This document shows, one piece after another, positions 1-64,000 of a DNA stretch of 64,000 bases; position 1 is the first letter of the stretch; each line of letters starts with the position of its first letter. The position numbers and the translations under genes are program-made. Under the pieces are notes generated by a model that was not told the origin of the DNA, made no database searches, and saw only the letters and a list, made by a program, of their open reading frames with translations. This stretch comes from a virus (lineage: Duplodnaviria; Caudoviricetes), in IMG/VR virus record IMGVR_UViG_3300025018_000093; one strand, written 5' to 3'.

Positions 1-4
1 GGTT

Positions 5-427
5 GTGAAGAACAACTACGATCTTGGGGTGTTCAATGGGGACATCGGCACTGTGGTGAAGATCGACCGTAGAGCTAAGATCGTAAAGGTCAAGATTCAT
101 GGGGTACCCCCGGTGTACGTTTCCTTCCCCCTCAGTGCCGTCTACAACCACCTTCGTCTGGCATATGCCTGCACCGTGCACAAGTATCAGGGTCTGGAAG
201 TGGACACTGTTGTGCTACCTGTCATCCCTAGTTTTAGACACCAGCTGCAGCGGAATCTCTACTACACAGCGATCACCCGAGCCCGCAAGAAAGTCATCCT
301 GGTGGGTTCTCGCTCTGCGTTGGAGGCTGCTGTCCACAATAACAAGGAAGACCAGAGAAACACGCTGTTTCTGGATCGTCTTCAACGTCTTTTCTCGGTG
401 CGGTCAGTTTCCTCGGAAACTGCGTAG
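5..427 (+). CDS. recD: RecD-like SF1B helicase, C-terminal fragment (gene starts before the window)
   Basis: VFNGDIG, LAYACTVHKYQGLE and LYYTAITRARKKVILVG match the RecD/RecD2 C-terminal helicase motifs. Confidence 0.85.
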   Translation: MKNNYDLGVFNGDIGTVVKIDRRAKIVKVKIHGVPPVYVSFPLSAVYNHLRLAYACTVHKYQGLEVDTVVLPVIPSFRHQLQRNLYYTAITRARKKVILVGSRSALEAAVHNNKEDQRNTLFLDRLQRLFSVRSVSSETA

Positions 428-450
428 TAGTCACGGGAAGGGGGTCCTTT

Positions 451-786
451 ATGTCTGATGCAGACACGAACAAATTGCGGGGTTACTTGCAGCAGCTACG
501 GAGCAAGGTATCCGTGCAGCATGTGACTTGCACTCGAAGAGTGGCCTCACAGAACAAAGCCATGGGGGATACCCTGCTCAGCTACGAGGTGGTGCTTGAG
601 GAGGGTGTCTCTTTGGACGAGGCGCGGGTGATTTCGCTCCTTCTCGGACTTGAGGTAGACTTGGCTGCACACAACAATGCCCTGGCTGGCGGTATCCTTT
701 CGCAAGAAAGGCGGGACGTAGCAATGTCTGCTTTGCGCAACAACTACAATGCCCTGCTGTCTCAAGTGCTCGAAAGGGAACGGTAA
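451..786 (+). CDS. hypothetical protein
   Basis: 111-aa ORF with purine-rich SD-like GGAAGGGGG, collinear with neighbours; no motif recognised. Confidence 0.6.
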   Translation: MSDADTNKLRGYLQQLRSKVSVQHVTCTRRVASQNKAMGDTLLSYEVVLEEGVSLDEARVISLLLGLEVDLAAHNNALAGGILSQERRDVAMSALRNNYNALLSQVLERER

Positions 787-795
787 GACGGAGGA

Positions 796-1824
796 GTGAT
801 GTCTGAGGACAAGACCAATATCCTTTGCTTGGAGGCAAAGGAAGGGGACTCTCTGGTTGACTTGGATGCTGTAGACTTTCTTCTCAATGCAATGGAGGGG
901 ATGAGCATTGAGTTGGATAGAGATCCCCTGGGCGGTGGCCCCACGCGCCTGCAGAGTAAACTGGCCACTGTGCGGAACATGCTCTCCAAGTTGCAGAGGT
1001 GGTACCACATCGTCAGTCGTGCGGACCACACCTTGGGGCGTTCCCTGTTGCTCATCAACACGGAGCTGGAACTTCGAGTGAAGGATCTACTCGCAAATGA
1101 TCCCGAGGTGAAAAAGCCTACTTCCCACAGAGATCGAGAAGCTGTGGCGCACTACAAGCTGCGGGCGCTGTTTCAAGAGAAGTATCGGCTGGAAGCCGCC
1201 GTGCACGATACGACATCCGTTCTCCGAGCGCTGTCGCAGAAGCGCACGGACCTGAAGGATATGATCTCTCGACTTAGAGATCAGGTGCGGCTTTGCCAGG
1301 ATGAGTTGACGCTGGGTCGCAAGTGGGGTTCCAAGGTACCGGAGTCCAAGCTGGTTATCACCCCAGAGCCTTTCCTTTCTCAGGCGGTTTCGGAAGATGC
1401 CGACGTCACCCTTGCAGAACTGCTGAGCGAGAGTGATCAGGATGCCTCTCTCTACGACTTTGAGGTTCCTACACGGGCTTCCTTGGAGGAGCGCCTTGTG
1501 AGTAAGGAGCCCCTCCCGGACAGTACCCCGGAGCCTTCCGAGGTGGCGGTCACACTGACAGAACTTCTCGGTGCTGAGTTTGATTCGGGGAACCCCTCCG
1601 AGAAGAGTCTAGTTGTGAAGGCGGAGCCACCCTCTGCTCCAGATCCTGCAGAGAAAACTGACAACCCTCTCGACCTCTCTGGCGTTCCGATGGATAATGC
1701 CCTTGAAGAGTTGAGCATGGATGTGCTAGACGAGCTGTTTCAAGAGTCTCAAGGAATTGCCCCCACCGTGGAGGCGGATGCTGAGGATATCGAAGATGGC
1801 CTTCCTGCTGATTTTTGGGAGTAG
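796..1824 (+). CDS. hypothetical protein with coiled coil and acidic C-terminal half
   Basis: SD GGAGGAG before the start; heptad-like region followed by a D/E/P-rich tail. Confidence 0.65.
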   Translation: MMSEDKTNILCLEAKEGDSLVDLDAVDFLLNAMEGMSIELDRDPLGGGPTRLQSKLATVRNMLSKLQRWYHIVSRADHTLGRSLLLINTELELRVKDLLANDPEVKKPTSHRDREAVAHYKLRALFQEKYRLEAAVHDTTSVLRALSQKRTDLKDMISRLRDQVRLCQDELTLGRKWGSKVPESKLVITPEPFLSQAVSEDADVTLAELLSESDQDASLYDFEVPTRASLEERLVSKEPLPDSTPEPSEVAVTLTELLGAEFDSGNPSEKSLVVKAEPPSAPDPAEKTDNPLDLSGVPMDNALEELSMDVLDELFQESQGIAPTVEADAEDIEDGLPADFWE

Positions 1825-1957
1825 GGAGGTTACTTTTCTCGACGATTGCGTATGGTCACTGGAAGCGGGGGCTTCCAGAGACTGGTCTTGACCGGACCCG
1901 ATTTCCGGGTCGTCCTAACCCTTCACATAAGTCCCTGCGAAAACAAGGAGATGTGCT

Positions 1958-2704
1958 ATGGCCGATTATGATCCGTTCCGAGAGTTTGAGGTTGGTGACA
2001 ATGACGAGGACCTCGCGAGAGATGACAAGGAGAAGTTCAGTCCTCAGAAGGATGAGACGTATCGCGTGAGCTTGGCGTGGTGGCAATCACAAAAGTCCCC
2101 GGATGGTCGCATTCTGTTCAAGATGGACAGTGCGAAGCCCCGGATGCTGCAAACCAAGATCCTGTACGGTGGAAAGGGCGTCGGGTACGCCATCTACAAG
2201 GGACCGGAGTATGCGCGGCTCTTGGGGCGGGAGCCGGAAGACCGCATCGCAACTGTCGTTGTCTCATGGCCGGTGTTCCGCAAGGGTGGCAATGCAGGAA
2301 AAACGGATCCCGACCTGTTCAAGGCGGGGCGTTACGAAGTGCTGCCCTGGATCTTCAGCAAGCACAAGTACCAGCAGGTACTTCGTGCACACAACACGAA
2401 GCCTCTGGGTCGGGGTGATCTTCGGATCACCTGCACCAATGCCCAGTACCAGCATCTGGAGATGGGGTCCTACGAGGATAACTATCTTCGAAAGATCATG
2501 GAAAGCAAGCCGGAACTCTTCGAGGAGATTCGCCTCCGTGTGGCGGAGGTAGCTGGGAAGCTGAAGAAGCACCTGGGTACCGACTACACCCTGGAAGAAC
2601 TTCGCGAGAAGGTGGGCCTGGAAGGCGGGCAGCCGGAGGTGGGTGAGATCGCGACCTCCGGAGAGGACTTCGATGATCTGATCGATGGTCTGACGGAATC
2701 CTGA
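1958..2704 (+). CDS. putative phage single-stranded DNA-binding protein
   Basis: SD AAGGAG; 248 aa; acidic hydrophobic tail EDFDDLIDGLTES; next to ruvC/recA. Function is inferred from context. Confidence 0.5.
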   Translation: MADYDPFREFEVGDNDEDLARDDKEKFSPQKDETYRVSLAWWQSQKSPDGRILFKMDSAKPRMLQTKILYGGKGVGYAIYKGPEYARLLGREPEDRIATVVVSWPVFRKGGNAGKTDPDLFKAGRYEVLPWIFSKHKYQQVLRAHNTKPLGRGDLRITCTNAQYQHLEMGSYEDNYLRKIMESKPELFEEIRLRVAEVAGKLKKHLGTDYTLEELREKVGLEGGQPEVGEIATSGEDFDDLIDGLTES

Positions 2705-2757
2705 TTCCGGGTTCGGCGGGGAGGGGCTACTGCCTCTCCCCGCGAGAGGGGGAGTCC

Positions 2758-3399
2758 ATGCTAGTGCTGGGACTTGATCCCAGCCTGACGAACTATGGCT
2801 GGGCCTTACACGAGACAACAGCTCAGGGACAGAACAGGTGTGTGTTACGAGGGCGTCACCAGACACCCTCTCGAATGCTGGAGATTCTTCGTTACATGGA
2901 CCACAGGGAATATGTAGCGTCGTTGATTCGAACTCACAAGCCAGATCGGGTTGCCATTGAGTATCCCGTCTTCAACGAGTTGTACAGCTCTGGCATGTAT
3001 GGGTTGTTTCTGTTTACCTTTGAGGCTCTGCTTAGCTCTCGCGCCGACGTCGTGTTTCTCTCGAACAGCTCGACCAAGGCGCTGGTGCGTCGACTTCTGG
3101 ACCGCCCCAAGGGGTGGGGACAAATCACCAAGCAAGACATGATCGAGGCTGCCAAGCGTGATGTCGGTCGAGGAAGATGGACATCGGACGAAGCGGATGC
3201 CTACTGGGTTGCTGTCTTGGGGGGACGGTTCTGGGAGTTCTTTGCAGGGTCTCTGACGGAAGAGGCCTTGAGCGAGTATGAGAAAACGCTGTTCACTGAG
3301 ATAAAACGCCCTACGCGGGGCAAGATGGCTGGGAGAACCGTGGAGAAGGGTCTGGTGTATCGGCAGGATGACAGGTTCTTTCTTCTCTCTCAGTTGTAG
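2758..3399 (+). CDS. ruvC: RuvC-like Holliday junction resolvase
   Basis: N-terminal VLGLDPSLTNYGWA, VAIEYP, and C-terminal DEADAY acidic motifs. Confidence 0.85.
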   Translation: MLVLGLDPSLTNYGWALHETTAQGQNRCVLRGRHQTPSRMLEILRYMDHREYVASLIRTHKPDRVAIEYPVFNELYSSGMYGLFLFTFEALLSSRADVVFLSNSSTKALVRRLLDRPKGWGQITKQDMIEAAKRDVGRGRWTSDEADAYWVAVLGGRFWEFFAGSLTEEALSEYEKTLFTEIKRPTRGKMAGRTVEKGLVYRQDDRFFLLSQL

Positions 3400-3407
3400 G
3401 ACCCAAT

Positions 3408-4688
3408 ATGGCAAAGAAAACCACAACCGAGAACACCAAGCCGGGGAGTGCCGCTGAGAGGACTCTGCGTGCTATCGCACAGGTGAGAGGTGATCTCGGA
3501 AAGCAACAGGTACAGCTCAGCCGGAAGCACTTGAAGGCTGTCTGGCCGTACATCTCCCCTGGTAACGTCAAGCTCGAATACATTCTGGGCGGAGCTTTCG
3601 ACGCCAAGGGTATGAACTCTTGCCCCGGGTATCCCCGAGGGCGTATCACGAACATCTACGGGAAGGAGCATTGCGGGAAAACGAGTCTATGCCTGCATGC
3701 TGCTGCGGAGACCTGCGCTCGTGGCGGGTGCGTGTGCTACATCGACTATGAGCATGTGCTGGATATCCGGTACGCCGCCAAGTTGGGTGTCCCTGTACAC
3801 GACCCCTCCAAGTTTCTCCTGTTTCAGCCAGAGACTCTGGAGCAGGGTATCGGGTTGGTCTGCATGGCCGCCACCAACAAGATGGATTTGGTTGTGCTCG
3901 ACTCTGTGGGAGCTGCCGTCCCGAAGTCCGCTTTCGAGGTTTCCATCGAGGAGATGGTCAAAGCAGAGAACAAGGCCCTGGGTCTTCAGGCTCGTGTCTG
4001 GTCGAGTGCGATTCCGATGATCCTGCACTACCTGAACTCGGGTGGCACCGCGATGTTGGCCGTTGCTCAGCAGCGTGACAACATTAGCGCGAAAGGAAGC
4101 ACGGTGGTCGGGGGTAATGCCTGGAAGTACTACTCGGCGGTTCGCATTGAGATGCGACAAATCAGCCAGATCAAGGGAAGTCGTTACAATCCGATGACGC
4201 ACAAGATGGATTCAGAGGCGATTCTCGGGTCCCTGGTATCCATCAAGGTTAAGAAGGCGAAGCTTTCGGGTACCTCCAACTATGAGGCCGTCATAGAGTG
4301 CCTCCCGGATGTAGGGTTTGATCCCTTCCGCGTCTGCGTAGACCTGGCCGTCGCGCATGGCATCGTCAAGAAGGCAGGGTCTTGGTACTCTTGGGAGCAT
4401 GCCAAGCATGGTGAGATCAAGCAACAGGGCCTACAGGGTTTCATCACGGCTCTGAGGGGTATCCCGGGGATACAGGAGGAGTTGGACACGGTCATTCGAC
4501 CCTTCCTGCGGTCCCGGGACGTGTCTCCCAGTAGCGAGGATGAGGAGCCGGACTATCACGATGAGGAGGGTGCCTTCGTGGAGGGTGCCCTGGGTGAAGA
4601 GGACTTGGATGAGGAGGAGGTTCTTTCCCGGATCGGTGACATCACGGAAGGGAAGTTCTCGATTCCCTCCGAGGATGAGGAGGATTGA
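3408..4688 (+). CDS. recA: RecA/UvsX recombinase with acidic tail
   Basis: ITNIYGKEHCGKT (Walker A), YIDYEH, QPETLEQG, VVLDSVGA (Walker B), GGNAWKYYSAVRIE. Confidence 0.95.
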   Translation: MAKKTTTENTKPGSAAERTLRAIAQVRGDLGKQQVQLSRKHLKAVWPYISPGNVKLEYILGGAFDAKGMNSCPGYPRGRITNIYGKEHCGKTSLCLHAAAETCARGGCVCYIDYEHVLDIRYAAKLGVPVHDPSKFLLFQPETLEQGIGLVCMAATNKMDLVVLDSVGAAVPKSAFEVSIEEMVKAENKALGLQARVWSSAIPMILHYLNSGGTAMLAVAQQRDNISAKGSTVVGGNAWKYYSAVRIEMRQISQIKGSRYNPMTHKMDSEAILGSLVSIKVKKAKLSGTSNYEAVIECLPDVGFDPFRVCVDLAVAHGIVKKAGSWYSWEHAKHGEIKQQGLQGFITALRGIPGIQEELDTVIRPFLRSRDVSPSSEDEEPDYHDEEGAFVEGALGEEDLDEEEVLSRIGDITEGKFSIPSEDEED

Positions 4689-4691
4689 TCA

Positions 4692-5810
4692 ATGCCCTTC
4701 ACGGTACGAGTGCAGAACTTCCAAAGTATCGCGGATGCGACTCTTGTGGTGGACAGATTCACCACAATCACTGGGCCTAACAACACAGGAAAGTCCGCGT
4801 TTCTCCGTGCCGTGCAGGGCCTCTTTCGAAACTCCAAGGGGACGGATTTCGTGCGCCGTGGTGCAACGCACTGCAGCGTACAGATCACTTTCGATGATGG
4901 TGTCTCCGTCACCTGGGAGAAGGGAAAGAACGTCAATCGCTACCGCATCAACAGCGAGGATTGGCTGGAGAAGGTGTCGCATGGAGTCCCTGAGTCCGTC
5001 GTAGACGTACTCAAGGTTCGTGCCGTGAACATTGCAAACACCTCCTGGTGGCCCCAGGTGGGAGAGCAGTTCAACGGGCAGGTGTTCCTTTTGGACAAGC
5101 CTGGGTCGGTGCTAGCAGAGGCCATCTCTGATGTGGAGCGTGTCGGGAAGCTGAACAAGGCACTCCAGGTGGCAGAGTCAGACCGGAGGAAAGCCCGGTC
5201 TGTACTGAAAGTTCGCCGTTCGGATGAGGAGAAGACCCAGGACAAGCTGGTGCTATTCCACGGTCTGGATGACGTCGGAAAACGCATTGAGGGTTTGGAG
5301 GAGCTGCAGGAACAAGCTGTGAAGGTGCGGGGGGCTCTCCTAGAGCTGCTGCGCTTGAAAGAGGCTCTTCACCGAGAGGGCGCCGTGATTGCGAAGCTTT
5401 CTGGGGTGGACAAGGTTAGTCTACCCGAGAAGGAATCCTTCTCTGAAGTGCTGGAAGACATTCGCATGCACCAGTTTCTTCAGAAGGCTAAGGGGGACCT
5501 GGGTAGTGCAAATCGAGAGGTGCAGGTACTCCAGAAGGCCTGTGAAGCCTTTGCAGCGGTAGACTTCGCGGAGGAGTTGGAGGTGCAGACAGAGAAGGCT
5601 CTTCAGAGTGTCTCTGCTCTTCGACAGTTTCGCTGCAATCTTCAGGAGGCCCAGCGGGATGTGCAGAACCTCTCCGAGGAAGTTCGACAAGCAACCGTAG
5701 ACTTTGTGTGTTCTCAGGAGGAACTCCACGGGGTTCTCCTGGAATTGCCGGAATGCCCCGTGTGCGGTGCTGACATTCAAGACCGGGAGGGACTCCAACA
5801 TGTCCACTGA
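4692..5810 (+). CDS. sbcC: SbcC/Rad50-like ABC ATPase, N-terminal half ending at the zinc hook
   Basis: VQNFQSI, Walker A GPNNTGKS, Q-loop region, long coiled coil, terminal CPVCG; no signature or Walker B motif in this ORF. Confidence 0.85.
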   Translation: MPFTVRVQNFQSIADATLVVDRFTTITGPNNTGKSAFLRAVQGLFRNSKGTDFVRRGATHCSVQITFDDGVSVTWEKGKNVNRYRINSEDWLEKVSHGVPESVVDVLKVRAVNIANTSWWPQVGEQFNGQVFLLDKPGSVLAEAISDVERVGKLNKALQVAESDRRKARSVLKVRRSDEEKTQDKLVLFHGLDDVGKRIEGLEELQEQAVKVRGALLELLRLKEALHREGAVIAKLSGVDKVSLPEKESFSEVLEDIRMHQFLQKAKGDLGSANREVQVLQKACEAFAAVDFAEELEVQTEKALQSVSALRQFRCNLQEAQRDVQNLSEEVRQATVDFVCSQEELHGVLLELPECPVCGADIQDREGLQHVH

Positions 5811-7914
5811 AGGCCCCTTGTTGAAGGATTGCCCTGTTCGTCTTGTCTGGCGAACGGATGTTCACATGGCGGACGTATCCCCAGTGTCCCGAACGGATGA
5901 TTGGGTGGAGACCGTTGCAGACAAGCTCCGACAGGTTGGGAAGATCGCCTGGGAGACCAAGGCGCAGGCTGTTTTGGATGGGGGTGACTTCTTCCATATC
6001 AAGTCTCCGGCCCGAACCTCTCATAGGACCCTTCGCCGTACTGTGGAGGTACACAGGGAAAGCTACCCTTGTCCGGTGTACGCCAACTTTGGAAACCATG
6101 ACAGCGTCTACAGTGACCTGCGCTGGCTGCACCAGCAGCCCCTGGGAGTCTTGTTTGAGACAGGGGTGTTCCTGCCGTTGTATGACGAGCATGAGGCTCT
6201 CTTCGAGAAGGATGGTGTCCGCGTCCGTGTCGTGGGGGTTCCTTACCACGGGACCAGTTACGACCTTTCTCGGTTGAAGATCGCCAAGGGTGAGGAAGAC
6301 TACCTCGTTGTCGTTGCGCATCTCCTTGCTTCCGACACGGACAAGGACAGCTTCTATGATAGCGAAGACGTGGTGCGCTACAGTGATCTACGAGACCTCG
6401 ATGCGGACGTGTTTTGCTTTCTCCCAGGAACTCAGGTTCTGGATTGGAACGGGAGGCAGGTACCTATTGAAGAGGTGGGTAGGTCTGTGGCACTGTCAGG
6501 GCGAGCAACCCCTGTGATCGTAGAGCAAGTGCACCCTCCCAGAGAGTACCATGGGGAGGTAGTCTCCCTTGATGTAGAGGGTGTTCCTTCCACTCTGCTT
6601 CCGGGGGCTACCTTGGAACACCCCTTCTGGGTAGCAAAGGGTGTGCTTTCATATCCTTGCAGTTCCTGTGATACCCCTCCAGAGGTTTCTCCCGAGTGGG
6701 TCGCTGCGGAGGCTATTGATGTAGGAGACTTTGTTTCTATCCCGGTGCCGCAGATCCCTTCAAAAGCAGTCTCCTCTCCGGGATTAGCGCGTCTTCTGGG
6801 TTATTACCTTGCAGAGGGGCATCTCATCGAGAATCGGGGAAAGGATCCCGTGGCCGGGGTAGGGTTCTCTTTCCACTCCGGGGAGACTTCTTTGCACCAA
6901 CACGTTGCGGAGCTGGTGCGAGAACATTTTGATCGAGAAGTACACTCTCACCCCGCAGGACCTAATTGTGTACAGCTTTGCACATACGGTCCCGAGATTG
7001 CTTCCTTCTGCGGAGAGAATGGGGGGCGCTACTCCACAAAGAAGGAGGTGTCCCCTTGGGTGTGGCGGTTGGATGCCAGGAGCCGACTGGAGCTTTTGGT
7101 TGGATGGTTGCTTGGGGATGGGCATGCTCGGAACCCAGAGCGCTACGACCGAACTAAGGTCGAAGTTATGGGAGCGACCTCCTCTCCTAACCTAGCATCA
7201 CAGATGTTTCTCCTCTCTTTGTCTCTGGGCTTGCGGGCGACATATTTCATACGTCCAGGTGGAAAGAGCACATTTCCTGGTGGGATTGTCTCTGATGCAG
7301 AGCCTTCTCATATCATCTCCTTCTACGGGGATGATGCTGAGATGTTGGGCGCTCTGATGGGTGTTTCCTTTCCTGAAAGAGAGAAGACTAGAGTGTCTGG
7401 GTTTTTCCAGGGGGGTTTGTATTGGGCTAGAGTGCGAGGTGTTTCCAGGAAGTCCTACCAGGGGCTCGTTTACAACATGCGAACATCCACTCAGGAGTAT
7501 GTTGCTGGACTTCTCTTGACGCACAATTGCTTCGGTCACTGGCACAAAGACCAGGGGATCACGGAGATTACTCCTGGAAAATGGGTAGTAAACATTGGAA
7601 GCCTCACCCGGGGGTCTCTTTCGCAGGACAACCTTGAACGTGCTCCAGCATGTGCGGTTCTCGCTTTCGGTGCCTCCGGGATTCGCATTGAGAGGAGGAA
7701 CTTGCGAGTCGCTCCTGCGGGGGATGTATTTGATACGCGGGGGAGGGCGCAGAGCGAAGTGCAGTCGATGGTCATTGACGATTTTGCTCGAAAGCTCCGA
7801 GAAGTCCTAAACACAACAGAGGAGCGCAAGTCACTGGTGGACTCTCTTCGTGAGATGGAAGGTGTCCCAGAGGCTGTGCGAGAGCGTGCACTGCTCATCT
7901 TGGAGCAGGTGTAG
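5800..7914 (+). CDS. sbcD: SbcD/Mre11-like metallophosphoesterase interrupted by an intein
   Basis: ATG 5800 after SD GGGAGG; motifs TDVH, GGDFFH, GNHD, VAH, and FGHWH after splicing. Confidence 0.88.
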   Translation: MSTEGPLLKDCPVRLVWRTDVHMADVSPVSRTDDWVETVADKLRQVGKIAWETKAQAVLDGGDFFHIKSPARTSHRTLRRTVEVHRESYPCPVYANFGNHDSVYSDLRWLHQQPLGVLFETGVFLPLYDEHEALFEKDGVRVRVVGVPYHGTSYDLSRLKIAKGEEDYLVVVAHLLASDTDKDSFYDSEDVVRYSDLRDLDADVFCFLPGTQVLDWNGRQVPIEEVGRSVALSGRATPVIVEQVHPPREYHGEVVSLDVEGVPSTLLPGATLEHPFWVAKGVLSYPCSSCDTPPEVSPEWVAAEAIDVGDFVSIPVPQIPSKAVSSPGLARLLGYYLAEGHLIENRGKDPVAGVGFSFHSGETSLHQHVAELVREHFDREVHSHPAGPNCVQLCTYGPEIASFCGENGGRYSTKKEVSPWVWRLDARSRLELLVGWLLGDGHARNPERYDRTKVEVMGATSSPNLASQMFLLSLSLGLRATYFIRPGGKSTFPGGIVSDAEPSHIISFYGDDAEMLGALMGVSFPEREKTRVSGFFQGGLYWARVRGVSRKSYQGLVYNMRTSTQEYVAGLLLTHNCFGHWHKDQGITEITPGKWVVNIGSLTRGSLSQDNLERAPACAVLAFGASGIRIERRNLRVAPAGDVFDTRGRAQSEVQSMVIDDFARKLREVLNTTEERKSLVDSLREMEGVPEAVRERALLILEQV
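6415..7527 (+). mobile_element. intein with LAGLIDADG homing endonuclease (371 aa) in SbcD
   Basis: Starts CFLPGT, contains LEHPF (block B), LLGYYLAEG and LVGWLLGDG, ends THN followed by +1 Cys. Confidence 0.92.
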
Positions 7915-7925
7915 AGGGGAGCAGT

Positions 7926-8900
7926 ATGTCGGATGTGAAACGCGAAAAGGCCCTGTACTGGTCCTCTTACGACTGCTACACGAACTGTGCTCAGCGCTTT
8001 CTATGGAAGTATGGAAACAAGGAGATTGACCTTGGTGCCGGACTTGGGAAGCCAAAACCAGGAGCAAAGCGGAGTTCGGAGCATCACCAGATCATGGGAA
8101 ACACGATCCAGTATGCTGTGGAACGACTCTACAACGACTATCTCTGGCAGCGCCTCATTGCAAAGGATCCTGCGGAGCGGTGGTCCGAGCGACGCTTGGC
8201 GGAGGCTTTGATTCATATCGTGACGACGGACTTGGAGAGGAGGTTAAGCAGTGCCTACATAGAGTGGGCGTGGGCTCCCTCTCACAGAGAGATGGCGCAA
8301 ACGTGCATCGCAGGTGTCATCGGATTTCTCAAGACCATGAAAGCTAACCATCTGGTGGGGAATCCGGCGAAGGCAGAGCACTTTTTACGGGGCTATCTCA
8401 ATGACGTGCCCGTGGCCGCTAGGGTGGACCTTATCCTGGAAAGGAGTCCTGAGTTGCCCCTCCCAGGTGTGACGATCCTGGATGGAAAGAATAGCCAGGA
8501 AAAAGGGGTGTACACAAGTCCAGACCAGCTTCGTTTCTACGCCCTCACCTATTTGTTGGTGCGTGGAAAGCTCCCGGACAGGGTTGGGTTTGTCTACTAC
8601 AGGTTCCCTTACGGCACCCCCACCGAGGAAGGTGGCACTGAGTCTGGGATTGATTGGGTTCCCTTGGATAAGGAGGATATCCGGGGTCTTGCTCATAAGA
8701 TCGTAGCTGTCCGAGAAAGTATCCGAGAGATGAAGTTCGATGCAGATCCTGTCCCATCGAAGTGCAAATGGTGTGTGTATGAGGACATCTGTGCTCCAAG
8801 GCAGGCACAGAAACAAGTGAATCGAGAGAAGCGTAAGAAGAAGGGGGAGGAGGAAGCTTTCTCTTTCAACGCCGATGAGTTGTTCACCGAGATCGACTAG
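7926..8900 (+). CDS. PD-(D/E)XK RecB/AddB-like exonuclease with probable Fe-S cluster
   Basis: WSSYDCYTNC, RVDLI...ILDGK, QLRFY, C-terminal CKWCVYEDIC (1+3 Cys layout). Confidence 0.8.
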   Translation: MSDVKREKALYWSSYDCYTNCAQRFLWKYGNKEIDLGAGLGKPKPGAKRSSEHHQIMGNTIQYAVERLYNDYLWQRLIAKDPAERWSERRLAEALIHIVTTDLERRLSSAYIEWAWAPSHREMAQTCIAGVIGFLKTMKANHLVGNPAKAEHFLRGYLNDVPVAARVDLILERSPELPLPGVTILDGKNSQEKGVYTSPDQLRFYALTYLLVRGKLPDRVGFVYYRFPYGTPTEEGGTESGIDWVPLDKEDIRGLAHKIVAVRESIREMKFDADPVPSKCKWCVYEDICAPRQAQKQVNREKRKKKGEEEAFSFNADELFTEID

Positions 8901-8925
8901 GAGCTTCGTTAAGTTGCCATAGTAG

Positions 8926-8962
8926 CTGACAAACTGTACCTGTTTACATAGATTGTGAACAG
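8926..8962 (+). promoter_or_regulatory. sigma70-like IS607 promoter overlapped by an inverted repeat
   Basis: CTGACA-N17-TAGATT (8926-8954); inverted repeat CTGTTTACA-tagat-TGTGAACAG (8940-8962) runs into SD AGGAGG. Confidence 0.55.
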
Positions 8963-10616
8963 GAGGTGCTTGTGCAGTATGTCAACACCAAGACCGCACG
9001 TTCCTTGTTCGGTGTCCACCCTAACACACTTCGGAAATGGGCAAATGCAGGACAGATCAAGTACATACGAACTCCGTCGGGACGACGGCTGTATGACTGC
9101 TCATCACTGTCCTCCGTCCCCAGATCAAAAATCGTGTATGCCCGTGTGTCCTCACGAGGACAACGACACGACCTTGAATCCCAAATCCGAGCACTACGAG
9201 CTAGCTATCCAGACCACGAAGTGGTCTTCGATATCGCCAGCGGTCTTAACTTCAAGCGAAAAGGACTTGACTCCGTACTGGAGCGAGTTCTGTCTGGAAA
9301 GGTCGAAGAAGTTGTCGTTGCTCACAAAGACCGGCTCTGTCGGTTCGGATTTGAACTCTTCGAGTCCATTGCAAGATTCCACAACACAAGGATCGTGGTT
9401 CTCGACGCTGCACAGGAATCACCTCAAGCGGAGCTTGTCCGAGACCTTCTTTCCATCATCCACGTATTCTCCTGCCGTCTTTACGGCCTCCGAAAGTACA
9501 GTAAACAGATCAAGGAAGATTCGGATCTACCCAAGGCCGGAGAGCCTTCCGAGGATTCAGCAGTACCTGGGGATTTCGAGGTATTGGTACAACAAGGCGA
9601 TTGAGTACTTACGTCAAAAAGGTACGAAAGCTTCGCTGTATGAGGTTCGGAAGATTCAAGCTCTTGAACATCCCGAGTGGGCACTAACGTGCCCTCAGCG
9701 TATTCGTGAACACGCTATCGCAGACGCTTGCGCAGCAGTGCGCAATGCTAAGCGAAAGTTCGTGACTGTAGGCGGTTTTCAGGCAGTCAAATTCCGGTCC
9801 CGCAAGAATCCAGTACAGGGGTTCGGGTTTGATGCTCAGAGTCTCCACGAGACTTTTGTCTTCCGAGGGAAGAACACCTGCGGCTTCGCCGCAACAGAAC
9901 CATTCGAAGCAGAGCTAGAGGGTTGTAGGGTCAAACGAGAATCAGGGCGATGGTTTCTGACTCTACCCTGTCGGGTAGCTATATCCAAACCTGAGAACCA
10001 AAGGCTAGGAGTTGTAGCACTTGACCCTGGGGTACGCACGTTTGTTAGCTACTACAATCCGTTGTGTTCGGGCTCCTTCGGAGCCGGTGACTTTCGGCGT
10101 TTGTATCGGCTGTGTCTGGGGCTAGACAAGTTGATCTCGAAGAAGGCGCTTGCACCTTCGAAGTGTAAGCGGAACATGCGCAAAGCAGAGCAACGCTTAC
10201 GTTGGAAGATCAAAGATTTTGTTGCGGACATCCACAACAAAGTTGCTCACTTTCTAGCCACGAACTTCGATACGATTCTGATACCGTACTTCAAGACCAG
10301 TAAGATGGTTGGCCGCCTGCGGTCGAAGACCGCGCGCAGCATGCTGACGTGGGCACACCATCGTTTCAAGACAGTTTTGAAGTCGGTTGCAGAGCGCTAC
10401 AGCGCTCTGGTTGTCGAGGTATCAGAGGCTTGGACGTCGAAGACGTGTTCGTACTGCGGGGAAGTACAGAACATAGGTTCGAAGAAAGTCATGCGGTGCG
10501 CCTGCGGCGCGACCGTAGACCGTGATTCAAACGGTGCACGAGGGATTTTCCTTCGTGCTTTGTCGGCAACGACCTGGACGGGCGAACCCCGTCTTGCATC
10601 TGTTAGCAACAGTTAG
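8955..10616 (+). CDS. tnpB: IS607 TnpB RNA-guided nuclease, Fanzor-like rearranged RuvC (start uncertain; ATG 9138 is a candidate)
   Basis: KIRIYP, ALDPG, ILIPYF, VSEAWTSKTCSYCG, CACG, DRDSNGARGI. Confidence 0.9.
   Translation: MNRRCLCSMSTPRPHVPCSVSTLTHFGNGQMQDRSSTYELRRDDGCMTAHHCPPSPDQKSCMPVCPHEDNDTTLNPKSEHYELAIQTTKWSSISPAVLTSSEKDLTPYWSEFCLERSKKLSLLTKTGSVGSDLNSSSPLQDSTTQGSWFSTLHRNHLKRSLSETFFPSSTYSPAVFTASESTVNRSRKIRIYPRPESLPRIQQYLGISRYWYNKAIEYLRQKGTKASLYEVRKIQALEHPEWALTCPQRIREHAIADACAAVRNAKRKFVTVGGFQAVKFRSRKNPVQGFGFDAQSLHETFVFRGKNTCGFAATEPFEAELEGCRVKRESGRWFLTLPCRVAISKPENQRLGVVALDPGVRTFVSYYNPLCSGSFGAGDFRRLYRLCLGLDKLISKKALAPSKCKRNMRKAEQRLRWKIKDFVADIHNKVAHFLATNFDTILIPYFKTSKMVGRLRSKTARSMLTWAHHRFKTVLKSVAERYSALVVEVSEAWTSKTCSYCGEVQNIGSKKVMRCACGATVDRDSNGARGIFLRALSATTWTGEPRLASVSNS
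8972..9604 (+). CDS. tnpA: IS607 TnpA: MerR-like HTH plus serine recombinase
   Basis: GVHPNTLRKW HTH; YARVSS, DIASGLNFKRKG, HKDRLCRFG; GTG 8972 after AGGAGG. Confidence 0.95.
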   Translation: MQYVNTKTARSLFGVHPNTLRKWANAGQIKYIRTPSGRRLYDCSSLSSVPRSKIVYARVSSRGQRHDLESQIRALRASYPDHEVVFDIASGLNFKRKGLDSVLERVLSGKVEEVVVAHKDRLCRFGFELFESIARFHNTRIVVLDAAQESPQAELVRDLLSIIHVFSCRLYGLRKYSKQIKEDSDLPKAGEPSEDSAVPGDFEVLVQQGD

Positions 10617-10645
10617 CAGAAAAGGTAGCAGTACATGATGGACCA
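10500..10645 (+). ncRNA. putative TnpB omegaRNA/reRNA (boundaries approximate)
   Basis: Expected at the tnpB 3' end and right end by analogy; hairpin GACGGG-cgaac-CCCGTC at 10577-10593 and GTTAGCA repeats. Confidence 0.35.
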
Positions 10646-10913
10646 CAGCACCAGATTCCAGCAGGCGGTCAAGAAGCGAGATACGCTGCGAGGGAAGTTG
10701 GACCGCTTGCAAGGAAAGCTGGAGAGTGCGCAGTCGCGCCTCTCGGAAGTAGAGGCACAGTGCCGGGCAAAGAACATTGACCCCAGCCAGATCGATGAGC
10801 TGATTGAGAAGGTGGAGAAGATTCTTCTGGGGCGGGTCGAGAACATCGAGCAAAGAGTGCAGGAAGCTGAGGACCAGCTTGCCCCTTACCTTGAGGAGGT
10901 CGCGTCGCTATGA
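10635..10913 (+). CDS. small coiled-coil protein
   Basis: Continuous heptad pattern over 92 aa; overlaps the next start (ATGA). Confidence 0.7.
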   Translation: MMDHSTRFQQAVKKRDTLRGKLDRLQGKLESAQSRLSEVEAQCRAKNIDPSQIDELIEKVEKILLGRVENIEQRVQEAEDQLAPYLEEVASL

Positions 10914-12079
10914 AGTTGACAGCAAAGAAGGAGGATCTTGAGCGGGCGCTTAAGATCGGAAGTACCACTGTGGCAAACTCCGGTGACGAGTTGCGGGCAC
11001 ACTATCTTTTCCGCTACCGCAATGGGAAGATGGAGGTTCTGGGAAATGACGAGCGCCTTCTGGGAAGTGTCGTCCTAGAGTGCGAAGTTGAGGGGGCCTC
11101 CGACAATCCTGACGAGAACAGGTTTACCGTAGAGGCAGACCGAATCAATCGGTGGCTTTCCGCATCTCCCAAGGGAAACGTCTCTCTTCGATTGAAGGAT
11201 GGAAAAGTGATTGCCCAGGCAGCTCTGGGAAAGGTCACGTTCCGCTCTTTGGACCCCGCTCGGTTCCCGTACTGGGAGTCTCGGCTTGAAGCTGCTACCT
11301 TCACAGGGAAAATCTCTGCTTCGCGTCTGCATCGCATTCTGAAGCATGCCCAGTTGTTCATGTCCAACAACGAAGCCCAGGATCCCGAAATCTGCTCCTG
11401 TGAGTTCAAGGACAATGGGTTCCTGTACGCGACGGATGCCGCTTCTGCGACGATCATTCGTGTGGCTGGGATGGAGAAGTCGAATGCCAGGATGACGAAG
11501 AAGAAGGACATTAGCTCCTACCTCCGATTTCTGGAAGCGCACTCGGAAGACGAGATTGAGTTCTGGGAGCATGACCAGTGTCTGTTTTTGAAGACAAGTT
11601 CTGGAAACCTTTTCGGACAGACGAAGTGGAAGTATGACTTCCCGGATATCGACTTGGGGTCCGCCTTTGAGGATGCACACCACTGGTGGACCTTCTCACG
11701 GGAAGAGATGATTTCGGTGATTGGGTTCCTCACACCCAGTGCGGTCCGAGACCGCTACCAGATCCATTTCAAATTGGATGGCGTCGGGAACATTAACGTT
11801 TCCCTCACCTCCGCTGCGGGTGGAAAGGTGGAGATTCCGGTCAACTGCAAGGAATCCAAGTCCGTTGCCGATTGCGTCCCTCTCCCACAGGGTGGCTTCC
11901 CGTTGTCCTATGAGTACCTCAAGAGTGTCCTCAAGGGTTTGAGCGGAGAGTTCGTGACGATGGCCTCCAGCCAGCTCCTCAATGACGCGGGGGATCCTGC
12001 GGGTGGCTACTGCTCCTTCAAGCAGGAGGTGGAAGGCGACCAGTATCTTGTGGTGCTCGGTTGGTACGAGGAGCAATAG
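10910..12079 (+). CDS. dnaN: DNA polymerase III beta-clamp-like processivity factor
   Basis: 389 aa; MKLTAKKEDLERAL start, FPYWE/FPDID linkers, LYATDA; dnaX is nearby. Confidence 0.72.
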   Translation: MKLTAKKEDLERALKIGSTTVANSGDELRAHYLFRYRNGKMEVLGNDERLLGSVVLECEVEGASDNPDENRFTVEADRINRWLSASPKGNVSLRLKDGKVIAQAALGKVTFRSLDPARFPYWESRLEAATFTGKISASRLHRILKHAQLFMSNNEAQDPEICSCEFKDNGFLYATDAASATIIRVAGMEKSNARMTKKKDISSYLRFLEAHSEDEIEFWEHDQCLFLKTSSGNLFGQTKWKYDFPDIDLGSAFEDAHHWWTFSREEMISVIGFLTPSAVRDRYQIHFKLDGVGNINVSLTSAAGGKVEIPVNCKESKSVADCVPLPQGGFPLSYEYLKSVLKGLSGEFVTMASSQLLNDAGDPAGGYCSFKQEVEGDQYLVVLGWYEEQ

Positions 12080-12083
12080 CATC

Positions 12084-12737
12084 GTGAACATCCCACAGGT
12101 TCCCTCTCTTTCAGGTCTTCAATCTAAGCTATCCCGTGCCCAGGGACGCAGAGACACACTCTTGCAGCGACTCCAGGAGGTTCGTCAGGATATCATGCAG
12201 CTGAAGGAAGAGGAGAGCCTTCTGGACCACGTGGAGACGCTCTTCCGAACGCTCATTGACGCGGAGATTTCAGAGGCCGTGAAGGCAGCCGAGGACTTGC
12301 AGACAGAGGCCCTACGGTCTGTGTTTGTAGACCAGGACTTGTCCGTGCGGGCTGACGTCTCCACGGAACGTGGGAAGGTTTCCGTGTCTCTTGTTACCAT
12401 CCAAAAGGATAAGGATGGTAACGTGACAGAGGGAGGCTGCAACGATACGTTCGGGGGCTCCGTCACAACGGTGGAATCTGTGCTGCTCCGCTTCTTGGTG
12501 CTGCTGCGCCGGAACCTTCGTCCGTTGCTTGTGCTGGATGAGTCGCTACCAGCCTTTGACCCCAACTACGCGACCAACATGGGACAGTTTCTGATGGCCG
12601 TCTGCGAGCGCATGGGTGTCGACATCCTAATGGTGACGCACAACCCGATGTTCTACGAGTCTGCTCATCGAACGTACAGGATTCGCCGCCACCAGGACGG
12701 AGTCAAGTTCGACTTGGTGCATGAGGTGTCGAGATGA
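12084..12737 (+). CDS. sbcC: SbcC/Rad50-like ABC ATPase, C-terminal half
   Basis: GTG 12084 after GAGGAG; short coiled coil, signature-like FGGSV, Walker B LLVLDES, H-loop MVTHN; no Walker A. Confidence 0.85.
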   Translation: MNIPQVPSLSGLQSKLSRAQGRRDTLLQRLQEVRQDIMQLKEEESLLDHVETLFRTLIDAEISEAVKAAEDLQTEALRSVFVDQDLSVRADVSTERGKVSVSLVTIQKDKDGNVTEGGCNDTFGGSVTTVESVLLRFLVLLRRNLRPLLVLDESLPAFDPNYATNMGQFLMAVCERMGVDILMVTHNPMFYESAHRTYRIRRHQDGVKFDLVHEVSR

Positions 12738-13519
12738 AACGAGAGGGGCAAATCCGGCAGCAGTACAAGCAGGTAAAGTACCGGATACGAAAGAAGTTGC
12801 TGGATAAGAACATGCGGGTGGAGCCCAGTAATTGTTGCTTCCATGCCCCGGTTTCCGTGGAGAAGTCCTCTGGGGTTGTTCTTTGTGCCTACAAGGAAAT
12901 GGCTGAGGATGCAGATTGGGACGTTGTTGTCTGCGATGTGGACCAGGCAAGACAGTGCGACAGGTTTGCACCCGAAGCAACGCCTGACGAGATCAAGTCT
13001 CGTTTCGAGAGATTCCTGGCAGCCGCAGAGACTTCGGGCAATGCTCAGGCTATCGGAACACTGGCGTATCACTACCCAGACTTGGCTGCTTTGCTCTGGG
13101 TACTAGAACCCTGGACTTCCCAGGGGGAGACTTCCTGCGAGGAGTGTGGAACAGGAGGGCGTTGCTATGAAGCTGGTCAACTGGACTCTGAGGGTTCTGG
13201 GGCATCTTCTGTACCCAATACTTCTGCTAGTGATACGATCCTCGTAGAGGATGAGCACGAGAATCCCCAGGGATTGGAAGAGGAGGTTTTTTCGGAGACC
13301 TCCTCTTCGTCCCTTTCGGTCCTACCTCTGGCAGCCTGTGTTGCACCTGACAAGGTTGAGGAGGATGCCGACGCTGAGCACCCCGTTATGACTTCCGCAG
13401 AGGTTCTGCGGAACCAGGAGCGTCTCCCTTCGAGACGGTGGCTTCTCGTGAAGGGTAGTTTTGTGGCAGCCGCAACGGCTCTGCTTTTTCTCCTCATCTA
13501 CTGGTCTCTTTCGGGGTAG
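12734..13519 (+). CDS. hypothetical Cys-containing protein with C-terminal membrane anchor
   Basis: Cys-rich N-half, acidic linker, hydrophobic FVAAATALLFLLIYWSL end. Confidence 0.6.
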   Translation: MKREGQIRQQYKQVKYRIRKKLLDKNMRVEPSNCCFHAPVSVEKSSGVVLCAYKEMAEDADWDVVVCDVDQARQCDRFAPEATPDEIKSRFERFLAAAETSGNAQAIGTLAYHYPDLAALLWVLEPWTSQGETSCEECGTGGRCYEAGQLDSEGSGASSVPNTSASDTILVEDEHENPQGLEEEVFSETSSSSLSVLPLAACVAPDKVEEDADAEHPVMTSAEVLRNQERLPSRRWLLVKGSFVAAATALLFLLIYWSLSG

Positions 13520-13524
13520 CTTAG

Positions 13525-14130
13525 ATGAACCCTGCTCTCTTGCAACTACTTCCTACTCCACCCCTAGAGCGGGAGTCCTCGCTGGCTCTCATTCGAGAGT
13601 TTGTGGTGGACCCCCGTTCGTTCCCCTACCTGGTTTCTGCGTCAAAGACGCCATTTCTGTGGGTTGAGCGTCCTCTTATGGGCCATCTTGTGAGAGCGTT
13701 CATCCGCAGAGACCAGGATGTAGACCTCATCTTTCAGCAGGTTCTTGCTACGGTCATTGACCGTGGGGAGACGTATACCTACGGCAACATCCACCCCTAC
13801 ACGGAGGAAGGGGTGCAGAGTGCTCTGGAGTACGTGAGTTATTTTCTGAGTGGCGGTGAAACAGAGATAGTCAACCCTCTCCACCAGTTGCTAGAGCTTT
13901 TAGTGCCAGAGGGATCTCCGTGGGCAGAGACATCGCATTTGGACTTCCAGGGGATCAAAGTTCCAGTTGAGGTGGCGAAGTGGCTCCCCAAGGATACGGC
14001 TGTAGTTGTCCCCTTAGACAGAGGGTTCCTGGGGGACGTCCATCTTTTTGGCCAGACATCCTCCGCAGTGGTTGTGCATAACCCTGCACGCGGCATTGCG
14101 GTTGTCAGGGGTACCCAGGATGGGGGCTGA
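13525..14130 (+). CDS. hypothetical protein
   Basis: 201-aa ORF tightly packed between neighbours. Confidence 0.6.
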   Translation: MNPALLQLLPTPPLERESSLALIREFVVDPRSFPYLVSASKTPFLWVERPLMGHLVRAFIRRDQDVDLIFQQVLATVIDRGETYTYGNIHPYTEEGVQSALEYVSYFLSGGETEIVNPLHQLLELLVPEGSPWAETSHLDFQGIKVPVEVAKWLPKDTAVVVPLDRGFLGDVHLFGQTSSAVVVHNPARGIAVVRGTQDGG

Positions 14131-14827
14131 CACCACAACCGAGATGCGGTCTTGGTTGCAGGAGAACCTGTCTCGCTTTTCCCTTTCCGAAGAGGTCGAG
14201 GAGTATCTCTTGGGCCGGGGGGCAAAGGAGGAGTCCTACAGGGAGTTGGAAATTAAGACCTGGGCTGCGTCCAGCTCTCCTGCACCTTGCAAGGATTTCC
14301 GTGCGAGGTATGGGGACCGAGGAGAGAAACTGCGAGGGTGTCTCGTCACCCCGTACCACTCCCCCTCGGGAAGTCTGATTGGGTTTGAGGCCCGCAGGAC
14401 CACCCAGAAATGGATCACAGACTACCGTCTCATGCCGGAGTGCAAGTGGCTTCCTGTGTGGCTAGGTACACGGAGAGCCATCCCAAAGCTCTGGGATGGT
14501 GGTGAGGTGTGGATTGTGGAGGGGTTGTTTGACCTTTTCGCGATGGAGTGGGTCATACCAAGCACGGATGCGATCTTGGCGTCTGTGCGCGCAGCCCTCA
14601 GTTACTCCCATGTGCAGTTCTTGCGGAGGCTTTCCACGAAGTACGTGCACATGGTGTACGATGAGGACAGTACCGGGAGAGATGGAAATGAGAAGGCCAT
14701 TTTTTCCCTAGATCGCGTAGGTGTGCCGGGGGGTGTTGTGCGCTACTGTGGCGGAAAAGACCCCGGAGAGATTTGGGATAGAGGCGGAGAAGAAGGTCTC
14801 CTCCTCTCTTTCAGCAACATGAGGTGA
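14120..14827 (+). CDS. TOPRIM-domain DnaG-like primase without zinc-binding domain
   Basis: YLLGRG, WIVEGLFDLFA, VYDEDSTG, KDPGE; start is ATG 14120 or 14144. Confidence 0.8.
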   Translation: MGADTTTEMRSWLQENLSRFSLSEEVEEYLLGRGAKEESYRELEIKTWAASSSPAPCKDFRARYGDRGEKLRGCLVTPYHSPSGSLIGFEARRTTQKWITDYRLMPECKWLPVWLGTRRAIPKLWDGGEVWIVEGLFDLFAMEWVIPSTDAILASVRAALSYSHVQFLRRLSTKYVHMVYDEDSTGRDGNEKAIFSLDRVGVPGGVVRYCGGKDPGEIWDRGGEEGLLLSFSNMR

Positions 14828-14830
14828 ATC

Positions 14831-15451
14831 ATGGATCTTTGGCTTGCAGGACCCGAGACGAGGAAGCTGTTGGAGAAGGCTATTGCGGAGTGGCACCCGC
14901 ATTTGGCGGACATTGATGCGAAGATTGCCATCTTGATGCGGGATCCCGCATCCAAGTCAGGTGGTGTCGTTTGTCTGGGAGATGCTAAGAAGGCGTCTCC
15001 CATGCTTCGCGCCCTCGGGAAGGAAGACTACATCTTCATCCTGGAGATCGCCGCCAATGAGTGGCAGGAGCTGGATGACAAGCAAAGGTTGGCCCTGATC
15101 GATCACCTGCTGTGCCAGTGTGGAGCAGTCGAGGACGAGAAGAAGGGGACCACGTACACTATCCTGAAGCCAGAGATTCAGCTGTTCAAGGCGAACCTCC
15201 GACGCTTCGGGGTTTGGATGGACATCTCCGATGAAGAGGATGATGGGGACCACGCGGCTACGACCATTGAGGACATGTTCAGTCGGGAGGCCGTGGCCAA
15301 GAGAAAGGGCAAGTCGGATGACACTCAAGTCACAATCGAGGCTGCGGGAAGTTCTGTCACGTTGACAGGGGAAGACTTCCAGGGCATCTCGAAAAAGATC
15401 AGGGGTCTCTCGAAGAAGCTGGGAAAGAGCAAGGATGACCCGGAAGAGTGA
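14831..15451 (+). CDS. phage metallopeptidase-like protein with degenerate HExxH
   Basis: HPHL...EWQELDDKQRLALIDHLLCQC resembles the putative phage metallopeptidase family. Confidence 0.55.
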   Translation: MDLWLAGPETRKLLEKAIAEWHPHLADIDAKIAILMRDPASKSGGVVCLGDAKKASPMLRALGKEDYIFILEIAANEWQELDDKQRLALIDHLLCQCGAVEDEKKGTTYTILKPEIQLFKANLRRFGVWMDISDEEDDGDHAATTIEDMFSREAVAKRKGKSDDTQVTIEAAGSSVTLTGEDFQGISKKIRGLSKKLGKSKDDPEE

Positions 15452-15546
15452 TCTCCCTGCGCGGACCATTCCGCGCCATTAGGCGCACGATCCTCGCATT
15501 TCACAGTCATGGCGAGGTGCCCCCTGTGGGGCGAGGAAACTGACGT

Positions 15547-17190
15547 ATGAGCTGGGACACTAAATATCGTCCAGTCACCTACGCTGATGTGTTGGGTCAG
15601 GAAGCTACAATCAGCATCCTGCGTCAGATCGTGAAGTCCAAGCGGGGTTTCCACCAGAGTTATCTGTTCACGGGACCCTTTGGTACCGGGAAGACAACGC
15701 TGGGTCGGATTCTTGCCCGAGCCCTCCTGTGCTCTGAGGCACGGGAGGGTAACCCCTGCGATGAGTGCCCCTCCTGTATGGAGATGCTTCGAAAGGGGAG
15801 CACGGAGTGCTTCACGGAGGTTGATGCTGCCACGAATAGCGGCAAGGAAGGCATTCGGCGTATCCTGGAGACTATCGAGTTTGGTACGTTCAGCGGAAAG
15901 CAACGGATCTACTTGTTTGACGAAAGCCATCAGCTCTCTCGGGATGCGCTGGATGCGCTTCTGAAGCCGCTGGAGGATACCCGAGGGGACACCGGGGAAC
16001 GCAAACTGGTCTGCATCTTCTGCACCACGGAACCCGAAAAGATGCGGGAGACAATTGGTTCGCGATGTGGCCCCACCTTCGCTGTTCATACGGTCCCTAC
16101 AGAGAAGACTGCAGCTCGACTTGCAGAGATATGCCAGAGGGAGGATGTCCCCTTTGAGTCCGAAGCTCTGGTCCGGGTAGCCGAGAGTGTAGAAGGGCAC
16201 ATTCGAGATGCCTTCAAAGCGTGTGAAATGCTTTCGATGCAGGGAGGGATCACCCTTGCGAACGTCGAGTACTATCTCGGGCATGACCTGAATCGTTTGT
16301 ATCTATCGATCTTCGAGGGCTTGCAGGGGGAGATTTCTTCCGTCATGAACACCCTCGAACAGCTTTTAATTCGAGTTTCTCCGGCTGTGATCTACGAAAA
16401 ACTTGCCAAGGTTGCGATGTTAGCCTACAAATTAGGGTTGGGGATCAGTAAGGTCCCTTCCTACTGGGAAGCTGGGAGGTTACGGCAAATCGGAGCGAAG
16501 TACGGGGGTACCCTACTTGATCTTGCTGAAATGTTTAGCTCTCGCCCTAGGCACCCCTCGAAGGATATGCTCCGATGTGATCTTCTGTCTGTGCATCGCC
16601 GCCTCCAGAGTGGTATTCAATTAAAGTACGTGGAGTCCTCTCCTCTCGCTTCGGCAGGGGAGGTTGTTCTTTCACAACCTGAGACAACCCGAGTGCAGGT
16701 AGCGATAAGCGCGGAGCCGCAGGTGAAGTCTGCAGTCCCGGCCTCGGCAGCGGTTCCTTCTCCCCAGGTGAGTCCCTCTCCTGGGGAGGAAGGTGCCCTC
16801 CGGAAGCCTTCTCTCTTGCCAATACCCTCCGACCAGAGTAGCAATTTCCTGACTACTAGTGGGGTTTACAACCCACCGTGGGGGCAGAGTAAAAGTCGGA
16901 TCGAGGCTATCAAGCGTTTGGAAAACGGTGGCATTGTTTCCAAGGACAGTCCGGTCACGTCTGCTCCGCAGAGTGCTCAGAGCTTTTCTCAACCCCGCGC
17001 TCAGGAAGTCGCTACAGAAACCGCGAGCGAGTTGCCGGCAAACTTGTTTTGCTCTCTCGTAAACGCACTTTCGTCTGAGTTGAGCAAGAGTGGGAAAAAG
17101 CAAAGATCCCAGCATGAAGAGGCCGACAGCCAAGCAGTTCTTCGACCCCCTGGTGAAGGTCCTGGGGAGGTTGACGGACTACCGTGCTGA
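15547..17190 (+). CDS. dnaX: DNA polymerase III gamma/tau clamp loader
   Basis: KYRP..ADVLGQE, GPFGTGKTT, PCDECPSC, EVDAATNSG, FDESHQLS, SRC. Confidence 0.93.
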   Translation: MSWDTKYRPVTYADVLGQEATISILRQIVKSKRGFHQSYLFTGPFGTGKTTLGRILARALLCSEAREGNPCDECPSCMEMLRKGSTECFTEVDAATNSGKEGIRRILETIEFGTFSGKQRIYLFDESHQLSRDALDALLKPLEDTRGDTGERKLVCIFCTTEPEKMRETIGSRCGPTFAVHTVPTEKTAARLAEICQREDVPFESEALVRVAESVEGHIRDAFKACEMLSMQGGITLANVEYYLGHDLNRLYLSIFEGLQGEISSVMNTLEQLLIRVSPAVIYEKLAKVAMLAYKLGLGISKVPSYWEAGRLRQIGAKYGGTLLDLAEMFSSRPRHPSKDMLRCDLLSVHRRLQSGIQLKYVESSPLASAGEVVLSQPETTRVQVAISAEPQVKSAVPASAAVPSPQVSPSPGEEGALRKPSLLPIPSDQSSNFLTTSGVYNPPWGQSKSRIEAIKRLENGGIVSKDSPVTSAPQSAQSFSQPRAQEVATETASELPANLFCSLVNALSSELSKSGKKQRSQHEEADSQAVLRPPGEGPGEVDGLPC

Positions 17191-18106
17191 GGTAGGGGTA
17201 CCCTGCGCCCAGGTTCTGGATCAAGTTCTAGCGGAGGTGGGGGTTGATCCGGTACAAAGCCCCTGGCCGCTTACAGGCTCGGCTCCACTGGGTCTATACA
17301 GAATCATTGGGTTTGCCTACCGCAACCAGAGACCCAACATTGAGACCTCCAGGTACACGGGGAAGCGTTCATCCTTGTGCATGGACTTTGGTCGCGGTAT
17401 CTGGGGGCTCACACATAGCGGGGTGGAGAGATCCCGAGAATTAGCCAATGTTGTTCTTCCCAGGCTTCTCTCGGACCTGCACCCGGAAACCAGCGGTGAC
17501 CTTGACCCAGAGTTGATACCCGAGAGGGAGCCCGAGCAGGATACCCGAGATGCTTTGACATGGGTGGTGCTTGAGCTATCTTACCTGGGAGAGATCAAGG
17601 TGATGGATGGCTCCCTTGAGCAAGCTCTCCGTCGTTCCCTGCGCTTGGATGCAAATCATCCTATCTTCATCCCGGCAACTTCCTATTGTCGAAATGACCG
17701 CGTGGTGACCCTCCAGCTCATGGAGGGTTACGTGTTTGTGGGGGCCGGTCTTGATGAGGTGGAGTACTTTACGCTGGAGCGGACAGGTTACGTAAAGCAG
17801 GTCATGTCCGTCATTGGGCCAAACGGGATGCGTGTCTTGCACACAATCCCGAACCGCAATGTTGAGGATATGCAGCGGAAGCTGCGTAGCATGGCAATGC
17901 TGGATGTGAATCCTGGAGATCAGGTGAAGGTAGTTGAGGGGAAGTATGCGGGACTTCTGATGGAAGTTCTTTTCGTTGAGGAAGAGTATGTCATTCTGCA
18001 GACAAGTGGTTTGAGATCCCTCAGCGTGATCACACGCCTGCCAAAGATGTTCATGGCTCTGGATAAGACAGAAGAAGAGATGTGGGAGGGGGAGGATGAA
18101 CTCTGA
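17090..18106 (+). CDS. Mrr_N-like winged helix fused to a NusG-like NGN+KOW module
   Basis: PTAKQFFDPLVKVL...GRGIWGLTHSG (Mrr_N-like); WVVLE, IFIP, LMEGYVFV, PGDQVKVVEGKYAG (NGN/KOW); start 17090 or 17114. Confidence 0.72.
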   Translation: MGKSKDPSMKRPTAKQFFDPLVKVLGRLTDYRAEVGVPCAQVLDQVLAEVGVDPVQSPWPLTGSAPLGLYRIIGFAYRNQRPNIETSRYTGKRSSLCMDFGRGIWGLTHSGVERSRELANVVLPRLLSDLHPETSGDLDPELIPEREPEQDTRDALTWVVLELSYLGEIKVMDGSLEQALRRSLRLDANHPIFIPATSYCRNDRVVTLQLMEGYVFVGAGLDEVEYFTLERTGYVKQVMSVIGPNGMRVLHTIPNRNVEDMQRKLRSMAMLDVNPGDQVKVVEGKYAGLLMEVLFVEEEYVILQTSGLRSLSVITRLPKMFMALDKTEEEMWEGEDEL

Positions 18107-18707
18107 ACTGTGGCCCGGACATCACATGGTGGACCCTTCGGTAATGGACTCTCGATTTTCAACGCAGGATGGAATGCAGTACATGGACTCTATCTTCGAG
18201 GAGACCTCGGAGGAGAGCCAAGAGATGATTGAGAGGATACGGGGTATCCTGGATCTTCTCCCCGCTCGTGAAGCGGACTTCATTGACCTGTACTACTTCA
18301 ACCGGCTCAAGCAGACGGCTATCGCCAGGATTTTTCGTTGCAGCCAGCCGACAGTGTGCTACCGGCTGCAGCGGGCAGCAGCTCGTATCCAATTCCTGCT
18401 GGAGCTTCCAGACGTCAGCTCGGCTTCCGTTGAGGTGGCCATGCGATCCTTCCTCAGCAATGAGGTTGACATCAAGATCATGGTCTTGATGTTTGAGACG
18501 ACATGCCAATCTGAGGCTGCAAAACAGTTGGGTATTAGTCAAGGGAAAGTTCGTCACAGGTTCATGCGGTCCCTGGAAAAGATGCGGGGCGTGGAAGAAC
18601 TGTCTGTGTTTGTTACCCTTTTCAACAAGATATCCGAGAACTTGAATATCCTTCGAGAGGTTTGCCGCTCTTCCACGGAAGAGCCTGTCACTCACATTGT
18701 GGACTAG
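18096..18707 (+). CDS. tandem sigma70 region-4-like HTH protein
   Basis: LDLLPAREADFIDLYYF..KQTAIARIFRCSQPTV and QSEAAKQLGISQGKVRHR; no sigma region 2. Confidence 0.75.
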   Translation: MNSELWPGHHMVDPSVMDSRFSTQDGMQYMDSIFEETSEESQEMIERIRGILDLLPAREADFIDLYYFNRLKQTAIARIFRCSQPTVCYRLQRAAARIQFLLELPDVSSASVEVAMRSFLSNEVDIKIMVLMFETTCQSEAAKQLGISQGKVRHRFMRSLEKMRGVEELSVFVTLFNKISENLNILREVCRSSTEEPVTHIVD

Positions 18708-18783
18708 CCGTGCGTTAGAAATCCTATCAGACCCTCAAGGTAGAGTCGGACTACCCCCGACGCTACTCTGTCTGGTAGAAAAA

Positions 18784-19086
18784 ATGGCAAGACCATCCAT
18801 ACAACGTGTTGTGCTGTCACGGGATCTTGCTCGCAGGTGGCTACAGGATAAGGGGAAGGCGGAGCACCGCCTCCGCATTTTTGGTAGCCAGGTGCGAAAC
18901 CTCCCAGGATTGCTCCGGTCACTACGGGACAGTCGTGTCCGTATTGCGGGGATCGAATCTTTGCCTGATCTCGGTATCCAGGAGGGTTTTGACATCGTAA
19001 CCGTATGGTCCTCCGATTACCGTGCTCTTCGCTCTCTCCAGGCATGGGTAGAGCACAAGGGTATGGAGACGTCAGGAGTCTGGTAA
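18784..19086 (+). CDS. hypothetical protein (first gene of the virion cluster)
   Basis: ATG 18784 downstream of a long hairpin; QRVV..LARRWL motif. Confidence 0.6.
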   Translation: MARPSIQRVVLSRDLARRWLQDKGKAEHRLRIFGSQVRNLPGLLRSLRDSRVRIAGIESLPDLGIQEGFDIVTVWSSDYRALRSLQAWVEHKGMETSGVW

Positions 19087-19087
19087 C

Positions 19088-19516
19088 ATGGCGCTGACCC
19101 GAGTTCAAACAGTTCTGACGTATCAGTCCGGGGGAGGTGGAGTATTCTATCGTTTTGATGTTGTCCAAGATCAACTCGGGAACAGGTCTGTGCGTAACAT
19201 ACGCACTCCCCAAGGGTTGATCGTGGACTCTCTTACAGGTCTTCCGCAGACCGTGGTGAGCGACATCCAGACGGCCCTTGGACAGTTGGGGGACCTCGTG
19301 GCACAGACAAGTGCAGTCAATGGAAATCTCTCCTACACAGGAGAGACTACGCAGTCGGTGGTCTTTGCGACACCTTTCCTGAGCACGAGCTATCGTGTCC
19401 TGGTGAGTGTTGGGGACTTCATCGCTTGGCGGATCGTGAACAAAACCCTCAACGGGTTCGATATCGAATTGGCCAGCACCTACACAGGCGCTATTGGCTA
19501 TGACGTGTTCGTGTGA
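19088..19516 (+). CDS. putative virion protein with C-terminal beta-rich (H-lectin-like) domain
   Basis: SVVFATPFLSTSYRVLV...NKTLNGF. Confidence 0.5.
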   Translation: MALTRVQTVLTYQSGGGGVFYRFDVVQDQLGNRSVRNIRTPQGLIVDSLTGLPQTVVSDIQTALGQLGDLVAQTSAVNGNLSYTGETTQSVVFATPFLSTSYRVLVSVGDFIAWRIVNKTLNGFDIELASTYTGAIGYDVFV

Positions 19517-19524
19517 GGTGATGC

Positions 19525-20733
19525 ATGGCTCAGGGACCGCTACAGATTGATGCTATCCGGGTGGAGCCCGGATTCTTTGGAACTCGCACCATCGACCGGG
19601 ACAGCTCGGGTTCTCTCCGTTTCACGGACCCCGATGTACCAGGTGGAATTACGTTGGCAGGGCTTGCGGGACTCCGGTCAGTGGCCTCCATCCTGGTAGT
19701 GGGGAAAGGGGGTCCCGGTGCACAGTACGACACTCTGCAAGCAGCTGTGGATGCTGTACCACCGACGTCTAGCTTGACGGCGCCCACTCTCATCCTGGTT
19801 GGTCCTGGGTTGTATCAGGAGAATCTGGTCATCGAGAAGGATGGGGTGTGGATTGTAGGGTTGGGGGGTGTGGTCATCGAGGCTGCCGTTGCGGACCCTA
19901 CTCTTACCATCCAAGCATCTGTGACAGTTACTCCTCAGTGGTGTCGTCTCCAGAACCTACGGGTTCTGAATGCTAATGCTGGAGAGTCGTGCGTTTCTGT
20001 GCTAGGTGGCGTGGGAAGTGAGGTAGGTGCCCAGGAGATCAGCCTGATCGACTGTGACTTGGTGGCCAGCGGGGCGAGTTCCATACAGGTTCTGGCAGAC
20101 ACCATCAACAACCTTCGGGTGATGGGTGGGACTTTCGAGGGGAGCGCTTCCACATCTCTTGTGAGGGCGACGAATTGTCATCAGGTTTCCCTGTCTTCCA
20201 TTGAGAAGCTGTTCAATCTGCAACTCGACTACAACACAGCAAATCCCACACCCGATCAGGTGGGGTGCTCCTACACAGCTAAGAACTCCACGCTCTGGGG
20301 AAACATCCTCTCCACCCTCATCGGGACAGGAACTTTGGAGCTGGGGTCGCTGCTGGCGCCGACAACTGCGGGTGACCTGACTGTCAATGGGGATGGCTCT
20401 GGGAGCTTCCGTGCGGCCGGATGCCGGCTTCGGAACCTATCCCTGAATGGTTCTGCCCCCCTCACACTTGCGAGCTGTACACGGGGCTCTGCTGCGGGAT
20501 CTGGCACTCTGGCTGAGGACATCCAAGAGGGTACAGCATCCTTTTCGGCGGCTAGTAGCAAATCCGTAGTCTTCGGAGTACCGCAACCCGATGCCAACTA
20601 CACGGTTCATCCTGAGACAGAGTTGACATCTGTGATCAGCGTCACAAGTAAGACTGCCGCAGGTTTTACGCTGGGTTTCAGTACCCCGCAGACTACCACG
20701 GTGAGCTACAAGATTCTGCGGAGGGCTTTGTAG
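19525..20733 (+). CDS. putative virion spike/fibre protein with pectin-lyase-like beta-helix
   Basis: YDTLQAAVDA...LVGPGLYQENL beta-helix cap; G/S/T/V/N-rich; C-terminal SVVFGVP..NYTV..KTAAGF domain. Confidence 0.6.
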   Translation: MAQGPLQIDAIRVEPGFFGTRTIDRDSSGSLRFTDPDVPGGITLAGLAGLRSVASILVVGKGGPGAQYDTLQAAVDAVPPTSSLTAPTLILVGPGLYQENLVIEKDGVWIVGLGGVVIEAAVADPTLTIQASVTVTPQWCRLQNLRVLNANAGESCVSVLGGVGSEVGAQEISLIDCDLVASGASSIQVLADTINNLRVMGGTFEGSASTSLVRATNCHQVSLSSIEKLFNLQLDYNTANPTPDQVGCSYTAKNSTLWGNILSTLIGTGTLELGSLLAPTTAGDLTVNGDGSGSFRAAGCRLRNLSLNGSAPLTLASCTRGSAAGSGTLAEDIQEGTASFSAASSKSVVFGVPQPDANYTVHPETELTSVISVTSKTAAGFTLGFSTPQTTTVSYKILRRAL

Positions 20734-20734
20734 G

Positions 20735-21625
20735 ATGCTGACGACACAGGAATCAGCTCGAAGAGTTCTGGATCGTTACGTCTTGCGGACAGTTGTGCGC
20801 GGGATCTGCGCTTCAGGGGACTTTCGTACACGCCTATCGTCTTTGCAGGACCTTACTCCAGACGTGATGGAGGCATTCGGAGAGGCCTTCCTTCTTTCGA
20901 TGGTTCGCCCCAGCACAAGGGTTGCTCTTCTTGGAGGGCTCGGCGGGAAAATCAAGAAGCTCTGGGATCTTTTCAAGAAGGCTCCTCAGCTTTGGACGCA
21001 GATTAAAGAGTTCCTGGGTATCCAGGGGTTGACTGACATCCCCAAGCGGATCAAGGAGTGGGCGAAGAAGGGGATGGACGCCTTGAAGAAGGGTCTGCAT
21101 GCAGTGATCGTGCAGAACCCTGTCGCGGCCTTGTATGTTGTTCCGCATAAGAAGATGCCGGGCGTGACGAACATGCTGACCCAGATCAGGAATGCACACC
21201 CTAAGTTGCAAGCTATCCTGGATAAGGTCCACACCAGCATTGTGGATCCCATAGACAAGGTCCTTGCCGAGAGCAAGCTCCTGCGCACGGCAGCTCGCCC
21301 TGTGTTGGCCGCGATTTTCATCTGGGTCTGGCTCCATGTGGTAGAGATATCCTGGGACTTGCACGACTTAGTTCGTGGGTTCACGGGGGCTATTACTTTT
21401 GGGGAACTTCTGCAGTCTCTTCCTGAGTCTGGTGTCGGTTTGCTGCTTTCAGTTTTGTTTCCAGGGCTGGGGACATTCGCGTTACTCCCCCTCACGCTAA
21501 TTGCTCGTGTCCTCTATTTGTTGGCGAAGAAGGTCCTTGTTTGGGTGAAGGGTAAGGGGTTCCTTGTTGACTGGACCAAACTCGGCAAGCCGGAGCAAGG
21601 TCGTGAGCTGGTTCCTGTTTTCTAG
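20735..21625 (+). CDS. hypothetical membrane-associated protein
   Basis: Hydrophobic segments VLAAIFIWVWLHVV and GVGLLLSVLFPGLGTFALLPLTL. Confidence 0.6.
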   Translation: MLTTQESARRVLDRYVLRTVVRGICASGDFRTRLSSLQDLTPDVMEAFGEAFLLSMVRPSTRVALLGGLGGKIKKLWDLFKKAPQLWTQIKEFLGIQGLTDIPKRIKEWAKKGMDALKKGLHAVIVQNPVAALYVVPHKKMPGVTNMLTQIRNAHPKLQAILDKVHTSIVDPIDKVLAESKLLRTAARPVLAAIFIWVWLHVVEISWDLHDLVRGFTGAITFGELLQSLPESGVGLLLSVLFPGLGTFALLPLTLIARVLYLLAKKVLVWVKGKGFLVDWTKLGKPEQGRELVPVF

Positions 21626-21636
21626 GGGAAGTATCG

Positions 21637-22224
21637 ATGAAAGACCTATGGGAACGTGTAGCAGAGGGTGACGCTCTATTTGGAGAGGGCACCACGATTG
21701 ACTCTGCCCTAGGCGAGGACGGTGCCTATCTACGGTTTGCTGCCTCTTTGCCACCAGAGAGGGCCAAGAGGAAGAACATGCGGAACGAAGATTGGCTCGG
21801 AAAAAGGCCAGCAGCAGGAACCCGTGTCGCGTTTGCGGATACACTGGAAGCTATCCTGACTTACCCCGACTTCCCGTCCCCCGGGATTGGAAGCACCAAG
21901 GCAGAGGGCAGCATCATTGCTGTGCGTACCAGTTCCGGCGACACGACCTCCAGAGGTGGCCGTGTCTACGTGCAGTGGGATGATGGAAAGGTACGCGCGG
22001 TTGCGCATGAACACCTTCGTCCTGCCTCGGGTCGTCTTCGCATGGCCAACAGCTTCCGCAGAAAGGTGGCTGGTCTGGGTGACCTTACGGACTTCCTTCG
22101 CAGCAGCGAAACAGACCTGGTGCACAAATCCACAAAGGATCTGTGGAGCCTGCGAAAGGAAGGGGAGCAGTACGTCATCGAGCGTATGTTCGATGCCAGC
22201 GGGGATCCCCTGAAGGGAGTCTAA
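21637..22224 (+). CDS. hypothetical (probable head-associated) protein
   Basis: 195-aa ORF in the head cluster; SH3-like VYVQWDDG. Confidence 0.6.
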   Translation: MKDLWERVAEGDALFGEGTTIDSALGEDGAYLRFAASLPPERAKRKNMRNEDWLGKRPAAGTRVAFADTLEAILTYPDFPSPGIGSTKAEGSIIAVRTSSGDTTSRGGRVYVQWDDGKVRAVAHEHLRPASGRLRMANSFRRKVAGLGDLTDFLRSSETDLVHKSTKDLWSLRKEGEQYVIERMFDASGDPLKGV

Positions 22225-22225
22225 C

Positions 22226-22831
22226 ATGAAGAAGCCTGATGCCAGAAAAGTGATTGCGGCATACTTGGCGGGTTTGACTTCCGTTGAGGGACTTTGGCAC
22301 CTCAATCGAGGACACCTAGCGCTGCAAGAGTTGCAACGCCGTCCGAAGACAGCAGGAGAAGTCCGTCACGTCAAGGACAACTCGGGGGATGCATCCACCT
22401 GGGCGTACTCTACGCACAATCCTGTTGACCGAGAGATGGACCCCAAGTTTGACTGGGATCCTCGGATGGCGGAGGACCTGGCTTTGGTTTTGCGCTCCAC
22501 CGTGGCTTCAATGGGTCACGCGATCAGCGCACAGAACAAGTTTGCGCAGATCAAATCTCGTAACGTGAGTCCAGATGGTCGTCTTGGGGGGCGTGGGTAT
22601 GTCCAGCGTGTGGCTGACATGCGGCGTCAATACTTCAACATCGTGGAGGCGCTCTCCTCTTTGCAAGACACCCTGTATGATGAAGTGCACGCTCCGCACT
22701 GGGCTATTTTCAGTCGCGAGATGGATGAGGACACACAGGAAGTTCTGGAGCAGACAGACGACATGCGAAAGGATCCTAGCGGGTGGGCCGACGAGGAGCT
22801 TGACGAGGATCTTGAGGAGGAGTTGGCCTGA
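22226..22831 (+). CDS. hypothetical (probable head-associated) protein
   Basis: 201-aa ORF; KTA motif, acidic tail. Confidence 0.6.
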   Translation: MKKPDARKVIAAYLAGLTSVEGLWHLNRGHLALQELQRRPKTAGEVRHVKDNSGDASTWAYSTHNPVDREMDPKFDWDPRMAEDLALVLRSTVASMGHAISAQNKFAQIKSRNVSPDGRLGGRGYVQRVADMRRQYFNIVEALSSLQDTLYDEVHAPHWAIFSREMDEDTQEVLEQTDDMRKDPSGWADEELDEDLEEELA

Positions 22832-24903
22832 TGTCCAAGCACAAGAAAAGAAGTGGCGACGCCTCTCGTCTCCCCAGTGATGACTTCACCTGGACTGAGG
22901 GCAATAGCTTTGGTCTGGATACCTTCCTGTTCGACATGGAAGACGGAGAGGGTGTGGCGCAATCCGCCAGGTTACCCCAAACCAAGGGGTACTCTCGTCT
23001 TCCCGGTACGGAGCAGGTTGAGGAAAGCTCTTTTAGTTCCGTTCCCCTGGGACCTTCCGTTTACACGCATGCCCCGGGGAAGAAGCACGGAAAGAGGCAT
23101 GGGAGTGAGTTTGACGGGGAGGACCGCCTTGGTATTCGAGGATTGTTTGCTGCGGATGCGCATGCGGATGAGTCTGTTCGCCTCCCAGCGTTGGATTGGC
23201 TAGAGCTGGAGACGGACCAGGAGAAGCAGGATCCCGCAAGACTCCCTAAGAATCCCGTGGACAGGTCTATCCGGGAGCTGGAGGAGGCATGGGGTGTTCG
23301 CCATCGCACAGATGGTGTGGTCACCTATGACGAGAATGTCCAAATGGCGGGTGACTTCCGCTTGGGTGAGAACAACCTCGACCTGGACGCGGCTCGCTAT
23401 GCACGTTCGATGGAGGTGGACCCTGCGGAGAAGCATCGTTTCACGGCATCCGACTTGAAGGTGGTTGTCGCGGAGGCGATGCGAAGGTCCGCAGCTGGCT
23501 ATCCTATCCGGGAGGTTCTTCTCCACACGGCTCGTTTGCTTGAAGATGAGGCATACCGGGTCAAGGAGTCCATGCAGGCTCTCGTATCGGAGCATGGACT
23601 TGCAGGAAACGTCTACGTGCGTGCCTCTGCATACCCAGGATGCCACAACGGGGAGTGGACGGAGCATGTGAATAAGCATGCGAAGTCTGCCCGTTATGTG
23701 ATGGCCGCAGAGAAGTGTGCGGATTGTTCGCACAATCGCCAAGGTTCCTGCGCACTACTTCAACGGCGTTTGGTTTCCAGTGTGCCTTGGGAGGAAGCTC
23801 GGGACGTCTACCTACCACGGTTCCTGGCAGAGGGTGTCAAGGTTGCTTCTAAGGGGGATCCCAAGGAAGCCTTGCGCAAGGCCTTTCAATCCAAGGCTGT
23901 CAAGAAAAGTCCGGACACGTATTTCCCCTCAGAGAACTCTTCCGGGGAGGAGAGGCTGGACGCAAAGCTCAAGTCTGCTCGTGACCAGCAAGCTTTCGTT
24001 GGGATACAGGACGTCAAACTCCGACAGCAGGCTCGTCGCCGGGATAAGCTCGCAGCCTATCTAGGCAAGCTCAAGGCAGCGGGTCTCCTGACTGCAAAGG
24101 AAGCTAAGACTCTTCTCCGTGAAGGCGGGGAGATGGAGGATATCAAGTCGACGGTGACCGCCTTGATTGCCCGAAAGGACATTAAGAGTGGGTCTCACGA
24201 CACAGGGGAGCGCGCGACCTACATTGGGCAACCGAAAGAGGTGGTGCGAAAGCTCACGGCTCACGAGAAGGATATCCATAAGATTGCCAAAAAAGCAGGT
24301 GTTCGCCCTGCTGAGGTAAATGGGATGATTCGCTGGGTTCGCGAGGAATTGAATGCAGGGTGGATGGGAAGAGAGCTGGATGGCCTCCTCCGGGCTCGTT
24401 TTGCAAAGCCTCTCCTCAAGGCAGCCAGCGGTATGATTCAGAACCTTCGTGATCAGCACGAAGGACTGGCTGGGCAGCTCTACATTGATGCTGCTACTTA
24501 CGGGGACAAGAGGGGTGTGAAGGGGTGTGAAGAGGGTGCTTTGAAGCACCGCACCAATGACATCCCCTATGTGCTGCGGATGGCCGCGTGCGATTCGTGT
24601 GTGCACTGCAACCAGCATGAAAAGTGCAACAAGTATGGCAAGGAGCTGGTGTCCCTGGAGGACTTCAACAGTAAGGACTTGCGGTCCTACCAGCAGGAGT
24701 CCATCCGCATGGCGGATGCTCCAGACGCCGAGAAGACAGCTTCCATTTTCGCTCCTGTGGAGGATCCTGCGTCGGAGTGGGGGTTGCGCAACGATAACTT
24801 GGAGAACTTTTCCTACTACGGGGAAGAGGAAGATCCAGACGAGATTGGTGATCTTGGCAGCATCGCTTTCAGTGGTATGGACTTGCCAGAGGAGTGGGGT
24901 TGA
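22831..24903 (+). CDS. large hypothetical protein with two repeated Cys-cluster domains
   Basis: GLAGNVY...CADC..N.GSC and GLAGQLY...CDSC..N.HEKC repeats. Confidence 0.65.
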   Translation: MSKHKKRSGDASRLPSDDFTWTEGNSFGLDTFLFDMEDGEGVAQSARLPQTKGYSRLPGTEQVEESSFSSVPLGPSVYTHAPGKKHGKRHGSEFDGEDRLGIRGLFAADAHADESVRLPALDWLELETDQEKQDPARLPKNPVDRSIRELEEAWGVRHRTDGVVTYDENVQMAGDFRLGENNLDLDAARYARSMEVDPAEKHRFTASDLKVVVAEAMRRSAAGYPIREVLLHTARLLEDEAYRVKESMQALVSEHGLAGNVYVRASAYPGCHNGEWTEHVNKHAKSARYVMAAEKCADCSHNRQGSCALLQRRLVSSVPWEEARDVYLPRFLAEGVKVASKGDPKEALRKAFQSKAVKKSPDTYFPSENSSGEERLDAKLKSARDQQAFVGIQDVKLRQQARRRDKLAAYLGKLKAAGLLTAKEAKTLLREGGEMEDIKSTVTALIARKDIKSGSHDTGERATYIGQPKEVVRKLTAHEKDIHKIAKKAGVRPAEVNGMIRWVREELNAGWMGRELDGLLRARFAKPLLKAASGMIQNLRDQHEGLAGQLYIDAATYGDKRGVKGCEEGALKHRTNDIPYVLRMAACDSCVHCNQHEKCNKYGKELVSLEDFNSKDLRSYQQESIRMADAPDAEKTASIFAPVEDPASEWGLRNDNLENFSYYGEEEDPDEIGDLGSIAFSGMDLPEEWG

Positions 24904-24908
24904 GCAGT

Positions 24909-25499
24909 ATGCTAAAGCACACAGATCAGCAGAAATCACTTCTCCGGGAGGTGCTTACGGATATGCTTTCTCTCCTGCAGGCACAGCGATGGAACTACCA
25001 GACGTCGCACTGGCAGAGCCAGGGAGAGCCCTTCTATGGTGACCACCTCATGTTCCAGCGTCTCTATGAGAGTCTGGATGCGGACATCGATGGTTTGGCC
25101 GAGAAGATCCTCGGGCTTCTGGTGATGCCCGGGGATGATGCCTATCCCTTTGACAACACCACGCAAGCTACGAAGCTCTCCCAATGGCTGGAGAGTTGGA
25201 ACGTCTTTGACTGCCCCTACAAGCGTTCTCTCCAGAGCGAGCGCGACATGCAGACACTTTGGGCGAGGGGCTACGAGGTCTTGAAAGACACGGGGTCTCT
25301 GTCCTTGGGGTTAGATGACTGGGTGATGAGCACTGCGAGTGCCCATGAGACCAACCTGTATCTTCTCCAGCAGCGCATGCATGCGCAGGATCACATGCGC
25401 AAGGCGTCTCAGGACTTGACCCGAGCTTGGTATCTCAAGCCGTCTTCCAGTCGTCGTGGGCGAGAGTTCCATGCGGCGGAAGATAAGGAGTCTGATTGA
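24909..25499 (+). CDS. Dps/ferritin-like protein
   Basis: HWQSQGEPFYGDHLMFQRLYESLDADIDGLAEK keeps the Dps HW-x10-H...D-x3-E ferroxidase pattern. Confidence 0.75.
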   Translation: MLKHTDQQKSLLREVLTDMLSLLQAQRWNYQTSHWQSQGEPFYGDHLMFQRLYESLDADIDGLAEKILGLLVMPGDDAYPFDNTTQATKLSQWLESWNVFDCPYKRSLQSERDMQTLWARGYEVLKDTGSLSLGLDDWVMSTASAHETNLYLLQQRMHAQDHMRKASQDLTRAWYLKPSSSRRGREFHAAEDKESD

Positions 25500-27882
25500 C
25501 GTAGCGGCCAAACTGCGCTCGAAAAAGTGGTCGCACCCGGAGACGGGGAACCAGGTTGAGTTTTCTTCGCTGCCCTCTGAGGAGCAGGAGAGGTTGCGTG
25601 CGCAGGCTATGGCCGCTGCCGAGAAAGAGGAAGCCAAGGGTGGTGAGGGGACTGCCGAGAAAGAGGAAGCCAAGGGTGGTGAGGGGGCTCCCGCGTCGGA
25701 GTCGCCCAATAGTCAATCTCCTGAGGACTTGGAACAGGAGATGTCAGAGCAGAAGGTTCAGCATGTTGTCGAGCTGTCCGAGAATGATCGAAAGCTCTAT
25801 GACAGGATGCTCCAGGAACCCGCTGCGAAGGGGAGTGTGAAGGAACGCCTCTTGGGGAGCTTGAAGCGTCTACAGAACTTGCTCCCTGATGAGGTGATGA
25901 AGCCCATCCAGAAGTATATGCTCCAAAGAGAGCTTCGAAAGTCGGATGCGGATGCTGCCAAGGAGCAGGAGGCGCAGCAGGAGGCTGTGGAGAAGGCTCT
26001 CCAGGCATGGGAGGGTCGTTTCCAGGAGGGTATGGCGGGGGCTCTGGAAGAGGAGGGTGTGAACGCATCTGAGATGACCATTGAGGATATCAAGGGGAAG
26101 TTCGAGGATGCGAAGCTTCGTCAAGAGTTTGCAGATGCCTTCATTGATGATGCGCCCCCAGAAGTGAAGAAGCTGGGTCCACCCTCATTCCTTAAGTTCA
26201 TGCTCACGCACATCCTGGAGAGTATGTTCGAGTGGGCTGGTGCGCCGGAAGGCCATGAGTCTGCAATGGACAAGATGAAGCGCTATGAGGATTACAGCCA
26301 TGAGTTTGACAAGAGTAAGACCTTGGCTATGGAGTCTGAGCAAGAGCTGAAGCTGGCAGAGAAGGATCTGAATGCGCTAGGGAAGCGTCCTACTGTGGGC
26401 AAAGAGCCGCCCGATCCCGGAAGAGAACCCCAGAGAGGAACCCCTGAATGGGATGCTTGGGCAAAGGCAAGTGATACGCTGAAATCTTGGGAGAAGAGTG
26501 TAAAGAAGCAGGAAGACTGGGACGCTAAGAAGGATGTGGTCATTGAGAAGAAGAAGGCTCTCAATGATGCCATGCGTGGTTTGCTGGACATGACTGAGGA
26601 CCAGCAGTTGGGTCCTGGGGACAAGTTGGAAGAGCGGAAACGAGAACGTGAGCAGCAGGAGAAAGAGAAGCCCATCGCGAAGAAAGAGAGAGAACTTCCC
26701 TTCAAGAGTGTCTCGGAGCTTATCCAAAGTCTGGAGCAGGCCCAGGAGGAACTAAGGGAGGAGGCTGAGCAGGAGTCCTCCGATGATCTACCGGATGACG
26801 TGTTTGCGGATGATGATACGGATGTGGAAGAACCCGAGGTGACTTCCAAGACGCCCAAGGCCCCCAAGACGCCTAAGGCCCCCAAGACGCCTAAGGCCCC
26901 CAAGACCCCCGAAGAGACCCCCGAAGAGACCCCCGAAGGAGAGGAAGCGGAAGAGGCTGCCGAGATGGCAGATCCAGGGACGACTTCGGAGAGAAAGAAA
27001 GAACTGGCAAAACGGAAACGCGAGCGAGATCGTGCAAAGTACGTGGCCAAGAAGTATGACCTGGATCAGGGTGCAGTGGAAGCTATGCGCGTGTTCAAAC
27101 GACAGCTCTCTGAGATGGAGACGGAAGAGAAGCCTCCAGCGGCATCCAAGTCCAAGCCCAAGTCCAAGTACCCGGAGAAGTCCAAGTCCCCGGAGAAGTC
27201 CCCTGCCAAGCAGAAGGTGAAACCCCCGCAAACAGATGCACAGAAGATGCAGGAGTTCATGCGTAATGCCGATCCCGACATGAAGAAGCGCATGAAGGAC
27301 ATGACACCCAAGGAGTTCATGGCAATGTTGGCAGTCATCTCTGAAGAGGAAGAAGGGAACAAGCCCGAGACGTTGCGATTCGCCCGGTATCTCCAGGGTG
27401 ATTGGATACGGTGGGCTGAGGATTCTGGGGACGCGAATGGAATGTCGGAGTTCTTTGCGGGAATCCAGGAGGGGCTCAAGGAGCCCTCGGATGAGGTCCT
27501 TGCTTCGACGTTGAAAGCAATGGCGGATGACGCAGAGAAGAGCCAGAAGAAGGCTAGTCGAGAGCTGGAGCGGCGCTGGTTCCGTCTGGGAGCAACAGCC
27601 GAGGGGTACTTCTTTGATAACCCCGAAAAGCGAGAAGTGCGTGAGTTTGCAGAGTCTCACGCAATGGGCAACAGCACGCGCAGAGAGCGTGCTGAGGGGG
27701 CTCCTCCAACGGTAGAAGAAATTGATCATGCTCCCGGTGGCGAAGCTGTTTCCACACTCAATCGCTACCTCATTCAGACAGAAGAGCCTGTCCCTACAAG
27801 TGTTCCGCAGGATCGTGATGATCTTCCCAAGCACCCTAAAATGGCTGCTCGCCAGAGACTGACACGAGGGAGAATCCGATGA
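25471..27882 (+). CDS. large charged low-complexity protein (probable internal head protein)
   Basis: About 800 aa, E/K/D-rich, internal tandem repeats; start uncertain (25456 GTG or 25471 ATG). Confidence 0.65.
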   Translation: MRRKIRSLIDVAAKLRSKKWSHPETGNQVEFSSLPSEEQERLRAQAMAAAEKEEAKGGEGTAEKEEAKGGEGAPASESPNSQSPEDLEQEMSEQKVQHVVELSENDRKLYDRMLQEPAAKGSVKERLLGSLKRLQNLLPDEVMKPIQKYMLQRELRKSDADAAKEQEAQQEAVEKALQAWEGRFQEGMAGALEEEGVNASEMTIEDIKGKFEDAKLRQEFADAFIDDAPPEVKKLGPPSFLKFMLTHILESMFEWAGAPEGHESAMDKMKRYEDYSHEFDKSKTLAMESEQELKLAEKDLNALGKRPTVGKEPPDPGREPQRGTPEWDAWAKASDTLKSWEKSVKKQEDWDAKKDVVIEKKKALNDAMRGLLDMTEDQQLGPGDKLEERKREREQQEKEKPIAKKERELPFKSVSELIQSLEQAQEELREEAEQESSDDLPDDVFADDDTDVEEPEVTSKTPKAPKTPKAPKTPKAPKTPEETPEETPEGEEAEEAAEMADPGTTSERKKELAKRKRERDRAKYVAKKYDLDQGAVEAMRVFKRQLSEMETEEKPPAASKSKPKSKYPEKSKSPEKSPAKQKVKPPQTDAQKMQEFMRNADPDMKKRMKDMTPKEFMAMLAVISEEEEGNKPETLRFARYLQGDWIRWAEDSGDANGMSEFFAGIQEGLKEPSDEVLASTLKAMADDAEKSQKKASRELERRWFRLGATAEGYFFDNPEKREVREFAESHAMGNSTRRERAEGAPPTVEEIDHAPGGEAVSTLNRYLIQTEEPVPTSVPQDRDDLPKHPKMAARQRLTRGRIR
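25616..25686 (+). repeat. 36-bp-period tandem duplication (AEKEEAKGGEG x2)
   Basis: CTGCCGAGAAAGAGGAAGCCAAGGGTGGTGAGGGG at 25616 and 25652. Confidence 0.9.
26848..26938 (+). repeat. coding tandem repeats KTPKAP x3 then 12-bp TPEE units
   Basis: AAGACGCCYAAGGCCCCC x3 followed by ACCCCCGAAGAG units. Confidence 0.9.
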
Positions 27883-28706
27883 GCCACAGGTACTACACAA
27901 CCCCACCTTTCACGGTACTGGTGGCGCATCCCCGTCGAAAAGCGTTTCGCAACCAGATTGTGCGTGACAATTCAGGACAGGCCCAGGTATCCCTCCTGAC
28001 TGGAGATCCCACTGCCTCCTCGGGTAGCATCACAGTCTTGGACGCAGGGTTTCTGGTGACAGCGCTTCCCGCAAGGGGAGGGCTCACGCTAACCCCACCT
28101 CTGACAGTAGGGGTTGTCGTCACTATCAATGGCAATACTCTCACTGGGGTTGCAGGGGCAAGAACACCGGGGGCCAATAACTTTCAAGTTACAGCTTCGG
28201 ATGTGGCGGCGGAGATTGTCGCTGCTATCAATGATGCTGCTAATGCCTTTAAGACAGACGTGGTTGCATGCCGTACGGGTAACTTCGTTGGCTTGACCGC
28301 TGTTACAGCGGGAGCTGCTGGGAATAGCCTTACGCTTGCGACTAGCGACCCGACGGAGGTTAGTCTGTCTGGCGACACACTCCTGGGTGGTGGACAGTCC
28401 GCTGGACAGTCTGTTTTTCGTCTTGGTCCCTACACTTTGGTCACAGGACTGCACTGGTCTCCCGTGGTGGGAAATATCAACAGCTCCGCCACGGCTCTGG
28501 CAGCGGCGATCAATCGACTTCAGTGTTACAGTGCTACGGCTGCGGGTCCCGTGGTCAATATCGTGGGTCCCCCTGGGGTACAGGATGCGGAAGGTTTGGT
28601 CTTCTCCGTCAGCTATGACGGAGTGGTTGAGAACTTTGCCGTGAGTCCCACCAATGGATTCCTAGGTGGGGGAGCACCCAACATGGGTCCACCTGAGATA
28701 CTCTGA
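27879..28706 (+). CDS. putative virion structural protein
   Basis: G/A/T/V-rich; shares an approximately 95-aa module with the 57593 protein. Confidence 0.65.
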   Translation: MSHRYYTTPPFTVLVAHPRRKAFRNQIVRDNSGQAQVSLLTGDPTASSGSITVLDAGFLVTALPARGGLTLTPPLTVGVVVTINGNTLTGVAGARTPGANNFQVTASDVAAEIVAAINDAANAFKTDVVACRTGNFVGLTAVTAGAAGNSLTLATSDPTEVSLSGDTLLGGGQSAGQSVFRLGPYTLVTGLHWSPVVGNINSSATALAAAINRLQCYSATAAGPVVNIVGPPGVQDAEGLVFSVSYDGVVENFAVSPTNGFLGGGAPNMGPPEIL

Positions 28707-28718
28707 TGAGGTGTTGCC

Positions 28719-29459
28719 ATGACGAAGTTGAAGGGAAAGACTCAGAAACTGAGTAACTATGTTGTTCCAGATGCCCCACAGTCCCCCAGGGATAAGGAAC
28801 TCATCCTTGCGGAGCTACCCCGTAACACAAGGGTGTACGTCAAAGAAGAGGGTGGGAAGCTCAAGTACAAGGAGTTGTCGCAGGTTCGCGACTCCGACAC
28901 GCTTATCTACAAGAAGAACGGGGATCCCGTGCTTATGCGGGGTCGCCCAGGTCGCCTGTCGGAGGACCGGACCAAACTCGAAGTTGCTAACAGTGAAGTA
29001 GCTGAAATCAACCGACAGAGGGATGACTATCTTGCGCAAGACAGTCTGGTTCAGGCAGCAAGGATCAACTCGGATGGTCCGGATGTACTGACAGAAACGA
29101 TCATTCGATTGACGGAGGTAGCCTCCACAATCTCGTTTGAGCGTCAGGAGGCACATCGAACAGGAACCCCAACAAGCATCATTGCACGCCGAGAGGTAGC
29201 TGCTCTGGTGGCTGTTCGAGATGCTTCCCTCAAGCGTATCGACCAGCGCTTGCGCAAGCAGGAGATTGACCTGGAAAGTTTGGCTTTCCGCAATCTCTTT
29301 GTCTACATGGTCAGGACATTCACTGAGGCAATGGATGCCACTGGAATACCAGCAACGGAGATAGACTCCGTTGTATCCTACCTCTCGAAGGAAGTGGACA
29401 CGGAAGAGTGGAAAAACTCGGCTCTCAAGTCGATGGTAGGCCCCTCTTCGGTTCATTGA
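28719..29459 (+). CDS. hypothetical protein, candidate terminase small subunit
   Basis: Helical 246-aa protein directly upstream of terL; assignment is positional only. Confidence 0.4.
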   Translation: MTKLKGKTQKLSNYVVPDAPQSPRDKELILAELPRNTRVYVKEEGGKLKYKELSQVRDSDTLIYKKNGDPVLMRGRPGRLSEDRTKLEVANSEVAEINRQRDDYLAQDSLVQAARINSDGPDVLTETIIRLTEVASTISFERQEAHRTGTPTSIIARREVAALVAVRDASLKRIDQRLRKQEIDLESLAFRNLFVYMVRTFTEAMDATGIPATEIDSVVSYLSKEVDTEEWKNSALKSMVGPSSVH

Positions 29460-29467
29460 GATGATGT

Positions 29468-32400
29468 ATGACGGGAGCCAAAGGAAGTCTAGGCGAATTG
29501 GCCCTTGGAGTGTCTCGCTCCAGGTCTGCCGTACGCGAAAGCGTCTCCGGTCAGGATGACTGTCCCAGTATTATTGACTTCATCGAAGCCCCCTGGGGCC
29601 TTGCCCAGAGGATGTTTCCAGTCCAGAAGGTCATTCTCAAAGCCTACTATGGCTTGGCTCTGGATACGAAGAAACGCAACGTTCGGATCACTGACTGGAA
29701 GCATCAGAACGAGCGCATTCTCACGGAAGCCGAGTACCTTGAGTGGCTTTACGAGCAGGGACGAAGCAATATCCGGGAAGTGGTCGCGGGGGACCGCCGT
29801 CGTGATCTAGTCCTGGCCATCGGACGTCGTTCTGGGAAATGTGTTTTGGGGGGCACCTTGGTCTTGACCAACCAAGGGCTACTCAAGATCCGTGACTTGC
29901 TTCCAGATCCGAATCTGCCCGAAAACCAGTCCGCGCCTTTGCGTGTGCAGGTGGCGCAGGAAGGAAGTCGTCGAGCGGACACCAGTCATTTCTACAATGG
30001 GGGTGTCAAGACAGTCCGTGAGTTGACGACACGGTGTGGGTACCAGCTTGGGGGGACGGACAATCATCGTATCAAGGTGCTGTATCCAGACGGTGCGGTG
30101 CGTTGGAAGTATCTGGCAGACTTGCGTGAGGGAGATATTGTGGCGGTCCATCGGGGGACAAACCTGTGGGCCGTAGATCCTGTAGATTGCCGTTCACACC
30201 ACGTGGCCTCTGGGCAGAAAGAGGTGCGTCTACCCGAGATCCTGGATGAACGCTGGGGCCTCTTGTTGGGGTGTCTTGTCGGAGACGGACATTGGACTAA
30301 GAGGTCCAGTGTTGCGATGACGATGGAAGATCCCGAGATGTGGGATCAGATGCAGGAGCTGTTCTCCGAGTTGCTCGGGCACAGCTCGACATACATGGAC
30401 AAGCGAACTGCAAACACAGGAGACCTCCAGTTTCATAGTGTTGCGGTTCGGGAGTTTCTGCACCGTCTTGGGTGGCGTTGGGATCTGGAGAGAGACCAGA
30501 AAGAGATACCCTGGTCGATTCTGCAATCTCCGAGGTCTGTTGTTGCTGCCTTCCTTCGCGGGTTGTTCGAGACGGATGGTTGCGCAGAGAGCCAGGGGCA
30601 AAGTGTTACTTTCTCTTCTGCTTCTGAGGTTCTAGCACGGCAGGTGCAGACCGTGCTGCTTAACTTCGGCATTGTCAGCTTTGTGTTCCCGAAGCCCGTG
30701 CATGACAAGACGTACTGGATTTTGCGGGTGCGTGGCACGAACTCCCGTCGCATATTTGCGCAGGAGATTGGGTTCCTGACTGATCGAAAGATGTGTCCGC
30801 TACTCGAATCTTTCAGGGAGGATCCTCGGGAGGGTGGGGACACCGAGGCAATCCCCTATCAGCAGGTTCTAGCGCGGCAACTTCTCGAATCGGTGCCCAA
30901 GAACGTTTCTGGTAAGGGATGGACGAGGTCTGCATTGCGTGCTGCTCTGGGGAATGTAATCAAGCCTTCTTCGGGTGAGCCGTTGACATACCCCAGGCTC
31001 CGAAAAGTCATCCAGATCGCTCGGGATGTAGAGGCACAAGACAGTGAGACTCTTGCCCACTTTCAGGGAGTTCTGGACACCAACTACTTCTTTGATCCCG
31101 TAGTCTCCATCACAGAGCGAGAGGAACAGGTATGGGATCTGACAGTCCCCAATGGCCATGCCTTTGTGGCCAACGGGATGGTCAATCACAACACCGAGAT
31201 GGCAGCCTGGATCACGTCTTACGAAATCTACAAGCTTCTGCGCAAGCCTAATCCCCAGGGGTACTACGGCATTCCTCCTGGAGACGAGATCAAGCTGTGT
31301 GCTGTGGCTACGGGTAGAGATCAGGCTGGGGAGCTATACGCCAAGGCGAAGCACTACTTCCTAGACTGCACCTTGTTCGACCCCTATCGGGCGAATATGA
31401 CGACCACCTACAGTCGTTTTCAGACCCAGCACGACATTGAAAGTTATGGGAGATACGGGGAGCACGACGTCACGCAGGCGACGATCAAAGCCACGTTCTA
31501 CTCCTGTATCGCAAAGGGTCTTCGTGGTGCTGGAAATATCGTGGTGGTGTTGGATGAGATTGCTCACTTTGTGACGAGTGGGCAGAGTTCAGGAAAGGAA
31601 GTCTATAAGGCGGTCACGCCTTCTATTGCTGCCTTCAGCCCTAAGGACCCGGACAAGTCCGTTTCGGCGGCACCCAGCCGAACAGATGGGCGAGTCATCC
31701 TGATTAGCTCCCCTCTGGGGAGAGATGGGTTCTTTTACCAGAAGTTTCGACAAGGGTTCGAACGTTCTGAGTCGATGCTGTGCATTCAGGCTCCAACGTG
31801 GGAGGTCAACCCTTCCATCTCGGCAGAGGACCTGGAAGGGTTCTACCTGGATGATCCCACAGATTTCTTCACGGAGTTCGGGGCAGAGTTCTCGGACCGT
31901 ACCCGAGGGTGGATTGAGCGCCGTGAGGATCTGGTGCATTGTATCGATCCAAAGTTGTCGCGACTCTTGAAAGCTCCGGCCCGGCAGCCGCACTTCATGG
32001 GGATCGACGTTGGTGTTACCAAAGGGGGCGACGGAACAGCTGTCGCCATTGGACACATTGACAAGAAACAGCAGATTGTCCTGGACTACATTGAGTGGAT
32101 ACGTGCTGGCGAGGGCAAGTACGCGCACCTGGAACGGCTGGACTTCGAGGATATTGCGGATTGGATTGTTTCCCTGGGGAAGAAGTTCCACATCACAGAG
32201 GGTATTATGGACCGCTGGGCGGGACTCCCAATGGAGCAGTACCTTCAGAAGAAGGGTATGCGTCAGATTGTCTCCCAGCTATTTACTCCGAAGGATACCA
32301 CGTTCATGTACAAGACCTTCAAGGACATGATGTGGGATGGTCGGCTTCGGTTGTACAACTGGCGACCCAACCCCACCGGGTCCTCAGGGGTGCTCCTGGG

Positions 32401-32764
32401 CAGTGCTGAGGAGGGCACTCTCTGTGATTACCTGGAAGAGCTGCTTAGTCTCCAGGAAGAGAAAATCAGCCGCCACGTCTCAAGTATTGAGGCACCCAAG
32501 TCTGGGGACAAGCATGACGACCGTTCGGATGCCCTGATTCGCATGGTATGGTTAGCAAGCCAGAAGCTCGGCAACCCCAAGTTTATTGCCGGGGGTGCCG
32601 GGGGTGCCTCTGCGTACGCCCGAGCAACGGGATATGGTAACCGTCCACAAACCCAGCTGGGCTTCTTACGCCGTGCCCGCTTGGGTGGAAGCCACCCAAG
32701 TCGACAGATCATCTCTCGGCTCACCGGAAATCCGGGTGGATTTCCGGGAGGAGGGAGGATGTGA
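29468..32764 (+). CDS. terL: terminase large subunit with intein
   Basis: Walker A GRRSGK|T split by the intein, Walker B VVVLDEIAHF, LISSP coupling motif, nuclease GIDVG...DDRSDA. Confidence 0.93.
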   Translation: MTGAKGSLGELALGVSRSRSAVRESVSGQDDCPSIIDFIEAPWGLAQRMFPVQKVILKAYYGLALDTKKRNVRITDWKHQNERILTEAEYLEWLYEQGRSNIREVVAGDRRRDLVLAIGRRSGKCVLGGTLVLTNQGLLKIRDLLPDPNLPENQSAPLRVQVAQEGSRRADTSHFYNGGVKTVRELTTRCGYQLGGTDNHRIKVLYPDGAVRWKYLADLREGDIVAVHRGTNLWAVDPVDCRSHHVASGQKEVRLPEILDERWGLLLGCLVGDGHWTKRSSVAMTMEDPEMWDQMQELFSELLGHSSTYMDKRTANTGDLQFHSVAVREFLHRLGWRWDLERDQKEIPWSILQSPRSVVAAFLRGLFETDGCAESQGQSVTFSSASEVLARQVQTVLLNFGIVSFVFPKPVHDKTYWILRVRGTNSRRIFAQEIGFLTDRKMCPLLESFREDPREGGDTEAIPYQQVLARQLLESVPKNVSGKGWTRSALRAALGNVIKPSSGEPLTYPRLRKVIQIARDVEAQDSETLAHFQGVLDTNYFFDPVVSITEREEQVWDLTVPNGHAFVANGMVNHNTEMAAWITSYEIYKLLRKPNPQGYYGIPPGDEIKLCAVATGRDQAGELYAKAKHYFLDCTLFDPYRANMTTTYSRFQTQHDIESYGRYGEHDVTQATIKATFYSCIAKGLRGAGNIVVVLDEIAHFVTSGQSSGKEVYKAVTPSIAAFSPKDPDKSVSAAPSRTDGRVILISSPLGRDGFFYQKFRQGFERSESMLCIQAPTWEVNPSISAEDLEGFYLDDPTDFFTEFGAEFSDRTRGWIERREDLVHCIDPKLSRLLKAPARQPHFMGIDVGVTKGGDGTAVAIGHIDKKQQIVLDYIEWIRAGEGKYAHLERLDFEDIADWIVSLGKKFHITEGIMDRWAGLPMEQYLQKKGMRQIVSQLFTPKDTTFMYKTFKDMMWDGRLRLYNWRPNPTGSSGVLLGSAEEGTLCDYLEELLSLQEEKISRHVSSIEAPKSGDKHDDRSDALIRMVWLASQKLGNPKFIAGGAGGASAYARATGYGNRPQTQLGFLRRARLGGSHPSRQIISRLTGNPGGFPGGGRM
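29840..31192 (+). mobile_element. intein with LAGLIDADG endonuclease (451 aa) in the TerL Walker A motif
   Basis: Starts CVLGGT; GTDNHR block B; LLGCLVGDG and LRGLFETDG; ends VNHN followed by +1 Thr. Confidence 0.93.
32677..32693 (+). repeat. 17-bp direct repeat, copy 1 (copy 2 at 33420-33436)
   Basis: CCGCTTGGGTGGAAGCC occurs at both positions. Confidence 0.85.
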
Positions 32765-33459
32765 TGCCAAAGCGACTTCCAAATGCTTCTGCCCAACTAG
32801 GTGCACACGTTCAGATCAAGGTGTCGCAGGCTGCCTCCGCGCTGAGCGAGATCCTGAGCATCATGGTGGAGCATGAGGGAAAGGTACGAAAAGCAAGAGG
32901 GGAGGCACGCCAGGACTTCTTGCGGGGTGTGCTCCGCATCCTGTCTCAGATTCACGTCTCTTCCACAGTTGTTGAAGATCAGGACTTGGGCCTTCGTACC
33001 CTCGGCAGTTTGGAACAAGAGTTGGAGTCTTTGGGTGCTGCAACGGGAGTCGGTATTCAAGAGATACTCTTGCACTCCCAGGGGGACTTGGAGGACACAC
33101 GAGAACGGATAACTCGACTGGAAGCTGTGCATGTGACTCTGGAGCGTGCTTTGACAATCCTTCAGGCTCCCGCGCAGAGACCTTCCAGTAGAGCAGGGCG
33201 CCTTCAGTTTGATCTTGATGCACGCCTCTCTTCTCTGCAGGGTAGGGTGGGGGATATGTTACGGTTGCTGGAAAGCACAAGGGATGCAGAGAGTTTGCGT
33301 TTTTCCTCTTTACGTCCACAAGTAGAGAAGGCTTTGGGGATGCTACACAGCGCTGGGGTTCTGCCCCGGAAGAGTTCCCGAAACTGGTGGCAGAACGAAC
33401 GTGAGATTCCCACCCGTAACCGCTTGGGTGGAAGCCGCTTGGTTGGGGCAAGTAAGTGA
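32764..33459 (+). CDS. hypothetical helical protein between terL and portal
   Basis: TGATG overlap with terL; L/E/R-rich heptads. Confidence 0.55.
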   Translation: MPKRLPNASAQLGAHVQIKVSQAASALSEILSIMVEHEGKVRKARGEARQDFLRGVLRILSQIHVSSTVVEDQDLGLRTLGSLEQELESLGAATGVGIQEILLHSQGDLEDTRERITRLEAVHVTLERALTILQAPAQRPSSRAGRLQFDLDARLSSLQGRVGDMLRLLESTRDAESLRFSSLRPQVEKALGMLHSAGVLPRKSSRNWWQNEREIPTRNRLGGSRLVGASK

Positions 33460-35237
33460 CAGACGTAACACAAGTTCAAGACGGTACCGTTGTTGCTCGT
33501 GTCCCTCGGCGCCCAGGGGTGCAGGTTGGAAAGCCCCGTCGTGTGGTGACCTCTGCTATGCGGTCGAAGTACGGCTTCGGGTGCAGTACGGGTGGCGGTG
33601 GCGGTAGCGGTGGTGGCTTCTTTTCTGGTGGGGGGTTTGGGAACATCGGGGGGACTACCTCTGGCTCTGGGGGTAACTTCTACAGCCCAGAGATGTCCAC
33701 GGACTTCTTGGAGATTGCCCAAAGTCTTGACGAGATGCGTCAATACTTTAGGTTCTTCTACGATAACGATGCCTTTGTCGGGCAAGCGTTGGACGTCCAC
33801 ACTGAGATCCCTCTCTCGAAGATTCGCCTAGGACTCCCCAAGGCCAAGAATGCAGAACTCTCGCAACGTGCCAAACGTTTCTGCGATAAGTGGCAGAAGC
33901 GCGTGCGGGGTGGTGGCGCCAGTGGTCTCCCTGGACTCATGTCTCGGCTTCTCGAAATCGTGCATGAGTACCATAAGATCGGAGAGGTGTTTATTTGGGT
34001 GGAGGACCCCTCCCCGGATGAACCTGAGGACTTGCGGTTTGAGATCCGCAGAACAGTCGGCAAGGATGGCAAAACCAGTGAGGAGAAGGTTGAGCGAGCC
34101 GATGCGGATGAGCGCCATCTGAAGTGGTTGCGGAAGAATTACAAGGGGTGGACGAAGATCGATATCTTCCCCCCGGAACAGATTCAGGTGGAGACGTTCC
34201 CCTTCTCGGATGAGGTTCTGATTCAGCTGGTCATCGACTCTAAGTCAAAGAGTATCGTTAACCAGGCGCAGACAGGGGACGAGGAAGCTATCCGCATTGT
34301 GGAGGGGATGCCCCCTGAAATTGTGGAGGCGATCCTCAATGGAGAGAGCAAGGTCACACTGAACACGGACCCCGAGAGGGGGAGTTTCGTAGCGTACCTG
34401 GCGCGCAAGAGAAGCCCCTACGAGAAACGTGGACGGTCCATACTTCAACGCTGCCTCCGCACACTGGTGTACCGGGACAAGCTACGCCAGGCTCAGACCA
34501 GTATCGCATCCCGCAATATGACGCCCACGCGAGTTGTCTGGGCAGAGGGAATGGATACGGGAGACATTGAAGCTCTGCGAGAGCAGATCGATATGTCTCT
34601 GATGGACCCAGACTACTCCATCATTGCGAACTATGAGTTGCATTGGGAGGAAATGTCTTCGAATGGGCGTCTTCTGGACTTGACGAGTGAGTACGATCTC
34701 ACGGACAGACAGCTCTATGCGGGTCTCGGTGTCACGGAAGGGCTTCTCTCTGGGGAAACCAGTTACAGTGGGGATAGAATCCACCTGGAGGTGATCAACA
34801 CCCGGTACATGCTTCTTCGGGAGATTGTTTCCACCTTCGTGGAGGAGATGCTTCTGAAGCCCATGTGCTCCCGTATGGGCTTCGTAGAGGAAGACGAAGA
34901 TGGTGACGAGGAGATCATCTCTCCTACGATCAGCTTCACTCGTTTGGGTTTGCGAGACAACGATTCCACCTTCGACCAGCTGTTCAATCTGTACCAGAAG
35001 GGCAGCCTCGATATTTGGACTATCTTCGAGCTGTTGAATGTGGACTCCCAGGTGGTCGAGGAACGCCTCTTCTCCTCTATTGGGAAAATCACAGACCCGA
35101 ACTTCAATGAGGTTCTTCGCGGCATGTACAGCAGGATTGGAGACGACTTGGCGGAGAAGTCGGATGCGTCGGAGCGTATTGCTGCCTACCTGGGCTATTC
35201 GTACACGAAAGCGGAAGAGGAAGGCGGGCGTTTCTGA
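33456..35237 (+). CDS. portal protein
   Basis: 593 aa after terL; FRFFYDNDAFVGQALDVHTEIPLS and RGRSILQRCLRTL, helical body; Gly-rich N-terminal insert. Confidence 0.75.
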   Translation: MTDVTQVQDGTVVARVPRRPGVQVGKPRRVVTSAMRSKYGFGCSTGGGGGSGGGFFSGGGFGNIGGTTSGSGGNFYSPEMSTDFLEIAQSLDEMRQYFRFFYDNDAFVGQALDVHTEIPLSKIRLGLPKAKNAELSQRAKRFCDKWQKRVRGGGASGLPGLMSRLLEIVHEYHKIGEVFIWVEDPSPDEPEDLRFEIRRTVGKDGKTSEEKVERADADERHLKWLRKNYKGWTKIDIFPPEQIQVETFPFSDEVLIQLVIDSKSKSIVNQAQTGDEEAIRIVEGMPPEIVEAILNGESKVTLNTDPERGSFVAYLARKRSPYEKRGRSILQRCLRTLVYRDKLRQAQTSIASRNMTPTRVVWAEGMDTGDIEALREQIDMSLMDPDYSIIANYELHWEEMSSNGRLLDLTSEYDLTDRQLYAGLGVTEGLLSGETSYSGDRIHLEVINTRYMLLREIVSTFVEEMLLKPMCSRMGFVEEDEDGDEEIISPTISFTRLGLRDNDSTFDQLFNLYQKGSLDIWTIFELLNVDSQVVEERLFSSIGKITDPNFNEVLRGMYSRIGDDLAEKSDASERIAAYLGYSYTKAEEEGGRF

Positions 35238-35269
35238 GCGGGTCTGTCAGCGAAGAGCAGGGAGACAGA

Positions 35270-37558
35270 ATGTCAGCAGAGAACGGGAGCAAGTCGGGGA
35301 ATCGGATGGAGGTGGGGTTGTTCATTCCGCTCCCCGAAGTACTTGCCGAGGAGTGCCCCTCTCTGGCCCCGGAAGACAACTCAGTCCCTCACGTCACATT
35401 CCTGTATGTTGGAGAAGTACCCGGGGAACGGGAGGACGAGTTCCTCCAAGTGGTCCAGGAAGCTTTCTCTTCACTGGGTAATGTCCATGCTTCCCTAGGG
35501 AAGCTGAGTTACTTTGTACACCCCGAGCAAACCATCGCACACATGCGTGTGCGGTTTGATCAGGATCTGCGGGGTGCTCGTCAGCGTCTCCGTGAGTCTC
35601 TGGAGGCTGCAGGGTTCTCTGTGGAGGATAGCTACCCCCTTGTCTATCATCCACATGTCACCCTTGCCTACCTGGAGGGAACCGACCGAGTCTACGAAGG
35701 TCCCCGCCCTTACGGCGGGTGGACGTTCAATAGCATCGAAGTTTGGGGTCTTCCCCAGGTGCATACGGTGCGATTCGGGGTCAATCCTCAGAGAGTAGCC
35801 TTTGCGTGGAGTCTCGTTGCCAAGTACCAGAAAAAGGTCAAGGACGAGGAGGGGAACACGCATTATGAGTACGGACCTCGGCAGGTTGCGGAGCGACATA
35901 AGGAGAAGGCCAAGAAGGTTGAGAAGCTCCGCAAGTCTATAGGTGGTCTTCGGGAGCGTGTTCTCTCGGATCTCCAGGGAAAGGATGAGAAGAAACGCCT
36001 TCTGGCTTTGGTTGTGGCGCTAATTGATGCCACCTATGAGCGAGTGGGAAATGAGGACTCTGCCAAGGATGGCCACTTCGGTGTTACGGGGTGGCAGGCG
36101 CAGCACTTGGAGATTAAGGGAGATAAGGCAACAATCACGTATGTCGGGAAGAGTGGGGTCAACCAGAAGAAGGTTGTGGATGATCCTCGCATCCTGTCGG
36201 TGCTTCGAGAAGTGTCCAAGGACAAGTCTGGAAAAGATTCCTTGATGGCCTATGGGGAAGAGCAGCTCATTAGCTCTAAGGATGTCAACGAGTATCTCTC
36301 CAAGTTTGGGGTCACGGCCAAGGACTTGCGTGGCTTCCATGCCAATAGAGAGATGTCGGAGCGTTTGAAGAAGCTTCGGAAGAAGGGTCCTACCCTTCCG
36401 AAAGGTCGGAAGGAAAAGGATGACGTCTTGCGGAAGGAGTTTGAGAAAGCTCTTGCGGAGACTGCGGATGCTGTAGGGCACGAGGAGGCCACGCTTCGCT
36501 CGGAGTACCTAGTGCCAGGGTTGGAGGATGACTTTCTCCACGACGGGACGGTTTTGGACACGTACCTGAAGAAGGGCACCAAGACGCGGACGCAAGCCGA
36601 GGATGAGGAGGTAGAACGCCTGGTTCGTCCAAGCCCGAAAAAGAAGCCCCCAAGGAAGGACAAGCGGCGGAATCAAGTTCAGATCAAAGACTCGGACCTA
36701 GGCCAGGGTGACCGGGGGGACGATAAGGACTTGTCTTTGAACTACAAACGTGTTGGTGGCGAAAAAATTCGTCAATCGACGTCCTATAACGAGACTCTTA
36801 TAGGCGAGAGGGTAGGGCATGGTGAGGGGATTCCTCCACTGTTCTCTCAAACCGCCGCCATGCATTGGAGGGAAGACATGCCTCGAAGAATGACTAAGAA
36901 GGGCGCTCAGCAAGTTGTGGTTGAATTGGACCGTCTCGCCAGTGTGATGCAAGATCACTGGGAAGCGCTGGGCGTTCCGAAGAGGGCAGCCTTGGATCTG
37001 GCATACCGCTGTGATCTCCTGTCGGACTACATCGAGAAGAGTGCTGGTCTCCAGCCCTCGGTGAAGAACGAGGGGTTTGATCCCTCGGAAATCGCCGCAG
37101 AAGAGTCCGGTGCGCTGGAGAGCAACAAGGACGAAGCCTACACTAAGAAGAACTTCACGGAGCAGGAGCACCGCGAGCTTCGCGAGAAGCAGGAAGCTGG
37201 AAAGCTCCCTAGCGCGGAGAAGTTGGCTTCCCAGCATGGCTTCAATCTGTTTGCCTCCGACTTCTACAAGCTGTCACCCATCCTTTTGGGTGAAGTGAAG
37301 GCGGATGTCGCGCAGAGGTTTGAGGAAGATCCTAGCAGACGTCGCATCTACAACGTGGATGCCATTCTGCGAGAGGTTGCCAGAGATTATTGGCAACAGA
37401 CTTCGAAGGATGATCGGTTTGATCTCATGAGTGCTCTTGATCCTGGCGTGGGAGTTAAGAGTGTTGCTTTGAGCCAGAATGTAAGACAGATCCCCGTCGA
37501 GATTGCAAAGAGACTTCTCACCAAAGAGCGCAAGTGGGCAGAGAGCTTGCTCAGATAA
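35270..37558 (+). CDS. multidomain protein: 2H phosphoesterase + topoisomerase IB-like domain + head-protein domain
   Basis: PHVTF and PHVTL (two HxT motifs); ERVGN, YVGKSG, AKDLR, VGHE, SEYL (TopoIB pentad); C-terminal domain paralogous to the 37603 ORF. Confidence 0.85.
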   Translation: MSAENGSKSGNRMEVGLFIPLPEVLAEECPSLAPEDNSVPHVTFLYVGEVPGEREDEFLQVVQEAFSSLGNVHASLGKLSYFVHPEQTIAHMRVRFDQDLRGARQRLRESLEAAGFSVEDSYPLVYHPHVTLAYLEGTDRVYEGPRPYGGWTFNSIEVWGLPQVHTVRFGVNPQRVAFAWSLVAKYQKKVKDEEGNTHYEYGPRQVAERHKEKAKKVEKLRKSIGGLRERVLSDLQGKDEKKRLLALVVALIDATYERVGNEDSAKDGHFGVTGWQAQHLEIKGDKATITYVGKSGVNQKKVVDDPRILSVLREVSKDKSGKDSLMAYGEEQLISSKDVNEYLSKFGVTAKDLRGFHANREMSERLKKLRKKGPTLPKGRKEKDDVLRKEFEKALAETADAVGHEEATLRSEYLVPGLEDDFLHDGTVLDTYLKKGTKTRTQAEDEEVERLVRPSPKKKPPRKDKRRNQVQIKDSDLGQGDRGDDKDLSLNYKRVGGEKIRQSTSYNETLIGERVGHGEGIPPLFSQTAAMHWREDMPRRMTKKGAQQVVVELDRLASVMQDHWEALGVPKRAALDLAYRCDLLSDYIEKSAGLQPSVKNEGFDPSEIAAEESGALESNKDEAYTKKNFTEQEHRELREKQEAGKLPSAEKLASQHGFNLFASDFYKLSPILLGEVKADVAQRFEEDPSRRRIYNVDAILREVARDYWQQTSKDDRFDLMSALDPGVGVKSVALSQNVRQIPVEIAKRLLTKERKWAESLLR

Positions 37559-37602
37559 CTCTTGTGCATGGCTTTCAACCTGTTTGTGAAGGGAAGAACA
37601 AG

Positions 37603-38037
37603 ATGGCCGTAACCAAAAAAGGTGCCCTCCAGGTGAGCCAGGCTATGGACCGCCTCGCCTCTCTGTTTCAACAGGATCATGCGGTGATGGGTGTCGCCCC
37701 ACGCATCGCAGAGGACTTCGCGATTCGCTTGGACCGAATGTCGGATCTGGTGGAAAAGAGTGCGGGTGTGGTACGGGCAGAGTGGTTTGATAAGGATGTG
37801 GATGGGGACTTCGATCCTCGGGAGGTTGGCAAGGCGACGCCTTCACAGGATGACGATGAGCCCTACGTCCGGGACAACTTCACGCAGCAGGAGTTCAGTG
37901 AGCTGTCCAGCAAGCAGAACACGGGTCAGCTCCCGTATGCGGATGTTCTCCCTGAGCAGGATATGATGGGAAAGCTAGCAAAGGCGGCTGAGGCGCTGGT
38001 TTCCCTGACACAAGAGCTGAAAGCTCGTAACCGTTGA
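37603..38037 (+). CDS. hypothetical head-cluster protein, paralog of the preceding C-terminal domain
   Basis: TKKGA.QV...DRLAS...EKSAG...FDP.E...NFT.QE shared with the 35270 ORF. Confidence 0.7.
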   Translation: MAVTKKGALQVSQAMDRLASLFQQDHAVMGVAPRIAEDFAIRLDRMSDLVEKSAGVVRAEWFDKDVDGDFDPREVGKATPSQDDDEPYVRDNFTQQEFSELSSKQNTGQLPYADVLPEQDMMGKLAKAAEALVSLTQELKARNR

Positions 38038-38045
38038 GGCTCCTA

Positions 38046-38702
38046 ATGCCTATCCGCAAGAGAGCTACATACATCAATCAACAGCAGCGGGCTACCGAGT
38101 TTCAAGTCGGGCAGCCCGTAACGCATTGGGGGCATCCGATTGAGGAATCGGGTCGTGTGACCGCAGTGTGGCCGGCTATTGGTCAGGTTGACGTGCAGTT
38201 CCCTTGGGGCAACGTTCGGGTTCCCGTTGAAGACCTCCAGATCATTGCAGACAGCACTTGGATTGTCACCCCGAAGAATGACAATACCCCAGGCGGAACA
38301 GCTACCCTGGTTTCGGGTGGTCCCTTTACGCTGAAGGATGCTCCCTATGATCCTCTTCCCCTCCCCGTGAAGGTGAAGACGGCTTCCCCTAGTCTGGAAC
38401 GTGTCGTGGTGGCCTACGTCAAGAAGGCTATCTACTGGCAGGAAAAGAATCGGAAGTACAGGGTCAGCCAGGGCGAGCGAGACAGTGGTAGCTTCCATTG
38501 TCCGCGTTGCAAGGAAACGATCCTTCGGGACGCCATCTACAAGCGCGAAGAGGGGCAGAGTGTGCGTCTTCTGGGTTGCCCCTCGTGTCTCTTTCTGGTC
38601 AAGAAGGAAGACTTGCTTGGGGTCGAGTCTTCCGCACCGGATTTGGAAGTTGCTATCCCCCAGGGAAAGAGCGTCATGATTCGCCTACTGCGGGGTGAGT
38701 GA
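38046..38702 (+). CDS. hypothetical protein with SH3-like and Zn-ribbon segments
   Basis: GRVTAVWPAIGQVDVQFP; CPRC...CPSC. Confidence 0.65.
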   Translation: MPIRKRATYINQQQRATEFQVGQPVTHWGHPIEESGRVTAVWPAIGQVDVQFPWGNVRVPVEDLQIIADSTWIVTPKNDNTPGGTATLVSGGPFTLKDAPYDPLPLPVKVKTASPSLERVVVAYVKKAIYWQEKNRKYRVSQGERDSGSFHCPRCKETILRDAIYKREEGQSVRLLGCPSCLFLVKKEDLLGVESSAPDLEVAIPQGKSVMIRLLRGE

Positions 38703-38703
38703 G

Positions 38704-40143
38704 ATGGCATTCCTTCGTTATGCATATGCGCAGGACATCCGCCAAGTCAGCTCCAAGACCTGGAGCAAGATACGAGTTTCGTCCACGACGGCGACTATCA
38801 GTCCCAACCTCCTGGAGCAGGCTAGCGAAATTCTGCACGAGCACTTCGATCCGAATAAGTACCTCCTGTCTCACGCCACTATCGTGGCCAGTGTGGACAC
38901 GTATGATGTTCCTGGGGTTGTCACAGGGAACATCAAGGAGGGCAGTCGAACAATCCAGCGCAAGTTCTCCAACTATCGAATCCTCCCCGAGTGCGATCCT
39001 TGGATCAACAACAACAATGACTCCTGGGAACGTCGTGTTCTGCTCAAGAGCTATGCCACTTTTGTTGGTGGGCACAACTTCGTAGAGCACGTTCAGATTG
39101 AGGAGCAAAGCAAGGGTCGCATCCTGGATGCTTGCGCGAGGGACATTGGGGACTCCGTCTACGTCGACATCCTGATTGCCACGGCGAAGAAGCACAAGTC
39201 CCTGATCAACTCCATCCAGTCTGGGGAGATGGGGACCCTGTCGATGGGGTGCTCTATTGACTTCTCTCAATGCACTAAATGTGGACATGTGGCTGTTGAC
39301 GAAGCCGATATGTGCCCCTGCGTGCGGTATGAGAAGGGCAACTACTTCTATGATGATTCCGGTCGTCGGCACCGCGTAGCCGAACTCTGTGGGCATCACT
39401 CTGTGAATCCCACAGGGGGTGTGCGATTCATCGAAGGATCTTGGGTCGGTGTTCCTGCCTTTGGTGGAGCTGTCTTGCGTACCATCCTCACCCCCGAGGG
39501 TGTCTCCGCAGAGCATTTGAAGCGGGCTCAGGCCCTGCTGATGAATCCTCCGAAGGTGTGGTCTCGTGATGTCCTCCAGGGTATTGCCAAGGCAGCTACC
39601 CTGTTGGCTTCTGCGAAGAAAGCCGCGTTCGACTTTGGAGGCGAAGAGGACGAGGCTGATGCTGACACCGGTGGTGAAACTGGTGGAAGCTCCGATGGTG
39701 GTGGGACTTTGAAGGAGCTGGAGGATGCAGCCTCGAAAGAGGTTGTCCGACGGCTCAAGAAGAAGCTCCAGGATGAAATCAACCCACCGCAACCTGTGGA
39801 CAAGACGAAAGAGTCTATCACGGATGAGGAGCTTAATCGGCAAGCTGCAGCACAACGTCTGTGGGTTGGAAATGTCTATCGAGACACCATCCAGACCATC
39901 ACAAAGATGGCTAGCTCAGACGTAGAGTTGATTAATGGGGTTGCCCAAGTCAACAATTCGTTCGGTGTAGAAGTCCCGGTCGAGTTATACCGGGCAGCGT
40001 TGAGGGTAGGATCGACCACCCGTCACCATGATCCTCGGAAATATCTCCGGGCATGTGGGCAGGTAATGGGTCGGACGCCAACCCTGGGGGAGTCGCGAAC
40101 TCTAGTCCGACTCGGTAACCTGCTCGCTCGCTTGAGCGGCTGA
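38704..40143 (+). CDS. putative prohead (maturation) protease with Zn-finger insert
   Basis: NFVEH...KGRILDA, LSMGC (candidate catalytic Ser), CTKCGH, GVPAF; position portal-protease-scaffold-capsid. Confidence 0.65.
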   Translation: MAFLRYAYAQDIRQVSSKTWSKIRVSSTTATISPNLLEQASEILHEHFDPNKYLLSHATIVASVDTYDVPGVVTGNIKEGSRTIQRKFSNYRILPECDPWINNNNDSWERRVLLKSYATFVGGHNFVEHVQIEEQSKGRILDACARDIGDSVYVDILIATAKKHKSLINSIQSGEMGTLSMGCSIDFSQCTKCGHVAVDEADMCPCVRYEKGNYFYDDSGRRHRVAELCGHHSVNPTGGVRFIEGSWVGVPAFGGAVLRTILTPEGVSAEHLKRAQALLMNPPKVWSRDVLQGIAKAATLLASAKKAAFDFGGEEDEADADTGGETGGSSDGGGTLKELEDAASKEVVRRLKKKLQDEINPPQPVDKTKESITDEELNRQAAAQRLWVGNVYRDTIQTITKMASSDVELINGVAQVNNSFGVEVPVELYRAALRVGSTTRHHDPRKYLRACGQVMGRTPTLGESRTLVRLGNLLARLSG

Positions 40144-40163
40144 CACAAGGGAGGTTTGCATAA

Positions 40164-41750
40164 ATGGGACGCAAACGAATGACCTGGACTCAAAGTAGAC
40201 GTGCTTCGGCGCCACCCGCAATTCCCGGCTATGATGACGCAGGGTACAGACACCCCGCTCACCAGACTCCGGATCCTGACTCGGACCAGTACGAGAACGG
40301 GGACATAAGTTCTTGGGCAGAGGACGTGCATCCGCCGCCCTACCAGAATAGCCGTCACCCCGCTGTCCCTACAGAGTCCGGTGGCTACAACCATCCGGCA
40401 GGCAACCCTGCCAATCTCAAGCAGGCTATGTATCGCAAGGCACATAAGTGCATTCGCATTGCACAGACCCTGCTTGGCCCGAGGGCAACAGTTGCACAGA
40501 TCGAGAACAAGGCGCTTTCGATGTTGGACTGGCCCGAGCGGAAGGTCCAGGCTTCTCTGAAGCACATTGCCTCTTCGCGTCAGGCCGCCTCTTCGCGTCG
40601 CTCTTGCGGTGAGATGGGCATGTACGGCATGTACGGACAGGATGACATGGATCTTCCGAATGCCGGCATGTATGAGGATGACATGGACGACATGGGTCTG
40701 TACGGCATGGATGACGAGTTGGGCATGGATGACGAGTTGGACATGGACGACGAGTTGGGCATGTTTGACGAGGAAGAAGACGAAGGCATGTCTATGCTCG
40801 ATGATGACTTCGATGATGACTTCGAGGAGGACTTCGAGGAGGACTTCGAGGAGGACATGTACGGGATGCTCGATGACTATGAGCAGGGCGATCCCGTCAT
40901 GGGTCCGCAGCGCATGGCTTCGCAAGAGGACAGAATGCTGGCCTCGATGCTTCGCGAAGCTCGCGTCAAGAAGCAGAATCGCTTCGCGGGTCTTGATGCA
41001 ACAGAGAAGCGGATGCTAGCTTCGATGCTTCGTCAGGCTGCTGCGGAAGAGGAAGTGGAAGAGGAAGTGGACGAGGAAGAGGAAGAGGGTGCCAAGAAGA
41101 AGGCTCGCTCTCGGAAGGCCGTCTCCACTCGTCGTGCTCTCACCCGTCGTCGTGCTGCTGAGGACGAAGAAGAGGGTGCTGAGGACGAAGAAGAGGAAGA
41201 GGGAGCTAAGAAGAAGGCTCGCCGCAACCGCGACCTGGATCCGATGGGTCTGATGGACGATCCGATGGACCGTCTGGCCTCCAAGGGAGAGGATGCGGAG
41301 CTTCGTGCCCTTTTTGAGAATGATCTCTTTGCGGCAGCTGCTCGTGTAGCTGCTGGGGAAGAGGACGAGGAAGAGGGTGCTGAGGAGGACGAGGAAGAGG
41401 GTGCCAAGAAGAAGGCTCGCTCTCGTAAGGCCGTCTCCACTCGCCGTAACCCCCTCCGTCGCCGTGCGGCTGACGAAGAGGAAGAAGACGAGGATGAGGA
41501 CGAGGACGAGGATGAGGACGAGGATGAGGAAGAGGAAGAGGAGGGAGCCAAGAAGAAGGCCACCCGCCTCGCTTCCGCACAGCGCCCTCGCCCCCGCAAG
41601 CCCGCTCGCAGTGGGTCGCCTCGCCGTCTCGGAAACATCCATACGGCTTCCTCCGGTGGCGAGCTCAACGAACTGTCGCAGCTCTGGGCTTCCGCTCCCG
41701 ATATCAGTGAGACCTTCGGGATCACGGAGACGAACCTCGACGTGGAGTGA
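40164..41750 (+). CDS. putative scaffolding protein, very acidic and repeat-rich
   Basis: Between protease and capsid genes; poly-E/D tracts alternating with KKKAR/RRRAA blocks. Confidence 0.6.
   Translation: MGRKRMTWTQSRRASAPPAIPGYDDAGYRHPAHQTPDPDSDQYENGDISSWAEDVHPPPYQNSRHPAVPTESGGYNHPAGNPANLKQAMYRKAHKCIRIAQTLLGPRATVAQIENKALSMLDWPERKVQASLKHIASSRQAASSRRSCGEMGMYGMYGQDDMDLPNAGMYEDDMDDMGLYGMDDELGMDDELDMDDELGMFDEEEDEGMSMLDDDFDDDFEEDFEEDFEEDMYGMLDDYEQGDPVMGPQRMASQEDRMLASMLREARVKKQNRFAGLDATEKRMLASMLRQAAAEEEVEEEVDEEEEEGAKKKARSRKAVSTRRALTRRRAAEDEEEGAEDEEEEEGAKKKARRNRDLDPMGLMDDPMDRLASKGEDAELRALFENDLFAAAARVAAGEEDEEEGAEEDEEEGAKKKARSRKAVSTRRNPLRRRAADEEEEDEDEDEDEDEDEDEEEEEEGAKKKATRLASAQRPRPRKPARSGSPRRLGNIHTASSGGELNELSQLWASAPDISETFGITETNLDVE
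40707..40856 (+). repeat. coding tandem repeats (MDDELG x3; DFEE x3)
   Basis: 18-bp unit x3 from 40707; (GACTTCGAGGAG)3GAC at 40818-40856. Confidence 0.9.
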
Positions 41751-41759
41751 GACTACGGC

Positions 41760-41933
41760 ATGCTCAAGCTCAGTTTTAGATCCAAGCGGTTTGCGCCCAC
41801 GCACACCATCTACTTTGAAGATGAATGGAACCAGTACGAGATGCAGGTTCAAGTTGACGAAGTAGATGGCATGGCCTGGGATGAGGACGGTGAGGCGGTA
41901 GCTGAGCGAAAGCGTCTGGGAGCCCCTTGGTAA
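41760..41933 (+). CDS. small hypothetical protein (57 aa, not in the ORF track)
   Basis: MLKLSFRSKRFAPTHTIYFEDEWNQYEMQVQVDEVDGMAWDEDGEAVAERKRLGAPW, read manually. Confidence 0.45.
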   Translation: MLKLSFRSKRFAPTHTIYFEDEWNQYEMQVQVDEVDGMAWDEDGEAVAERKRLGAPW

Positions 41934-42028
41934 ATCTTGGATGACAAGCTAAGGGTTGATCCCAACTATACTGTGCGAAAGGTGAAGCCCCTTTCCTGAT
42001 TCGACTTACACCCCGATGAGCCAAGTTG

Positions 42029-42065
42029 ACCGCCGTAGTTCTTCTGAACTGCGGCGGTTTTTTTT
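42029..42065 (+). terminator. Rho-independent terminator
   Basis: ACCGCCGTAGTTC-ttct-GAACTGCGGCGGT followed by a T run. Confidence 0.85.
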
Positions 42066-42188
42066 CAATAGCCGTTCGATACCTCCACCTTATCTGTGGA
42101 AGGAGAGCATGGTGCTCTCAATCTTAGATGGGGAGGACTAGTAGTGGTCACTTCTCATAACCCGCACCTCTGAACAGGGAGAATCGAT

Positions 42189-42872
42189 ATGACAGACAAG
42201 ATTCTTGGAGAGGCGTCGGGAGGTTGGACAGAGTCTTCGTCGGCATTGCGTCTTCTTCAACCCGGTATCCGAAACAGTTTGGATGTCCTGGTCGATGATG
42301 CGTTCACACAGACGAATCCGCCCAACGTCCGGACGGCGGGAACAGTCAGCACACAAGTCAACACTCGGATGTTTGGTGTGCCAGGCGGTTCCATTGCTTT
42401 TGTGCGACCCGACGCTCTTGGCGAAGGGTTCGTGGGCGGAAACGTGGAGGGTCTCGACGACGCCAGTCTGGAGACTTTCGTTCGTCCGCTGGGTGTGTTC
42501 ATCAACAACGCGAACGGAAACGCATACGAGAACCTCCCTGGCCAGGCCAGTGGGAAGGGTCCGTATATGTCTTCGCAGGGCGTCTACGGGAACGCACTTT
42601 TCGAGACACAGATCCTGGACGGTGATGCGATCACCGGGTTCGCTACCGGGGACACCATCCCCTACGTGGCGGGCGTGGAACTGATCGCAAGCCGCAACGG
42701 GTATCTGATGCCCCGGGATGCCATCGACGGTGGTGGTACCGTCCGATCTTTGGACGTCGCCGGTTGTGCCGCTGAGGTTGAGCATGGTCGCAGTGCTTCG
42801 ACGCTGATTGCCATCCTCAAGGTGCCTGCGGATTCCAACATCAACGAACTGATTTACGATCAGCGAATCTGA
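42189..42872 (+). CDS. putative head decoration/capsid-associated protein
   Basis: Immediately upstream of the capsid gene; SD GGGAGA; G/A/V/T-rich beta-type composition. Confidence 0.55.
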   Translation: MTDKILGEASGGWTESSSALRLLQPGIRNSLDVLVDDAFTQTNPPNVRTAGTVSTQVNTRMFGVPGGSIAFVRPDALGEGFVGGNVEGLDDASLETFVRPLGVFINNANGNAYENLPGQASGKGPYMSSQGVYGNALFETQILDGDAITGFATGDTIPYVAGVELIASRNGYLMPRDAIDGGGTVRSLDVAGCAAEVEHGRSASTLIAILKVPADSNINELIYDQRI

Positions 42873-42886
42873 GGGAGGAATCAGAC

Positions 42887-43774
42887 ATGGCCACATCAGG
42901 ACGGAACATTAGTGCCAAGCAGAAGCGTGAGATCATTGCTCGCTACCTGTCGACCCAGAATGGTCGGCACAAGCTGGCTGCCAGTCTCACCCAGCCGCTT
43001 CGCCTTCGCCGCGACTACTCGGCGGTCGGTCGTAAGACCTTCCTCGTGGAGCAGTTGCCGGATGGGGCTCTCCCCATCTATGACAAAGACCCCGATGTCA
43101 CTGCCTTCGTGATCGGTGAAGAGGGTGAGAACATTGTCGCGATGGTGAAGAGCCGCCGCGTGCTGTTCCCGCTGTTCGAGATCGCCTCGAACCCGGAAAT
43201 CCCCCTGACCCAGATCAAGGAGCGTCGGTACGACCTCATCGAGCGTTCGCAGGATCTCGCGCGTGCCGAGATTCAGGCTGCGGAAGACTCTCGCGTCTTC
43301 TCCATCCTGGACTCCATCGCCGTCTCCGGCTTCGATTCGGTTCCTGGTCAGACCAACCCCGACATCCCGGTTGTCGCACCCCTCAACGGTGCTGTGCTGG
43401 CTGACGCTTTCGCATCCATCGAGCGCCACGACCTTCGCGTCGCCCGTATGTACATGAACGCCGTCGACTACGCCGACATCCGCAAGTTCGGTCGTGACAT
43501 CCTCGACACCGAGACGCAGCAGAGCTTGCTCCGTACCGGCCTCATGGGGACGCTGTGGGGAGCCCAGCTCATCACCAGCCGTCTCGTGCCCGCTGGGACA
43601 GTGTACTGCTGCTGTGACCCGGAGATGTTCGGTAGGATTCCAGTACGCACTGAGCTTACCGTTCTCTCTGCCGACGATCCGAAGGCTCGCACCATCGGTT
43701 TCTCGGTCTTCGAGAACATCGGTATCGGCGCGTACAACCCGCGCGGTCTCGTGCGCTTGAGCATCAGCCGCTAA
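42887..43774 (+). CDS. major capsid protein, compact HK97/encapsulin-like fold
   Basis: SD GGGAGG; strongly C-ending codons; LAASLTQPLRLRRDYSAVGRK, LPDGALPIYDKD, C-terminal IGAYNPRG; terminator follows. Confidence 0.85.
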   Translation: MATSGRNISAKQKREIIARYLSTQNGRHKLAASLTQPLRLRRDYSAVGRKTFLVEQLPDGALPIYDKDPDVTAFVIGEEGENIVAMVKSRRVLFPLFEIASNPEIPLTQIKERRYDLIERSQDLARAEIQAAEDSRVFSILDSIAVSGFDSVPGQTNPDIPVVAPLNGAVLADAFASIERHDLRVARMYMNAVDYADIRKFGRDILDTETQQSLLRTGLMGTLWGAQLITSRLVPAGTVYCCCDPEMFGRIPVRTELTVLSADDPKARTIGFSVFENIGIGAYNPRGLVRLSISR

Positions 43775-43803
43775 GCCAATTTCCGGCTATCCTCGCTCAT
43801 CTG

Positions 43804-43837
43804 AACCCCTGGGGCTTTGGCCTCGGGGGTTTTTTTG
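43804..43837 (+). terminator. Rho-independent terminator after the capsid gene
   Basis: AACCCCTGGGGC-tttg-GCCTCGGGGGTT followed by a T run. Confidence 0.85.
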
Positions 43838-43902
43838 TATCTCCACTCAGAGGTACGAAACCGCTTGATCTGCCCTTTGGTATGAGGTACAGTTAGTTTC
43901 CG

Positions 43903-46470
43903 ATGCATTGCGTCCACACCATGGAGAGTGCTATGGGAAGCTTGTCTTCGAGGGTCACAAAGGAAAGTCTGGAGAGACTTCACGCGGAGTGTACGGACAG
44001 GGAGGTGGCAGCCTTGTACGGGGTCACGGATGTGGCCGTGAGTCGCCTTCGGTACAGGTGGGGAATAACGACGCTCTCCCAGCGGGAACGCCGGGAGGTG
44101 CTGCGGGGGGCTGAAGGGTTATCTTTGGACACCCTGACACCCGCGAAGTTGGTGGACCTGTACACACAGATGGGGGACTCCCAGATTGGTGCCCTTTACG
44201 GTGTGTCAGGCACGACGATTCGGAAACTCCGGCAGGATTGGGGTATACTGAGTCTCTCCAAACGCGAGAGGTCTACCTCAGTAGGAGACTTCACGGAGGA
44301 CCAGAAGCAAATCTGCATGGGAACCCTGCTTGGGGATGGTCACCTCATGAAGCATGGAGTCTTGAAGATATCCCATGCTTGGCACCAGCTTTCGTACACG
44401 AGATGGTTGCAACGAGCGTTGCAACCGCATGCTCGCCCTCTCTTCTATGAAGAGAAACAGATGGATACAGGGACTCTGTGTTTTGCCTTCGGGTTTCGTA
44501 CCCAGGAGCATGTTTGGTTGCGGACCCTCCGAGGGATTTTTTACCCAGAGGGGAGGCGTATCTTTCCGCAGTCTGTTCTGGAGGAGTTAGGGCCTTTGGG
44601 CTTAGCGGTCTGGTACTTCGATGATGGGAACCTTGCGAGTGGCCTTCCCTCTTTTGCACTGGGGGAGATCAGCGACCAGGAAGCGGAAGCGGTATGTCAG
44701 AAGGTGCACCAGAGGTTTGGACTCGACACTTATGTCCGACCACAGTCCACGGAGACCTGCAAAATTATGGGGGTGCGCGGGGGAAGTGCTGACATCTTCT
44801 TTCACCTGGTGCGCTCTTATGCCACCCCAGATATGCTCCACAAGCTCCCCCAGAAACACTGGACCACACACGCTCCGCTTCACATCCACAGCACGCCCGA
44901 GAAAGGGATTCCGCAGGAGTTGGGAGAGCGGTGCTGTGCGTGGGACTCCCTAAGTGCACAGTCTAGGGAGACGCTCCTGGGGGACCTTGTGGCGTACTGG
45001 CACCAGCGGGGTTTCCCACATTACGTGCCCCGCCCCGAGGAACTGGAAACGCTGCTGTCCCTATCTGCGGAGCAGGTTCTCCGCAAGGATGGTCTTTCCT
45101 GTCGTCCACACAATGTGGGGCAGGCAACTTGCCAGGCGTTCGCAACGCACATCTGGGAGGCTCGTTCTTGGGGATCTAAGCAGAGTCCTCGGGAGATATT
45201 TGAGGATGCAGACGCTCTTGGTAAAGCAATGTGCGCTCGCCTCACGGCCCGCAGTAAGACGCAAAAAGGACGTGTGGCACCCATGTCCGCAGCGGAGGTT
45301 CGTGTCAGTATCCGTTCCTGGAAGCTCTCCGGGGTGTACAATTTCAGACCGAGCCTAGCCAAGATACTAGTAGACTTGTACGGCACTCCTGGAGGGACTG
45401 TGTATGATCCCTGTGCTGGATATGGGGGAAGGATGCTCGGTGTGGTGCTTTCCCAGCATGTGATGCGTTACGTAGGGTGCGACCCCCATCGGGAGGGGAT
45501 CGCGCGTCTCGGTTCTTTCGCAGGTTGGTTGGAGGAGTACCTTCCAGGAGTGTCTTCCAGGGTGTCTTTGCATGTCACTCCTGCAGAGGACTTCTATCCA
45601 CCCCCCTGTGATCTTGTGATCACGTCTCCTCCCTACTGGTGTCGCGAGCAGTATGAAGACTCCCCACAGCAGTCCGGGGTACGGTACCCCACATACGCGG
45701 CATGGCTGGAAGGATTTTGGTCACGTGTACTTGGAGCTTCCTATCAAGCTCTCCGTCCGGGTGGGTGGATGCTCCTGAATGTGGATGACTTCACCATTGG
45801 GCAAACCTCATATCCTCTGGTGAAGGACACTTTGGATCTATGCCGAGACCTCGGTCTCCATCTGGAAAAGACTTTCCGCTATGAGATGCCGAGGTTTGCG
45901 CAGCGGAGAAATCATGAGTCTATTCTGGCTTTGGTCAAACACGGAGATGCCCGTGAAGTGACCCCGGCTGCCAAAATGACACTCTCTCGTTGTACCCAAT
46001 GTGGGTGCGTGTTACCTGCGAGGGAGCTTCGGGAAAAACGGTGCTCCGACTGCCGAAAGCCAAAGACACATATTGTGGTCTGTGAGGGCTGTGGGCAAAA
46101 GCTGGAGGCTCATCGGGGAAACCGCCGCTTCTGTTCTGAGAACTGTAGGGCTCGGCACCACCGAAAGAAAAAGTCCGAGGGGAGGGGTGCTATCGTGCGT
46201 TCCTTCCTCTGCATCTCTTGCGGGAAGACTTGGGAGACGGAAGCTCAGGGAAGTTTCAAATGGTGCCCTGTGTGCCGGGAGAGGGAGGCAATCCAAAAAA
46301 GGACGCAGACGTGCGCGTATCACCATTGCGGGAGAGAGTTCGTTGACACCACCCCGAAAAACTCGATGAGTTACTGTCATCCAGAGCATCGTCGTCGCGA
46401 GAAGTTGTTTCGCTCTGGTAAGGCGAAGGATTTGAGCTACTTCCGAAGTCCAGATCCCGTGCTGGGATAA
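43903..46470 (+). CDS. fusion: 2xHTH + LAGLIDADG_2 endonuclease + N4C/N6A DNA methyltransferase + Zn ribbons
   Basis: EVAALYGV..VSRLR / QIGALYGV..IRKLR; GTLLGDG and AVWYFDDG; NFRP, VYDPCAGYGG, ITSPPY; at least 4 CxxC pairs plus CSENC. Start may be 43921 or 43933. Confidence 0.85.
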   Translation: MHCVHTMESAMGSLSSRVTKESLERLHAECTDREVAALYGVTDVAVSRLRYRWGITTLSQRERREVLRGAEGLSLDTLTPAKLVDLYTQMGDSQIGALYGVSGTTIRKLRQDWGILSLSKRERSTSVGDFTEDQKQICMGTLLGDGHLMKHGVLKISHAWHQLSYTRWLQRALQPHARPLFYEEKQMDTGTLCFAFGFRTQEHVWLRTLRGIFYPEGRRIFPQSVLEELGPLGLAVWYFDDGNLASGLPSFALGEISDQEAEAVCQKVHQRFGLDTYVRPQSTETCKIMGVRGGSADIFFHLVRSYATPDMLHKLPQKHWTTHAPLHIHSTPEKGIPQELGERCCAWDSLSAQSRETLLGDLVAYWHQRGFPHYVPRPEELETLLSLSAEQVLRKDGLSCRPHNVGQATCQAFATHIWEARSWGSKQSPREIFEDADALGKAMCARLTARSKTQKGRVAPMSAAEVRVSIRSWKLSGVYNFRPSLAKILVDLYGTPGGTVYDPCAGYGGRMLGVVLSQHVMRYVGCDPHREGIARLGSFAGWLEEYLPGVSSRVSLHVTPAEDFYPPPCDLVITSPPYWCREQYEDSPQQSGVRYPTYAAWLEGFWSRVLGASYQALRPGGWMLLNVDDFTIGQTSYPLVKDTLDLCRDLGLHLEKTFRYEMPRFAQRRNHESILALVKHGDAREVTPAAKMTLSRCTQCGCVLPARELREKRCSDCRKPKTHIVVCEGCGQKLEAHRGNRRFCSENCRARHHRKKKSEGRGAIVRSFLCISCGKTWETEAQGSFKWCPVCREREAIQKRTQTCAYHHCGREFVDTTPKNSMSYCHPEHRRREKLFRSGKAKDLSYFRSPDPVLG

Positions 46471-46476
46471 GTAGGA

Positions 46477-46693
46477 GGAGTGCGGCGGAAACTCTGCGAA
46501 GTTTCTACCGCACTCCGGGGAGACAATCTGAAAGTGCGGCGGAAACTTTCAGGGTCTCCTGCTACCAGGTACCGTCTGAGACGGTAACCTTGGTTCAATC
46601 TACCGGCGGTCTCGCGTGAAAGTCAAGCTGAAGTGAAAGGCGGTCACTTCTTTCCGACTTTGCGTATAGTCGGTGGAGAGCACCCGTCGGTGC
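46477..46693. ncRNA. hairpin-dense non-coding element (candidate sRNA or cis element)
   Basis: Six stem-loops and a 15-bp direct repeat AGTGCGGCGGAAACT (46479, 46533). Confidence 0.45.
46597..46626 (-). promoter_or_regulatory. sigma70-like promoter on the minus strand
   Basis: TTGACT (46626-46621)-N18-TAGATT (46602-46597). Confidence 0.35.
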
Positions 46694-46714
46694 GTTACCG
46701 CGTAGGAGTCCCGT

Positions 46715-46843
46715 ATGGTGAACCGTCCAGACAATGAGCCGATCCGATGTGTTGATTGCGAGCAGCTCCTGGAGCCAGGTGGGGACAATGGGCGTGGGCA
46801 GTGTTACGATTGCGCTGCCGAGGGTGCGGAAGACGAGGAGTAA
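46715..46843 (+). CDS. 42-aa zinc-ribbon microprotein (not in the ORF track)
   Basis: SD AGGAG; MVNRPDNEPIRCVDCEQLLEPGGDNGRGQCYDCAAEGAEDEE. Confidence 0.6.
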   Translation: MVNRPDNEPIRCVDCEQLLEPGGDNGRGQCYDCAAEGAEDEE

Positions 46844-46891
46844 TACCCTTCTTCGATCCAAGGCTGAGCGATTACGGCGTGAGAGTTGAGT

Positions 46892-47215
46892 ATGTCGAAG
46901 ATTCCATATAACTGGCACCGTCTGTACGGGGGAAACCGGGTGAAGTCCCCACCGGAGAACGGCGGGCATGTCCTGATGGTGTTCAAGACCACTTCCGTCT
47001 ACATCCCTGGGGATGAGCGAAGCCGGACGCATCCGGGGCATGGGTACCCTGAGCGCACGGAGATGCATGACACATTTGAGATTTACCTTTTTGAGGACAA
47101 GGAGAAGTGGGCCGCCGCCTTGACGGAACTTTACAAAGAGGACCCCTATCGTGTAGACGTGTGGGCGTTCACGGCAGGTCTTCCGGCCAAGCCCAAAATT
47201 CGATGGGAGCTGTGA
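46892..47215 (+). CDS. hypothetical protein
   Basis: About 107-aa ORF with TGATG coupling to the next gene. Confidence 0.55.
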   Translation: MSKIPYNWHRLYGGNRVKSPPENGGHVLMVFKTTSVYIPGDERSRTHPGHGYPERTEMHDTFEIYLFEDKEKWAAALTELYKEDPYRVDVWAFTAGLPAKPKIRWEL

Positions 47216-48114
47216 TGGGCAAGATACGAGGAGAGCGAGGGGTGTGTACAGCTGAGCAAGAGGACATTTTCCCGGAGGTGGATTACAGCGATGCCAAGTC
47301 TGTCATTGCTGCTCTCCAGCAGGATCGGAGTACCGTGAGCATGCAGGAGCTGCAACGTCCAGACCGTGCTCTGGTACTGGAGGAAGTCGCCAAGTGGGTG
47401 CGGTCCCAGCCTGAGATGTCGGAGCTGAAGCAGGGCATTCTGGAGGTGTGTTTGATCCTGCACATCCCGGATGCAGCCGAGGATGGGCTTATCCCGGTGG
47501 ACCCGGATGCAGCTGCCGTGATCTTCTCTATCCTGCTAGAGGAGAAGGCAGGAGTTTCCTCTCTGCTCTATCCCTTTCTGGTTATGCTCCAGAATGAGGA
47601 TCGTGGGGGACTGTTCCAGGAAACGGACTTGCGGCGCCGTCTCCCAGAGAAGATGGGAGTCCCACTAGAGAGTATCGAAGGGGAGCTGAAAGCAGCCCTC
47701 AAGTTGCTCCGTGACAGAGGGGTTCTTGTATGGTACGCGGATGGGGGCATGTACCTGGACCGCCACTATATTCAACCCTCTCGTGAGGAGTTGAAGGCTG
47801 CGGGGTACTTCTCTCTCCCCACTGTGCTAGGGGAGACTCCCTCGGAGTTGTATGACGTGGAGATCCCCAAAGGTCTTACTCCCTTCCAGAATCTTGAAAA
47901 AGGGGGTGTTATGCCGTACGGCGTGAATATGGGTGCAGCCGAGAGAAAGAGTTCCTCAGACAAGGCGCTTCTCGTCTACATCGAGAAGCTCGGATCGGAG
48001 GTGTGGGTACCCAAGTCCGTCATCCACGATGGCTCCGAGGTGTACGAGGGTGGGGATGGAGAAGGGGACTTGGTCGTCAAATCCTGGTGGGCTGAAAAGG
48101 AAGGTTGGGAATGA
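47215..48114 (+). CDS. hypothetical protein with small C-terminal beta domain (KALLV...WVPKS)
   Basis: ATG overlapping the previous stop; ATGA overlap with def. Confidence 0.55.
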   Translation: MGKIRGERGVCTAEQEDIFPEVDYSDAKSVIAALQQDRSTVSMQELQRPDRALVLEEVAKWVRSQPEMSELKQGILEVCLILHIPDAAEDGLIPVDPDAAAVIFSILLEEKAGVSSLLYPFLVMLQNEDRGGLFQETDLRRRLPEKMGVPLESIEGELKAALKLLRDRGVLVWYADGGMYLDRHYIQPSREELKAAGYFSLPTVLGETPSELYDVEIPKGLTPFQNLEKGGVMPYGVNMGAAERKSSSDKALLVYIEKLGSEVWVPKSVIHDGSEVYEGGDGEGDLVVKSWWAEKEGWE

Positions 48115-48758
48115 ACGCAGAGCCTAAAGTGCAGGACATCACTAACACAGTCGAGGACTTTCTCCAGAACCTGGAAGAGGGTGTGGCAGAAGAGAGGGGG
48201 GAGGGAGAGAAGTACTCGGGTCAGGTCCGAGAGGTCATTCTTTTCGGGAACCCTCTTCTCCGGGAGCCCAGTGCACCCGTGCCTGAGGTGACGGAGGACG
48301 TTCAAAAATTGGCAGCGGACCTCACGGCCACAATGTTCGACTACGGCGGCGCGGGTATTGCGGCACCACAGATCGGGAGAAATCTGCGTGTGGTGGTTCT
48401 GAGGGACAACCCAAGAGAGGAACTCGATGACGTGATCTTGGTGCGAGCGATGGTCAACCCTGTGATCCTTTCCAGGGAGGGGTCCTTCTCTATGCTGGAG
48501 GGCTGCCTCTCAATCCCTGGTGCTCGGGGAACTGTGGAGCGTTCCGCCACGGTGGTCGTTTCATACCTGGACCTACAGGGGGAGGCGCAGGAGAAGGAGC
48601 TTTCAGGGTACCAGGCGGCTGCAGTACAACATGAGTTGGACCACCTGGACGGAAAGTTGTTTGTGGACCACCTCAGTGCTTTCCAGAAGAGCCGGGCTCT
48701 GGAGAAGCATCGAAAGGTCATGAAGAAGGCATATCGGCAGGCTAAGAGAAGCTTGTGA
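48111..48758 (+). CDS. def: peptide deformylase
   Basis: GAGIAAPQIG, EGCLSIPG, QHELDHLDG. Confidence 0.97.
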   Translation: MNAEPKVQDITNTVEDFLQNLEEGVAEERGEGEKYSGQVREVILFGNPLLREPSAPVPEVTEDVQKLAADLTATMFDYGGAGIAAPQIGRNLRVVVLRDNPREELDDVILVRAMVNPVILSREGSFSMLEGCLSIPGARGTVERSATVVVSYLDLQGEAQEKELSGYQAAAVQHELDHLDGKLFVDHLSAFQKSRALEKHRKVMKKAYRQAKRSL

Positions 48759-49060
48759 TAGGAAGGGGTATGTGCGAAGAATGCATTGAGGGCGTTGCTC
48801 GTATGGTGGGAGACTTTCTGGAGGACGAGGATGTTCCCCCAGAGTTGGCTTTTTCTGCTCTGCATATGTTGGCGAGAGTGATCGAGCTGCGCACGGGGAT
48901 GTCCTTGCAGGACATGACTGCACTCTTGCACCAGGGTCGAGAGCTTGGGGAGCACGTTTCCGAGAAAATGGGATGCTACCTCCCGCTCAATGAGGAGGAG
49001 AAGCATCGGTCTCTCCTGGTGGAGGCTACCCTGAAGCACTACAACGAGAAGCCAGATTGA
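48755..49060 (+). CDS. hypothetical protein
   Basis: 101-aa ORF overlapping the def stop. Confidence 0.55.
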   Translation: MIGRGMCEECIEGVARMVGDFLEDEDVPPELAFSALHMLARVIELRTGMSLQDMTALLHQGRELGEHVSEKMGCYLPLNEEEKHRSLLVEATLKHYNEKPD

Positions 49061-49147
49061 TGTTGTACAGGGCGAAATATCTCGCGGGTGTGGGCAGTAC
49101 TCGGGTACGGGAACCCGAGCCGAAATCCCACAACCAGCGAGAAGAGC

Positions 49148-49515
49148 ATGAGCAAGAGATCCCAGAGACGACACGAGCTGGCCAAGCGTAAGCTCCGTTG
49201 GATTCGCATCACTTCAAGATGGTGGTACCTTTCTGCAAACGAGGTGTCCGAAGGGGCAGCTCTGAGCTGGGAGGGGAGCCCAACCCCAAATTGGCCCAAC
49301 CAGGCCTTTGCCGTAGCCCTACGGAGGCCACGAACCCCAACTCCCTGTTCGTGCCCCATGTGCGGTATCCCAGACGGTGGTTCAAAACAGTCACCCCTCA
49401 GGAGCGCCGGTCTGCAGACCAGTACCAGTATCAATTGCAGGAGCTGGAGAGAGGCTGCCCGTCAAGGGTACTTCGAGTGAAGGGGGGACAGTGCAAAAAG
49501 ATGATAAGATGGTGA
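49148..49515 (+). pseudogene. small CSCxMCG protein apparently frameshifted near 49367
   Basis: Frame A ends TPTPCSCPMCG; the other frame continues PRRWFKTVTPQERR and stops overlapping the next ATG. Confidence 0.5.
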
Positions 49516-49772
49516 CATACCACATGTATGTTTGTCGGTGCCAGGATGGTAGTCTCTACACGGGCATCGCAAAGGATGTCACAGCTCGCGTGTGTAGACA
49601 CAACTCCGGGAGGGGAGCCAAGTACACTCGGTCGCGCCTCCCCGTGGTGTTGGAATCTTCCTGGGAGTACCCAGATCGCAGCTCTGCGCTAAAAGCGGAG
49701 TACGCCTTCAAGCAACTTAGCCGGGAACGTAAACTCGCATGCCTCGCGGGGCGGACAAGCCTTCCATTTTGA
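49509..49772 (+). CDS. GIY-YIG nuclease (YhbQ/UPF0213-like)
   Basis: YHMYVCRCQDGSLYTGIAKDVTARVCRHNSGRGAKYTR...ALKAE. Confidence 0.92.
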   Translation: MVTYHMYVCRCQDGSLYTGIAKDVTARVCRHNSGRGAKYTRSRLPVVLESSWEYPDRSSALKAEYAFKQLSRERKLACLAGRTSLPF

Positions 49773-49819
49773 CTTGCCTATCCTTTGACCTTTCCAGGAA
49801 CTCTGCAAAGGAGCGGAAA

Positions 49820-50047
49820 ATGACCAAGCGCTCGGTACGCGCAACGTTCTTTGGGAAAGGTTGGGGCAAAATTAAGTACCTTGATCACACTCTTCTTGGC
49901 TGCAACGTCCATTACCTTGGTAGTGTGTGGAGGGTCACTGTCGCGTACCAGGGGGCTACGCCTAAGTTGGAGCCCTGGCTGGTGCTACGAAGGGGTATGA
50001 CCGAGGTCACCGTGAAGCCCCATGAAGTTGATCTAGCGTTTGACTAG
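49820..50047 (+). CDS. hypothetical protein
   Basis: SD AAGGAG; 75 aa. Confidence 0.55.
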   Translation: MTKRSVRATFFGKGWGKIKYLDHTLLGCNVHYLGSVWRVTVAYQGATPKLEPWLVLRRGMTEVTVKPHEVDLAFD

Positions 50048-50062
50048 GGTAAGGGATCTCGC

Positions 50063-50761
50063 ATGTCGGCACATGATTCGTTCCGGGTTCTCGTTGAACA
50101 CATAGAGAAAGACATCCCAGGTTTTCGAATTGGCTACAAGGATGAGAAGCTGGCATTGCGAGATTGGAAACTCTGGGTTGCGGCACGCACAGTCGGTCTC
50201 TTCAACAAGAGGTTCATGACGGACTACACCACAACGCTGTACCCGACCGTCTACTTCACCTCCCGTTCTGTTGTAGAGGAAGATCCCCTGGGGTGCTTCC
50301 GAACACTGTGCCACGAGTATGTGCACCTGTGGGATGAGAAGAAGCGAAGACTCTTGTTTCCCACTAGCTACCTGCTCCCACAGATCCTGGCTGTTTTCTC
50401 CCTTGGGGCGTTGGGAGCCATTTGGTGTCTGTGGTTTCTTTTGTTCCTTGGATTTCTCGGGTTCCTTGCACCTTGGAGATCGCCTTGGCGGTCCAGATGG
50501 GAAATGCGGGGCTACACCATGAATCTGCTGACCCACTACTGGTCGCAGGGTACGGTACCGGAGAGCCTCCGTTCTCACATCGTGCCTTGTTTCACGGATG
50601 TGGGTGCGTACTACCGCATGTGGCCAGATGCGAAGGCTGTCCGATTGGAGATTGACCGTCGTGCGAAACTGATTGAGTCCGGTCTACTCTTGGAAGAGGA
50701 GAGGGACAAGGAACCGTATGAAGTCTGCCAGGCCATATGGCAGAACACTTTCAACAAGTAG
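50063..50761 (+). CDS. putative membrane-anchored zinc metalloprotease
   Basis: LCHEYVH, then a hydrophobic hairpin, then WEMRGY. Confidence 0.6.
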   Translation: MSAHDSFRVLVEHIEKDIPGFRIGYKDEKLALRDWKLWVAARTVGLFNKRFMTDYTTTLYPTVYFTSRSVVEEDPLGCFRTLCHEYVHLWDEKKRRLLFPTSYLLPQILAVFSLGALGAIWCLWFLLFLGFLGFLAPWRSPWRSRWEMRGYTMNLLTHYWSQGTVPESLRSHIVPCFTDVGAYYRMWPDAKAVRLEIDRRAKLIESGLLLEEERDKEPYEVCQAIWQNTFNK

Positions 50762-50794
50762 GCCCTGTGCCTGACAGAGGAGGAGAACACAAGT

Positions 50795-52303
50795 ATGTCA
50801 AGACGACCTGTAGCCACCGGGATGCACCATGACTTCGTCAAGGGTGAGTACCGCTCCTATCGTTCGGTGAGCACGTTTCACGTTGGTGCGCATGAGAACC
50901 TGCAAATCTACGAGGATGATATCGTGGAGTTTGATGGGTATACCCTGCGAATTGGTCATGACGAGTACTCTGCTCCCAGTCTCCGGGGAGCGGTCAAGTC
51001 AGCCTGGCTGGTCCCGGAGGGTGACAACACTTCCGTGTACAACCCTCGGCCGGCAGGCGTAGTCATGTCTCCCGCAGACACGGCCAAGTCCAAAGAAAGT
51101 CAGGTCGTCGGGCGAGCTGTCATGTCCAGTGATGAGAGGGTGGTGGGGGACCGACAGCAGGTCCGACAAGCCGCCTCCCAGGGGACGTCTCGGAGCCTTC
51201 GAAAGGTGTCTGGTGGGCAGGCTGCACCCCCGGACGTGACCACTGTAGACGCCGGCATTGAAGTGGGGCGTGTGAACGTCCCTGCCAAGCATGATCGCGT
51301 AGAGCTGACCAGGAGTAATGCTCATCTGGTTGGAGCGCAAGCAATGGATCAGGCTTCAGATGGTAAGCGACGTGCGACTCTGAACTTGGATTCGGAAGCG
51401 TTGCGGAAGATTTCAGAAGCGGAGGCCAACACTGCTGGGATGACAGAGGAGGAGCTTGATGCGTGGGACGCCAAGCAGGAGCGTCGTCGGCTTGCTGCTC
51501 TCCAGGCAGAGGCTTCCCGTGAAGCTCGTCGGGCGGATTTCGTGACAGACGGAAAGCTGGGGATCACCGAACATGACCGAAAGTCTGCGGTCGCCCAGCA
51601 GCAAGTTCTCTCCGAGAAGCGGGGTGTGTACACGGGAGCGGTTCCTTTTGAAGAGGGGAACCTGCAGGAGACTGCGCAAGCTCTCCAGGCGATGGATATG
51701 TCCAGTTCCCCTGTCGTGGTTACCACAGTGGGTACGGTCTCTGGTGGACCACAGAAACCCTCCAAGGTGGTGCGCACGTCTGTGGGTGTGGACTGGGAGC
51801 TGGGACGCGAGCCGCACGTCCGAATGCAGGATGCCATACAGCGCTTTGGATGGAGCAAGGACATCATCCTGGCTATTGCTGCTGTGGAAGAGGAGGATGT
51901 GGCTCGGTTCCTCCGCCACCAAGCTGGCGCCAAGAGCGTACCCCCGTCAGTGAAGATGCGGTTTCCAGGTGTGGACGGAAGTGTCGTGGAGGCCACATTC
52001 GAGAAAGACTCTCAAATGGAGGACTTCGAGGAGGACTTCGAGGAGGACTTCGAGGAGGACCCTCAAATGGATGAAATGGATGCGGAGCTGGAGGAGGAGG
52101 GGGAACTCCCGGAAGGAACCGTGATCACTTCTACGGGGGTCTCCTGGAACACCCTGGAGCCTCCGCATTGGGCCTCTCGCGTCAAGAAAGCCGTGCAGGA
52201 GTTCCCAGGGGCGAGCGACCTGCTTTCCATTGCGGACGTCGAAGCCGAGGCTGTGGCGAACCGCCTCCGGAAGCATGTGGCGAAGATTAAGTCCCTGGAG
52301 TAA
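50795..52303 (+). CDS. hypothetical protein with duplicated C-terminal domain and DFEE repeat
   Basis: SD GAGGAGG; GVDW..PH...D.I..IAAVE / GVSW..PH...D.L.SIADVE duplication. Confidence 0.65.
   Translation: MSRRPVATGMHHDFVKGEYRSYRSVSTFHVGAHENLQIYEDDIVEFDGYTLRIGHDEYSAPSLRGAVKSAWLVPEGDNTSVYNPRPAGVVMSPADTAKSKESQVVGRAVMSSDERVVGDRQQVRQAASQGTSRSLRKVSGGQAAPPDVTTVDAGIEVGRVNVPAKHDRVELTRSNAHLVGAQAMDQASDGKRRATLNLDSEALRKISEAEANTAGMTEEELDAWDAKQERRRLAALQAEASREARRADFVTDGKLGITEHDRKSAVAQQQVLSEKRGVYTGAVPFEEGNLQETAQALQAMDMSSSPVVVTTVGTVSGGPQKPSKVVRTSVGVDWELGREPHVRMQDAIQRFGWSKDIILAIAAVEEEDVARFLRHQAGAKSVPPSVKMRFPGVDGSVVEATFEKDSQMEDFEEDFEEDFEEDPQMDEMDAELEEEGELPEGTVITSTGVSWNTLEPPHWASRVKKAVQEFPGASDLLSIADVEAEAVANRLRKHVAKIKSLE
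52022..52060 (+). repeat. (GACTTCGAGGAG)3GAC, identical to 40818-40856
   Basis: Direct read; flanked by CTCAAATGGA at 52011 and 52062. Confidence 0.9.
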
Positions 52304-52372
52304 TAGCAGGAATCGCGGTAAGCGTTCAATGGGGAGCCCCATGATAGAAGCTGCTGTCACCTGGGGGCTCTC

Positions 52373-52996
52373 TTGAACAATCGACGACACAAAAACGCAG
52401 ACGAGAGCAGCGCTCCCGTAACGGTACAGAGTGCCCTATCGGAAGCACAGGAATCCCTTGGGGCAATATCCCTGCTCATGCAGGAGGCTCTTGATCTTGT
52501 GAATCGGTCTGTCTACCGAGACCACCTGTATGAGATCGCAGACCATATCATAGAGCGTGTCCCAGAGGAGGTCCTTCACCTGCAACGTGCCCTAACAGAG
52601 GCCCAGAGGACTTTGATGCAGCAGGGGAAGAAGTCCGCCTACCAGCCTTCTGGAGAGGACATGGCGGGGGTACAGACTCTCGTCCGTCGGAATGAGGACG
52701 TCAGCGAGGGCGTCTCCGACCAAGACCGCACCCAGGAGAGAGCGCTTCCTCGAAGAGAACATTCCTCCCCGGGGAACGAGAATGACTTTGCCACCCAGAA
52801 GATTTTCTTCAATGTTCCCCCAGGAACAGGTGGAGCTGATGAGGGACTCTCCAAGACTCGCACGCGGAATCGACCTCAACCTGGCGAGGAATATGGGACA
52901 CCCTACAAAGACACTCCGCTCCTGACGCGGAGGACTATGGAAGGTCTTTGGCGTCGCGCTGTGAGAGCTGCACTGCGGGAGACGTACAGTCTATGA
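52373..52996 (+). CDS. hypothetical protein (start uncertain)
   Basis: 207-aa ORF; ATGA overlap with the next gene. Confidence 0.5.
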   Translation: MNNRRHKNADESSAPVTVQSALSEAQESLGAISLLMQEALDLVNRSVYRDHLYEIADHIIERVPEEVLHLQRALTEAQRTLMQQGKKSAYQPSGEDMAGVQTLVRRNEDVSEGVSDQDRTQERALPRREHSSPGNENDFATQKIFFNVPPGTGGADEGLSKTRTRNRPQPGEEYGTPYKDTPLLTRRTMEGLWRRAVRAALRETYSL

Positions 52997-53814
52997 GCTT
53001 CTACAGGGACGAGGAGAAGGCAGAGAGCCGTACGCAGACTTGGAATCAGCCTGGTGAGCGCAGCACTCCACGGGATGATGGGAGTGCTGTGCCCCAGGGT
53101 ACAACCAACTGGCCGAACACATCTGCTCGCCCCCCTGCTCTTTATCAATCAGAGCGGGACTCCCAGCACCCTGCAGAGGAGCAGGACTTTGGCACGGTCG
53201 AGAACTCTGGTGGGTCTGCTAAGGTCATCCCCGAGAACTCGGACTTCGAGAACAAGGGGGATCGGATTCGGTTTGGGCGGAAAAAGGAAGCCATCCGCAT
53301 GGACCACATCCGGCAGTATGTGTCGGAGGCTGTGCGTGCAAAGGCTAAGAATTACACCCCCAAACTGAAGCGGGTGGACAAGAAAAACATGATCTGGACG
53401 TACCAGGTTGGAAAGTGGGAAGTGAAGGCAAAGGTATCCTTTTCGCACCCTCGGATGACTGACCTTAGGAAGGCGGACCTGCATTTGACCTGCTCCTGTC
53501 CCTTCTGGCGCTGGCAGGGACCAGAGCACTGGGGAAAGGAGGAAGACTACCTTCGAGGTACTCCCCGAGGTACGGCTTCTTTCCCCATCATCCGAGATCC
53601 TGAGCATGAGAAGGCAGTGTGCAAGCACGTCTACGCGGTTTTCTCGGCACTGGAGGGGGTGATGCTGGCGAGGCGGGAGAAGAAAGGGTCTACGCGACCC
53701 TTGCTGGCAGCGGTGCAAAGGGGGCGTGTGACGGTATCCTATGAGGGGAGGGAGCACCTCGCGAAAGCGATTGTTCGCCGCTACCTGAGAGGAGAGTGTG
53801 ATGCCCACTTATGA
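52993..53814 (+). CDS. SWIM zinc-finger protein
   Basis: LTCSCP...VCKHVYAV (CxC-xn-CxH). Confidence 0.75.
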   Translation: MSFYRDEEKAESRTQTWNQPGERSTPRDDGSAVPQGTTNWPNTSARPPALYQSERDSQHPAEEQDFGTVENSGGSAKVIPENSDFENKGDRIRFGRKKEAIRMDHIRQYVSEAVRAKAKNYTPKLKRVDKKNMIWTYQVGKWEVKAKVSFSHPRMTDLRKADLHLTCSCPFWRWQGPEHWGKEEDYLRGTPRGTASFPIIRDPEHEKAVCKHVYAVFSALEGVMLARREKKGSTRPLLAAVQRGRVTVSYEGREHLAKAIVRRYLRGECDAHL

Positions 53815-54184
53815 GTACGCTTGCCGTGACTGTGGCCACCGTTTCGAGCGCCTTCTTCGTCTGAAGGATCGCAAGGAAACGCAGGTGTGTGATGCTTGTC
53901 AATCTCTGGAGACGGAGAAGATTTTCACGACCTGTAACTTCATCCTGAAAGGGGACGGATGGCCGGGTAAGACTTTCCGCATCAACGACCAGATGAGCAA
54001 GAAAAACGAGCGCCTCGACCGGAAGCAAAACGAGATGAAGCGGGAGGCTCCGGGTATGAAACTAGCCCCCAATGTTGAGGGGGAGAGAGTAGATAGCTGG
54101 AGCGAAGCTCAGCGGCTAGCTGCCAGCAAGGGTAAGGATGCGCAAAGTTACGAGACCCTCGTGCGACAGGAGAAGTCCCAGTGA
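53801..54184 (+). CDS. FmdB-family zinc-ribbon protein
   Basis: MPTYEYACRDCGHRFE...CDAC...FILKGDGW. Confidence 0.88.
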   Translation: MPTYEYACRDCGHRFERLLRLKDRKETQVCDACQSLETEKIFTTCNFILKGDGWPGKTFRINDQMSKKNERLDRKQNEMKREAPGMKLAPNVEGERVDSWSEAQRLAASKGKDAQSYETLVRQEKSQ

Positions 54185-54873
54185 GTGCCACATCTAGTTT
54201 GTTGACCCGCTCCGTCCACTTGGTGGACCTCATGATCAAGAAGGATCCTAACATCCTGCGTTATAGGGTTCGGGGACACTGCACGCTTGATGGAGCCTTC
54301 TTCGGTGCCGTCGAGATGTTCACCGTTCAAAAGGGGAGCCACTACCGCAGCCACACCCTCTTGGTTAACAAGACGGGGGTGGTCGAGGACTCCAAACGGG
54401 GGATGACACGGATCACATTCGATCCGGATGACTTCGGCCCAACGAGCCCGAGTCTCCCGAAGGACCATGACGTGTTGTTCCTGCGCGTGGAGGATTACAG
54501 CATTGCTCTCGGAGGATACCTTCCCCCTGGGCAGATCCTAATCATCCCACCACCGGAGTTTTTCGGGGTGCAGGACTCAACGATAACCGTGGCGGGGACA
54601 GCTCCAGGTGGTGTGGGCGCAACACAGGGTGCTAACCCCCCTCCTGGTGCAATGACCTTTGGGCTTCCCCTATACTCCACAAGCGCCAACATCACGAACC
54701 TGGACAGTACAAACAACCTGCTGGTGTCCTTCAATGAGGGTCTGCCGATGGTTGCTATTGCTCCCAAGAGTAGTGTGCTGATCTCGGATGGCTCTGTTGT
54801 CGAGGTCTACGTGGCCTCTTCCGTTGCGAACCCCGTGGAGTTCTCGATGTTCTTCACTCTGACGAAGGTATGA
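54181..54873 (+). CDS. hypothetical (probable virion) protein
   Basis: 230-aa beta-rich ORF at the start of the appendage cluster. Confidence 0.55.
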   Translation: MSATSSLLTRSVHLVDLMIKKDPNILRYRVRGHCTLDGAFFGAVEMFTVQKGSHYRSHTLLVNKTGVVEDSKRGMTRITFDPDDFGPTSPSLPKDHDVLFLRVEDYSIALGGYLPPGQILIIPPPEFFGVQDSTITVAGTAPGGVGATQGANPPPGAMTFGLPLYSTSANITNLDSTNNLLVSFNEGLPMVAIAPKSSVLISDGSVVEVYVASSVANPVEFSMFFTLTKV

Positions 54874-54880
54874 TGCCCCC

Positions 54881-55240
54881 ATGCCATTTCCGCCCAATTG
54901 GCCCCCGACAACCGGGAGTGGGCGTAAGTCAGAGCGAATCTACGTGAGTGGCATCGCGACGTCTGACTACGCCGACCATGCCTACATGTTTGTGGACTTG
55001 GCCTTCCCGGAGGGAAAGTGTCCTCGTAAACCAGACGTGTACCCTCTGACGGCCATTCGGGTGTTCAACGATGGGACAGCAGACTTGTTCGTGGCCTTTG
55101 ATGGGATCACCACACATGGGATCGTGCGGCCCTCAGAGAAACTCTTGTTTGAGGACCGAGTGGAGACAGGTATCGCTGTGCGTACAGATTCCACGCATAT
55201 TCATCCTCTGTACGCATCCTTTCGGGTCGAGGGGTGGTAA
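54881..55240 (+). CDS. hypothetical (probable virion) protein
   Basis: 119-aa ORF abutting the next gene. Confidence 0.55.
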   Translation: MPFPPNWPPTTGSGRKSERIYVSGIATSDYADHAYMFVDLAFPEGKCPRKPDVYPLTAIRVFNDGTADLFVAFDGITTHGIVRPSEKLLFEDRVETGIAVRTDSTHIHPLYASFRVEGW

Positions 55241-55510
55241 GTGGCGAAGATCACCATTGGACGGGTGCTGGATTCCACCACAGATTCCGTGGTGGTGGTC
55301 CAGGGATCTCCTGCCGTAGATACGAACTCCTGGCCAGTCCGGGATTTGAACAAACTCGTACCCAAGGAGTACGACTACATTTCGCTGTCCTACACAGGGG
55401 ACAATCTCACCACTGTCGTCTATCGTCAGGGGGGCTCCGCAGGGACCCTTGTGGCTACGCTGGAGCTTACCTACACGGGAAGCCATTTGGACACAGTGAC
55501 CCGAACTTAA
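55241..55510 (+). CDS. hypothetical (probable virion) protein
   Basis: YDYISLSYTGDNLTTVVYRQGG...LTYTG beta-hairpin repeats. Confidence 0.6.
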   Translation: MAKITIGRVLDSTTDSVVVVQGSPAVDTNSWPVRDLNKLVPKEYDYISLSYTGDNLTTVVYRQGGSAGTLVATLELTYTGSHLDTVTRT

Positions 55511-55534
55511 CACCGTGGATTCTCTGTTGGGCTC

Positions 55535-56374
55535 ATGGCCAGAATCATCTTCAACCCGTTCACAGGTAGCTTTGACTACATTGTGTCCACACTTGCTGAG
55601 GTGGACGATGTGGAAAGCTCTGTCCTACCAACGAAGGGGTCTCTCCTGGCGGGGGATGGTTCGCTATGGCAGGAGCTGGGCGTCGGGACCAACAACTACG
55701 TCCTGATCGCAGATAGCACCCAACCTCTGGGTGTGCGCTGGTCTGCTGCGGCTCCCGGTGCAGGGGACGTGGTAGGACCTGGAAGTTCCACGGACAATGC
55801 TCTTGTCCGTTTTGATGGAGCCACTGGAAAGCTCCTCCAGAACTCAGGGGTTATTGTTGATGACAGTGACAACCTGACTCTCCCAGGGACCTTGAACGGG
55901 GTCCAGCACTTTGCAAGTGGGAGTGCCGACCCTGGGGTTCCAACTCCAGCCGATGGGGACCGCTACTTCAACACCTCTTTGAAAGAGGAGATGCGGTATG
56001 ACGGGAGTCGCTCGAAGTGGCTCAGCGTGGGTTCTCTCAACGTGCAAGCAGGTAGGCGAGGAAACACTCTTGCCGGTAGCTACTACCGAGCCGTGGATGG
56101 GATGACCTTTGACGGGGGGCATCTTGGAGTGTGTGCCCCGAAGGGCACCTTGGTATATCTTGGTTGGTCAAAGGGGAGCGCTGCAACCGCAACTCTGGAG
56201 GTACTGGTGGGTGGCGTTGTTGTTACCACCTTGACAAATCCTGCCGCAGGGTCTGTAGCCTCGCTAACAGTCAATGCGGACTTCGATGCTGGAAACATGT
56301 CATTTCGTAACCAGACGGGTGGAAGCACGACGACGGACGTGCAGGTCTTTGCGGTCTTCAAGAGGAGAGTCTGA
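55535..56374 (+). CDS. fibre-like virion protein
   Basis: KGSLLAGDG..VGTNNYVLIADS, GDVVGPGSSTDNALVRFDGATGKLLQNS fibre-type motifs. Confidence 0.6.
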   Translation: MARIIFNPFTGSFDYIVSTLAEVDDVESSVLPTKGSLLAGDGSLWQELGVGTNNYVLIADSTQPLGVRWSAAAPGAGDVVGPGSSTDNALVRFDGATGKLLQNSGVIVDDSDNLTLPGTLNGVQHFASGSADPGVPTPADGDRYFNTSLKEEMRYDGSRSKWLSVGSLNVQAGRRGNTLAGSYYRAVDGMTFDGGHLGVCAPKGTLVYLGWSKGSAATATLEVLVGGVVVTTLTNPAAGSVASLTVNADFDAGNMSFRNQTGGSTTTDVQVFAVFKRRV

Positions 56375-56967
56375 TGGCTCTAACCCTCGTCGCCAAGAAC
56401 CTGACAGCATCCGATGTGGTGCTGGTGCAGCTTGCTGTGACGGTACCCGGAAGTGGCCAGGCAATCCTGACCGATGCCAATGTCTGGTTTGAGATTCGGG
56501 ATGACCCTCAGCTTGAGCTGGAAATCCTGGACAACCAGCTCATCCTCAGTGATGGGTTCAATGACTATGACAAGGCTGGGAGTCTTGCTCTCCTGAACCC
56601 GCCGATAGCAGGACAGCTGCGGAGCTATCCTGGAGCATTTACAGTCCCCTCGTCGGTTGCCGTGGGTGATATTGTATGCGTGACGGGAGCCAACAGCGCC
56701 GACGTAGCGGATGACAGTACCATAACCAAACTTCCTGCTATGGGTGTGGTTCTCCAGAAACTTAGTACGGTAACGGCTACGCTTCTCTACCGGGGAGAAG
56801 CGCACATTTTCAGTGGCCTTACGCCAGGAGCTAGGTACTTCATTGCTACGTCTGGGGGTCTCACGCTAACTCCCACTGACGTAGTGGGGAAGTACATCCA
56901 GTCTGTTGGAGTCGCCATTGATGACAACACTCTCTTTTTTGATCCCGGAATGCTGATCAAGCTATGA
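56374..56967 (+). CDS. virion protein with C-terminal DUF2190/cement-like domain
   Basis: VAVGDIVCV...AMGVV...GLTPGARYF...VGVAID. Confidence 0.55.
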   Translation: MALTLVAKNLTASDVVLVQLAVTVPGSGQAILTDANVWFEIRDDPQLELEILDNQLILSDGFNDYDKAGSLALLNPPIAGQLRSYPGAFTVPSSVAVGDIVCVTGANSADVADDSTITKLPAMGVVLQKLSTVTATLLYRGEAHIFSGLTPGARYFIATSGGLTLTPTDVVGKYIQSVGVAIDDNTLFFDPGMLIKL

Positions 56968-57248
56968 GTGCAAAACAGTTTTTGCCGGAGCTTCTTCTTT
57001 GGAAACTTCGGGCGCACTACTATGAAGCAGAGTTGGCTCTGGAGAGGGCTCGAAGTGCGTCTCTGAAACGAGATCACTTGGTGGCTGAGGTCCGTGCTAA
57101 GATCACGCAGGACCTTCCAGAGGGGTGCGTCGTCCTTGAAATCGATATGGAGACAGGTGCTTTCACGTTTGGTCTCCCACCTTGCAAGAGTACTTCTATA
57201 GCTCCCCCTAGTAGAGGCACGGAGGTGCAAGATGGCAGAGCAAGCTAG
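56964..57248 (+). CDS. small coiled-coil protein
   Basis: LWKLRA...LPEG; similar to the 59682 ORF. Confidence 0.55.
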   Translation: MSAKQFLPELLLWKLRAHYYEAELALERARSASLKRDHLVAEVRAKITQDLPEGCVVLEIDMETGAFTFGLPPCKSTSIAPPSRGTEVQDGRAS

Positions 57249-57615
57249 ATTTCAACTGACAACCGCTGGTAAGCAGTTCGCGCAAGCAGGCTACTTCCGG
57301 TTTCGCGTGGCCTTCACAGGATCCACTGGAGGTGTGACTCGTTACTATCAGCAGAGGGACTGCCCTGTCATTCAGATGGGGCATCCTGGGCTCAACGATG
57401 TTCTGGGTACCACGAATGTCTGGGCCATCTCAAACATGAGATTGATGAAAGTACCGGATCAAACTCGAAGAGGGGGTTCTAAGAAGGACTCCGGTCTTGT
57501 GTTCGAGGACGTAACCTCAACAACAACTCCTGGGGATGTAGACCAGGATCTCGACGTGATTTTCGACATCGTGCGGAACGTGGGAGTATACCATGGCGAA
57601 TGCAATTCCGCTTAA
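57232..57615 (+). CDS. hypothetical protein
   Basis: SD GGAGG; 127 aa. Confidence 0.55.
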   Translation: MAEQARFQLTTAGKQFAQAGYFRFRVAFTGSTGGVTRYYQQRDCPVIQMGHPGLNDVLGTTNVWAISNMRLMKVPDQTRRGGSKKDSGLVFEDVTSTTTPGDVDQDLDVIFDIVRNVGVYHGECNSA

Positions 57616-59668
57616 GGTCAACAATGCCGAGGGCTGCGTTGAGCAATTTGGTAGTACCGATGTACTTCTTGCTGACGGCGTAGAGCGTCGGTCTTCTACA
57701 GGCAACCTGATCATTGGTTCTGTTCTGGGGACTGTGGAAGCCACGGGATCGATCACGGTTGCCGGGGTTCCCGCCGCCGCTGGTGGCACAATCACGATCA
57801 ATGGCACGGTGCTGACAGCTGTTGATGGTGCTCGCACCCCTGGGAGCAATGACTTTAGTCTTGACTCCGGGACGGTAAATGGAATCGCTTCCGAGATTGT
57901 CGCTGCAATCAACGACGTGGCCAATGGCTTCACAAGCATCGTTACGGCTGTTGATGGTACGGGTGTTGTCAACCTGACCGCTGTCCCGCTGGGGACTGCC
58001 GGAAACAGTATCACCCTAGCCACGTCCGATGCCGTCAGTTTCACCCTCTCGGGTGTTAACCTCACAGGTGGCGTTACCGATTCGTTGCAACTCGGGAGCG
58101 CGACTTCGATTGTTGCCATCCAAGGTGATCTTACCGTTGCAGGGTCTTCCACAATCTCTGTGGATGAAACTGTTATTGGGGACTTCGCGGTTGAGGGAAA
58201 CGTTTCTCTCGGCACGGGAGATGGTGACACCATTGACTTGGGTGGTGGTACCAGTGACACAGTCAATCTGAATGCAGACCTGACTGTGGGAGCGGGAGTC
58301 GTCAGCATTGGTAGCAGCGTCACAGATTACCTTGGTGATCTGTGGCTCGATGCGGTTAACACCAATGGCCCCGGACTTGCGGCGTACAACTTGAACGCCA
58401 CAGGGACAAATGCGGGTGCTTACGCCATTGGCGTTGATCCGTCGCTTCTGCTTAACGCGAGTGCCACGGACCTGATGACCGTCCTTGATCAGTTGGACGC
58501 TGCCATCTCCGCCTCGGGTGCTGACACCCTTCAGACAGCCTATGCAGCGGGAAACACCATCGCTGTTACGGCTGCTGAGGGAACCATCGACTTCTCCAAC
58601 AGTACGGCTTCAGACACAACTACGGTTTTGACTGTTAGCCGAGCCCCTTCCTCCTCTACAGGGGGAAATGGGATTGACTTGTCGATGGGTGCCAATACCA
58701 CAGGTGTTGGCCTCAGTATCTTGGCTGCGGGATCCGGGGATGCTCTGTTCGTGGACAACACTGGCTCTGGGAATGCCCTGGATGTCCAGGATGGCAGTAG
58801 CAGTGTTCTCCAGGTGACGGGTGCGGGTGCTGTCAATGTGACTCCGACTTCGGGTCAGAGTCTTACCATGACGGTTGCTGGTGCGGGTGTCGTTGACATC
58901 AATGCAGCGGGCGCTATCACCCTTGACTCTACAGGTGCCGGAATCAGTCTGGATGGCGCGGGTGCGTCCAACTTTACAACCAGCACCGGGGATCTAACCG
59001 TCAACACGGCAAGTGGTTCTTTGGTCATGTCGGCAACGACAGCCGTCACGCTTGACGCTACTGTGGGTGGCGTCAGCATTGATGCTGCTGCGGCATCAAA
59101 CTTCTCTACTTCGGCGGGCAATCTCACGCTGGATGCTGCTGCTGCAGAGCTGGTTTTTGACGATGTTGGGAACAGTGGTTTGACCCTGAGTCAATCCAGT
59201 GACCGTACCCTGAGCCCCACAGGTGCCGGCCTCCTGTATGACGGGGTTACCTCCATCATTGGGGCTTTCAATGCCCTTGGTGTGCGTGACAAGTTCACGA
59301 AGACTCTTCCGATTGAAGTCGGTGTGACGATTTCAGCTGGATACGTGGTTGCCGCCTCCACGACCTCCGGGAGATTGACAAATGGCACGGGTGGGAGCGG
59401 TGGAAATAAGGCGATTGTCGGGATTGCTCTGAGTGGTGGCACAGGGGATGCGGGTGGTACTGTAACAGCGACGTTCGTTCTACCTGGGGCGTATGTCACG
59501 GTCGCAGGTGGTTCCTTTACGCCGGGGACCCCGGTGTTCGCACCACTCCTTGCTGGACCTCCTTCCGATACCTTCTCCGGGGGTACTGGAGACCGTAACA
59601 TCCGTCTCGGGTACGCAATCACCTCTACGGATATCGTGTTCATGCCGACAGTGGGTGTTGGCATCTAA
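57593..59668 (+). CDS. fibre/appendage protein with G/S/T/A-rich beta repeats
   Basis: 691 aa; repeated ITLDS/VTLDA/LTLDA units; shared module with the 27879 ORF; cement-like C-terminal domain. Confidence 0.7.
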   Translation: MANAIPLKVNNAEGCVEQFGSTDVLLADGVERRSSTGNLIIGSVLGTVEATGSITVAGVPAAAGGTITINGTVLTAVDGARTPGSNDFSLDSGTVNGIASEIVAAINDVANGFTSIVTAVDGTGVVNLTAVPLGTAGNSITLATSDAVSFTLSGVNLTGGVTDSLQLGSATSIVAIQGDLTVAGSSTISVDETVIGDFAVEGNVSLGTGDGDTIDLGGGTSDTVNLNADLTVGAGVVSIGSSVTDYLGDLWLDAVNTNGPGLAAYNLNATGTNAGAYAIGVDPSLLLNASATDLMTVLDQLDAAISASGADTLQTAYAAGNTIAVTAAEGTIDFSNSTASDTTTVLTVSRAPSSSTGGNGIDLSMGANTTGVGLSILAAGSGDALFVDNTGSGNALDVQDGSSSVLQVTGAGAVNVTPTSGQSLTMTVAGAGVVDINAAGAITLDSTGAGISLDGAGASNFTTSTGDLTVNTASGSLVMSATTAVTLDATVGGVSIDAAAASNFSTSAGNLTLDAAAAELVFDDVGNSGLTLSQSSDRTLSPTGAGLLYDGVTSIIGAFNALGVRDKFTKTLPIEVGVTISAGYVVAASTTSGRLTNGTGGSGGNKAIVGIALSGGTGDAGGTVTATFVLPGAYVTVAGGSFTPGTPVFAPLLAGPPSDTFSGGTGDRNIRLGYAITSTDIVFMPTVGVGI

Positions 59669-59681
59669 CGGAGTCGTGCAC

Positions 59682-60035
59682 ATGAGTAAGTCTCGGGCTA
59701 GCAGTGAGGAGGGAAGGGGCAGTAACGAAAAGGTTGCAACCCTTCCCCGGTCCCCTTCTCTTCCAGCAGAAAAATCTATCCCACTACCGGAGCATCTCCG
59801 GTGGAAGGTCAAGGCTTTCCAGGAAGGGGAGGAAAAAGCGCAAGCAAACGTCAAGGCTGCCCAGGCAGAGCTTCATTTGCGGCAGGTGGAATTGCAGGGG
59901 GCACGCAAGGAGCTTCAACTTGTGGTCGATGAGGTGACTTTCGCACTGCAGAGTAGTGTTCCTCCGGGATACATTCTCGCGGAATTGAACCCTACCCGTG
60001 GAGTGGCCCTCTGTCGCTTAGCTCCTGCGGAGTAG
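59682..60035 (+). CDS. small coiled-coil protein
   Basis: ATG 59682; LRWKVKA...VPPG; similar to the 56964 ORF. Confidence 0.55.
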   Translation: MSKSRASSEEGRGSNEKVATLPRSPSLPAEKSIPLPEHLRWKVKAFQEGEEKAQANVKAAQAELHLRQVELQGARKELQLVVDEVTFALQSSVPPGYILAELNPTRGVALCRLAPAE

Positions 60036-60038
60036 CGC

Positions 60039-60323
60039 ATGACCACCCCCAAAAATGGGCTCATCGTTGGTGTTCTGGATGCCTACGGGAACTTTGAGAC
60101 AGAGCAGCAGGTAGATGACCCTGAGAAAGGGGACATGGTCTATTTCGAAGGCCCAGAATGGGTAGCTCTGACACCGGGGACCACAGGGCATTTTCTCCAA
60201 ACCCAGGGTACGGGAGAGGTCCCTGTGTGGGCTCCCGCTACAGCGTCGTTTGACGAGATAGTGTTGGAAGAGAACGGCGCTATAGTCTACGTCGGGGACG
60301 GCGAGTTCGTATTGAGGGGATAG
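60039..60323 (+). CDS. small fibre-related protein
   Basis: KGDMVYF..WVALTPGTTGHFLQTQG..PVW module. Confidence 0.55.
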   Translation: MTTPKNGLIVGVLDAYGNFETEQQVDDPEKGDMVYFEGPEWVALTPGTTGHFLQTQGTGEVPVWAPATASFDEIVLEENGAIVYVGDGEFVLRG

Positions 60324-60326
60324 TCT

Positions 60327-63300
60327 ATGGCGCTGCATCGTAATCTGTCAGGGACAAATATCCACGTTTCCCATGCCTACACGTATGCGGACGCGACAGA
60401 GCGCCTTGCAGCCGTGTTGACGGCGGATGACATTGGTAAAGTCTGCTTTCAGCAGGACAGTTCTGTCTTCTACGTGCTGATAGGCTATTCTCCCATGGCC
60501 TGGGCAGCTATGACCGGGAACATTGCTAATCCGTTGACCGACGAGGGAGATATCCTCTACGGCGGCGCTAGCGGTACGCCACAACGGCTCCCCGGTGTTG
60601 ACGGGAGTTATCTGCGTTCACAAGGGAATGCAGGGGCTCCGACGTTCACGCGAGCCCTCGATGTTGACTCTTTGCTCGCCGCCCCATTGGGGTCGTCCCT
60701 TCACGCTTCGGCTATCCTACAGGCAGACTCCGTTACCCAGGGAATCCTAATGCCCCGGATGACGGAGGCGCAGCGGGACGCGATTACTACCCCGGCTGCC
60801 GGCCTCGTGGTGTACGCGACAGATCAGCGCTGCCCGTATGTCTATGACGGTTTTGTCTGGAGAAAACTGCAGATTGCGGCTACTCAGTTTGTCAGTGTCA
60901 CGACGGACGAGACGGGTGACTTTTTAACCATTCAGGACGCTATCGACAGCATCACCGGCGCTGCTGACGACAACCGTTATGTGGTACGTGTAGGTCCAGG
61001 GACGTTCACCGAGGACGTTACCATGGGAGACTACATTCAGGTTTCCGGTCAAGGATGGGACACTTTGATTCTCGGCCAGGTGATTTGCGACGGCTTGGGG
61101 TACACCCAGCTGAGCAACGTCCGCGTGTTTGCGGTTAACAAGCCAGCTCTGCTTTGTTCTTCGGATGAAGTCAACGTCACAGATTGCTTCCTTGAGTCTG
61201 CCTGGGATGACGCGGAGGACCCTGGGATTGTCCGCTGCTGCGTAGAAGCGTCTTATGGCATCGTTTACCTGTACAAGGAGTCGGAGGCATCTCTAGTCGT
61301 GACGGATGCGGTGAACACTTCCGCGAGCACGATACAGACGGTGTATCACCTCACGGGAACGGACACGGTGTACCTAGAGTCGTACGGAAGCTTTGAGTAC
61401 ATTGACACGGTCAACGGAGGGAACACCCTGTGCTGCCTGTACAGTGACAATACTGACGAGAGTACAGAGGGAGTGCTGACACTAGGTGTGTTTGAGCTGA
61501 GCATGGGGGGCACACACCTAAACAAGGCTACACTGCTAAGTTGTTCAGGTGCGAACAGTGTCTTGATCGCAGAGTACAAGTCGACGCGGGGCGTATCGGC
61601 GGCGGGCACACCGATGTTTATCCTGGCCGATATCAGCAATTCGCCGGTCATGTCTGCGGGGCGGTGCGCTTTTGGAAAAGTAGACCTAACAGGGTTTGCG
61701 GATGCTGATGTGTACTATGCTCGGGCGACTCACGCGACAGACCGGGTAGGTGCTCAGAATTATCTGTTCAAGCGGAGCACAGACTCATTCCCGGCGAGGA
61801 ACACGACGGGGGGATCGGCCGGAAGTTGTAAGTACAATCTTGCGACCAATTTCGGATCGGCGTCATCCTCAGGGAAGTTCAACGATGCGGATCACGGGGC
61901 GCAGATCACTGACTGGGCGACCGTCGCAGAAGCCCTCGGAGGGGAAGCCTCTGCTGCCGGGGATATTTTCGTAAGTGACGGCCTTGGTAGCGGAGCCATG
62001 CTTCCTACTGTCCCGGTAACAAGGGTGTTGACCGTTGGGGTTGGAACCGGTGCTCAGTACAGCTCAATCAAGACCGCGATTGAAGCGGCAATCACCGGGG
62101 GAGCCTCCGCGACCTCTCCTTGGAGGGTTGACGTCTATCCGGGGACGTACACCGAAGATCCGATGGTGCTTGCGCCCGGAATCGTACTGACGAGTCTCGA
62201 TTCGAGATCAGACACGGTGTTCATCGTCGCTAGCGATTCTCTTGAAGACCTGTTTACCTGCACGGGCGGCTACATGACAGGCATGCTCCTGTCTGGTGTT
62301 GCGGCGGCGGCTAAGGCGCTGATTCGCTGCGCCACGGCTAGTACCCTAACCGTTCTGCACGGCATCTCAGTGAGAGGGTGCTCTACAGGTATCGCGGTGT
62401 CGAACGGCGCTTCTGTGGTAGCTACGTCGTTCTCGATCCATCTTACCGGACCGAGTCAAGGGATAACCACGGCAGTTCAGGTGTTGTCTGGTGGAGCTTT
62501 CCATATGTCCGGAGGCTTTGTGTCGGCGCCTGCTGCCCTGTTGCCTTACTACTCCGTCAATCCTATTCAGACAGTGTTTAACTGCAGCGGCAGCTCGTCT
62601 GTGTGTTTCTTGACGTCGTGCACGCTCCTACTGTCCTACAAGACCGACGATGCTACGGGTCTCCTATGTGACGACGGAGGGGATCTGTCCATCTTCGCGT
62701 CTCAGGTATCAGGGGCAGGTATTGCAGCGCATATCGGGTCGTCGGGCAGTGCGTCTCAGATTATGATTCAAGGTTGTTCCTTCTCGAATAACTACCTGAA
62801 TGGGAAGTGCGAATCGTCGACAGGTTTGTTTTTTGTCAACGCCAGCTCTACGGCGTTGCAATGGGACGGAGTTGCCGGGTCCGTTCTGTCTGGTATAGTG
62901 CAGTTGCGCGGGCAGGATAGAACCTACCTGGTAGGAGAGGCCTCTTACTCGGATGTTGAGGGACACACGGTAGACCTGGCTCACTACCTACACGACGGGT
63001 TATCGACGGGTGTGTCCGTTGGCGGCGAAGTAACGCCCTCCTCAGGCCTCGATGTTGACGTAGCTGCGGGAAGGGGATGGGTAGTTGAGCATGCCACGCA
63101 TTCCTCGCAGGATGCGGAATGGGAAGCGACGTCTCTAACTCTCACGGCGAACTCTACTTGCTATGTTGTGTATGACTCGGTTGCGGCTGCGATTGCGGAG
63201 AAGTTGACCGCTCCAGGGTTGTCGTCCGTCTTGCTTGCTATCGTTGTAACCGGTGCGAGCAGCCTGAGATTTGTTCATCTTGCTCGGACGGTAGTGCACG

Positions 63301-64000
63301 ACAACGCTAAGATGCTCAATGACTACCTCAGCGATACGAGAAAGGTAGCGTTGAAGAGCGGGTTGGGAGTTGTACAAGGGACAACAGCGAGGAACATCAC
63401 AGTAGGATCGGGATCATACTACCTGATGCTGGATGCGGTGACCTACGCCGGGGCTGCGGATGCTACCTTCAGTGCCTTCTATGGTACGAACGGGGCTACC
63501 GAGGTCGCGTCTCAGACTCAGTTAGATATCACCCAGTATGACTCTTCGGGCACGTTGACCAATCTCACGGCAGGCTATTTCCGTGCTGATACTGTAGTAT
63601 TGACGTCAGACGGCCGTGTCAGCGTTATCTATGGCACAGAGGAGTTTGCAACGCAGGTAGCTGCGGAAGCGGCGCTAGTGGCGGCCATTCCGACGTTCAT
63701 TGAGCCGAGCGCTTTCCTACTTGCTCTTGTCATTGTCCAGCAGGCGTCCGGGATCGTATCCGTTCTCGACCGAAGACTTCAGCCAGCCACTGGAGGATCG
63801 GGAGGTGGATCGGCCGGTGTGACGGTCCACGCGGCGCTGACGGGCCTAAGTGCAGATGACCATACGCAGTATCTTTTGGCTGCGGGGACACGAGCTATGT
63901 CCGGCTCCCTGGACATGGGCGGGAACGCGATTACCGACGTTGGAAATGTCGACGGTGTCGATGTTTCCTCACACATGGACAGGCATTTACCGGGAGGAGC
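60327..64000 (+). CDS. large tail fibre/spike protein with two beta-helix modules (3' truncated, over 1200 aa, not in the ORF track)
   Basis: ATG 60327 after GAGGGG; frame spot-checked open at 61023, 62043, 63003 and 63843; PRMTEAQRDAI, TIQDAIDS..VGPGTF, SIKTAIEA..VYPGTY, ADDHTQY. Confidence 0.75.
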   Translation, partial: MALHRNLSGTNIHVSHAYTYADATERLAAVLTADDIGKVCFQQDSSVFYVLIGYSPMAWAAMTGNIANPLTDEGDILYGGASGTPQRLPGVDGSYLRSQGNAGAPTFTRALDVDSLLAAPLGSSLHASAILQADSVTQGILMPRMTEAQRDAITTPAAGLVVYATDQRCPYVYDGFVWRKLQIAATQFVSVTTDETGDFLTIQDAIDSITGAADDNRYVVRVGPGTFTEDVTMGDYIQVSGQGWDTLILGQVICDGLGYTQLSNVRVFAVNKPALLCSSDEVNVTDCFLESAWDDAEDPGIVRCCVEASYGIVYLYKESEASLVVTDAVNTSASTIQTVYHLTGTDTVYLESYGSFEYIDTVNGGNTLCCLYSDNTDESTEGVLTLGVFELSMGGTHLNKATLLSCSGANSVLIAEYKSTRGVSAAGTPMFILADISNSPVMSAGRCAFGKVDLTGFADADVYYARATHATDRVGAQNYLFKRSTDSFPARNTTGGSAGSCKYNLATNFGSASSSGKFNDADHGAQITDWATVAEALGGEASAAGDIFVSDGLGSGAMLPTVPVTRVLTVGVGTGAQYSSIKTAIEAAITGGASATSPWRVDVYPGTYTEDPMVLAPGIVLTSLDSRSDTVFIVASDSLEDLFTCTGGYMTGMLLSGVAAAAKALIRCATASTLTVLHGISVRGCSTGIAVSNGASVVATSFSIHLTGPSQGITTAVQVLSGGAFHMSGGFVSAPAALLPYYSVNPIQTVFNCSGSSSVCFLTSCTLLLSYKTDDATGLLCDDGGDLSIFASQVSGAGIAAHIGSSGSASQIMIQGCSFSNNYLNGKCESSTGLFFVNASSTALQWDGVAGSVLSGIVQLRGQDRTYLVGEASYSDVEGHTVDLAHYLHDGLSTGVSVGGEVTPSSGLDVDVAAGRGWVVEHATHSSQDAEWEATSLTLTANSTCYVVYDSVAAAIAEKLTAPGLSSVLLAIVVTGASSLRFVHLARTVVHDNAKMLNDYLSDTRKVALKSGLGVVQGTTARNITVGSGSYYLMLDAVTYAGAADATFSAFYGTNGATEVASQTQLDITQYDSSGTLTNLTAGYFRADTVVLTSDGRVSVIYGTEEFATQVAAEAALVAAIPTFIEPSAFLLALVIVQQASGIVSVLDRRLQPATGGSGGGSAGVTVHAALTGLSADDHTQYLLAAGTRAMSGSLDMGGNAITDVGNVDGVDVSSHMDRHLPGG

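Follow-up and report, generated by a model that had tools for sequence, protein, structure and literature searches.

The internal proteins IPI–III and Alt of phage T4 are loaded into the prohead core via a short capsid-targeting sequence, processed by gp21, and ejected. T4 internal proteins are also named in the account of polyvalent proteins (Iyer, Burroughs, Anand, de Souza, & Aravind, 2017, PMC5512222), in which 2H domains fused to MuF or portal domains are described as an architecture of packaged effectors. The type IB topoisomerase (TopIB) H6R of vaccinia virus counts among the enzymes known from the virion (PMC1540416), and the TopoIB genes of the cultured jumbo phages phiRSL1, Lu11, PaBG, Motura, and NCTB have been discussed as replication/topology enzymes (PMC7824862). 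A virion- or head-associated phage TopoIB was not found in the literature available as open-access text.

The gene described here is located directly after the portal gene of a huge, uncultured phage. Its product, P0001, carries a 2H phosphoesterase and a TopoIB in front of two conserved modules (modA and modB) and belongs to a large undescribed family, which probably loads enzymes into the capsid. On balance, we lean towards the interpretation that P0001 is a cargo polyprotein that is anchored in the prohead and is packaged and delivered together with the DNA.

The open reading frame and its head-module neighborhood

The features of P0001 and of the surrounding genes are given in Table 1; the window is the whole 64-kb stretch of DNA analyzed. 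The start codon ATG 35270 is preceded by an AGGGAG-like site at a distance of 6–7 nt, and the homologues align from residue 1–2. A database gene call of the same protein (P0002, 750 aa) uses the alternative start M13. A further nine cluster representatives, which come from other metagenomes (P0003–P0011), align with P0001 over the 2H region, TopoIB, modA, and modB; a Pfam 2H annotation was precomputed for six of them. Because independent contigs show the same architecture, an assembly artefact as the origin of the fusion, which the sequence-only reading had named as a way to refute it, was rejected. The layout proposed there, a 2H domain and a TopoIB fused to a head-protein paralogue beside the portal, was correct according to Pfam, the paralogy, and the PHROG match of the upstream gene, which confirmed the portal adjacency.

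Table 1. Features of P0001 and of the neighboring head-module genes (positions within the window)
Feature	Residues	Position	Strand	Remarks
Large terminase		29468..32764	+	interrupted by LAGLIDADG intein
Portal protein		33456..35237	+	phrog_16240, E 2.5e-23; 58% identical to L008 portal
P0001, whole ORF	762 aa	35270..37558	+	2H - TopoIB - modA - linker - modB - KLAS/HGFNLF motif - 100-aa tail
2H phosphoesterase domain	~14-170	35309..35779	+	Pfam PF13563, catalytic residues, AF2, Foldseek
Border segment PQ-RVAFAW-SLVAKY	173-186	35786..35827	+	two adjacent R-V-A-x-x-[WFY] copies, second degenerate
TopoIB catalytic region	~188-432	35831..36565	+	Pfam PF01028, PDB alignments 2f4q and 2h7f, invariant pentad
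modA	433-497	36566..36760	+	conserved, predicted-disordered linear motif
modB	541-650	36890..37219	+	helical hairpin (aa 543-591, pLDDT >90) and conserved extended segment
KLAS-Q-HGFNLFA	651-662	37220..37255	+	matches C-terminal tail motif of modB proteins; internal in P0001
Helical tail, 100 aa	663-762	37256..37555	+	low model confidence
Next gene, small stand-alone modB protein	144 aa	37603..38037	+	likely start ATG 37603, not GTG 37534
Zn-ribbon protein	~210 aa	38034..38702	+	conserved; always between modB protein and protease
Prohead protease candidate		38695..40143	+	phrog_18299, E 2.6e-9; carries LLASAKKAAFDFGG, resembling modB tail motif
Scaffold-like protein		40164..41750	+	acidic, repetitive; repeated EEGAKKKA units, R-[LM]-A-S sites
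Major capsid protein (MCP)		42887..43774	+	phrog_2522, E 3.7e-53

Relatives, among them the 485-kb phage LR745208.1 and a 370-kb contig, retain the gene order TerL - portal - X - modB protein - Zn-ribbon - protease - scaffold - MCP; contigs in this clade of huge phages measure 140 to 485 kb. In every locus examined, the slot gene (X) adjoins the portal gene. The order modA then modB is constant, either within one protein, as here, or on adjacent genes (L001, L004, L005, and L008).

The portal-adjacent slot proteins range from 500 to 3196 aa and are modular, with differing enzymes on the same modA/modB core. Among 29 long members, TopoIB was found in 21, followed in frequency by PolyA_pol, a CCA/polyA-type nucleotidyltransferase (10/29), 2H (3/29), and HAD_SAK (2/29); NUDIX, GNAT, PAP2, and Ham1 are further cargo domains. 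The longest relatives (up to 3196 aa) combine 2H, HAD_SAK, and TopoIB in one protein. Some slot proteins (P0089–P0121) carry modA and modB without TopoIB.

The 2H phosphoesterase and TopoIB domains

The N-terminal region scored above the cut-off of the Pfam family 2_5_RNA_ligase2 (PF13563, E 6.8e-10, 39.6 bits vs. a cut-off of 27). The two HxT motifs that the sequence-only reading had noticed within the first ~170 residues are H41-V-T43 and H129-V-T131, of which H41, T43, and H129 are invariant in 28 of 28 homologues and T131 is present in 27. The AF2 model of the domain (pLDDT 92.5) matches 2H folds; the best Foldseek hit was drCPDase (5h7e, E 4.9e-9), followed by LigT of E. coli (5ldm). Among the closest viral 2H folds are proteins of actinophages that bear the annotation capsid morphogenesis or structural protein. 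By its best sequence and fold matches (5h7e, 5ldm, TIGR02258) and the two HxT motifs, the domain has LigT/ThpR as its nearest family, yet it is not an orthologue: the identity is only 14%–19%, and the score against the ThpR/LigT equivalog TIGR02258 (29.8 bits) lies below the cut-off of 65.7. The domain is thus placed in a phage clade of its own within the superfamily.

Degradation of 2'-5' or cyclic nucleotide signals is known from viral 2H enzymes, and a relation to T4 Acb1 and the CBASS defense had been put forward from the sequence alone. The likeness to Acb1 lies in the superfamily fold and the HxT chemistry; however, sequence searches returned no match between Acb1 and the 2H domain, and Acb1 was absent among the best 50 PDB fold matches (Foldseek, 2H model), so that it is not the closest relative found. 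Distant structural matches of the 2H model were the poxvirus cGAMP PDE (Foldseek, rank 29) and PaBG Acb1 (rank 48 in the viral structure library, TM 0.48). These matches, the intact active site, and the fact that the possibility has been raised for 2H domains of polyvalent proteins (Iyer et al., 2017, PMC5512222) speak for an Acb1-like enzyme that would destroy CBASS or other cyclic-oligonucleotide immune signals right after injection. We consider this unlikely, because the LigT/ThpR RNA 2',3'-cyclic phosphodiesterases are the domain's closest neighbors by sequence and structure, the nearest solved structures included, and because the enzymes co-occurring in the slot (CCA/polyA-type nucleotidyltransferase, HAD_SAK, fungal tRNA-ligase CPD domain, and PAP2) point to RNA-end repair. 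Judged from sequence and model comparisons, healing of RNA ends is the favored predicted function over degradation of CBASS signals, since the domain resembles LigT/ThpR and the actinophage head-protein 2H domains rather than Acb1.

The second enzyme was identified by Pfam as a TopoIB (PF01028, aa 208–408, E 3.5e-24, 85.9 bits vs. a cut-off of 23.7), and this region is covered by the sole PHROG match of the whole protein (E ≤ 0.01). All five catalytic positions claimed beforehand are kept: R258 (ERVG), K294 (GKSG), R354 (KDLR), H404 (GH), and Y413 (SEYL) are invariant in 78 of 78 homologues. In phmmer searches, the alignments with the TopIBs of D. radiodurans (2f4q) and variola virus (2h7f) each span all five catalytic motifs; that of the second-ranked PDB match, 6z01, ends at aa 369. 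With regard to the N-terminal DNA-binding domain, the alignments begin at residue 62–66 of the solved enzymes, with ~15–25 residues upstream, after the 2H domain. An identity as telomere resolvase or tyrosine recombinase was rejected because its profile and PDB matches point to TopIB specifically. Of the TopoIB genes of the cultured jumbo phages named above and of the RHEph12-like Rhizobium phages, only those of the Rhizobium phages were detectable (~25% identity); the other records matching at E ≤ 1e-3 were the huge phage LR745208.1 and Rctr197k, the latter in the 2H region only.

Instead of being an early effector, TopoIB might serve at or within the capsid while the DNA is packaged or ejected. 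Tethered by modA/modB close to the portal and needing neither ATP nor Mg, such a swivelase would relieve the twist that accumulates as several hundred kilobases of DNA are driven in or out. Such a role would suit the dominant slot enzyme of a huge-phage clade whose gene lies beside the portal gene in all loci examined; moreover, TopoIB usually directly precedes modA, and the basic S-P-K-K-like core of modA could be a DNA-binding element. This role appears improbable, however, as no precedent was found in the searchable literature, the RNA-end enzymes of the same slot are left unexplained, and P0089–P0121 lack a TopoIB.

modA, modB, and the border motifs

The consensus of modA is ATK..E.EDEE.ERLVRPSPKKKPPR.D.RR...D.D...D.DLSLNYK. 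This motif of ~65 aa was detected in 563 cluster representatives (E ≤ 1e-3), in which it is placed N-terminally, internally, or C-terminally. It is predicted to be disordered (pLDDT 50–66) and has no match in Pfam (E ≤ 10), NCBIfam (E ≤ 1), or PHROG.

The C-terminus had been regarded as a paralogue of the next head gene, and aa 541–655 indeed share 42% identity with the next ORF (E 2e-23). modB was also aligned with the L002 paralogue and gave tblastn matches in L001, L004, L005, L008, and L009; within the window, the neighboring gene is the sole other copy, and there is no further modA. In the stand-alone modB proteins, an acidic spacer is followed by a conserved terminal KKAS-x-[FY][DN]LF, as in scaffold-type proteins, and the protease candidate carries the similar KKAAFDFGG. 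The terminal K-x-A-S-x-[FY][DN]LF is not at a free C-terminus in P0001, in which 100 residues lie beyond the motif; the tail of P0003 is similar in length, but aligns only loosely. The predicted model of aa 430–762 is mostly disordered (mean pLDDT 57.6), and the ESM Atlas model of the same protein gave only fold matches with TM < 0.4. Neither modB nor the tail matched anything in Pfam (E ≤ 10) or NCBIfam (E ≤ 1). MuF (PF04233), MPTase, portal-fusion, and DarA-N packaging domains were searched with Pfam (E ≤ 10) in P0001, P0100, and P0089, none of which contains them. A MuF relationship of P0001 is not supported, because modA, modB, and the tail have no Pfam, NCBIfam, or PHROG match.

The motifs that had been proposed to mark the domain borders are real and recur in the clade. 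RVA (aa 175–177) marks the border between 2H and TopoIB, and KLAS (aa 651–654) follows modB. In the family, R[VI]A..[WFY] was observed 196 times (8.6 expected; the counts include homologous positions), and [KR][KLM]A[SA] is enriched in head-module proteins. The looser pattern [RK]V...[YW] was dropped, as its frequency in the window makes it meaningless on its own, and only the stricter family-level R[VI]A..[WFY] was retained. Two RVA copies enclose an inserted module in P0004, P0006, P0008, and P0009. Stand-alone head-module enzymes (L004 and L005) carry the R-V-A-x-x-[WFY] helix at their N-termini, and fused ones carry it at their domain borders, as would be expected if the fused proteins had kept a tag for each module. 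The same motifs recur on the protease, the scaffold, and the N-terminus of the MCP. That the border motifs may serve as protease sites is a tentative idea drawn from post hoc motif enrichment.

Since its C-terminal part has no recognizable fold, and the literature discusses TopoIBs of cultured jumbo phages in terms of replication/topology (PMC7824862), P0001 might also be absent from the virion and be a late cytoplasmic enzyme whose gene is simply transcribed together with the head genes. It would then act on concatemer or recombination topology and in RNA-end processing, and modA/modB would mediate some other interaction. The strict retention of the slot between portal and protease across wide divergence, the presence of modB in small proteins with scaffold-like tails, and the same motifs on protease, scaffold, and MCP argue against this role, which we regard as having little probability. 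We know of no 2H enzyme that acts on DNA nicks, which counts against a further, very unlikely role, in which the 2H domain would repair nicks of its own topoisomerase by opening the 2',3'-cyclic phosphate left by TopoIB at DNA-embedded ribonucleotides. TOP1 makes such otherwise unligatable nicks at genomic ribonucleotides (PMC13131469, PMC5027487), and 2H as well as the HAD and PAP2 phosphatases, which could complete the healing, are repeatedly fused to this TopoIB clade, but most slot TopoIB members have no 2H domain and the nucleotidyltransferase cargo is left unexplained.

Proposed function and comparison with described systems

In the preferred reading of P0001 as packaged cargo, the C-terminal half (modA, modB, and KLAS-HGFNLF), which is shared with small scaffold-like core proteins, would dock the protein into the assembling prohead beside the portal. 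The N-terminal half, consisting of two cofactor-independent enzymes with intact active sites and predicted activities (LigT/ThpR-like 2H and TopoIB), would remain in the capsid and exit with the DNA; release of the modules by the prohead protease at the border motifs is possible but less certain. At entry, TopoIB would, independently of ATP and of host enzymes, relieve the torsional stress on the very long genome as it comes in, and the 2H enzyme may open 2',3'-cyclic phosphate RNA ends left by host nuclease defenses. As regards the earlier idea of an injected head protein, the head association is supported by the conserved head-module synteny, by modB being shared with proteins with scaffold-like tails, and by the modular slot; docking, packaging, cleavage, ejection, and the substrates are what we infer. 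Several points count against the preferred reading. modA and most of the C-terminal third are predicted to be disordered and gave no fold match, no known packaging domain was detected, and the cleavage sites are proposed from post hoc motif enrichment. The HGFNLF motif is internal in P0001, so that a role as free C-terminal tail is impossible unless the protein is cleaved, and modB proteins, if scaffold-like, may be driven out or broken down before the DNA is packaged.

A more far-reaching proposal is made only tentatively. The huge phages might possess an undescribed capsid-loading system, in which each swappable enzyme module is marked by an R-V-A-x-R-[WFY]-L helix and joined, in the portal-adjacent slot, to an anchor of the ~65-aa disordered modA and the scaffold-like modB. 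A virion-carried TopoIB, the first outside poxvirus-like viruses, would be the main payload, and with 2H, HAD, and CCA-adding enzymes as an RNA-end repair kit, the phage would arrive with premade DNA-topology and tRNA-repair functions. If P0001 is packaged, the idea of phage-delivered polyvalent effectors would be extended to a new anchor system and a new payload class, i.e., a swivelase needing neither ATP nor metal in phages of several hundred kilobases, together with RNA-end healing enzymes. This would offer a testable handle on the DNA topology of huge phages at entry or packaging and on the pre-empting of tRNA- or RNA-cleaving defenses. The modA motif and the RVA helix could be practical markers for capsid cargo in metagenomic phages and might be used in laboratory phages as tags for loading engineered cargo.

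With the cultured jumbo phages (phiRSL1, Lu11, PaBG, Motura, and NCTB; PMC7824862) and the RHEph12-like Rhizobium phages, the phage described here shares a TopoIB and a large genome. However, modA and modB were not seen in the cultured jumbo and Rhizobium TopoIB phages compared, and the TopoIB gene of RHEph12 lies near PAAR and tail-fibre genes, whereas that of P0001 adjoins the portal gene. The poxvirus (vaccinia H6R, variola 2h7f) and D. radiodurans (2f4q) TopIBs have the same catalytic pentad, with the poxvirus His at the fourth position likewise present in P0001, and H6R is the precedent for a TopoIB in a virion (PMC1540416). In contrast to these enzymes, P0001 aligns only with the end of their N-terminal domain (from residue 62–66 on), and it is fused to a 2H domain and predicted head-docking modules in a tailed phage.

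The likeness to IPI–III and Alt of T4 lies in a short motif recurring at the N-termini of head-module enzymes and in the proposed loading, protease release, and ejection. The T4 capsid-targeting sequence is unrelated in sequence to the RVA motif of the clade, and the putative anchor of P0001 additionally includes a whole domain shared with core/scaffold-like proteins. The MuF/SPP1 gp7 minor head proteins (PF04233) share only the position after the portal gene with P0001. Like the polyvalent proteins and their MuF/SPP1 gp7 fusions (PMC5512222), P0001 unites at least two unrelated effector domains in one polypeptide, encoded beside the portal in a portal–terminase late-gene setting; 2H is among the cargo described there, and that study, too, predicts that the proteins are packaged and delivered with the DNA. 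P0001 differs from them in having no detectable MuF, portal fusion, or MPTase. The domains found in the text of that study do not include TopoIB, the most frequent cargo in the slot, and the constant part is formed by modA and modB, which belong to no Pfam family (modA also to no PHROG). P0001 is a variation on the known polyvalent or packaged-effector theme.

The ORF downstream of the portal gene and its two enzyme domains

The window is a fragment of the genome of a huge uncultured phage, and nearly all of its long ORFs lie on the plus strand. Among the encoded proteins are RecA, TnpB, a clamp loader, a peptide deformylase, and SbcCD-like proteins. The window also encodes the major capsid protein (MCP), a candidate prohead protease, the portal, and a large terminase that contains a LAGLIDADG intein. 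Several core genes of this clade are broken by inteins or LAGLIDADG nucleases: in the window, the terminase and the SbcD-like phosphoesterase are affected; in relatives, the protease and portal are (L002 11539-15642; both genes in a 370-kb contig).

ORF 35270-37558 (762 aa, protein P0001) is open, starts 32 nt past the portal stop codon, and is preceded by an AGGGAG-like ribosome-binding site. The upstream gene was identified as the portal (phrog_16240, E 2.5e-23). Two Pfam domains scored above the curated cut-offs, a 2H phosphoesterase (PF13563, E 6.8e-10) with HxT motifs at H41-V-T43 and H129-V-T131 and a type IB topoisomerase (TopoIB; PF01028, E 3.5e-24). All 28 homologues compared have H41, T43, and H129, and 27 of the 28 have T131. 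The five TopoIB residues R258, K294, R354, H404, and Y413 align with the catalytic motifs of the Deinococcus radiodurans (2f4q) and variola (2h7f) enzymes in phmmer and are invariant in all 78 homologues. The C-terminal region (aa 541-655) is 42% identical to the product of the next ORF (E 2e-23), which most likely starts at ATG 37603. All elements observed in the sequence-only reading, namely portal adjacency, the HxT motifs, the five catalytic positions, the C-terminal paralogue, and the RVA and KLAS border motifs, are thus confirmed. An assembly artefact as the source of the fusion was ruled out by nine other cluster representatives from other metagenomes, which align over the 2H region, TopoIB, and both C-terminal modules.

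Features of P0001 and of other genes in the window
Feature	Position	Description
SbcD-like phosphoesterase	5704-7914	intein/LAGLIDADG-interrupted
TnpB/Cas12f-like protein	8955-10616	OrfB_IS605 and TNB domains, within a phage genome
ARRVLDRYV, ARKVIAAYL	20735-20790, 22226-22280	looser versions of the RVA helix, opening two ORFs upstream of the terminase
201-aa protein	24894-25499	operon upstream of terminase; matches DNA-binding family phrog_3636 (E 7.7e-9); RKAS site close to its end
Large terminase	29468-32764	LAGLIDADG/intein-interrupted
Portal terminus	35226-35237	...GGRF-stop, conserved in all four relatives aligned
RVAFAW-SLVAKY	35786-35827	two adjacent R[VI]A..[WFY] copies in P0001
modA	aa 433-497; 36566-36760	very conserved linear motif
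modB	aa 541-650	helical hairpin aa 543-591 (confident prediction, pLDDT >90), then conserved extended segment
KLAS-Q-HGFNLFA	aa 651-662	followed by 100-aa tail
Scaffold-like protein	40164-41750	extremely acidic, repetitive; four to five EEGAKKKA units and R-[LM]-A-S sites
HTH + LAGLIDADG_2 nuclease + N6/N4 DNA methylase + zinc finger fusion	43903-46470	855 aa, directly 3' of capsid gene
Peptide deformylase	48105-48758	phage-encoded (PF01327, E 3e-45)

A conserved C-terminal half and variable enzymes in the head module

The C-terminal half of P0001 was divided into three parts (modA, modB, and the KLAS-Q-HGFNLFA motif with the tail after it) by mapping 120 homologues onto the protein. The modA motif has the consensus ATK..E.EDEE.ERLVRPSPKKKPPR.D.RR...D.D....D.DLSLNYK, a mean column identity of 57% in 87 sequences, and six positions invariant among these (P24, K27, P28, R30, D32, and D55 in motif numbering). 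It is predicted to be disordered (pLDDT 50-66) and has no match in Pfam, NCBIfam, or PHROG. When 1.84 billion representatives were searched with a profile of it, 563 proteins of up to 3196 aa matched, 472 of them at E<=1e-10. Its placement is variable: in proteins of ~950-1300 aa without recognisable domain it makes up the N-terminal ~68 residues, and it also lies internally downstream of TopoIB or forms the extreme C-terminus of TopoIB proteins. The tail of the homologue P0003 is similar in length to that of P0001 and aligns only loosely.

The gene order TerL, portal, a variable slot, small modB protein, ~210-aa Zn-ribbon protein, protease, acidic scaffold, ~225-aa protein, and MCP is kept in the closest relative (a 163-kb contig), in contigs of 109, 140, and 370 kb, and on a contig whose 3196-aa slot protein combines 2H, HAD_SAK, TopoIB, and modA. 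It is also found in the 485-kb huge phage LR745208.1, as taken from ORF order and from matches confined to TopoIB, modA, and modB. The protease carries LLASAKKAAFDFGG, which is present in L002 too. What stays constant across relatives is modA followed by modB. In four loci (L001, L004, L005, and L008), the TopoIB protein ends in modA and the next gene opens with modB, the two being fused in P0001. At the C-terminus, stand-alone modB proteins have an acidic spacer and then a final K-K-A-S-x-[FY]-[DN]-L-F, resembling those scaffold proteins that touch the shell with a C-terminal tail. The scaffold-like protein of the window ends in LW.SAPD...F.G, which is kept in relatives and is unlike the modB tail.

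The enzymes in the slot vary. In L004 and L005, 2H, a CCA/polyA-type nucleotidyltransferase, HAD_SAK, and TopoIB are located on separate genes between portal and modB gene, in a mix of single-domain and multi-domain proteins. Among 29 long proteins with internal modA, TopoIB occurs in 21, PolyA_pol in 10, 2H in three, and HAD_SAK in two; precomputed annotations add PAP2, NUDIX, GNAT, Ham1, GGACT, and a tRNA-ligase CPD domain.

For the border motif R[VI]A..[WFY], shuffling predicts 8.6 occurrences in the 248 family proteins; 196 were counted, a number inflated by homologous positions, and a single protein has as many as four. Many members carry the motif immediately after modA, and it is also found before TopoIB and between 2H and DUF5661. 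The stand-alone nucleotidyltransferase begins with it, and close variants open further small proteins of the L004 and L005 head modules. A short helix, R-V-A-x-R-[WFY]-L, is found at the start of stand-alone head-module enzymes and, in fused ones, at the borders between domains (L004 6427-13465; L005 5992-10004). The two adjacent copies in P0001 flank an inserted module in P0004, P0006, P0008, and P0009. Such a pattern would be expected if once-separate, tagged genes had fused and retained their tags. The second motif, [KR][KLM]A[SA], occurs nine times in the head-module proteins (35270-43774) against about 0.7 expected in a post hoc test and is much rarer in the rest of the window. Herpesvirus assemblin cuts at Ala-Ser, and phage prohead proteases share its fold; R/K-x-A|S is therefore a reasonable guess, nothing more, for a putative protease site.

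Possible roles of the 2H domain and of the fusion protein

The best fold matches of the 2H model (pLDDT 92.5) were RNA 2',3'-cyclic phosphodiesterases of the LigT/ThpR type, with drCPDase 5h7e at the top (E 4.9e-9) and E. coli LigT and proteins of P. horikoshii and T. thermophilus among the others. By sequence, 5h7e again came first, though weakly (E 0.099); among NCBIfam models TIGR02258 was best, with a score below its equivalog cut-off. Because the domain is LigT/ThpR-like and RNA-end enzymes occur in the same slot, healing of 2',3'-cyclic phosphate RNA ends is favoured as its predicted activity. Of the two roles named in the sequence-only reading, RNA repair is thus preferred over Acb1-like degradation of CBASS signals, which is the less probable reading: T4 Acb1 was absent from the top 50 PDB fold matches, and PaBG Acb1 ranked 48th in the viral library. 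Fusions of 2H with MuF or portal domains are described by Iyer et al. (2017; PMC5512222), who leave both an RNase/RNA-end and a signal-degrading role open. Alternatively, the domain might mend nicks with a 2',3'-cyclic phosphate end, which TopoIB leaves at ribonucleotides in DNA (PMC13131469, PMC5027487).

The best viral-library match (33% identity) is probably a 2039-aa protein of virus Rctr197k, followed by proteins from actinophages, some of them with structural or capsid-morphogenesis annotations. Rctr197k_173 (KX853510.1; L006 775-6894), a hypothetical protein of this length, has a 2H domain near its C-terminus that is 34% identical to that of P0001. A nearby gene in this cluster bears the annotation 'similar to structural protein', so Rctr197k_173 might likewise be a polyvalent head protein.

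For the fusion protein, we lean slightly towards a model in which the C-terminal half would dock P0001 in the prohead core near the portal, while the N-terminal enzymes would be retained in the capsid and exit with the DNA. Vaccinia H6R, a known virion enzyme, is a precedent for a virion TopoIB (PMC1540416). If P0001 is packaged, the border motifs may be cleaved, at about an even chance. The rival readings are that the topoisomerase works as a swivelase within the capsid during DNA packaging or ejection, or that P0001 is a late cytoplasmic enzyme.

Comparison with known systems

Among known systems, P0001 comes nearest to the phage-type polyvalent proteins or MuF-fusion effectors (PMC5512222) and to the capsid-targeting-sequence system of T4. 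It differs in its putative anchor, since modA and modB have no Pfam match and modA has no PHROG match either, and no MuF or MPTase domain was detectable in it. The predicted payload differs as well, TopoIB not being among the domains in the text of PMC5512222. No paper describing a phage TopoIB in a head module or virion was found in open-access text; in cultured jumbo phages, TopoIB genes are mentioned as topology enzymes (PMC7824862), and the homologues in Rhizobium phages share only about 25% identity and differ in genomic place. Unlike the known polyvalent and MuF effectors, the P0001 family belongs to huge uncultured phages.

What the first reader, a model, noticed from the sequence alone, without database searches (positions are those of the whole stretch)
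43903..46470. HTH-LAGLIDADG-methyltransferase-zinc-ribbon fusion
One 855-aa ORF joins two HTH repeats, a two-motif LAGLIDADG_2 nuclease, an amino-methyltransferase (motif I DPCAGYGG before motif IV TSPPY) and several Zn ribbons. I found no intein splice motifs around the nuclease. It could be a self-contained restriction-modification-like or homing unit that cuts rival phage DNA and marks its own, or a methylase captured as homing cargo. It sits right after the capsid terminator and before a structured element.
Basis: partly seen in the sequence, partly recalled or inferred. Interest (0 to 1): 0.68.

Follow-up and report, generated by a model that had tools for sequence, protein, structure and literature searches.

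The report
Mobile LAGLIDADG nuclease fused to methyltransferase
A huge uncultured aquifer phage encodes, right after its capsid gene, one real protein joining an I-SceI-type homing nuclease, a phage-type DNA methyltransferase and zinc fingers; it belongs to a widespread, undescribed family that comes and goes at this spot like a selfish mobile gene.

Summary
ORF 43903-46470 is intact; the real start is probably ATG 43933, giving 845 aa. It encodes two duplicated HTH units, a two-motif I-SceI-like LAGLIDADG domain, a helical "MID" domain, a compact amino-methyltransferase and four Cys-rich zinc modules.

It is not a frameshift artefact. More than 60 full-length homologues (40-61% identity) exist, and contigs from three other runs show no indels. 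No domain looks dead: the catalytic Asp residues are kept in 105 and 106 of 107 fused relatives, and the DPCAGYGGR and TSPPYW motifs are invariant in the 22-sequence alignment.

The methyltransferase is a circular permutant of the beta-class N4/N6 DNA methylases (PF01555).

Anchoring on the very conserved capsid gene shows that the slot just downstream is a homing-endonuclease hot spot. Relatives carry there the full fusion, nuclease-methylase without zinc fingers, methylase without nuclease, a free HTH-LAGLIDADG gene, or nothing. The forms are scattered over the capsid tree, and one pair gives a clean 2.5-kb occupied site against a 44-bp empty site.

Best reading (0.6): a free-standing homing endonuclease permanently fused to a DNA methylase, moving as one cassette. 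Whether methylation shields the carrier from its own nuclease is untested.

This scan found the same family before on other DNA. I found no paper describing it.

The parts
42887..43774 (+). Major capsid protein gene. It is the conserved anchor upstream of the variable slot.
   Evidence: phrog_2522 E 3.7e-53. 492 relatives in IMG/VR; the best 80 are 79-88% identical in protein.
43803..43842 (+). Intrinsic terminator of the capsid gene: 13-bp stem, 8 GC pairs, then a T-run.
   Evidence: sequence. An equivalent hairpin is kept in L037 and L065, and the cassette begins just after it.
43903..46470 (+). Fusion gene, 855 aa as the longest ORF. The probable start is ATG 43933 (845 aa), preceded by GGAG at 43923-43926.
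   Evidence: No indels in contigs of four runs.
43936..44277 (+). Two duplicated helix-turn-helix units (residues about 12-125), the DNA-binding arm typical of free-standing homing endonucleases.
   Evidence: Internal repeat 41% identical, E 2e-13. Helices in the AF2 model. HTH_23 found in 14 of 66 relatives.
44284..44856 (+). Monomeric two-motif LAGLIDADG nuclease domain (residues 128-318). Catalytic Asp145 is in LLGDG (44335-44337) and Asp240/241 in WYFDDG (44620-44625).
   Evidence: PF03161 63.2 bits. I-SceI alignment places both motifs on I-SceI's. Foldseek I-SceI/I-WcaI E 4e-10. Asp kept in 105/107 and 106/107 fused relatives.
44905..45327 (+). Helical MID domain (residues 335-475). It always accompanies the methyltransferase, also in stand-alone proteins of about 340 aa. 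Conserved GFP, GQxxC..H.W and YNFRP motifs.
   Evidence: Domain model pLDDT 94.5. Atlas stand-alone viral cluster TM 0.84 over residues 1-346 of the domain model.
45328..45972 (+). Class I SAM-dependent amino-methyltransferase (residues 476-690). Motif I DPCAGYGGR is at 45406-45432 and motif IV TSPPYW at 45622-45639. It is a circular permutant of beta-class DNA N4/N6 methylases.
   Evidence: PF01555 30.6 bits. Profile against PDB: TTHA0409 (2zie) E 1.5e-10 and a DNA N4-cytosine MTase (8s9n) E 2.9e-5, both matched in swapped order. Motifs invariant.
45985..46467 (+). Zinc-finger tail (residues 695-855) with four Cys clusters, including one FCS-like and one CGNR-like finger, and a conserved end FRxPDPVL. 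This is the most conserved part between distant forms.
   Evidence: Invariant Cys pairs. zf-CGNR E 0.0018. FCS finger 2l8e E 0.029. 55% identity to the N-terminal copy in the permuted protein P0070.
46477..46593 (+). Three stable hairpins directly after the stop codon. Function unknown, and not conserved in the nearest relative.
   Evidence: MFE -63.6 kcal/mol, z -6.27. No similarity downstream of the gene in L007.

Best explanation
The gene is a free-standing homing endonuclease gene permanently fused, in one reading frame, to a phage-type DNA amino-methyltransferase and a zinc-finger DNA-binding tail. The whole gene behaves as one mobile cassette.

Inferred mechanism:
1. The two HTH units and the LAGLIDADG saddle recognise a long DNA site in or next to the end of the highly conserved capsid gene of related phages that lack the cassette.
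2. The two-Asp active site makes a double-strand break.
3. Recombinational repair from the carrier genome during co-infection copies the cassette into the slot just behind the capsid terminator.
4. The MID plus methyltransferase core, which also exists as a stand-alone viral enzyme, methylates exocyclic amino groups of DNA. The SPPY motif suggests N4-cytosine. The zinc fingers are an accessory DNA-binding module.
5. I take the methylase mainly as a useful passenger, giving protection of phage DNA from restriction. This would keep the selfish nuclease gene from being purged.

Shown here: the architecture, conservation of both active sites, single old origin and co-inheritance of the two enzymes, the fixed genomic slot, patchy distribution, and occupied versus empty sites.

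Inferred: cleavage, the target site, the methylated base, and the benefit to the phage.
For: Real and conserved: 62 full-length homologues at 40-61% identity on contigs up to 528 kb, and a 43% identical copy in the 485-kb phage LR745208.1.

Active sites: D145, D240/D241, DPCAGYGGR and TSPPYW are invariant in 22 sequences. The Asp residues are kept in 105/107 and 106/107 fused LAGLIDADG domains.

I-SceI-like by sequence and fold.

The methyltransferase is related to DNA N4/N6 methylases in permuted order. Its nearest predicted-structure clusters are 100% viral 'cytosine-N4 DNA methyltransferase' and 'LAGLIDADG/DNA methylase' clusters.

Hot spot: among 50 capsid-anchored loci with enough flank, the slot holds the full fusion (4), nuclease-methylase fusions (3), methylase without nuclease (3-4), a free HTH-LAGLIDADG gene (about 20) or nothing related (about 20).

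The full form is scattered on the capsid-gene tree: 7 changes for 8 rows, shuffled mean 7.6, strongly supported branches force at least 5.

Occupied versus empty sites: L037 positions 1273-3762 (2.49 kb with the fusion gene) stand against 44 bp in its sister L065. A 2.76-kb methylase-only insert in L009 stands against 389 bp in L008. Both begin right after the capsid terminator.

The same slot behind a phrog_2522 capsid gene is used by distant fused members in L002, L004, L090 and L092.

One durable unit: LAGLIDADG and methyltransferase pairwise identities correlate at r 0.91 (0 of 300 permutations reached it). Domain order is identical in 103 of 103 proteins, and the spacing has a median of 148 aa.

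Literature: homing endonuclease genes cluster next to capsid and terminase genes (PMC10448857). Orphan methylases and homing endonucleases are the two most variable phage gene types (PMC7468147).
Against: No cleavage, target site or methylation has been measured.

For the 855-aa form itself I found no clean empty-site partner. Its nearest relative, L007, also carries the gene.

The slot is a generally variable region, so recombination without nuclease help could also produce the patchiness.

A mere passenger would not need a translational fusion kept over such deep divergence. In the one search run, no free-standing copy of this nuclease lineage turned up. Both points fit functional coupling better than simple cargo.

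The best sequential structural neighbours of the methyltransferase core are tRNA m2G enzymes: TrmN Z 18.4, aTrm11 17.8, Trm14 17.5. An RNA substrate is therefore not excluded.
Confidence: 0.6

Rival explanations
1. Cut-and-protect unit: a single-chain, restriction-modification-like enzyme built on a LAGLIDADG nuclease. The fused methylase modifies a base inside or near the nuclease's own recognition site. The carrier genome, which keeps the site, is immune, while unmethylated DNA of rival phages or the host is cut.
For: Both active sites are under selection, and the two enzymes are co-inherited in fixed order and spacing.

There is an asymmetry like that of restriction-modification systems. 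Methylase-only forms nest among fused ones on the methyltransferase tree (at least 10 forced changes). Nuclease-only genes form a few separate clades on the LAGLIDADG tree (4 changes).

A search for stand-alone relatives of residues 1-330 found only a frameshifted copy of a full fusion, P0217/L093, plus fragments of 30% identity or less.

The order nuclease, helical connector, methylase, DNA-binding tail parallels Type IIG/IIL enzymes such as MmeI (my recollection).
Against: Free HTH-LAGLIDADG genes without any methylase thrive in the same slot.

Insertion into the slot replaces the empty-site sequence, which would already destroy a target lying there and give immunity without methylation.

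Methylase-only forms show that the methylase has a role of its own.

The stand-alone search is word-based and limited by length, and many 'methylase-only' proteins may be contig fragments.
Confidence: 0.25
2. Domesticated protein: the HTH and LAGLIDADG part serves only as a sequence-specific DNA-binding module. It directs the methylase to defined sites, or acts as a regulator as WhiA does, and no longer drives mobility.
For: The gene sits in a fixed position behind the capsid gene in many huge phages. LAGLIDADG folds are known to be reused as DNA binders (WhiA, maturases; my recollection).
Against: Reused LAGLIDADG domains usually lose the catalytic acids (my recollection). Here they are kept in about 98% of 107 fused domains. 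The distribution is patchy and uncoupled from the capsid tree, with discrete insertion/deletion alleles. The stand-alone MID-methylase works without this module.
Confidence: 0.08
3. The methyltransferase acts on RNA (m2G or m6A type) or on protein rather than DNA, so the fusion links a DNA nuclease to an unrelated modifying enzyme.
For: The best sequential structural matches are TrmN, aTrm11 and Trm14 (Z 17.5-18.4). One source names some relatives 'RsmD'.
Against: Sequence profiles point to DNA N4/N6 methylases: PF01555 above its cut-off, up to 71.8 bits in P0065, 2zie at 1.5e-10 and a DNA N4C methylase at 2.9e-5. Structural aligners that require the same chain order cannot rank the permuted beta-class DNA enzymes fairly. 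No THUMP or other RNA-binding domain was found. All fused partners (HTH, LAGLIDADG, ParB_N, HNH, zinc fingers) are DNA-directed.
Confidence: 0.05
4. Assembly or frameshift artefact that joins separate genes.
For: One relative, L093, is split by a 1-nt frame change between the nuclease and the MID domain.
Against: An 8.9-kb contig at depth 44, plus low-depth contigs of three further runs, cover the gene without any indel. There are 62 full-length homologues. The AF2 model is confident across all domains: pLDDT 84.9, pTM 0.70.
Confidence: 0.01

Closest known systems
I-SceI and I-WcaI (monomeric two-motif LAGLIDADG homing endonucleases, Pfam PF03161)
   Same: Same fold and the same two catalytic-Asp motifs in one chain.
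   Different: Those enzymes are intron-encoded in mitochondria and are nuclease only. Here the gene is free-standing in a phage, preceded by two HTH units and followed by a methyltransferase and zinc fingers.
Free-standing phage homing endonuclease genes (T4 Seg and Mob; ICP1 'HEG islands' next to capsid and terminase genes, PMC10448857)
   Same: An intergenic gene next to an essential, conserved gene. Architecture of DNA-binding arm plus nuclease. Patchy distribution among relatives.
   Different: Those use GIY-YIG, HNH or T5orf172 nucleases and carry no second enzyme. This family is LAGLIDADG-based and permanently fused to a methylase.
Phage orphan DNA methyltransferases of the beta class (PF01555; for example TTHA0409/2zie, and N4-cytosine methylases with SPPY)
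   Same: Shared motifs IV-VI and X/I by sequence. Viral stand-alone relatives of about 340 aa exist. They are variable, mobile-looking genes in phage genomes (PMC7468147).
   Different: The motif order is circularly permuted (I before IV). A family-specific helical MID domain is present. The enzyme is fused to a nuclease.
Type IIG/IIL single-chain restriction-modification enzymes (for example MmeI; recalled, not tested here)
   Same: Nuclease, connector, amino-methyltransferase and DNA-binding region in one polypeptide.
   Different: Those carry a non-specific PD-(D/E)XK cleavage domain guided by the methylase's recognition domain. I know of no LAGLIDADG nuclease in a restriction enzyme. Here the nuclease has its own long-site recognition surface.
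[quoted passage not shown]
   Same: A homing nuclease physically joined to a phage methylase gene, with neither intron nor intein.
   Different: There the HNH is read in another frame and interrupts the methylase. Here both lie in one frame, side by side, and are co-inherited over deep divergence.
ParB_N-methyltransferase and HNH-methyltransferase fusions of the same methylase family
   Same: The same MID and methylase core joined to another DNA-directed module: an Atlas cluster in which 38% of members carry ParB_N, and P0072 with NUMOD4 plus HNH_3.
   Different: The partner domain and its position differ.

Membership tests
LAGLIDADG homing endonucleases (PF03161, I-SceI type) | Profile match above the curated threshold | tested here: met
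   63.2 bits against a cut-off of 25, residues 136-293. phrog_11023 E 2.2e-20.
LAGLIDADG homing endonucleases (PF03161, I-SceI type) | Two LAGLIDADG helices in one chain, each ending in a catalytic acidic residue | tested here: met
   LLGD145G and WYFD240D241G align with the I-SceI motifs. They are invariant in 22 homologues and kept in 105/107 and 106/107 fused relatives.
LAGLIDADG homing endonucleases (PF03161, I-SceI type) | Fold of the solved enzymes | tested here: met
   Foldseek hits 1r7m, 5a0m and 6x1j at E 4e-10 to 2e-9, TM by target 0.73-0.76. pLDDT is about 90 over the domain.
LAGLIDADG homing endonucleases (PF03161, I-SceI type) | Site-specific double-strand cleavage of a long target | not testable with these tools
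   Needs an enzyme assay.
Mobile (homing) genetic element | Patchy presence among close relatives, with discrete occupied and empty sites | tested here: met
   Shown for the family: L037 against L065 (2.49 kb against 44 bp) and L009 against L008. The forms are scattered on the capsid tree. For the 855-aa form itself no clean empty-site partner was found.
Intein- or intron-borne endonuclease | Hint/splicing blocks around the nuclease, or a group I/II intron RNA | tested here: not met
   No Hint or intein family in Pfam at E up to 1. No intron family in Rfam over 42000-49000 at E up to 1.
Beta-class N4/N6 DNA methyltransferases (PF01555) | Profile match above the curated threshold | tested here: met
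   30.6 bits against a cut-off of 26.7, but only profile positions 2-110 of 221. 48 of 66 relatives match, and P0065 reaches 71.8 bits.
Beta-class N4/N6 DNA methyltransferases (PF01555) | Motif order IV-VIII, recognition domain, then X-I-III | tested here: not met
   Motif I (502-510) precedes motif IV (574-579). Both halves match 2zie and 8s9n in swapped order. The enzyme is a circular permutant, a relative but not a standard member.
Beta-class N4/N6 DNA methyltransferases (PF01555) | SAM-binding glycine loop and (S/D/N)PPY catalytic motif conserved | tested here: met
   D502 and G506 are invariant, and G508, G509, R510, S575, P576, P577 and Y578 are kept in at least 90% of 125 relatives.
Beta-class N4/N6 DNA methyltransferases (PF01555) | Methylation of DNA at N4-cytosine or N6-adenine | not testable with these tools
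   Needs a methylome or an assay. SPPY is typical of N4C enzymes, which is my recollection only.
Type IIG/IIC single-chain restriction-modification enzymes | Nuclease and methyltransferase in one polypeptide | tested here: met
Type IIG/IIC single-chain restriction-modification enzymes | Cleavage blocked by the enzyme's own methylation of the recognition site | not testable with these tools
   Needs cleavage assays on methylated and unmethylated target.
THUMP-type tRNA m2G methyltransferases (Trm11, TrmN, Trm14) | Similar Rossmann core with a (D/N)PPY-type motif | tested here: inconclusive
   Z 17.5-18.4, rmsd 2.2-2.9 over 175-180 residues, against a generic methyltransferase background of Z 14-16.
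THUMP-type tRNA m2G methyltransferases (Trm11, TrmN, Trm14) | N-terminal THUMP RNA-binding domain | tested here: not met
   No THUMP match in Pfam at E up to 1. The N-terminal partner is the helical MID domain.

The most novel reading that the evidence does not exclude
The family is a natural single-chain 'meganuclease restriction-modification' unit. The fused methylase marks a base within the long LAGLIDADG target, so the carrier phage keeps an intact but shielded site. Unmethylated genomes of co-infecting relatives are cut and converted. This would be the first LAGLIDADG-based restriction-modification-like system, and the first homing endonuclease whose self-immunity comes from methylation rather than from target disruption.
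Probability: 0.25. Interest if true: 0.8.

Novelty: new variant of a known kind. Interest (0 to 1): 0.55.

Why it matters
Homing endonucleases and orphan methylases are the two most mobile gene types of phages, but they are normally separate genes. Here they form one protein family, conserved over deep divergence with both active sites intact. The family has more than 35 clusters at 50% identity among the 66 long relatives scanned, and it is tied to one slot behind the capsid gene of huge phages.

If the methylase is cargo, this is a clear case of a selfish nuclease that secures its stay by carrying a useful gene. If the methylase shields the nuclease's own target, it is a new kind of restriction-modification logic with 20-bp specificity.

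Either way it offers natural meganuclease-methylase pairs for study, and a marker of gene flow among uncultured huge phages.

Tried and rejected
- **Frameshift or assembly artefact:** rejected.
- **Intein or intron:** no Hint domain and no Rfam family; only three sub-threshold chance hits.
- **Zinc region as a degenerate HNH nuclease:** there are weak PHROG 'HNH' hits (phrog_15471 E 0.0038; phrog_1271 in permuted relatives). They cover only the zinc-ribbon part, and no conserved His or Asn is present. Rejected.
- **Capsid codons and target-site immunity (lead e1-5406952):** the window's AGG, CCA and GTA codons at R250, P252 and V253 are rare among relatives (6%, 10%, 6%). However, synonymous sites are saturated everywhere and I saw no pattern that tracks the gene content of the slot. 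No conclusion.
- **C-terminal FRxPDPVL as a portable tag:** it occurs only in this family.
- **Middle domain of the permuted methylase-only form:** only PHROGs of unknown function (13389, 28936). The Atlas feature search scored at most 0.77 with nothing named. Whether it is another nuclease stays open.
- **Context of stand-alone zinc-finger proteins (P0110, P0143):** the contigs are too short.
- **Whole-genome search for paralogues:** no genome is held. There is no paralogue within the window.
- **NCBIfam:** no hit.
- **megablast of 38000-50000 against phage records:** no match.
- **Sequencing runs:** no RNA holder listed.
- **AU test that nuclease-only genes form one clade:** did not finish in time.
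- **Foldseek on either model:** gave only generic Rossmann methyltransferases for the methylase part.
Full report
**1. The observation**

The window is part of a huge phage. All genes lie on the + strand and GC content is about 55%. The stretch is held in aquifer metagenomes.

ORF 43903-46470 is open for 855 codons. The first ATG has no ribosome-binding site. ATG 43933 is preceded by GGAG at a spacing of 6 nt, and the database copy of the protein has 845 aa (P0002). The real product therefore probably starts at residue 11.

Upstream lies the major capsid gene (42887-43774, phrog_2522, E 3.7e-53). It ends in a 13-bp hairpin and T-run at 43803-43842. Downstream, three hairpins fill 46477-46593 (-63.6 kcal/mol, z -6.3).

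**2. Anatomy**

| Part | Residues | Evidence |
|---|---|---|
| Two HTH units | about 12-59 and 74-125 | Evident duplication, 41% identity, E 2e-13 |
| LAGLIDADG_2 | 136-293 | 63.2 bits |
| Helical MID domain | 335-475 | Conserved with the methylase |
| Methyltransferase | 476-690 | N6_N4_Mtase 570-683, 30.6 bits |
| Zinc-finger tail | 697-829 | Four Cys clusters |

The LAGLIDADG domain aligns over its length with I-SceI. LLGD145G and WYFDD241G fall on I-SceI's two catalytic motifs.

A full-length AlphaFold model built from 22 homologues is confident (pLDDT 84.9, pTM 0.70). Its best solved neighbours are I-SceI and I-WcaI (E 4e-10).

The methyltransferase has motif I (DPCAGYGGR, 502-510), an acidic residue at the ends of strands 2 and 3, and motif IV (TSPPYW, 574-579). 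The order is therefore I before IV.

A profile of the MID plus methylase region matches the beta-class DNA methylase TTHA0409 (2zie, E 1.5e-10) and a DNA N4-cytosine methyltransferase (8s9n, E 2.9e-5). In both cases the two halves match in swapped order. The enzyme is thus a circular permutant of PF01555 enzymes.

The domain model (pLDDT 94.5) lies closest in chain-order-dependent alignment to the tRNA m2G enzymes TrmN, aTrm11 and Trm14 (Z 17.5-18.4, against a generic background of 14-16). This keeps an RNA substrate formally open.

In the ESM Atlas the nearest clusters are all viral:
- a cluster automatically named cytosine-N4 DNA methyltransferase (TM 0.84 over both MID and methylase);
- a 'LAGLIDADG/DNA methylase' cluster;
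- a cluster with ParB_N in 38% of members.

The tail includes an FCS-like finger (2l8e, E 0.029) and a CGNR-like finger (E 0.0018). It ends in a family-specific FRxPDPVL. I found no catalytic HNH residues in the tail.

**3. Not an artefact, not dead**

Sixty-two proteins of 816-1230 aa match over 96-100% of the length at 40-61% identity, on contigs up to 528 kb. One sits in the published 485-kb phage LR745208.1.

In a 22-sequence alignment, both nuclease motifs, both methylase motifs and the Cys pairs are invariant.

Across all stored relatives, 105 of 107 (motif 1) and 106 of 107 (motif 2) methylase-fused LAGLIDADG domains keep the Asp. The methylase motif residues are kept in at least 90% of 125 sequences.

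Contigs of four runs cover the gene with no indel.

**4. Genomic behaviour**

In homologue-bearing contigs, the gene always follows the capsid gene of the same head module (L002, L004). More distant fused members do the same (L090, L092).

To avoid sampling only carriers, I anchored on the capsid protein. IMG/VR holds 492 relatives, and the best 80 are 79-88% identical in protein. Their synonymous sites are saturated, so these phages are in fact deeply diverged.

Domain HMMs run on the genes downstream of the capsid gene show five states:

| State of the slot | Loci |
|---|---|
| Full fusion | L007, L042, L046, L056 |
| HTH-LAGLIDADG-HTH-MID-methylase, zinc fingers absent | L015, L037 |
| Same, but the MID profile was not detected and the zinc tail is present | L034 |
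| Zinc fingers, unknown domain, MID, methylase; no nuclease | L009, L012, L057, also L014 and P0070/L005 |
| Free-standing HTH-LAGLIDADG gene of 300-340 aa | about 20 loci |
| Nothing related | about 20 loci |

On a capsid-gene codon tree the full form needs 7 changes for 8 rows. The shuffled mean is 7.6, and strongly supported branches force at least 5. Sister pairs differ in content:
- L037 against L065 (support 100);
- L002 against L017 (support 98);
- L009, L015 and L008 in one tight clade.

Pairwise DNA comparison gives discrete alleles. L037 positions 1273-3762 (the fusion gene plus about 450 bp) stand in place of 44 bp of L065. A 2.76-kb methylase-only insert in L009 stands in place of 389 bp of L008. 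Each begins just after the capsid terminator.

This is the signature of free-standing homing endonuclease genes, which are known to cluster beside capsid and terminase genes (PMC10448857).

**5. One old unit**

Among 103 proteins carrying both domains, the LAGLIDADG domain is always N-terminal. The spacing has a median of 148 aa (range 130-265). Pairwise identities of the two domains correlate at r 0.91, reached by 0 of 300 permutations. For pairs below 50% methylase identity the correlation is still r 0.70.

The fusion reaches down to 22% identity (P0071). It accounts for 35 LAGLIDADG_2 matches among 66 long representatives of 50%-identity clusters.

The MID-methylase core is a large viral family, with 3804 hits at E up to 1e-3. 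It also occurs alone (about 340 aa), with ParB_N, and with NUMOD4 plus HNH.

The zinc module can sit at either end. In P0070 it is N-terminal and 55% identical, while the methylase is 33% identical.

On the methylase tree the fused state needs at least 10 forced changes, although some 'unfused' rows may be contig fragments. On the LAGLIDADG tree the nuclease-only genes fall into a few separate clades (4 changes).

A search for stand-alone relatives of residues 1-330 found only a frameshifted full fusion (P0217/L093) and fragments of 30% identity or less.

**6. Interpretation**

Best supported (0.6): a free-standing LAGLIDADG homing endonuclease gene permanently fused to a DNA methylase and zinc-finger tail. 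It homes as one cassette into the slot behind the capsid terminator of related huge phages. I take the methylase mainly as beneficial cargo.

Main rival (0.25): the methylase shields the nuclease's own target, giving restriction-modification-like logic.
- For it: the durable fusion, and no free-standing copy of this nuclease lineage in the one search run.
- Against it: free LAGLIDADG genes live in the same slot without a methylase. Insertion replaces the empty-site sequence, which already explains immunity.

Minor rivals: a domesticated DNA-targeting module (0.08), an RNA or protein methylase (0.05), and an artefact (0.01).

**7. Novelty**

Four full-text searches found no description of a natural LAGLIDADG-methyltransferase fusion. 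The nearest concept is the ShiLan element, a hidden HNH inside a phage methylase gene (PMC11855218).

Automatic cluster names already show both domains. This scan has flagged the same family in at least 10 other genomes, with one follow-up reaching the same reading.

I file it as a new variant of a known kind: a free-standing homing endonuclease gene with a fused second enzyme. The 855-aa form described here adds a second HTH unit and the zinc-finger tail.

Noticed in passing
P0008 and P0023 (homologues of about 1230 aa; alignment A1 columns 1-300): Two family members carry an extra HTH-LAGLIDADG module in front of the normal one. In P0008 its motifs are intact (LLGDGC, WYMDDG). In P0023 they are degenerate (LLGNGY, WFLDRGG). 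This looks like a second nuclease that invaded the same gene and is decaying in one lineage.
   Followed up: partly
L005 8001-10481 (P0070), also L009, L012, L057: A domain-permuted relative sits in the same slot. The zinc fingers are at the N-terminus, a domain of about 350 aa of unknown function (phrog_13389/28936) replaces the nuclease, and MID plus methylase lie at the C-terminus.
   Followed up: partly
L090 4001-8124: Two methylase genes stand in tandem behind the capsid gene: a 672-aa LAGLIDADG-methylase, then a 702-aa methylase with zinc-finger hits. A peptide deformylase gene lies further downstream, as in the window.
   Followed up: no
window 43166-43197: Contigs of three runs break or fork inside the capsid gene at one identical stretch of about 30 bp, with two different upstream continuations. 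This suggests closely related phage variants co-exist in these samples.
   Followed up: no
window 46716-46844 (+): A small ORF of 42 codons with two CxxC pairs (a zinc-ribbon-like mini-protein) lies between the hairpins and the next gene. It has no relative in the fetched loci. The overlapping 157-aa minus-strand ORF looks non-coding.
   Followed up: partly
L093 335-2030: A close relative (56% identity) of the fusion is split by a 1-nt frame change between the LAGLIDADG and MID domains. It is either a sequencing error or a fresh pseudogene.
   Followed up: yes
L004 1424-4327 and L005 1962-4799: A head-module gene of about 950 aa upstream of the capsid gene carries Hint/intein and LAGLIDADG_3 hits in relatives. 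The window's counterpart appears to lack the intein.
   Followed up: no
L001 6931-8000: In LR745208.1 about 1 kb separates the capsid gene from the fusion gene. One frame I tried over it has nine stop codons, and the other frames were not examined. It may be a decayed insert.
   Followed up: no
window 35270-37558 and 48105-48758: A 2H-phosphoesterase plus topoisomerase IB fusion lies in the head module, and a phage peptide deformylase lies two genes downstream of the fusion gene.
   Followed up: no
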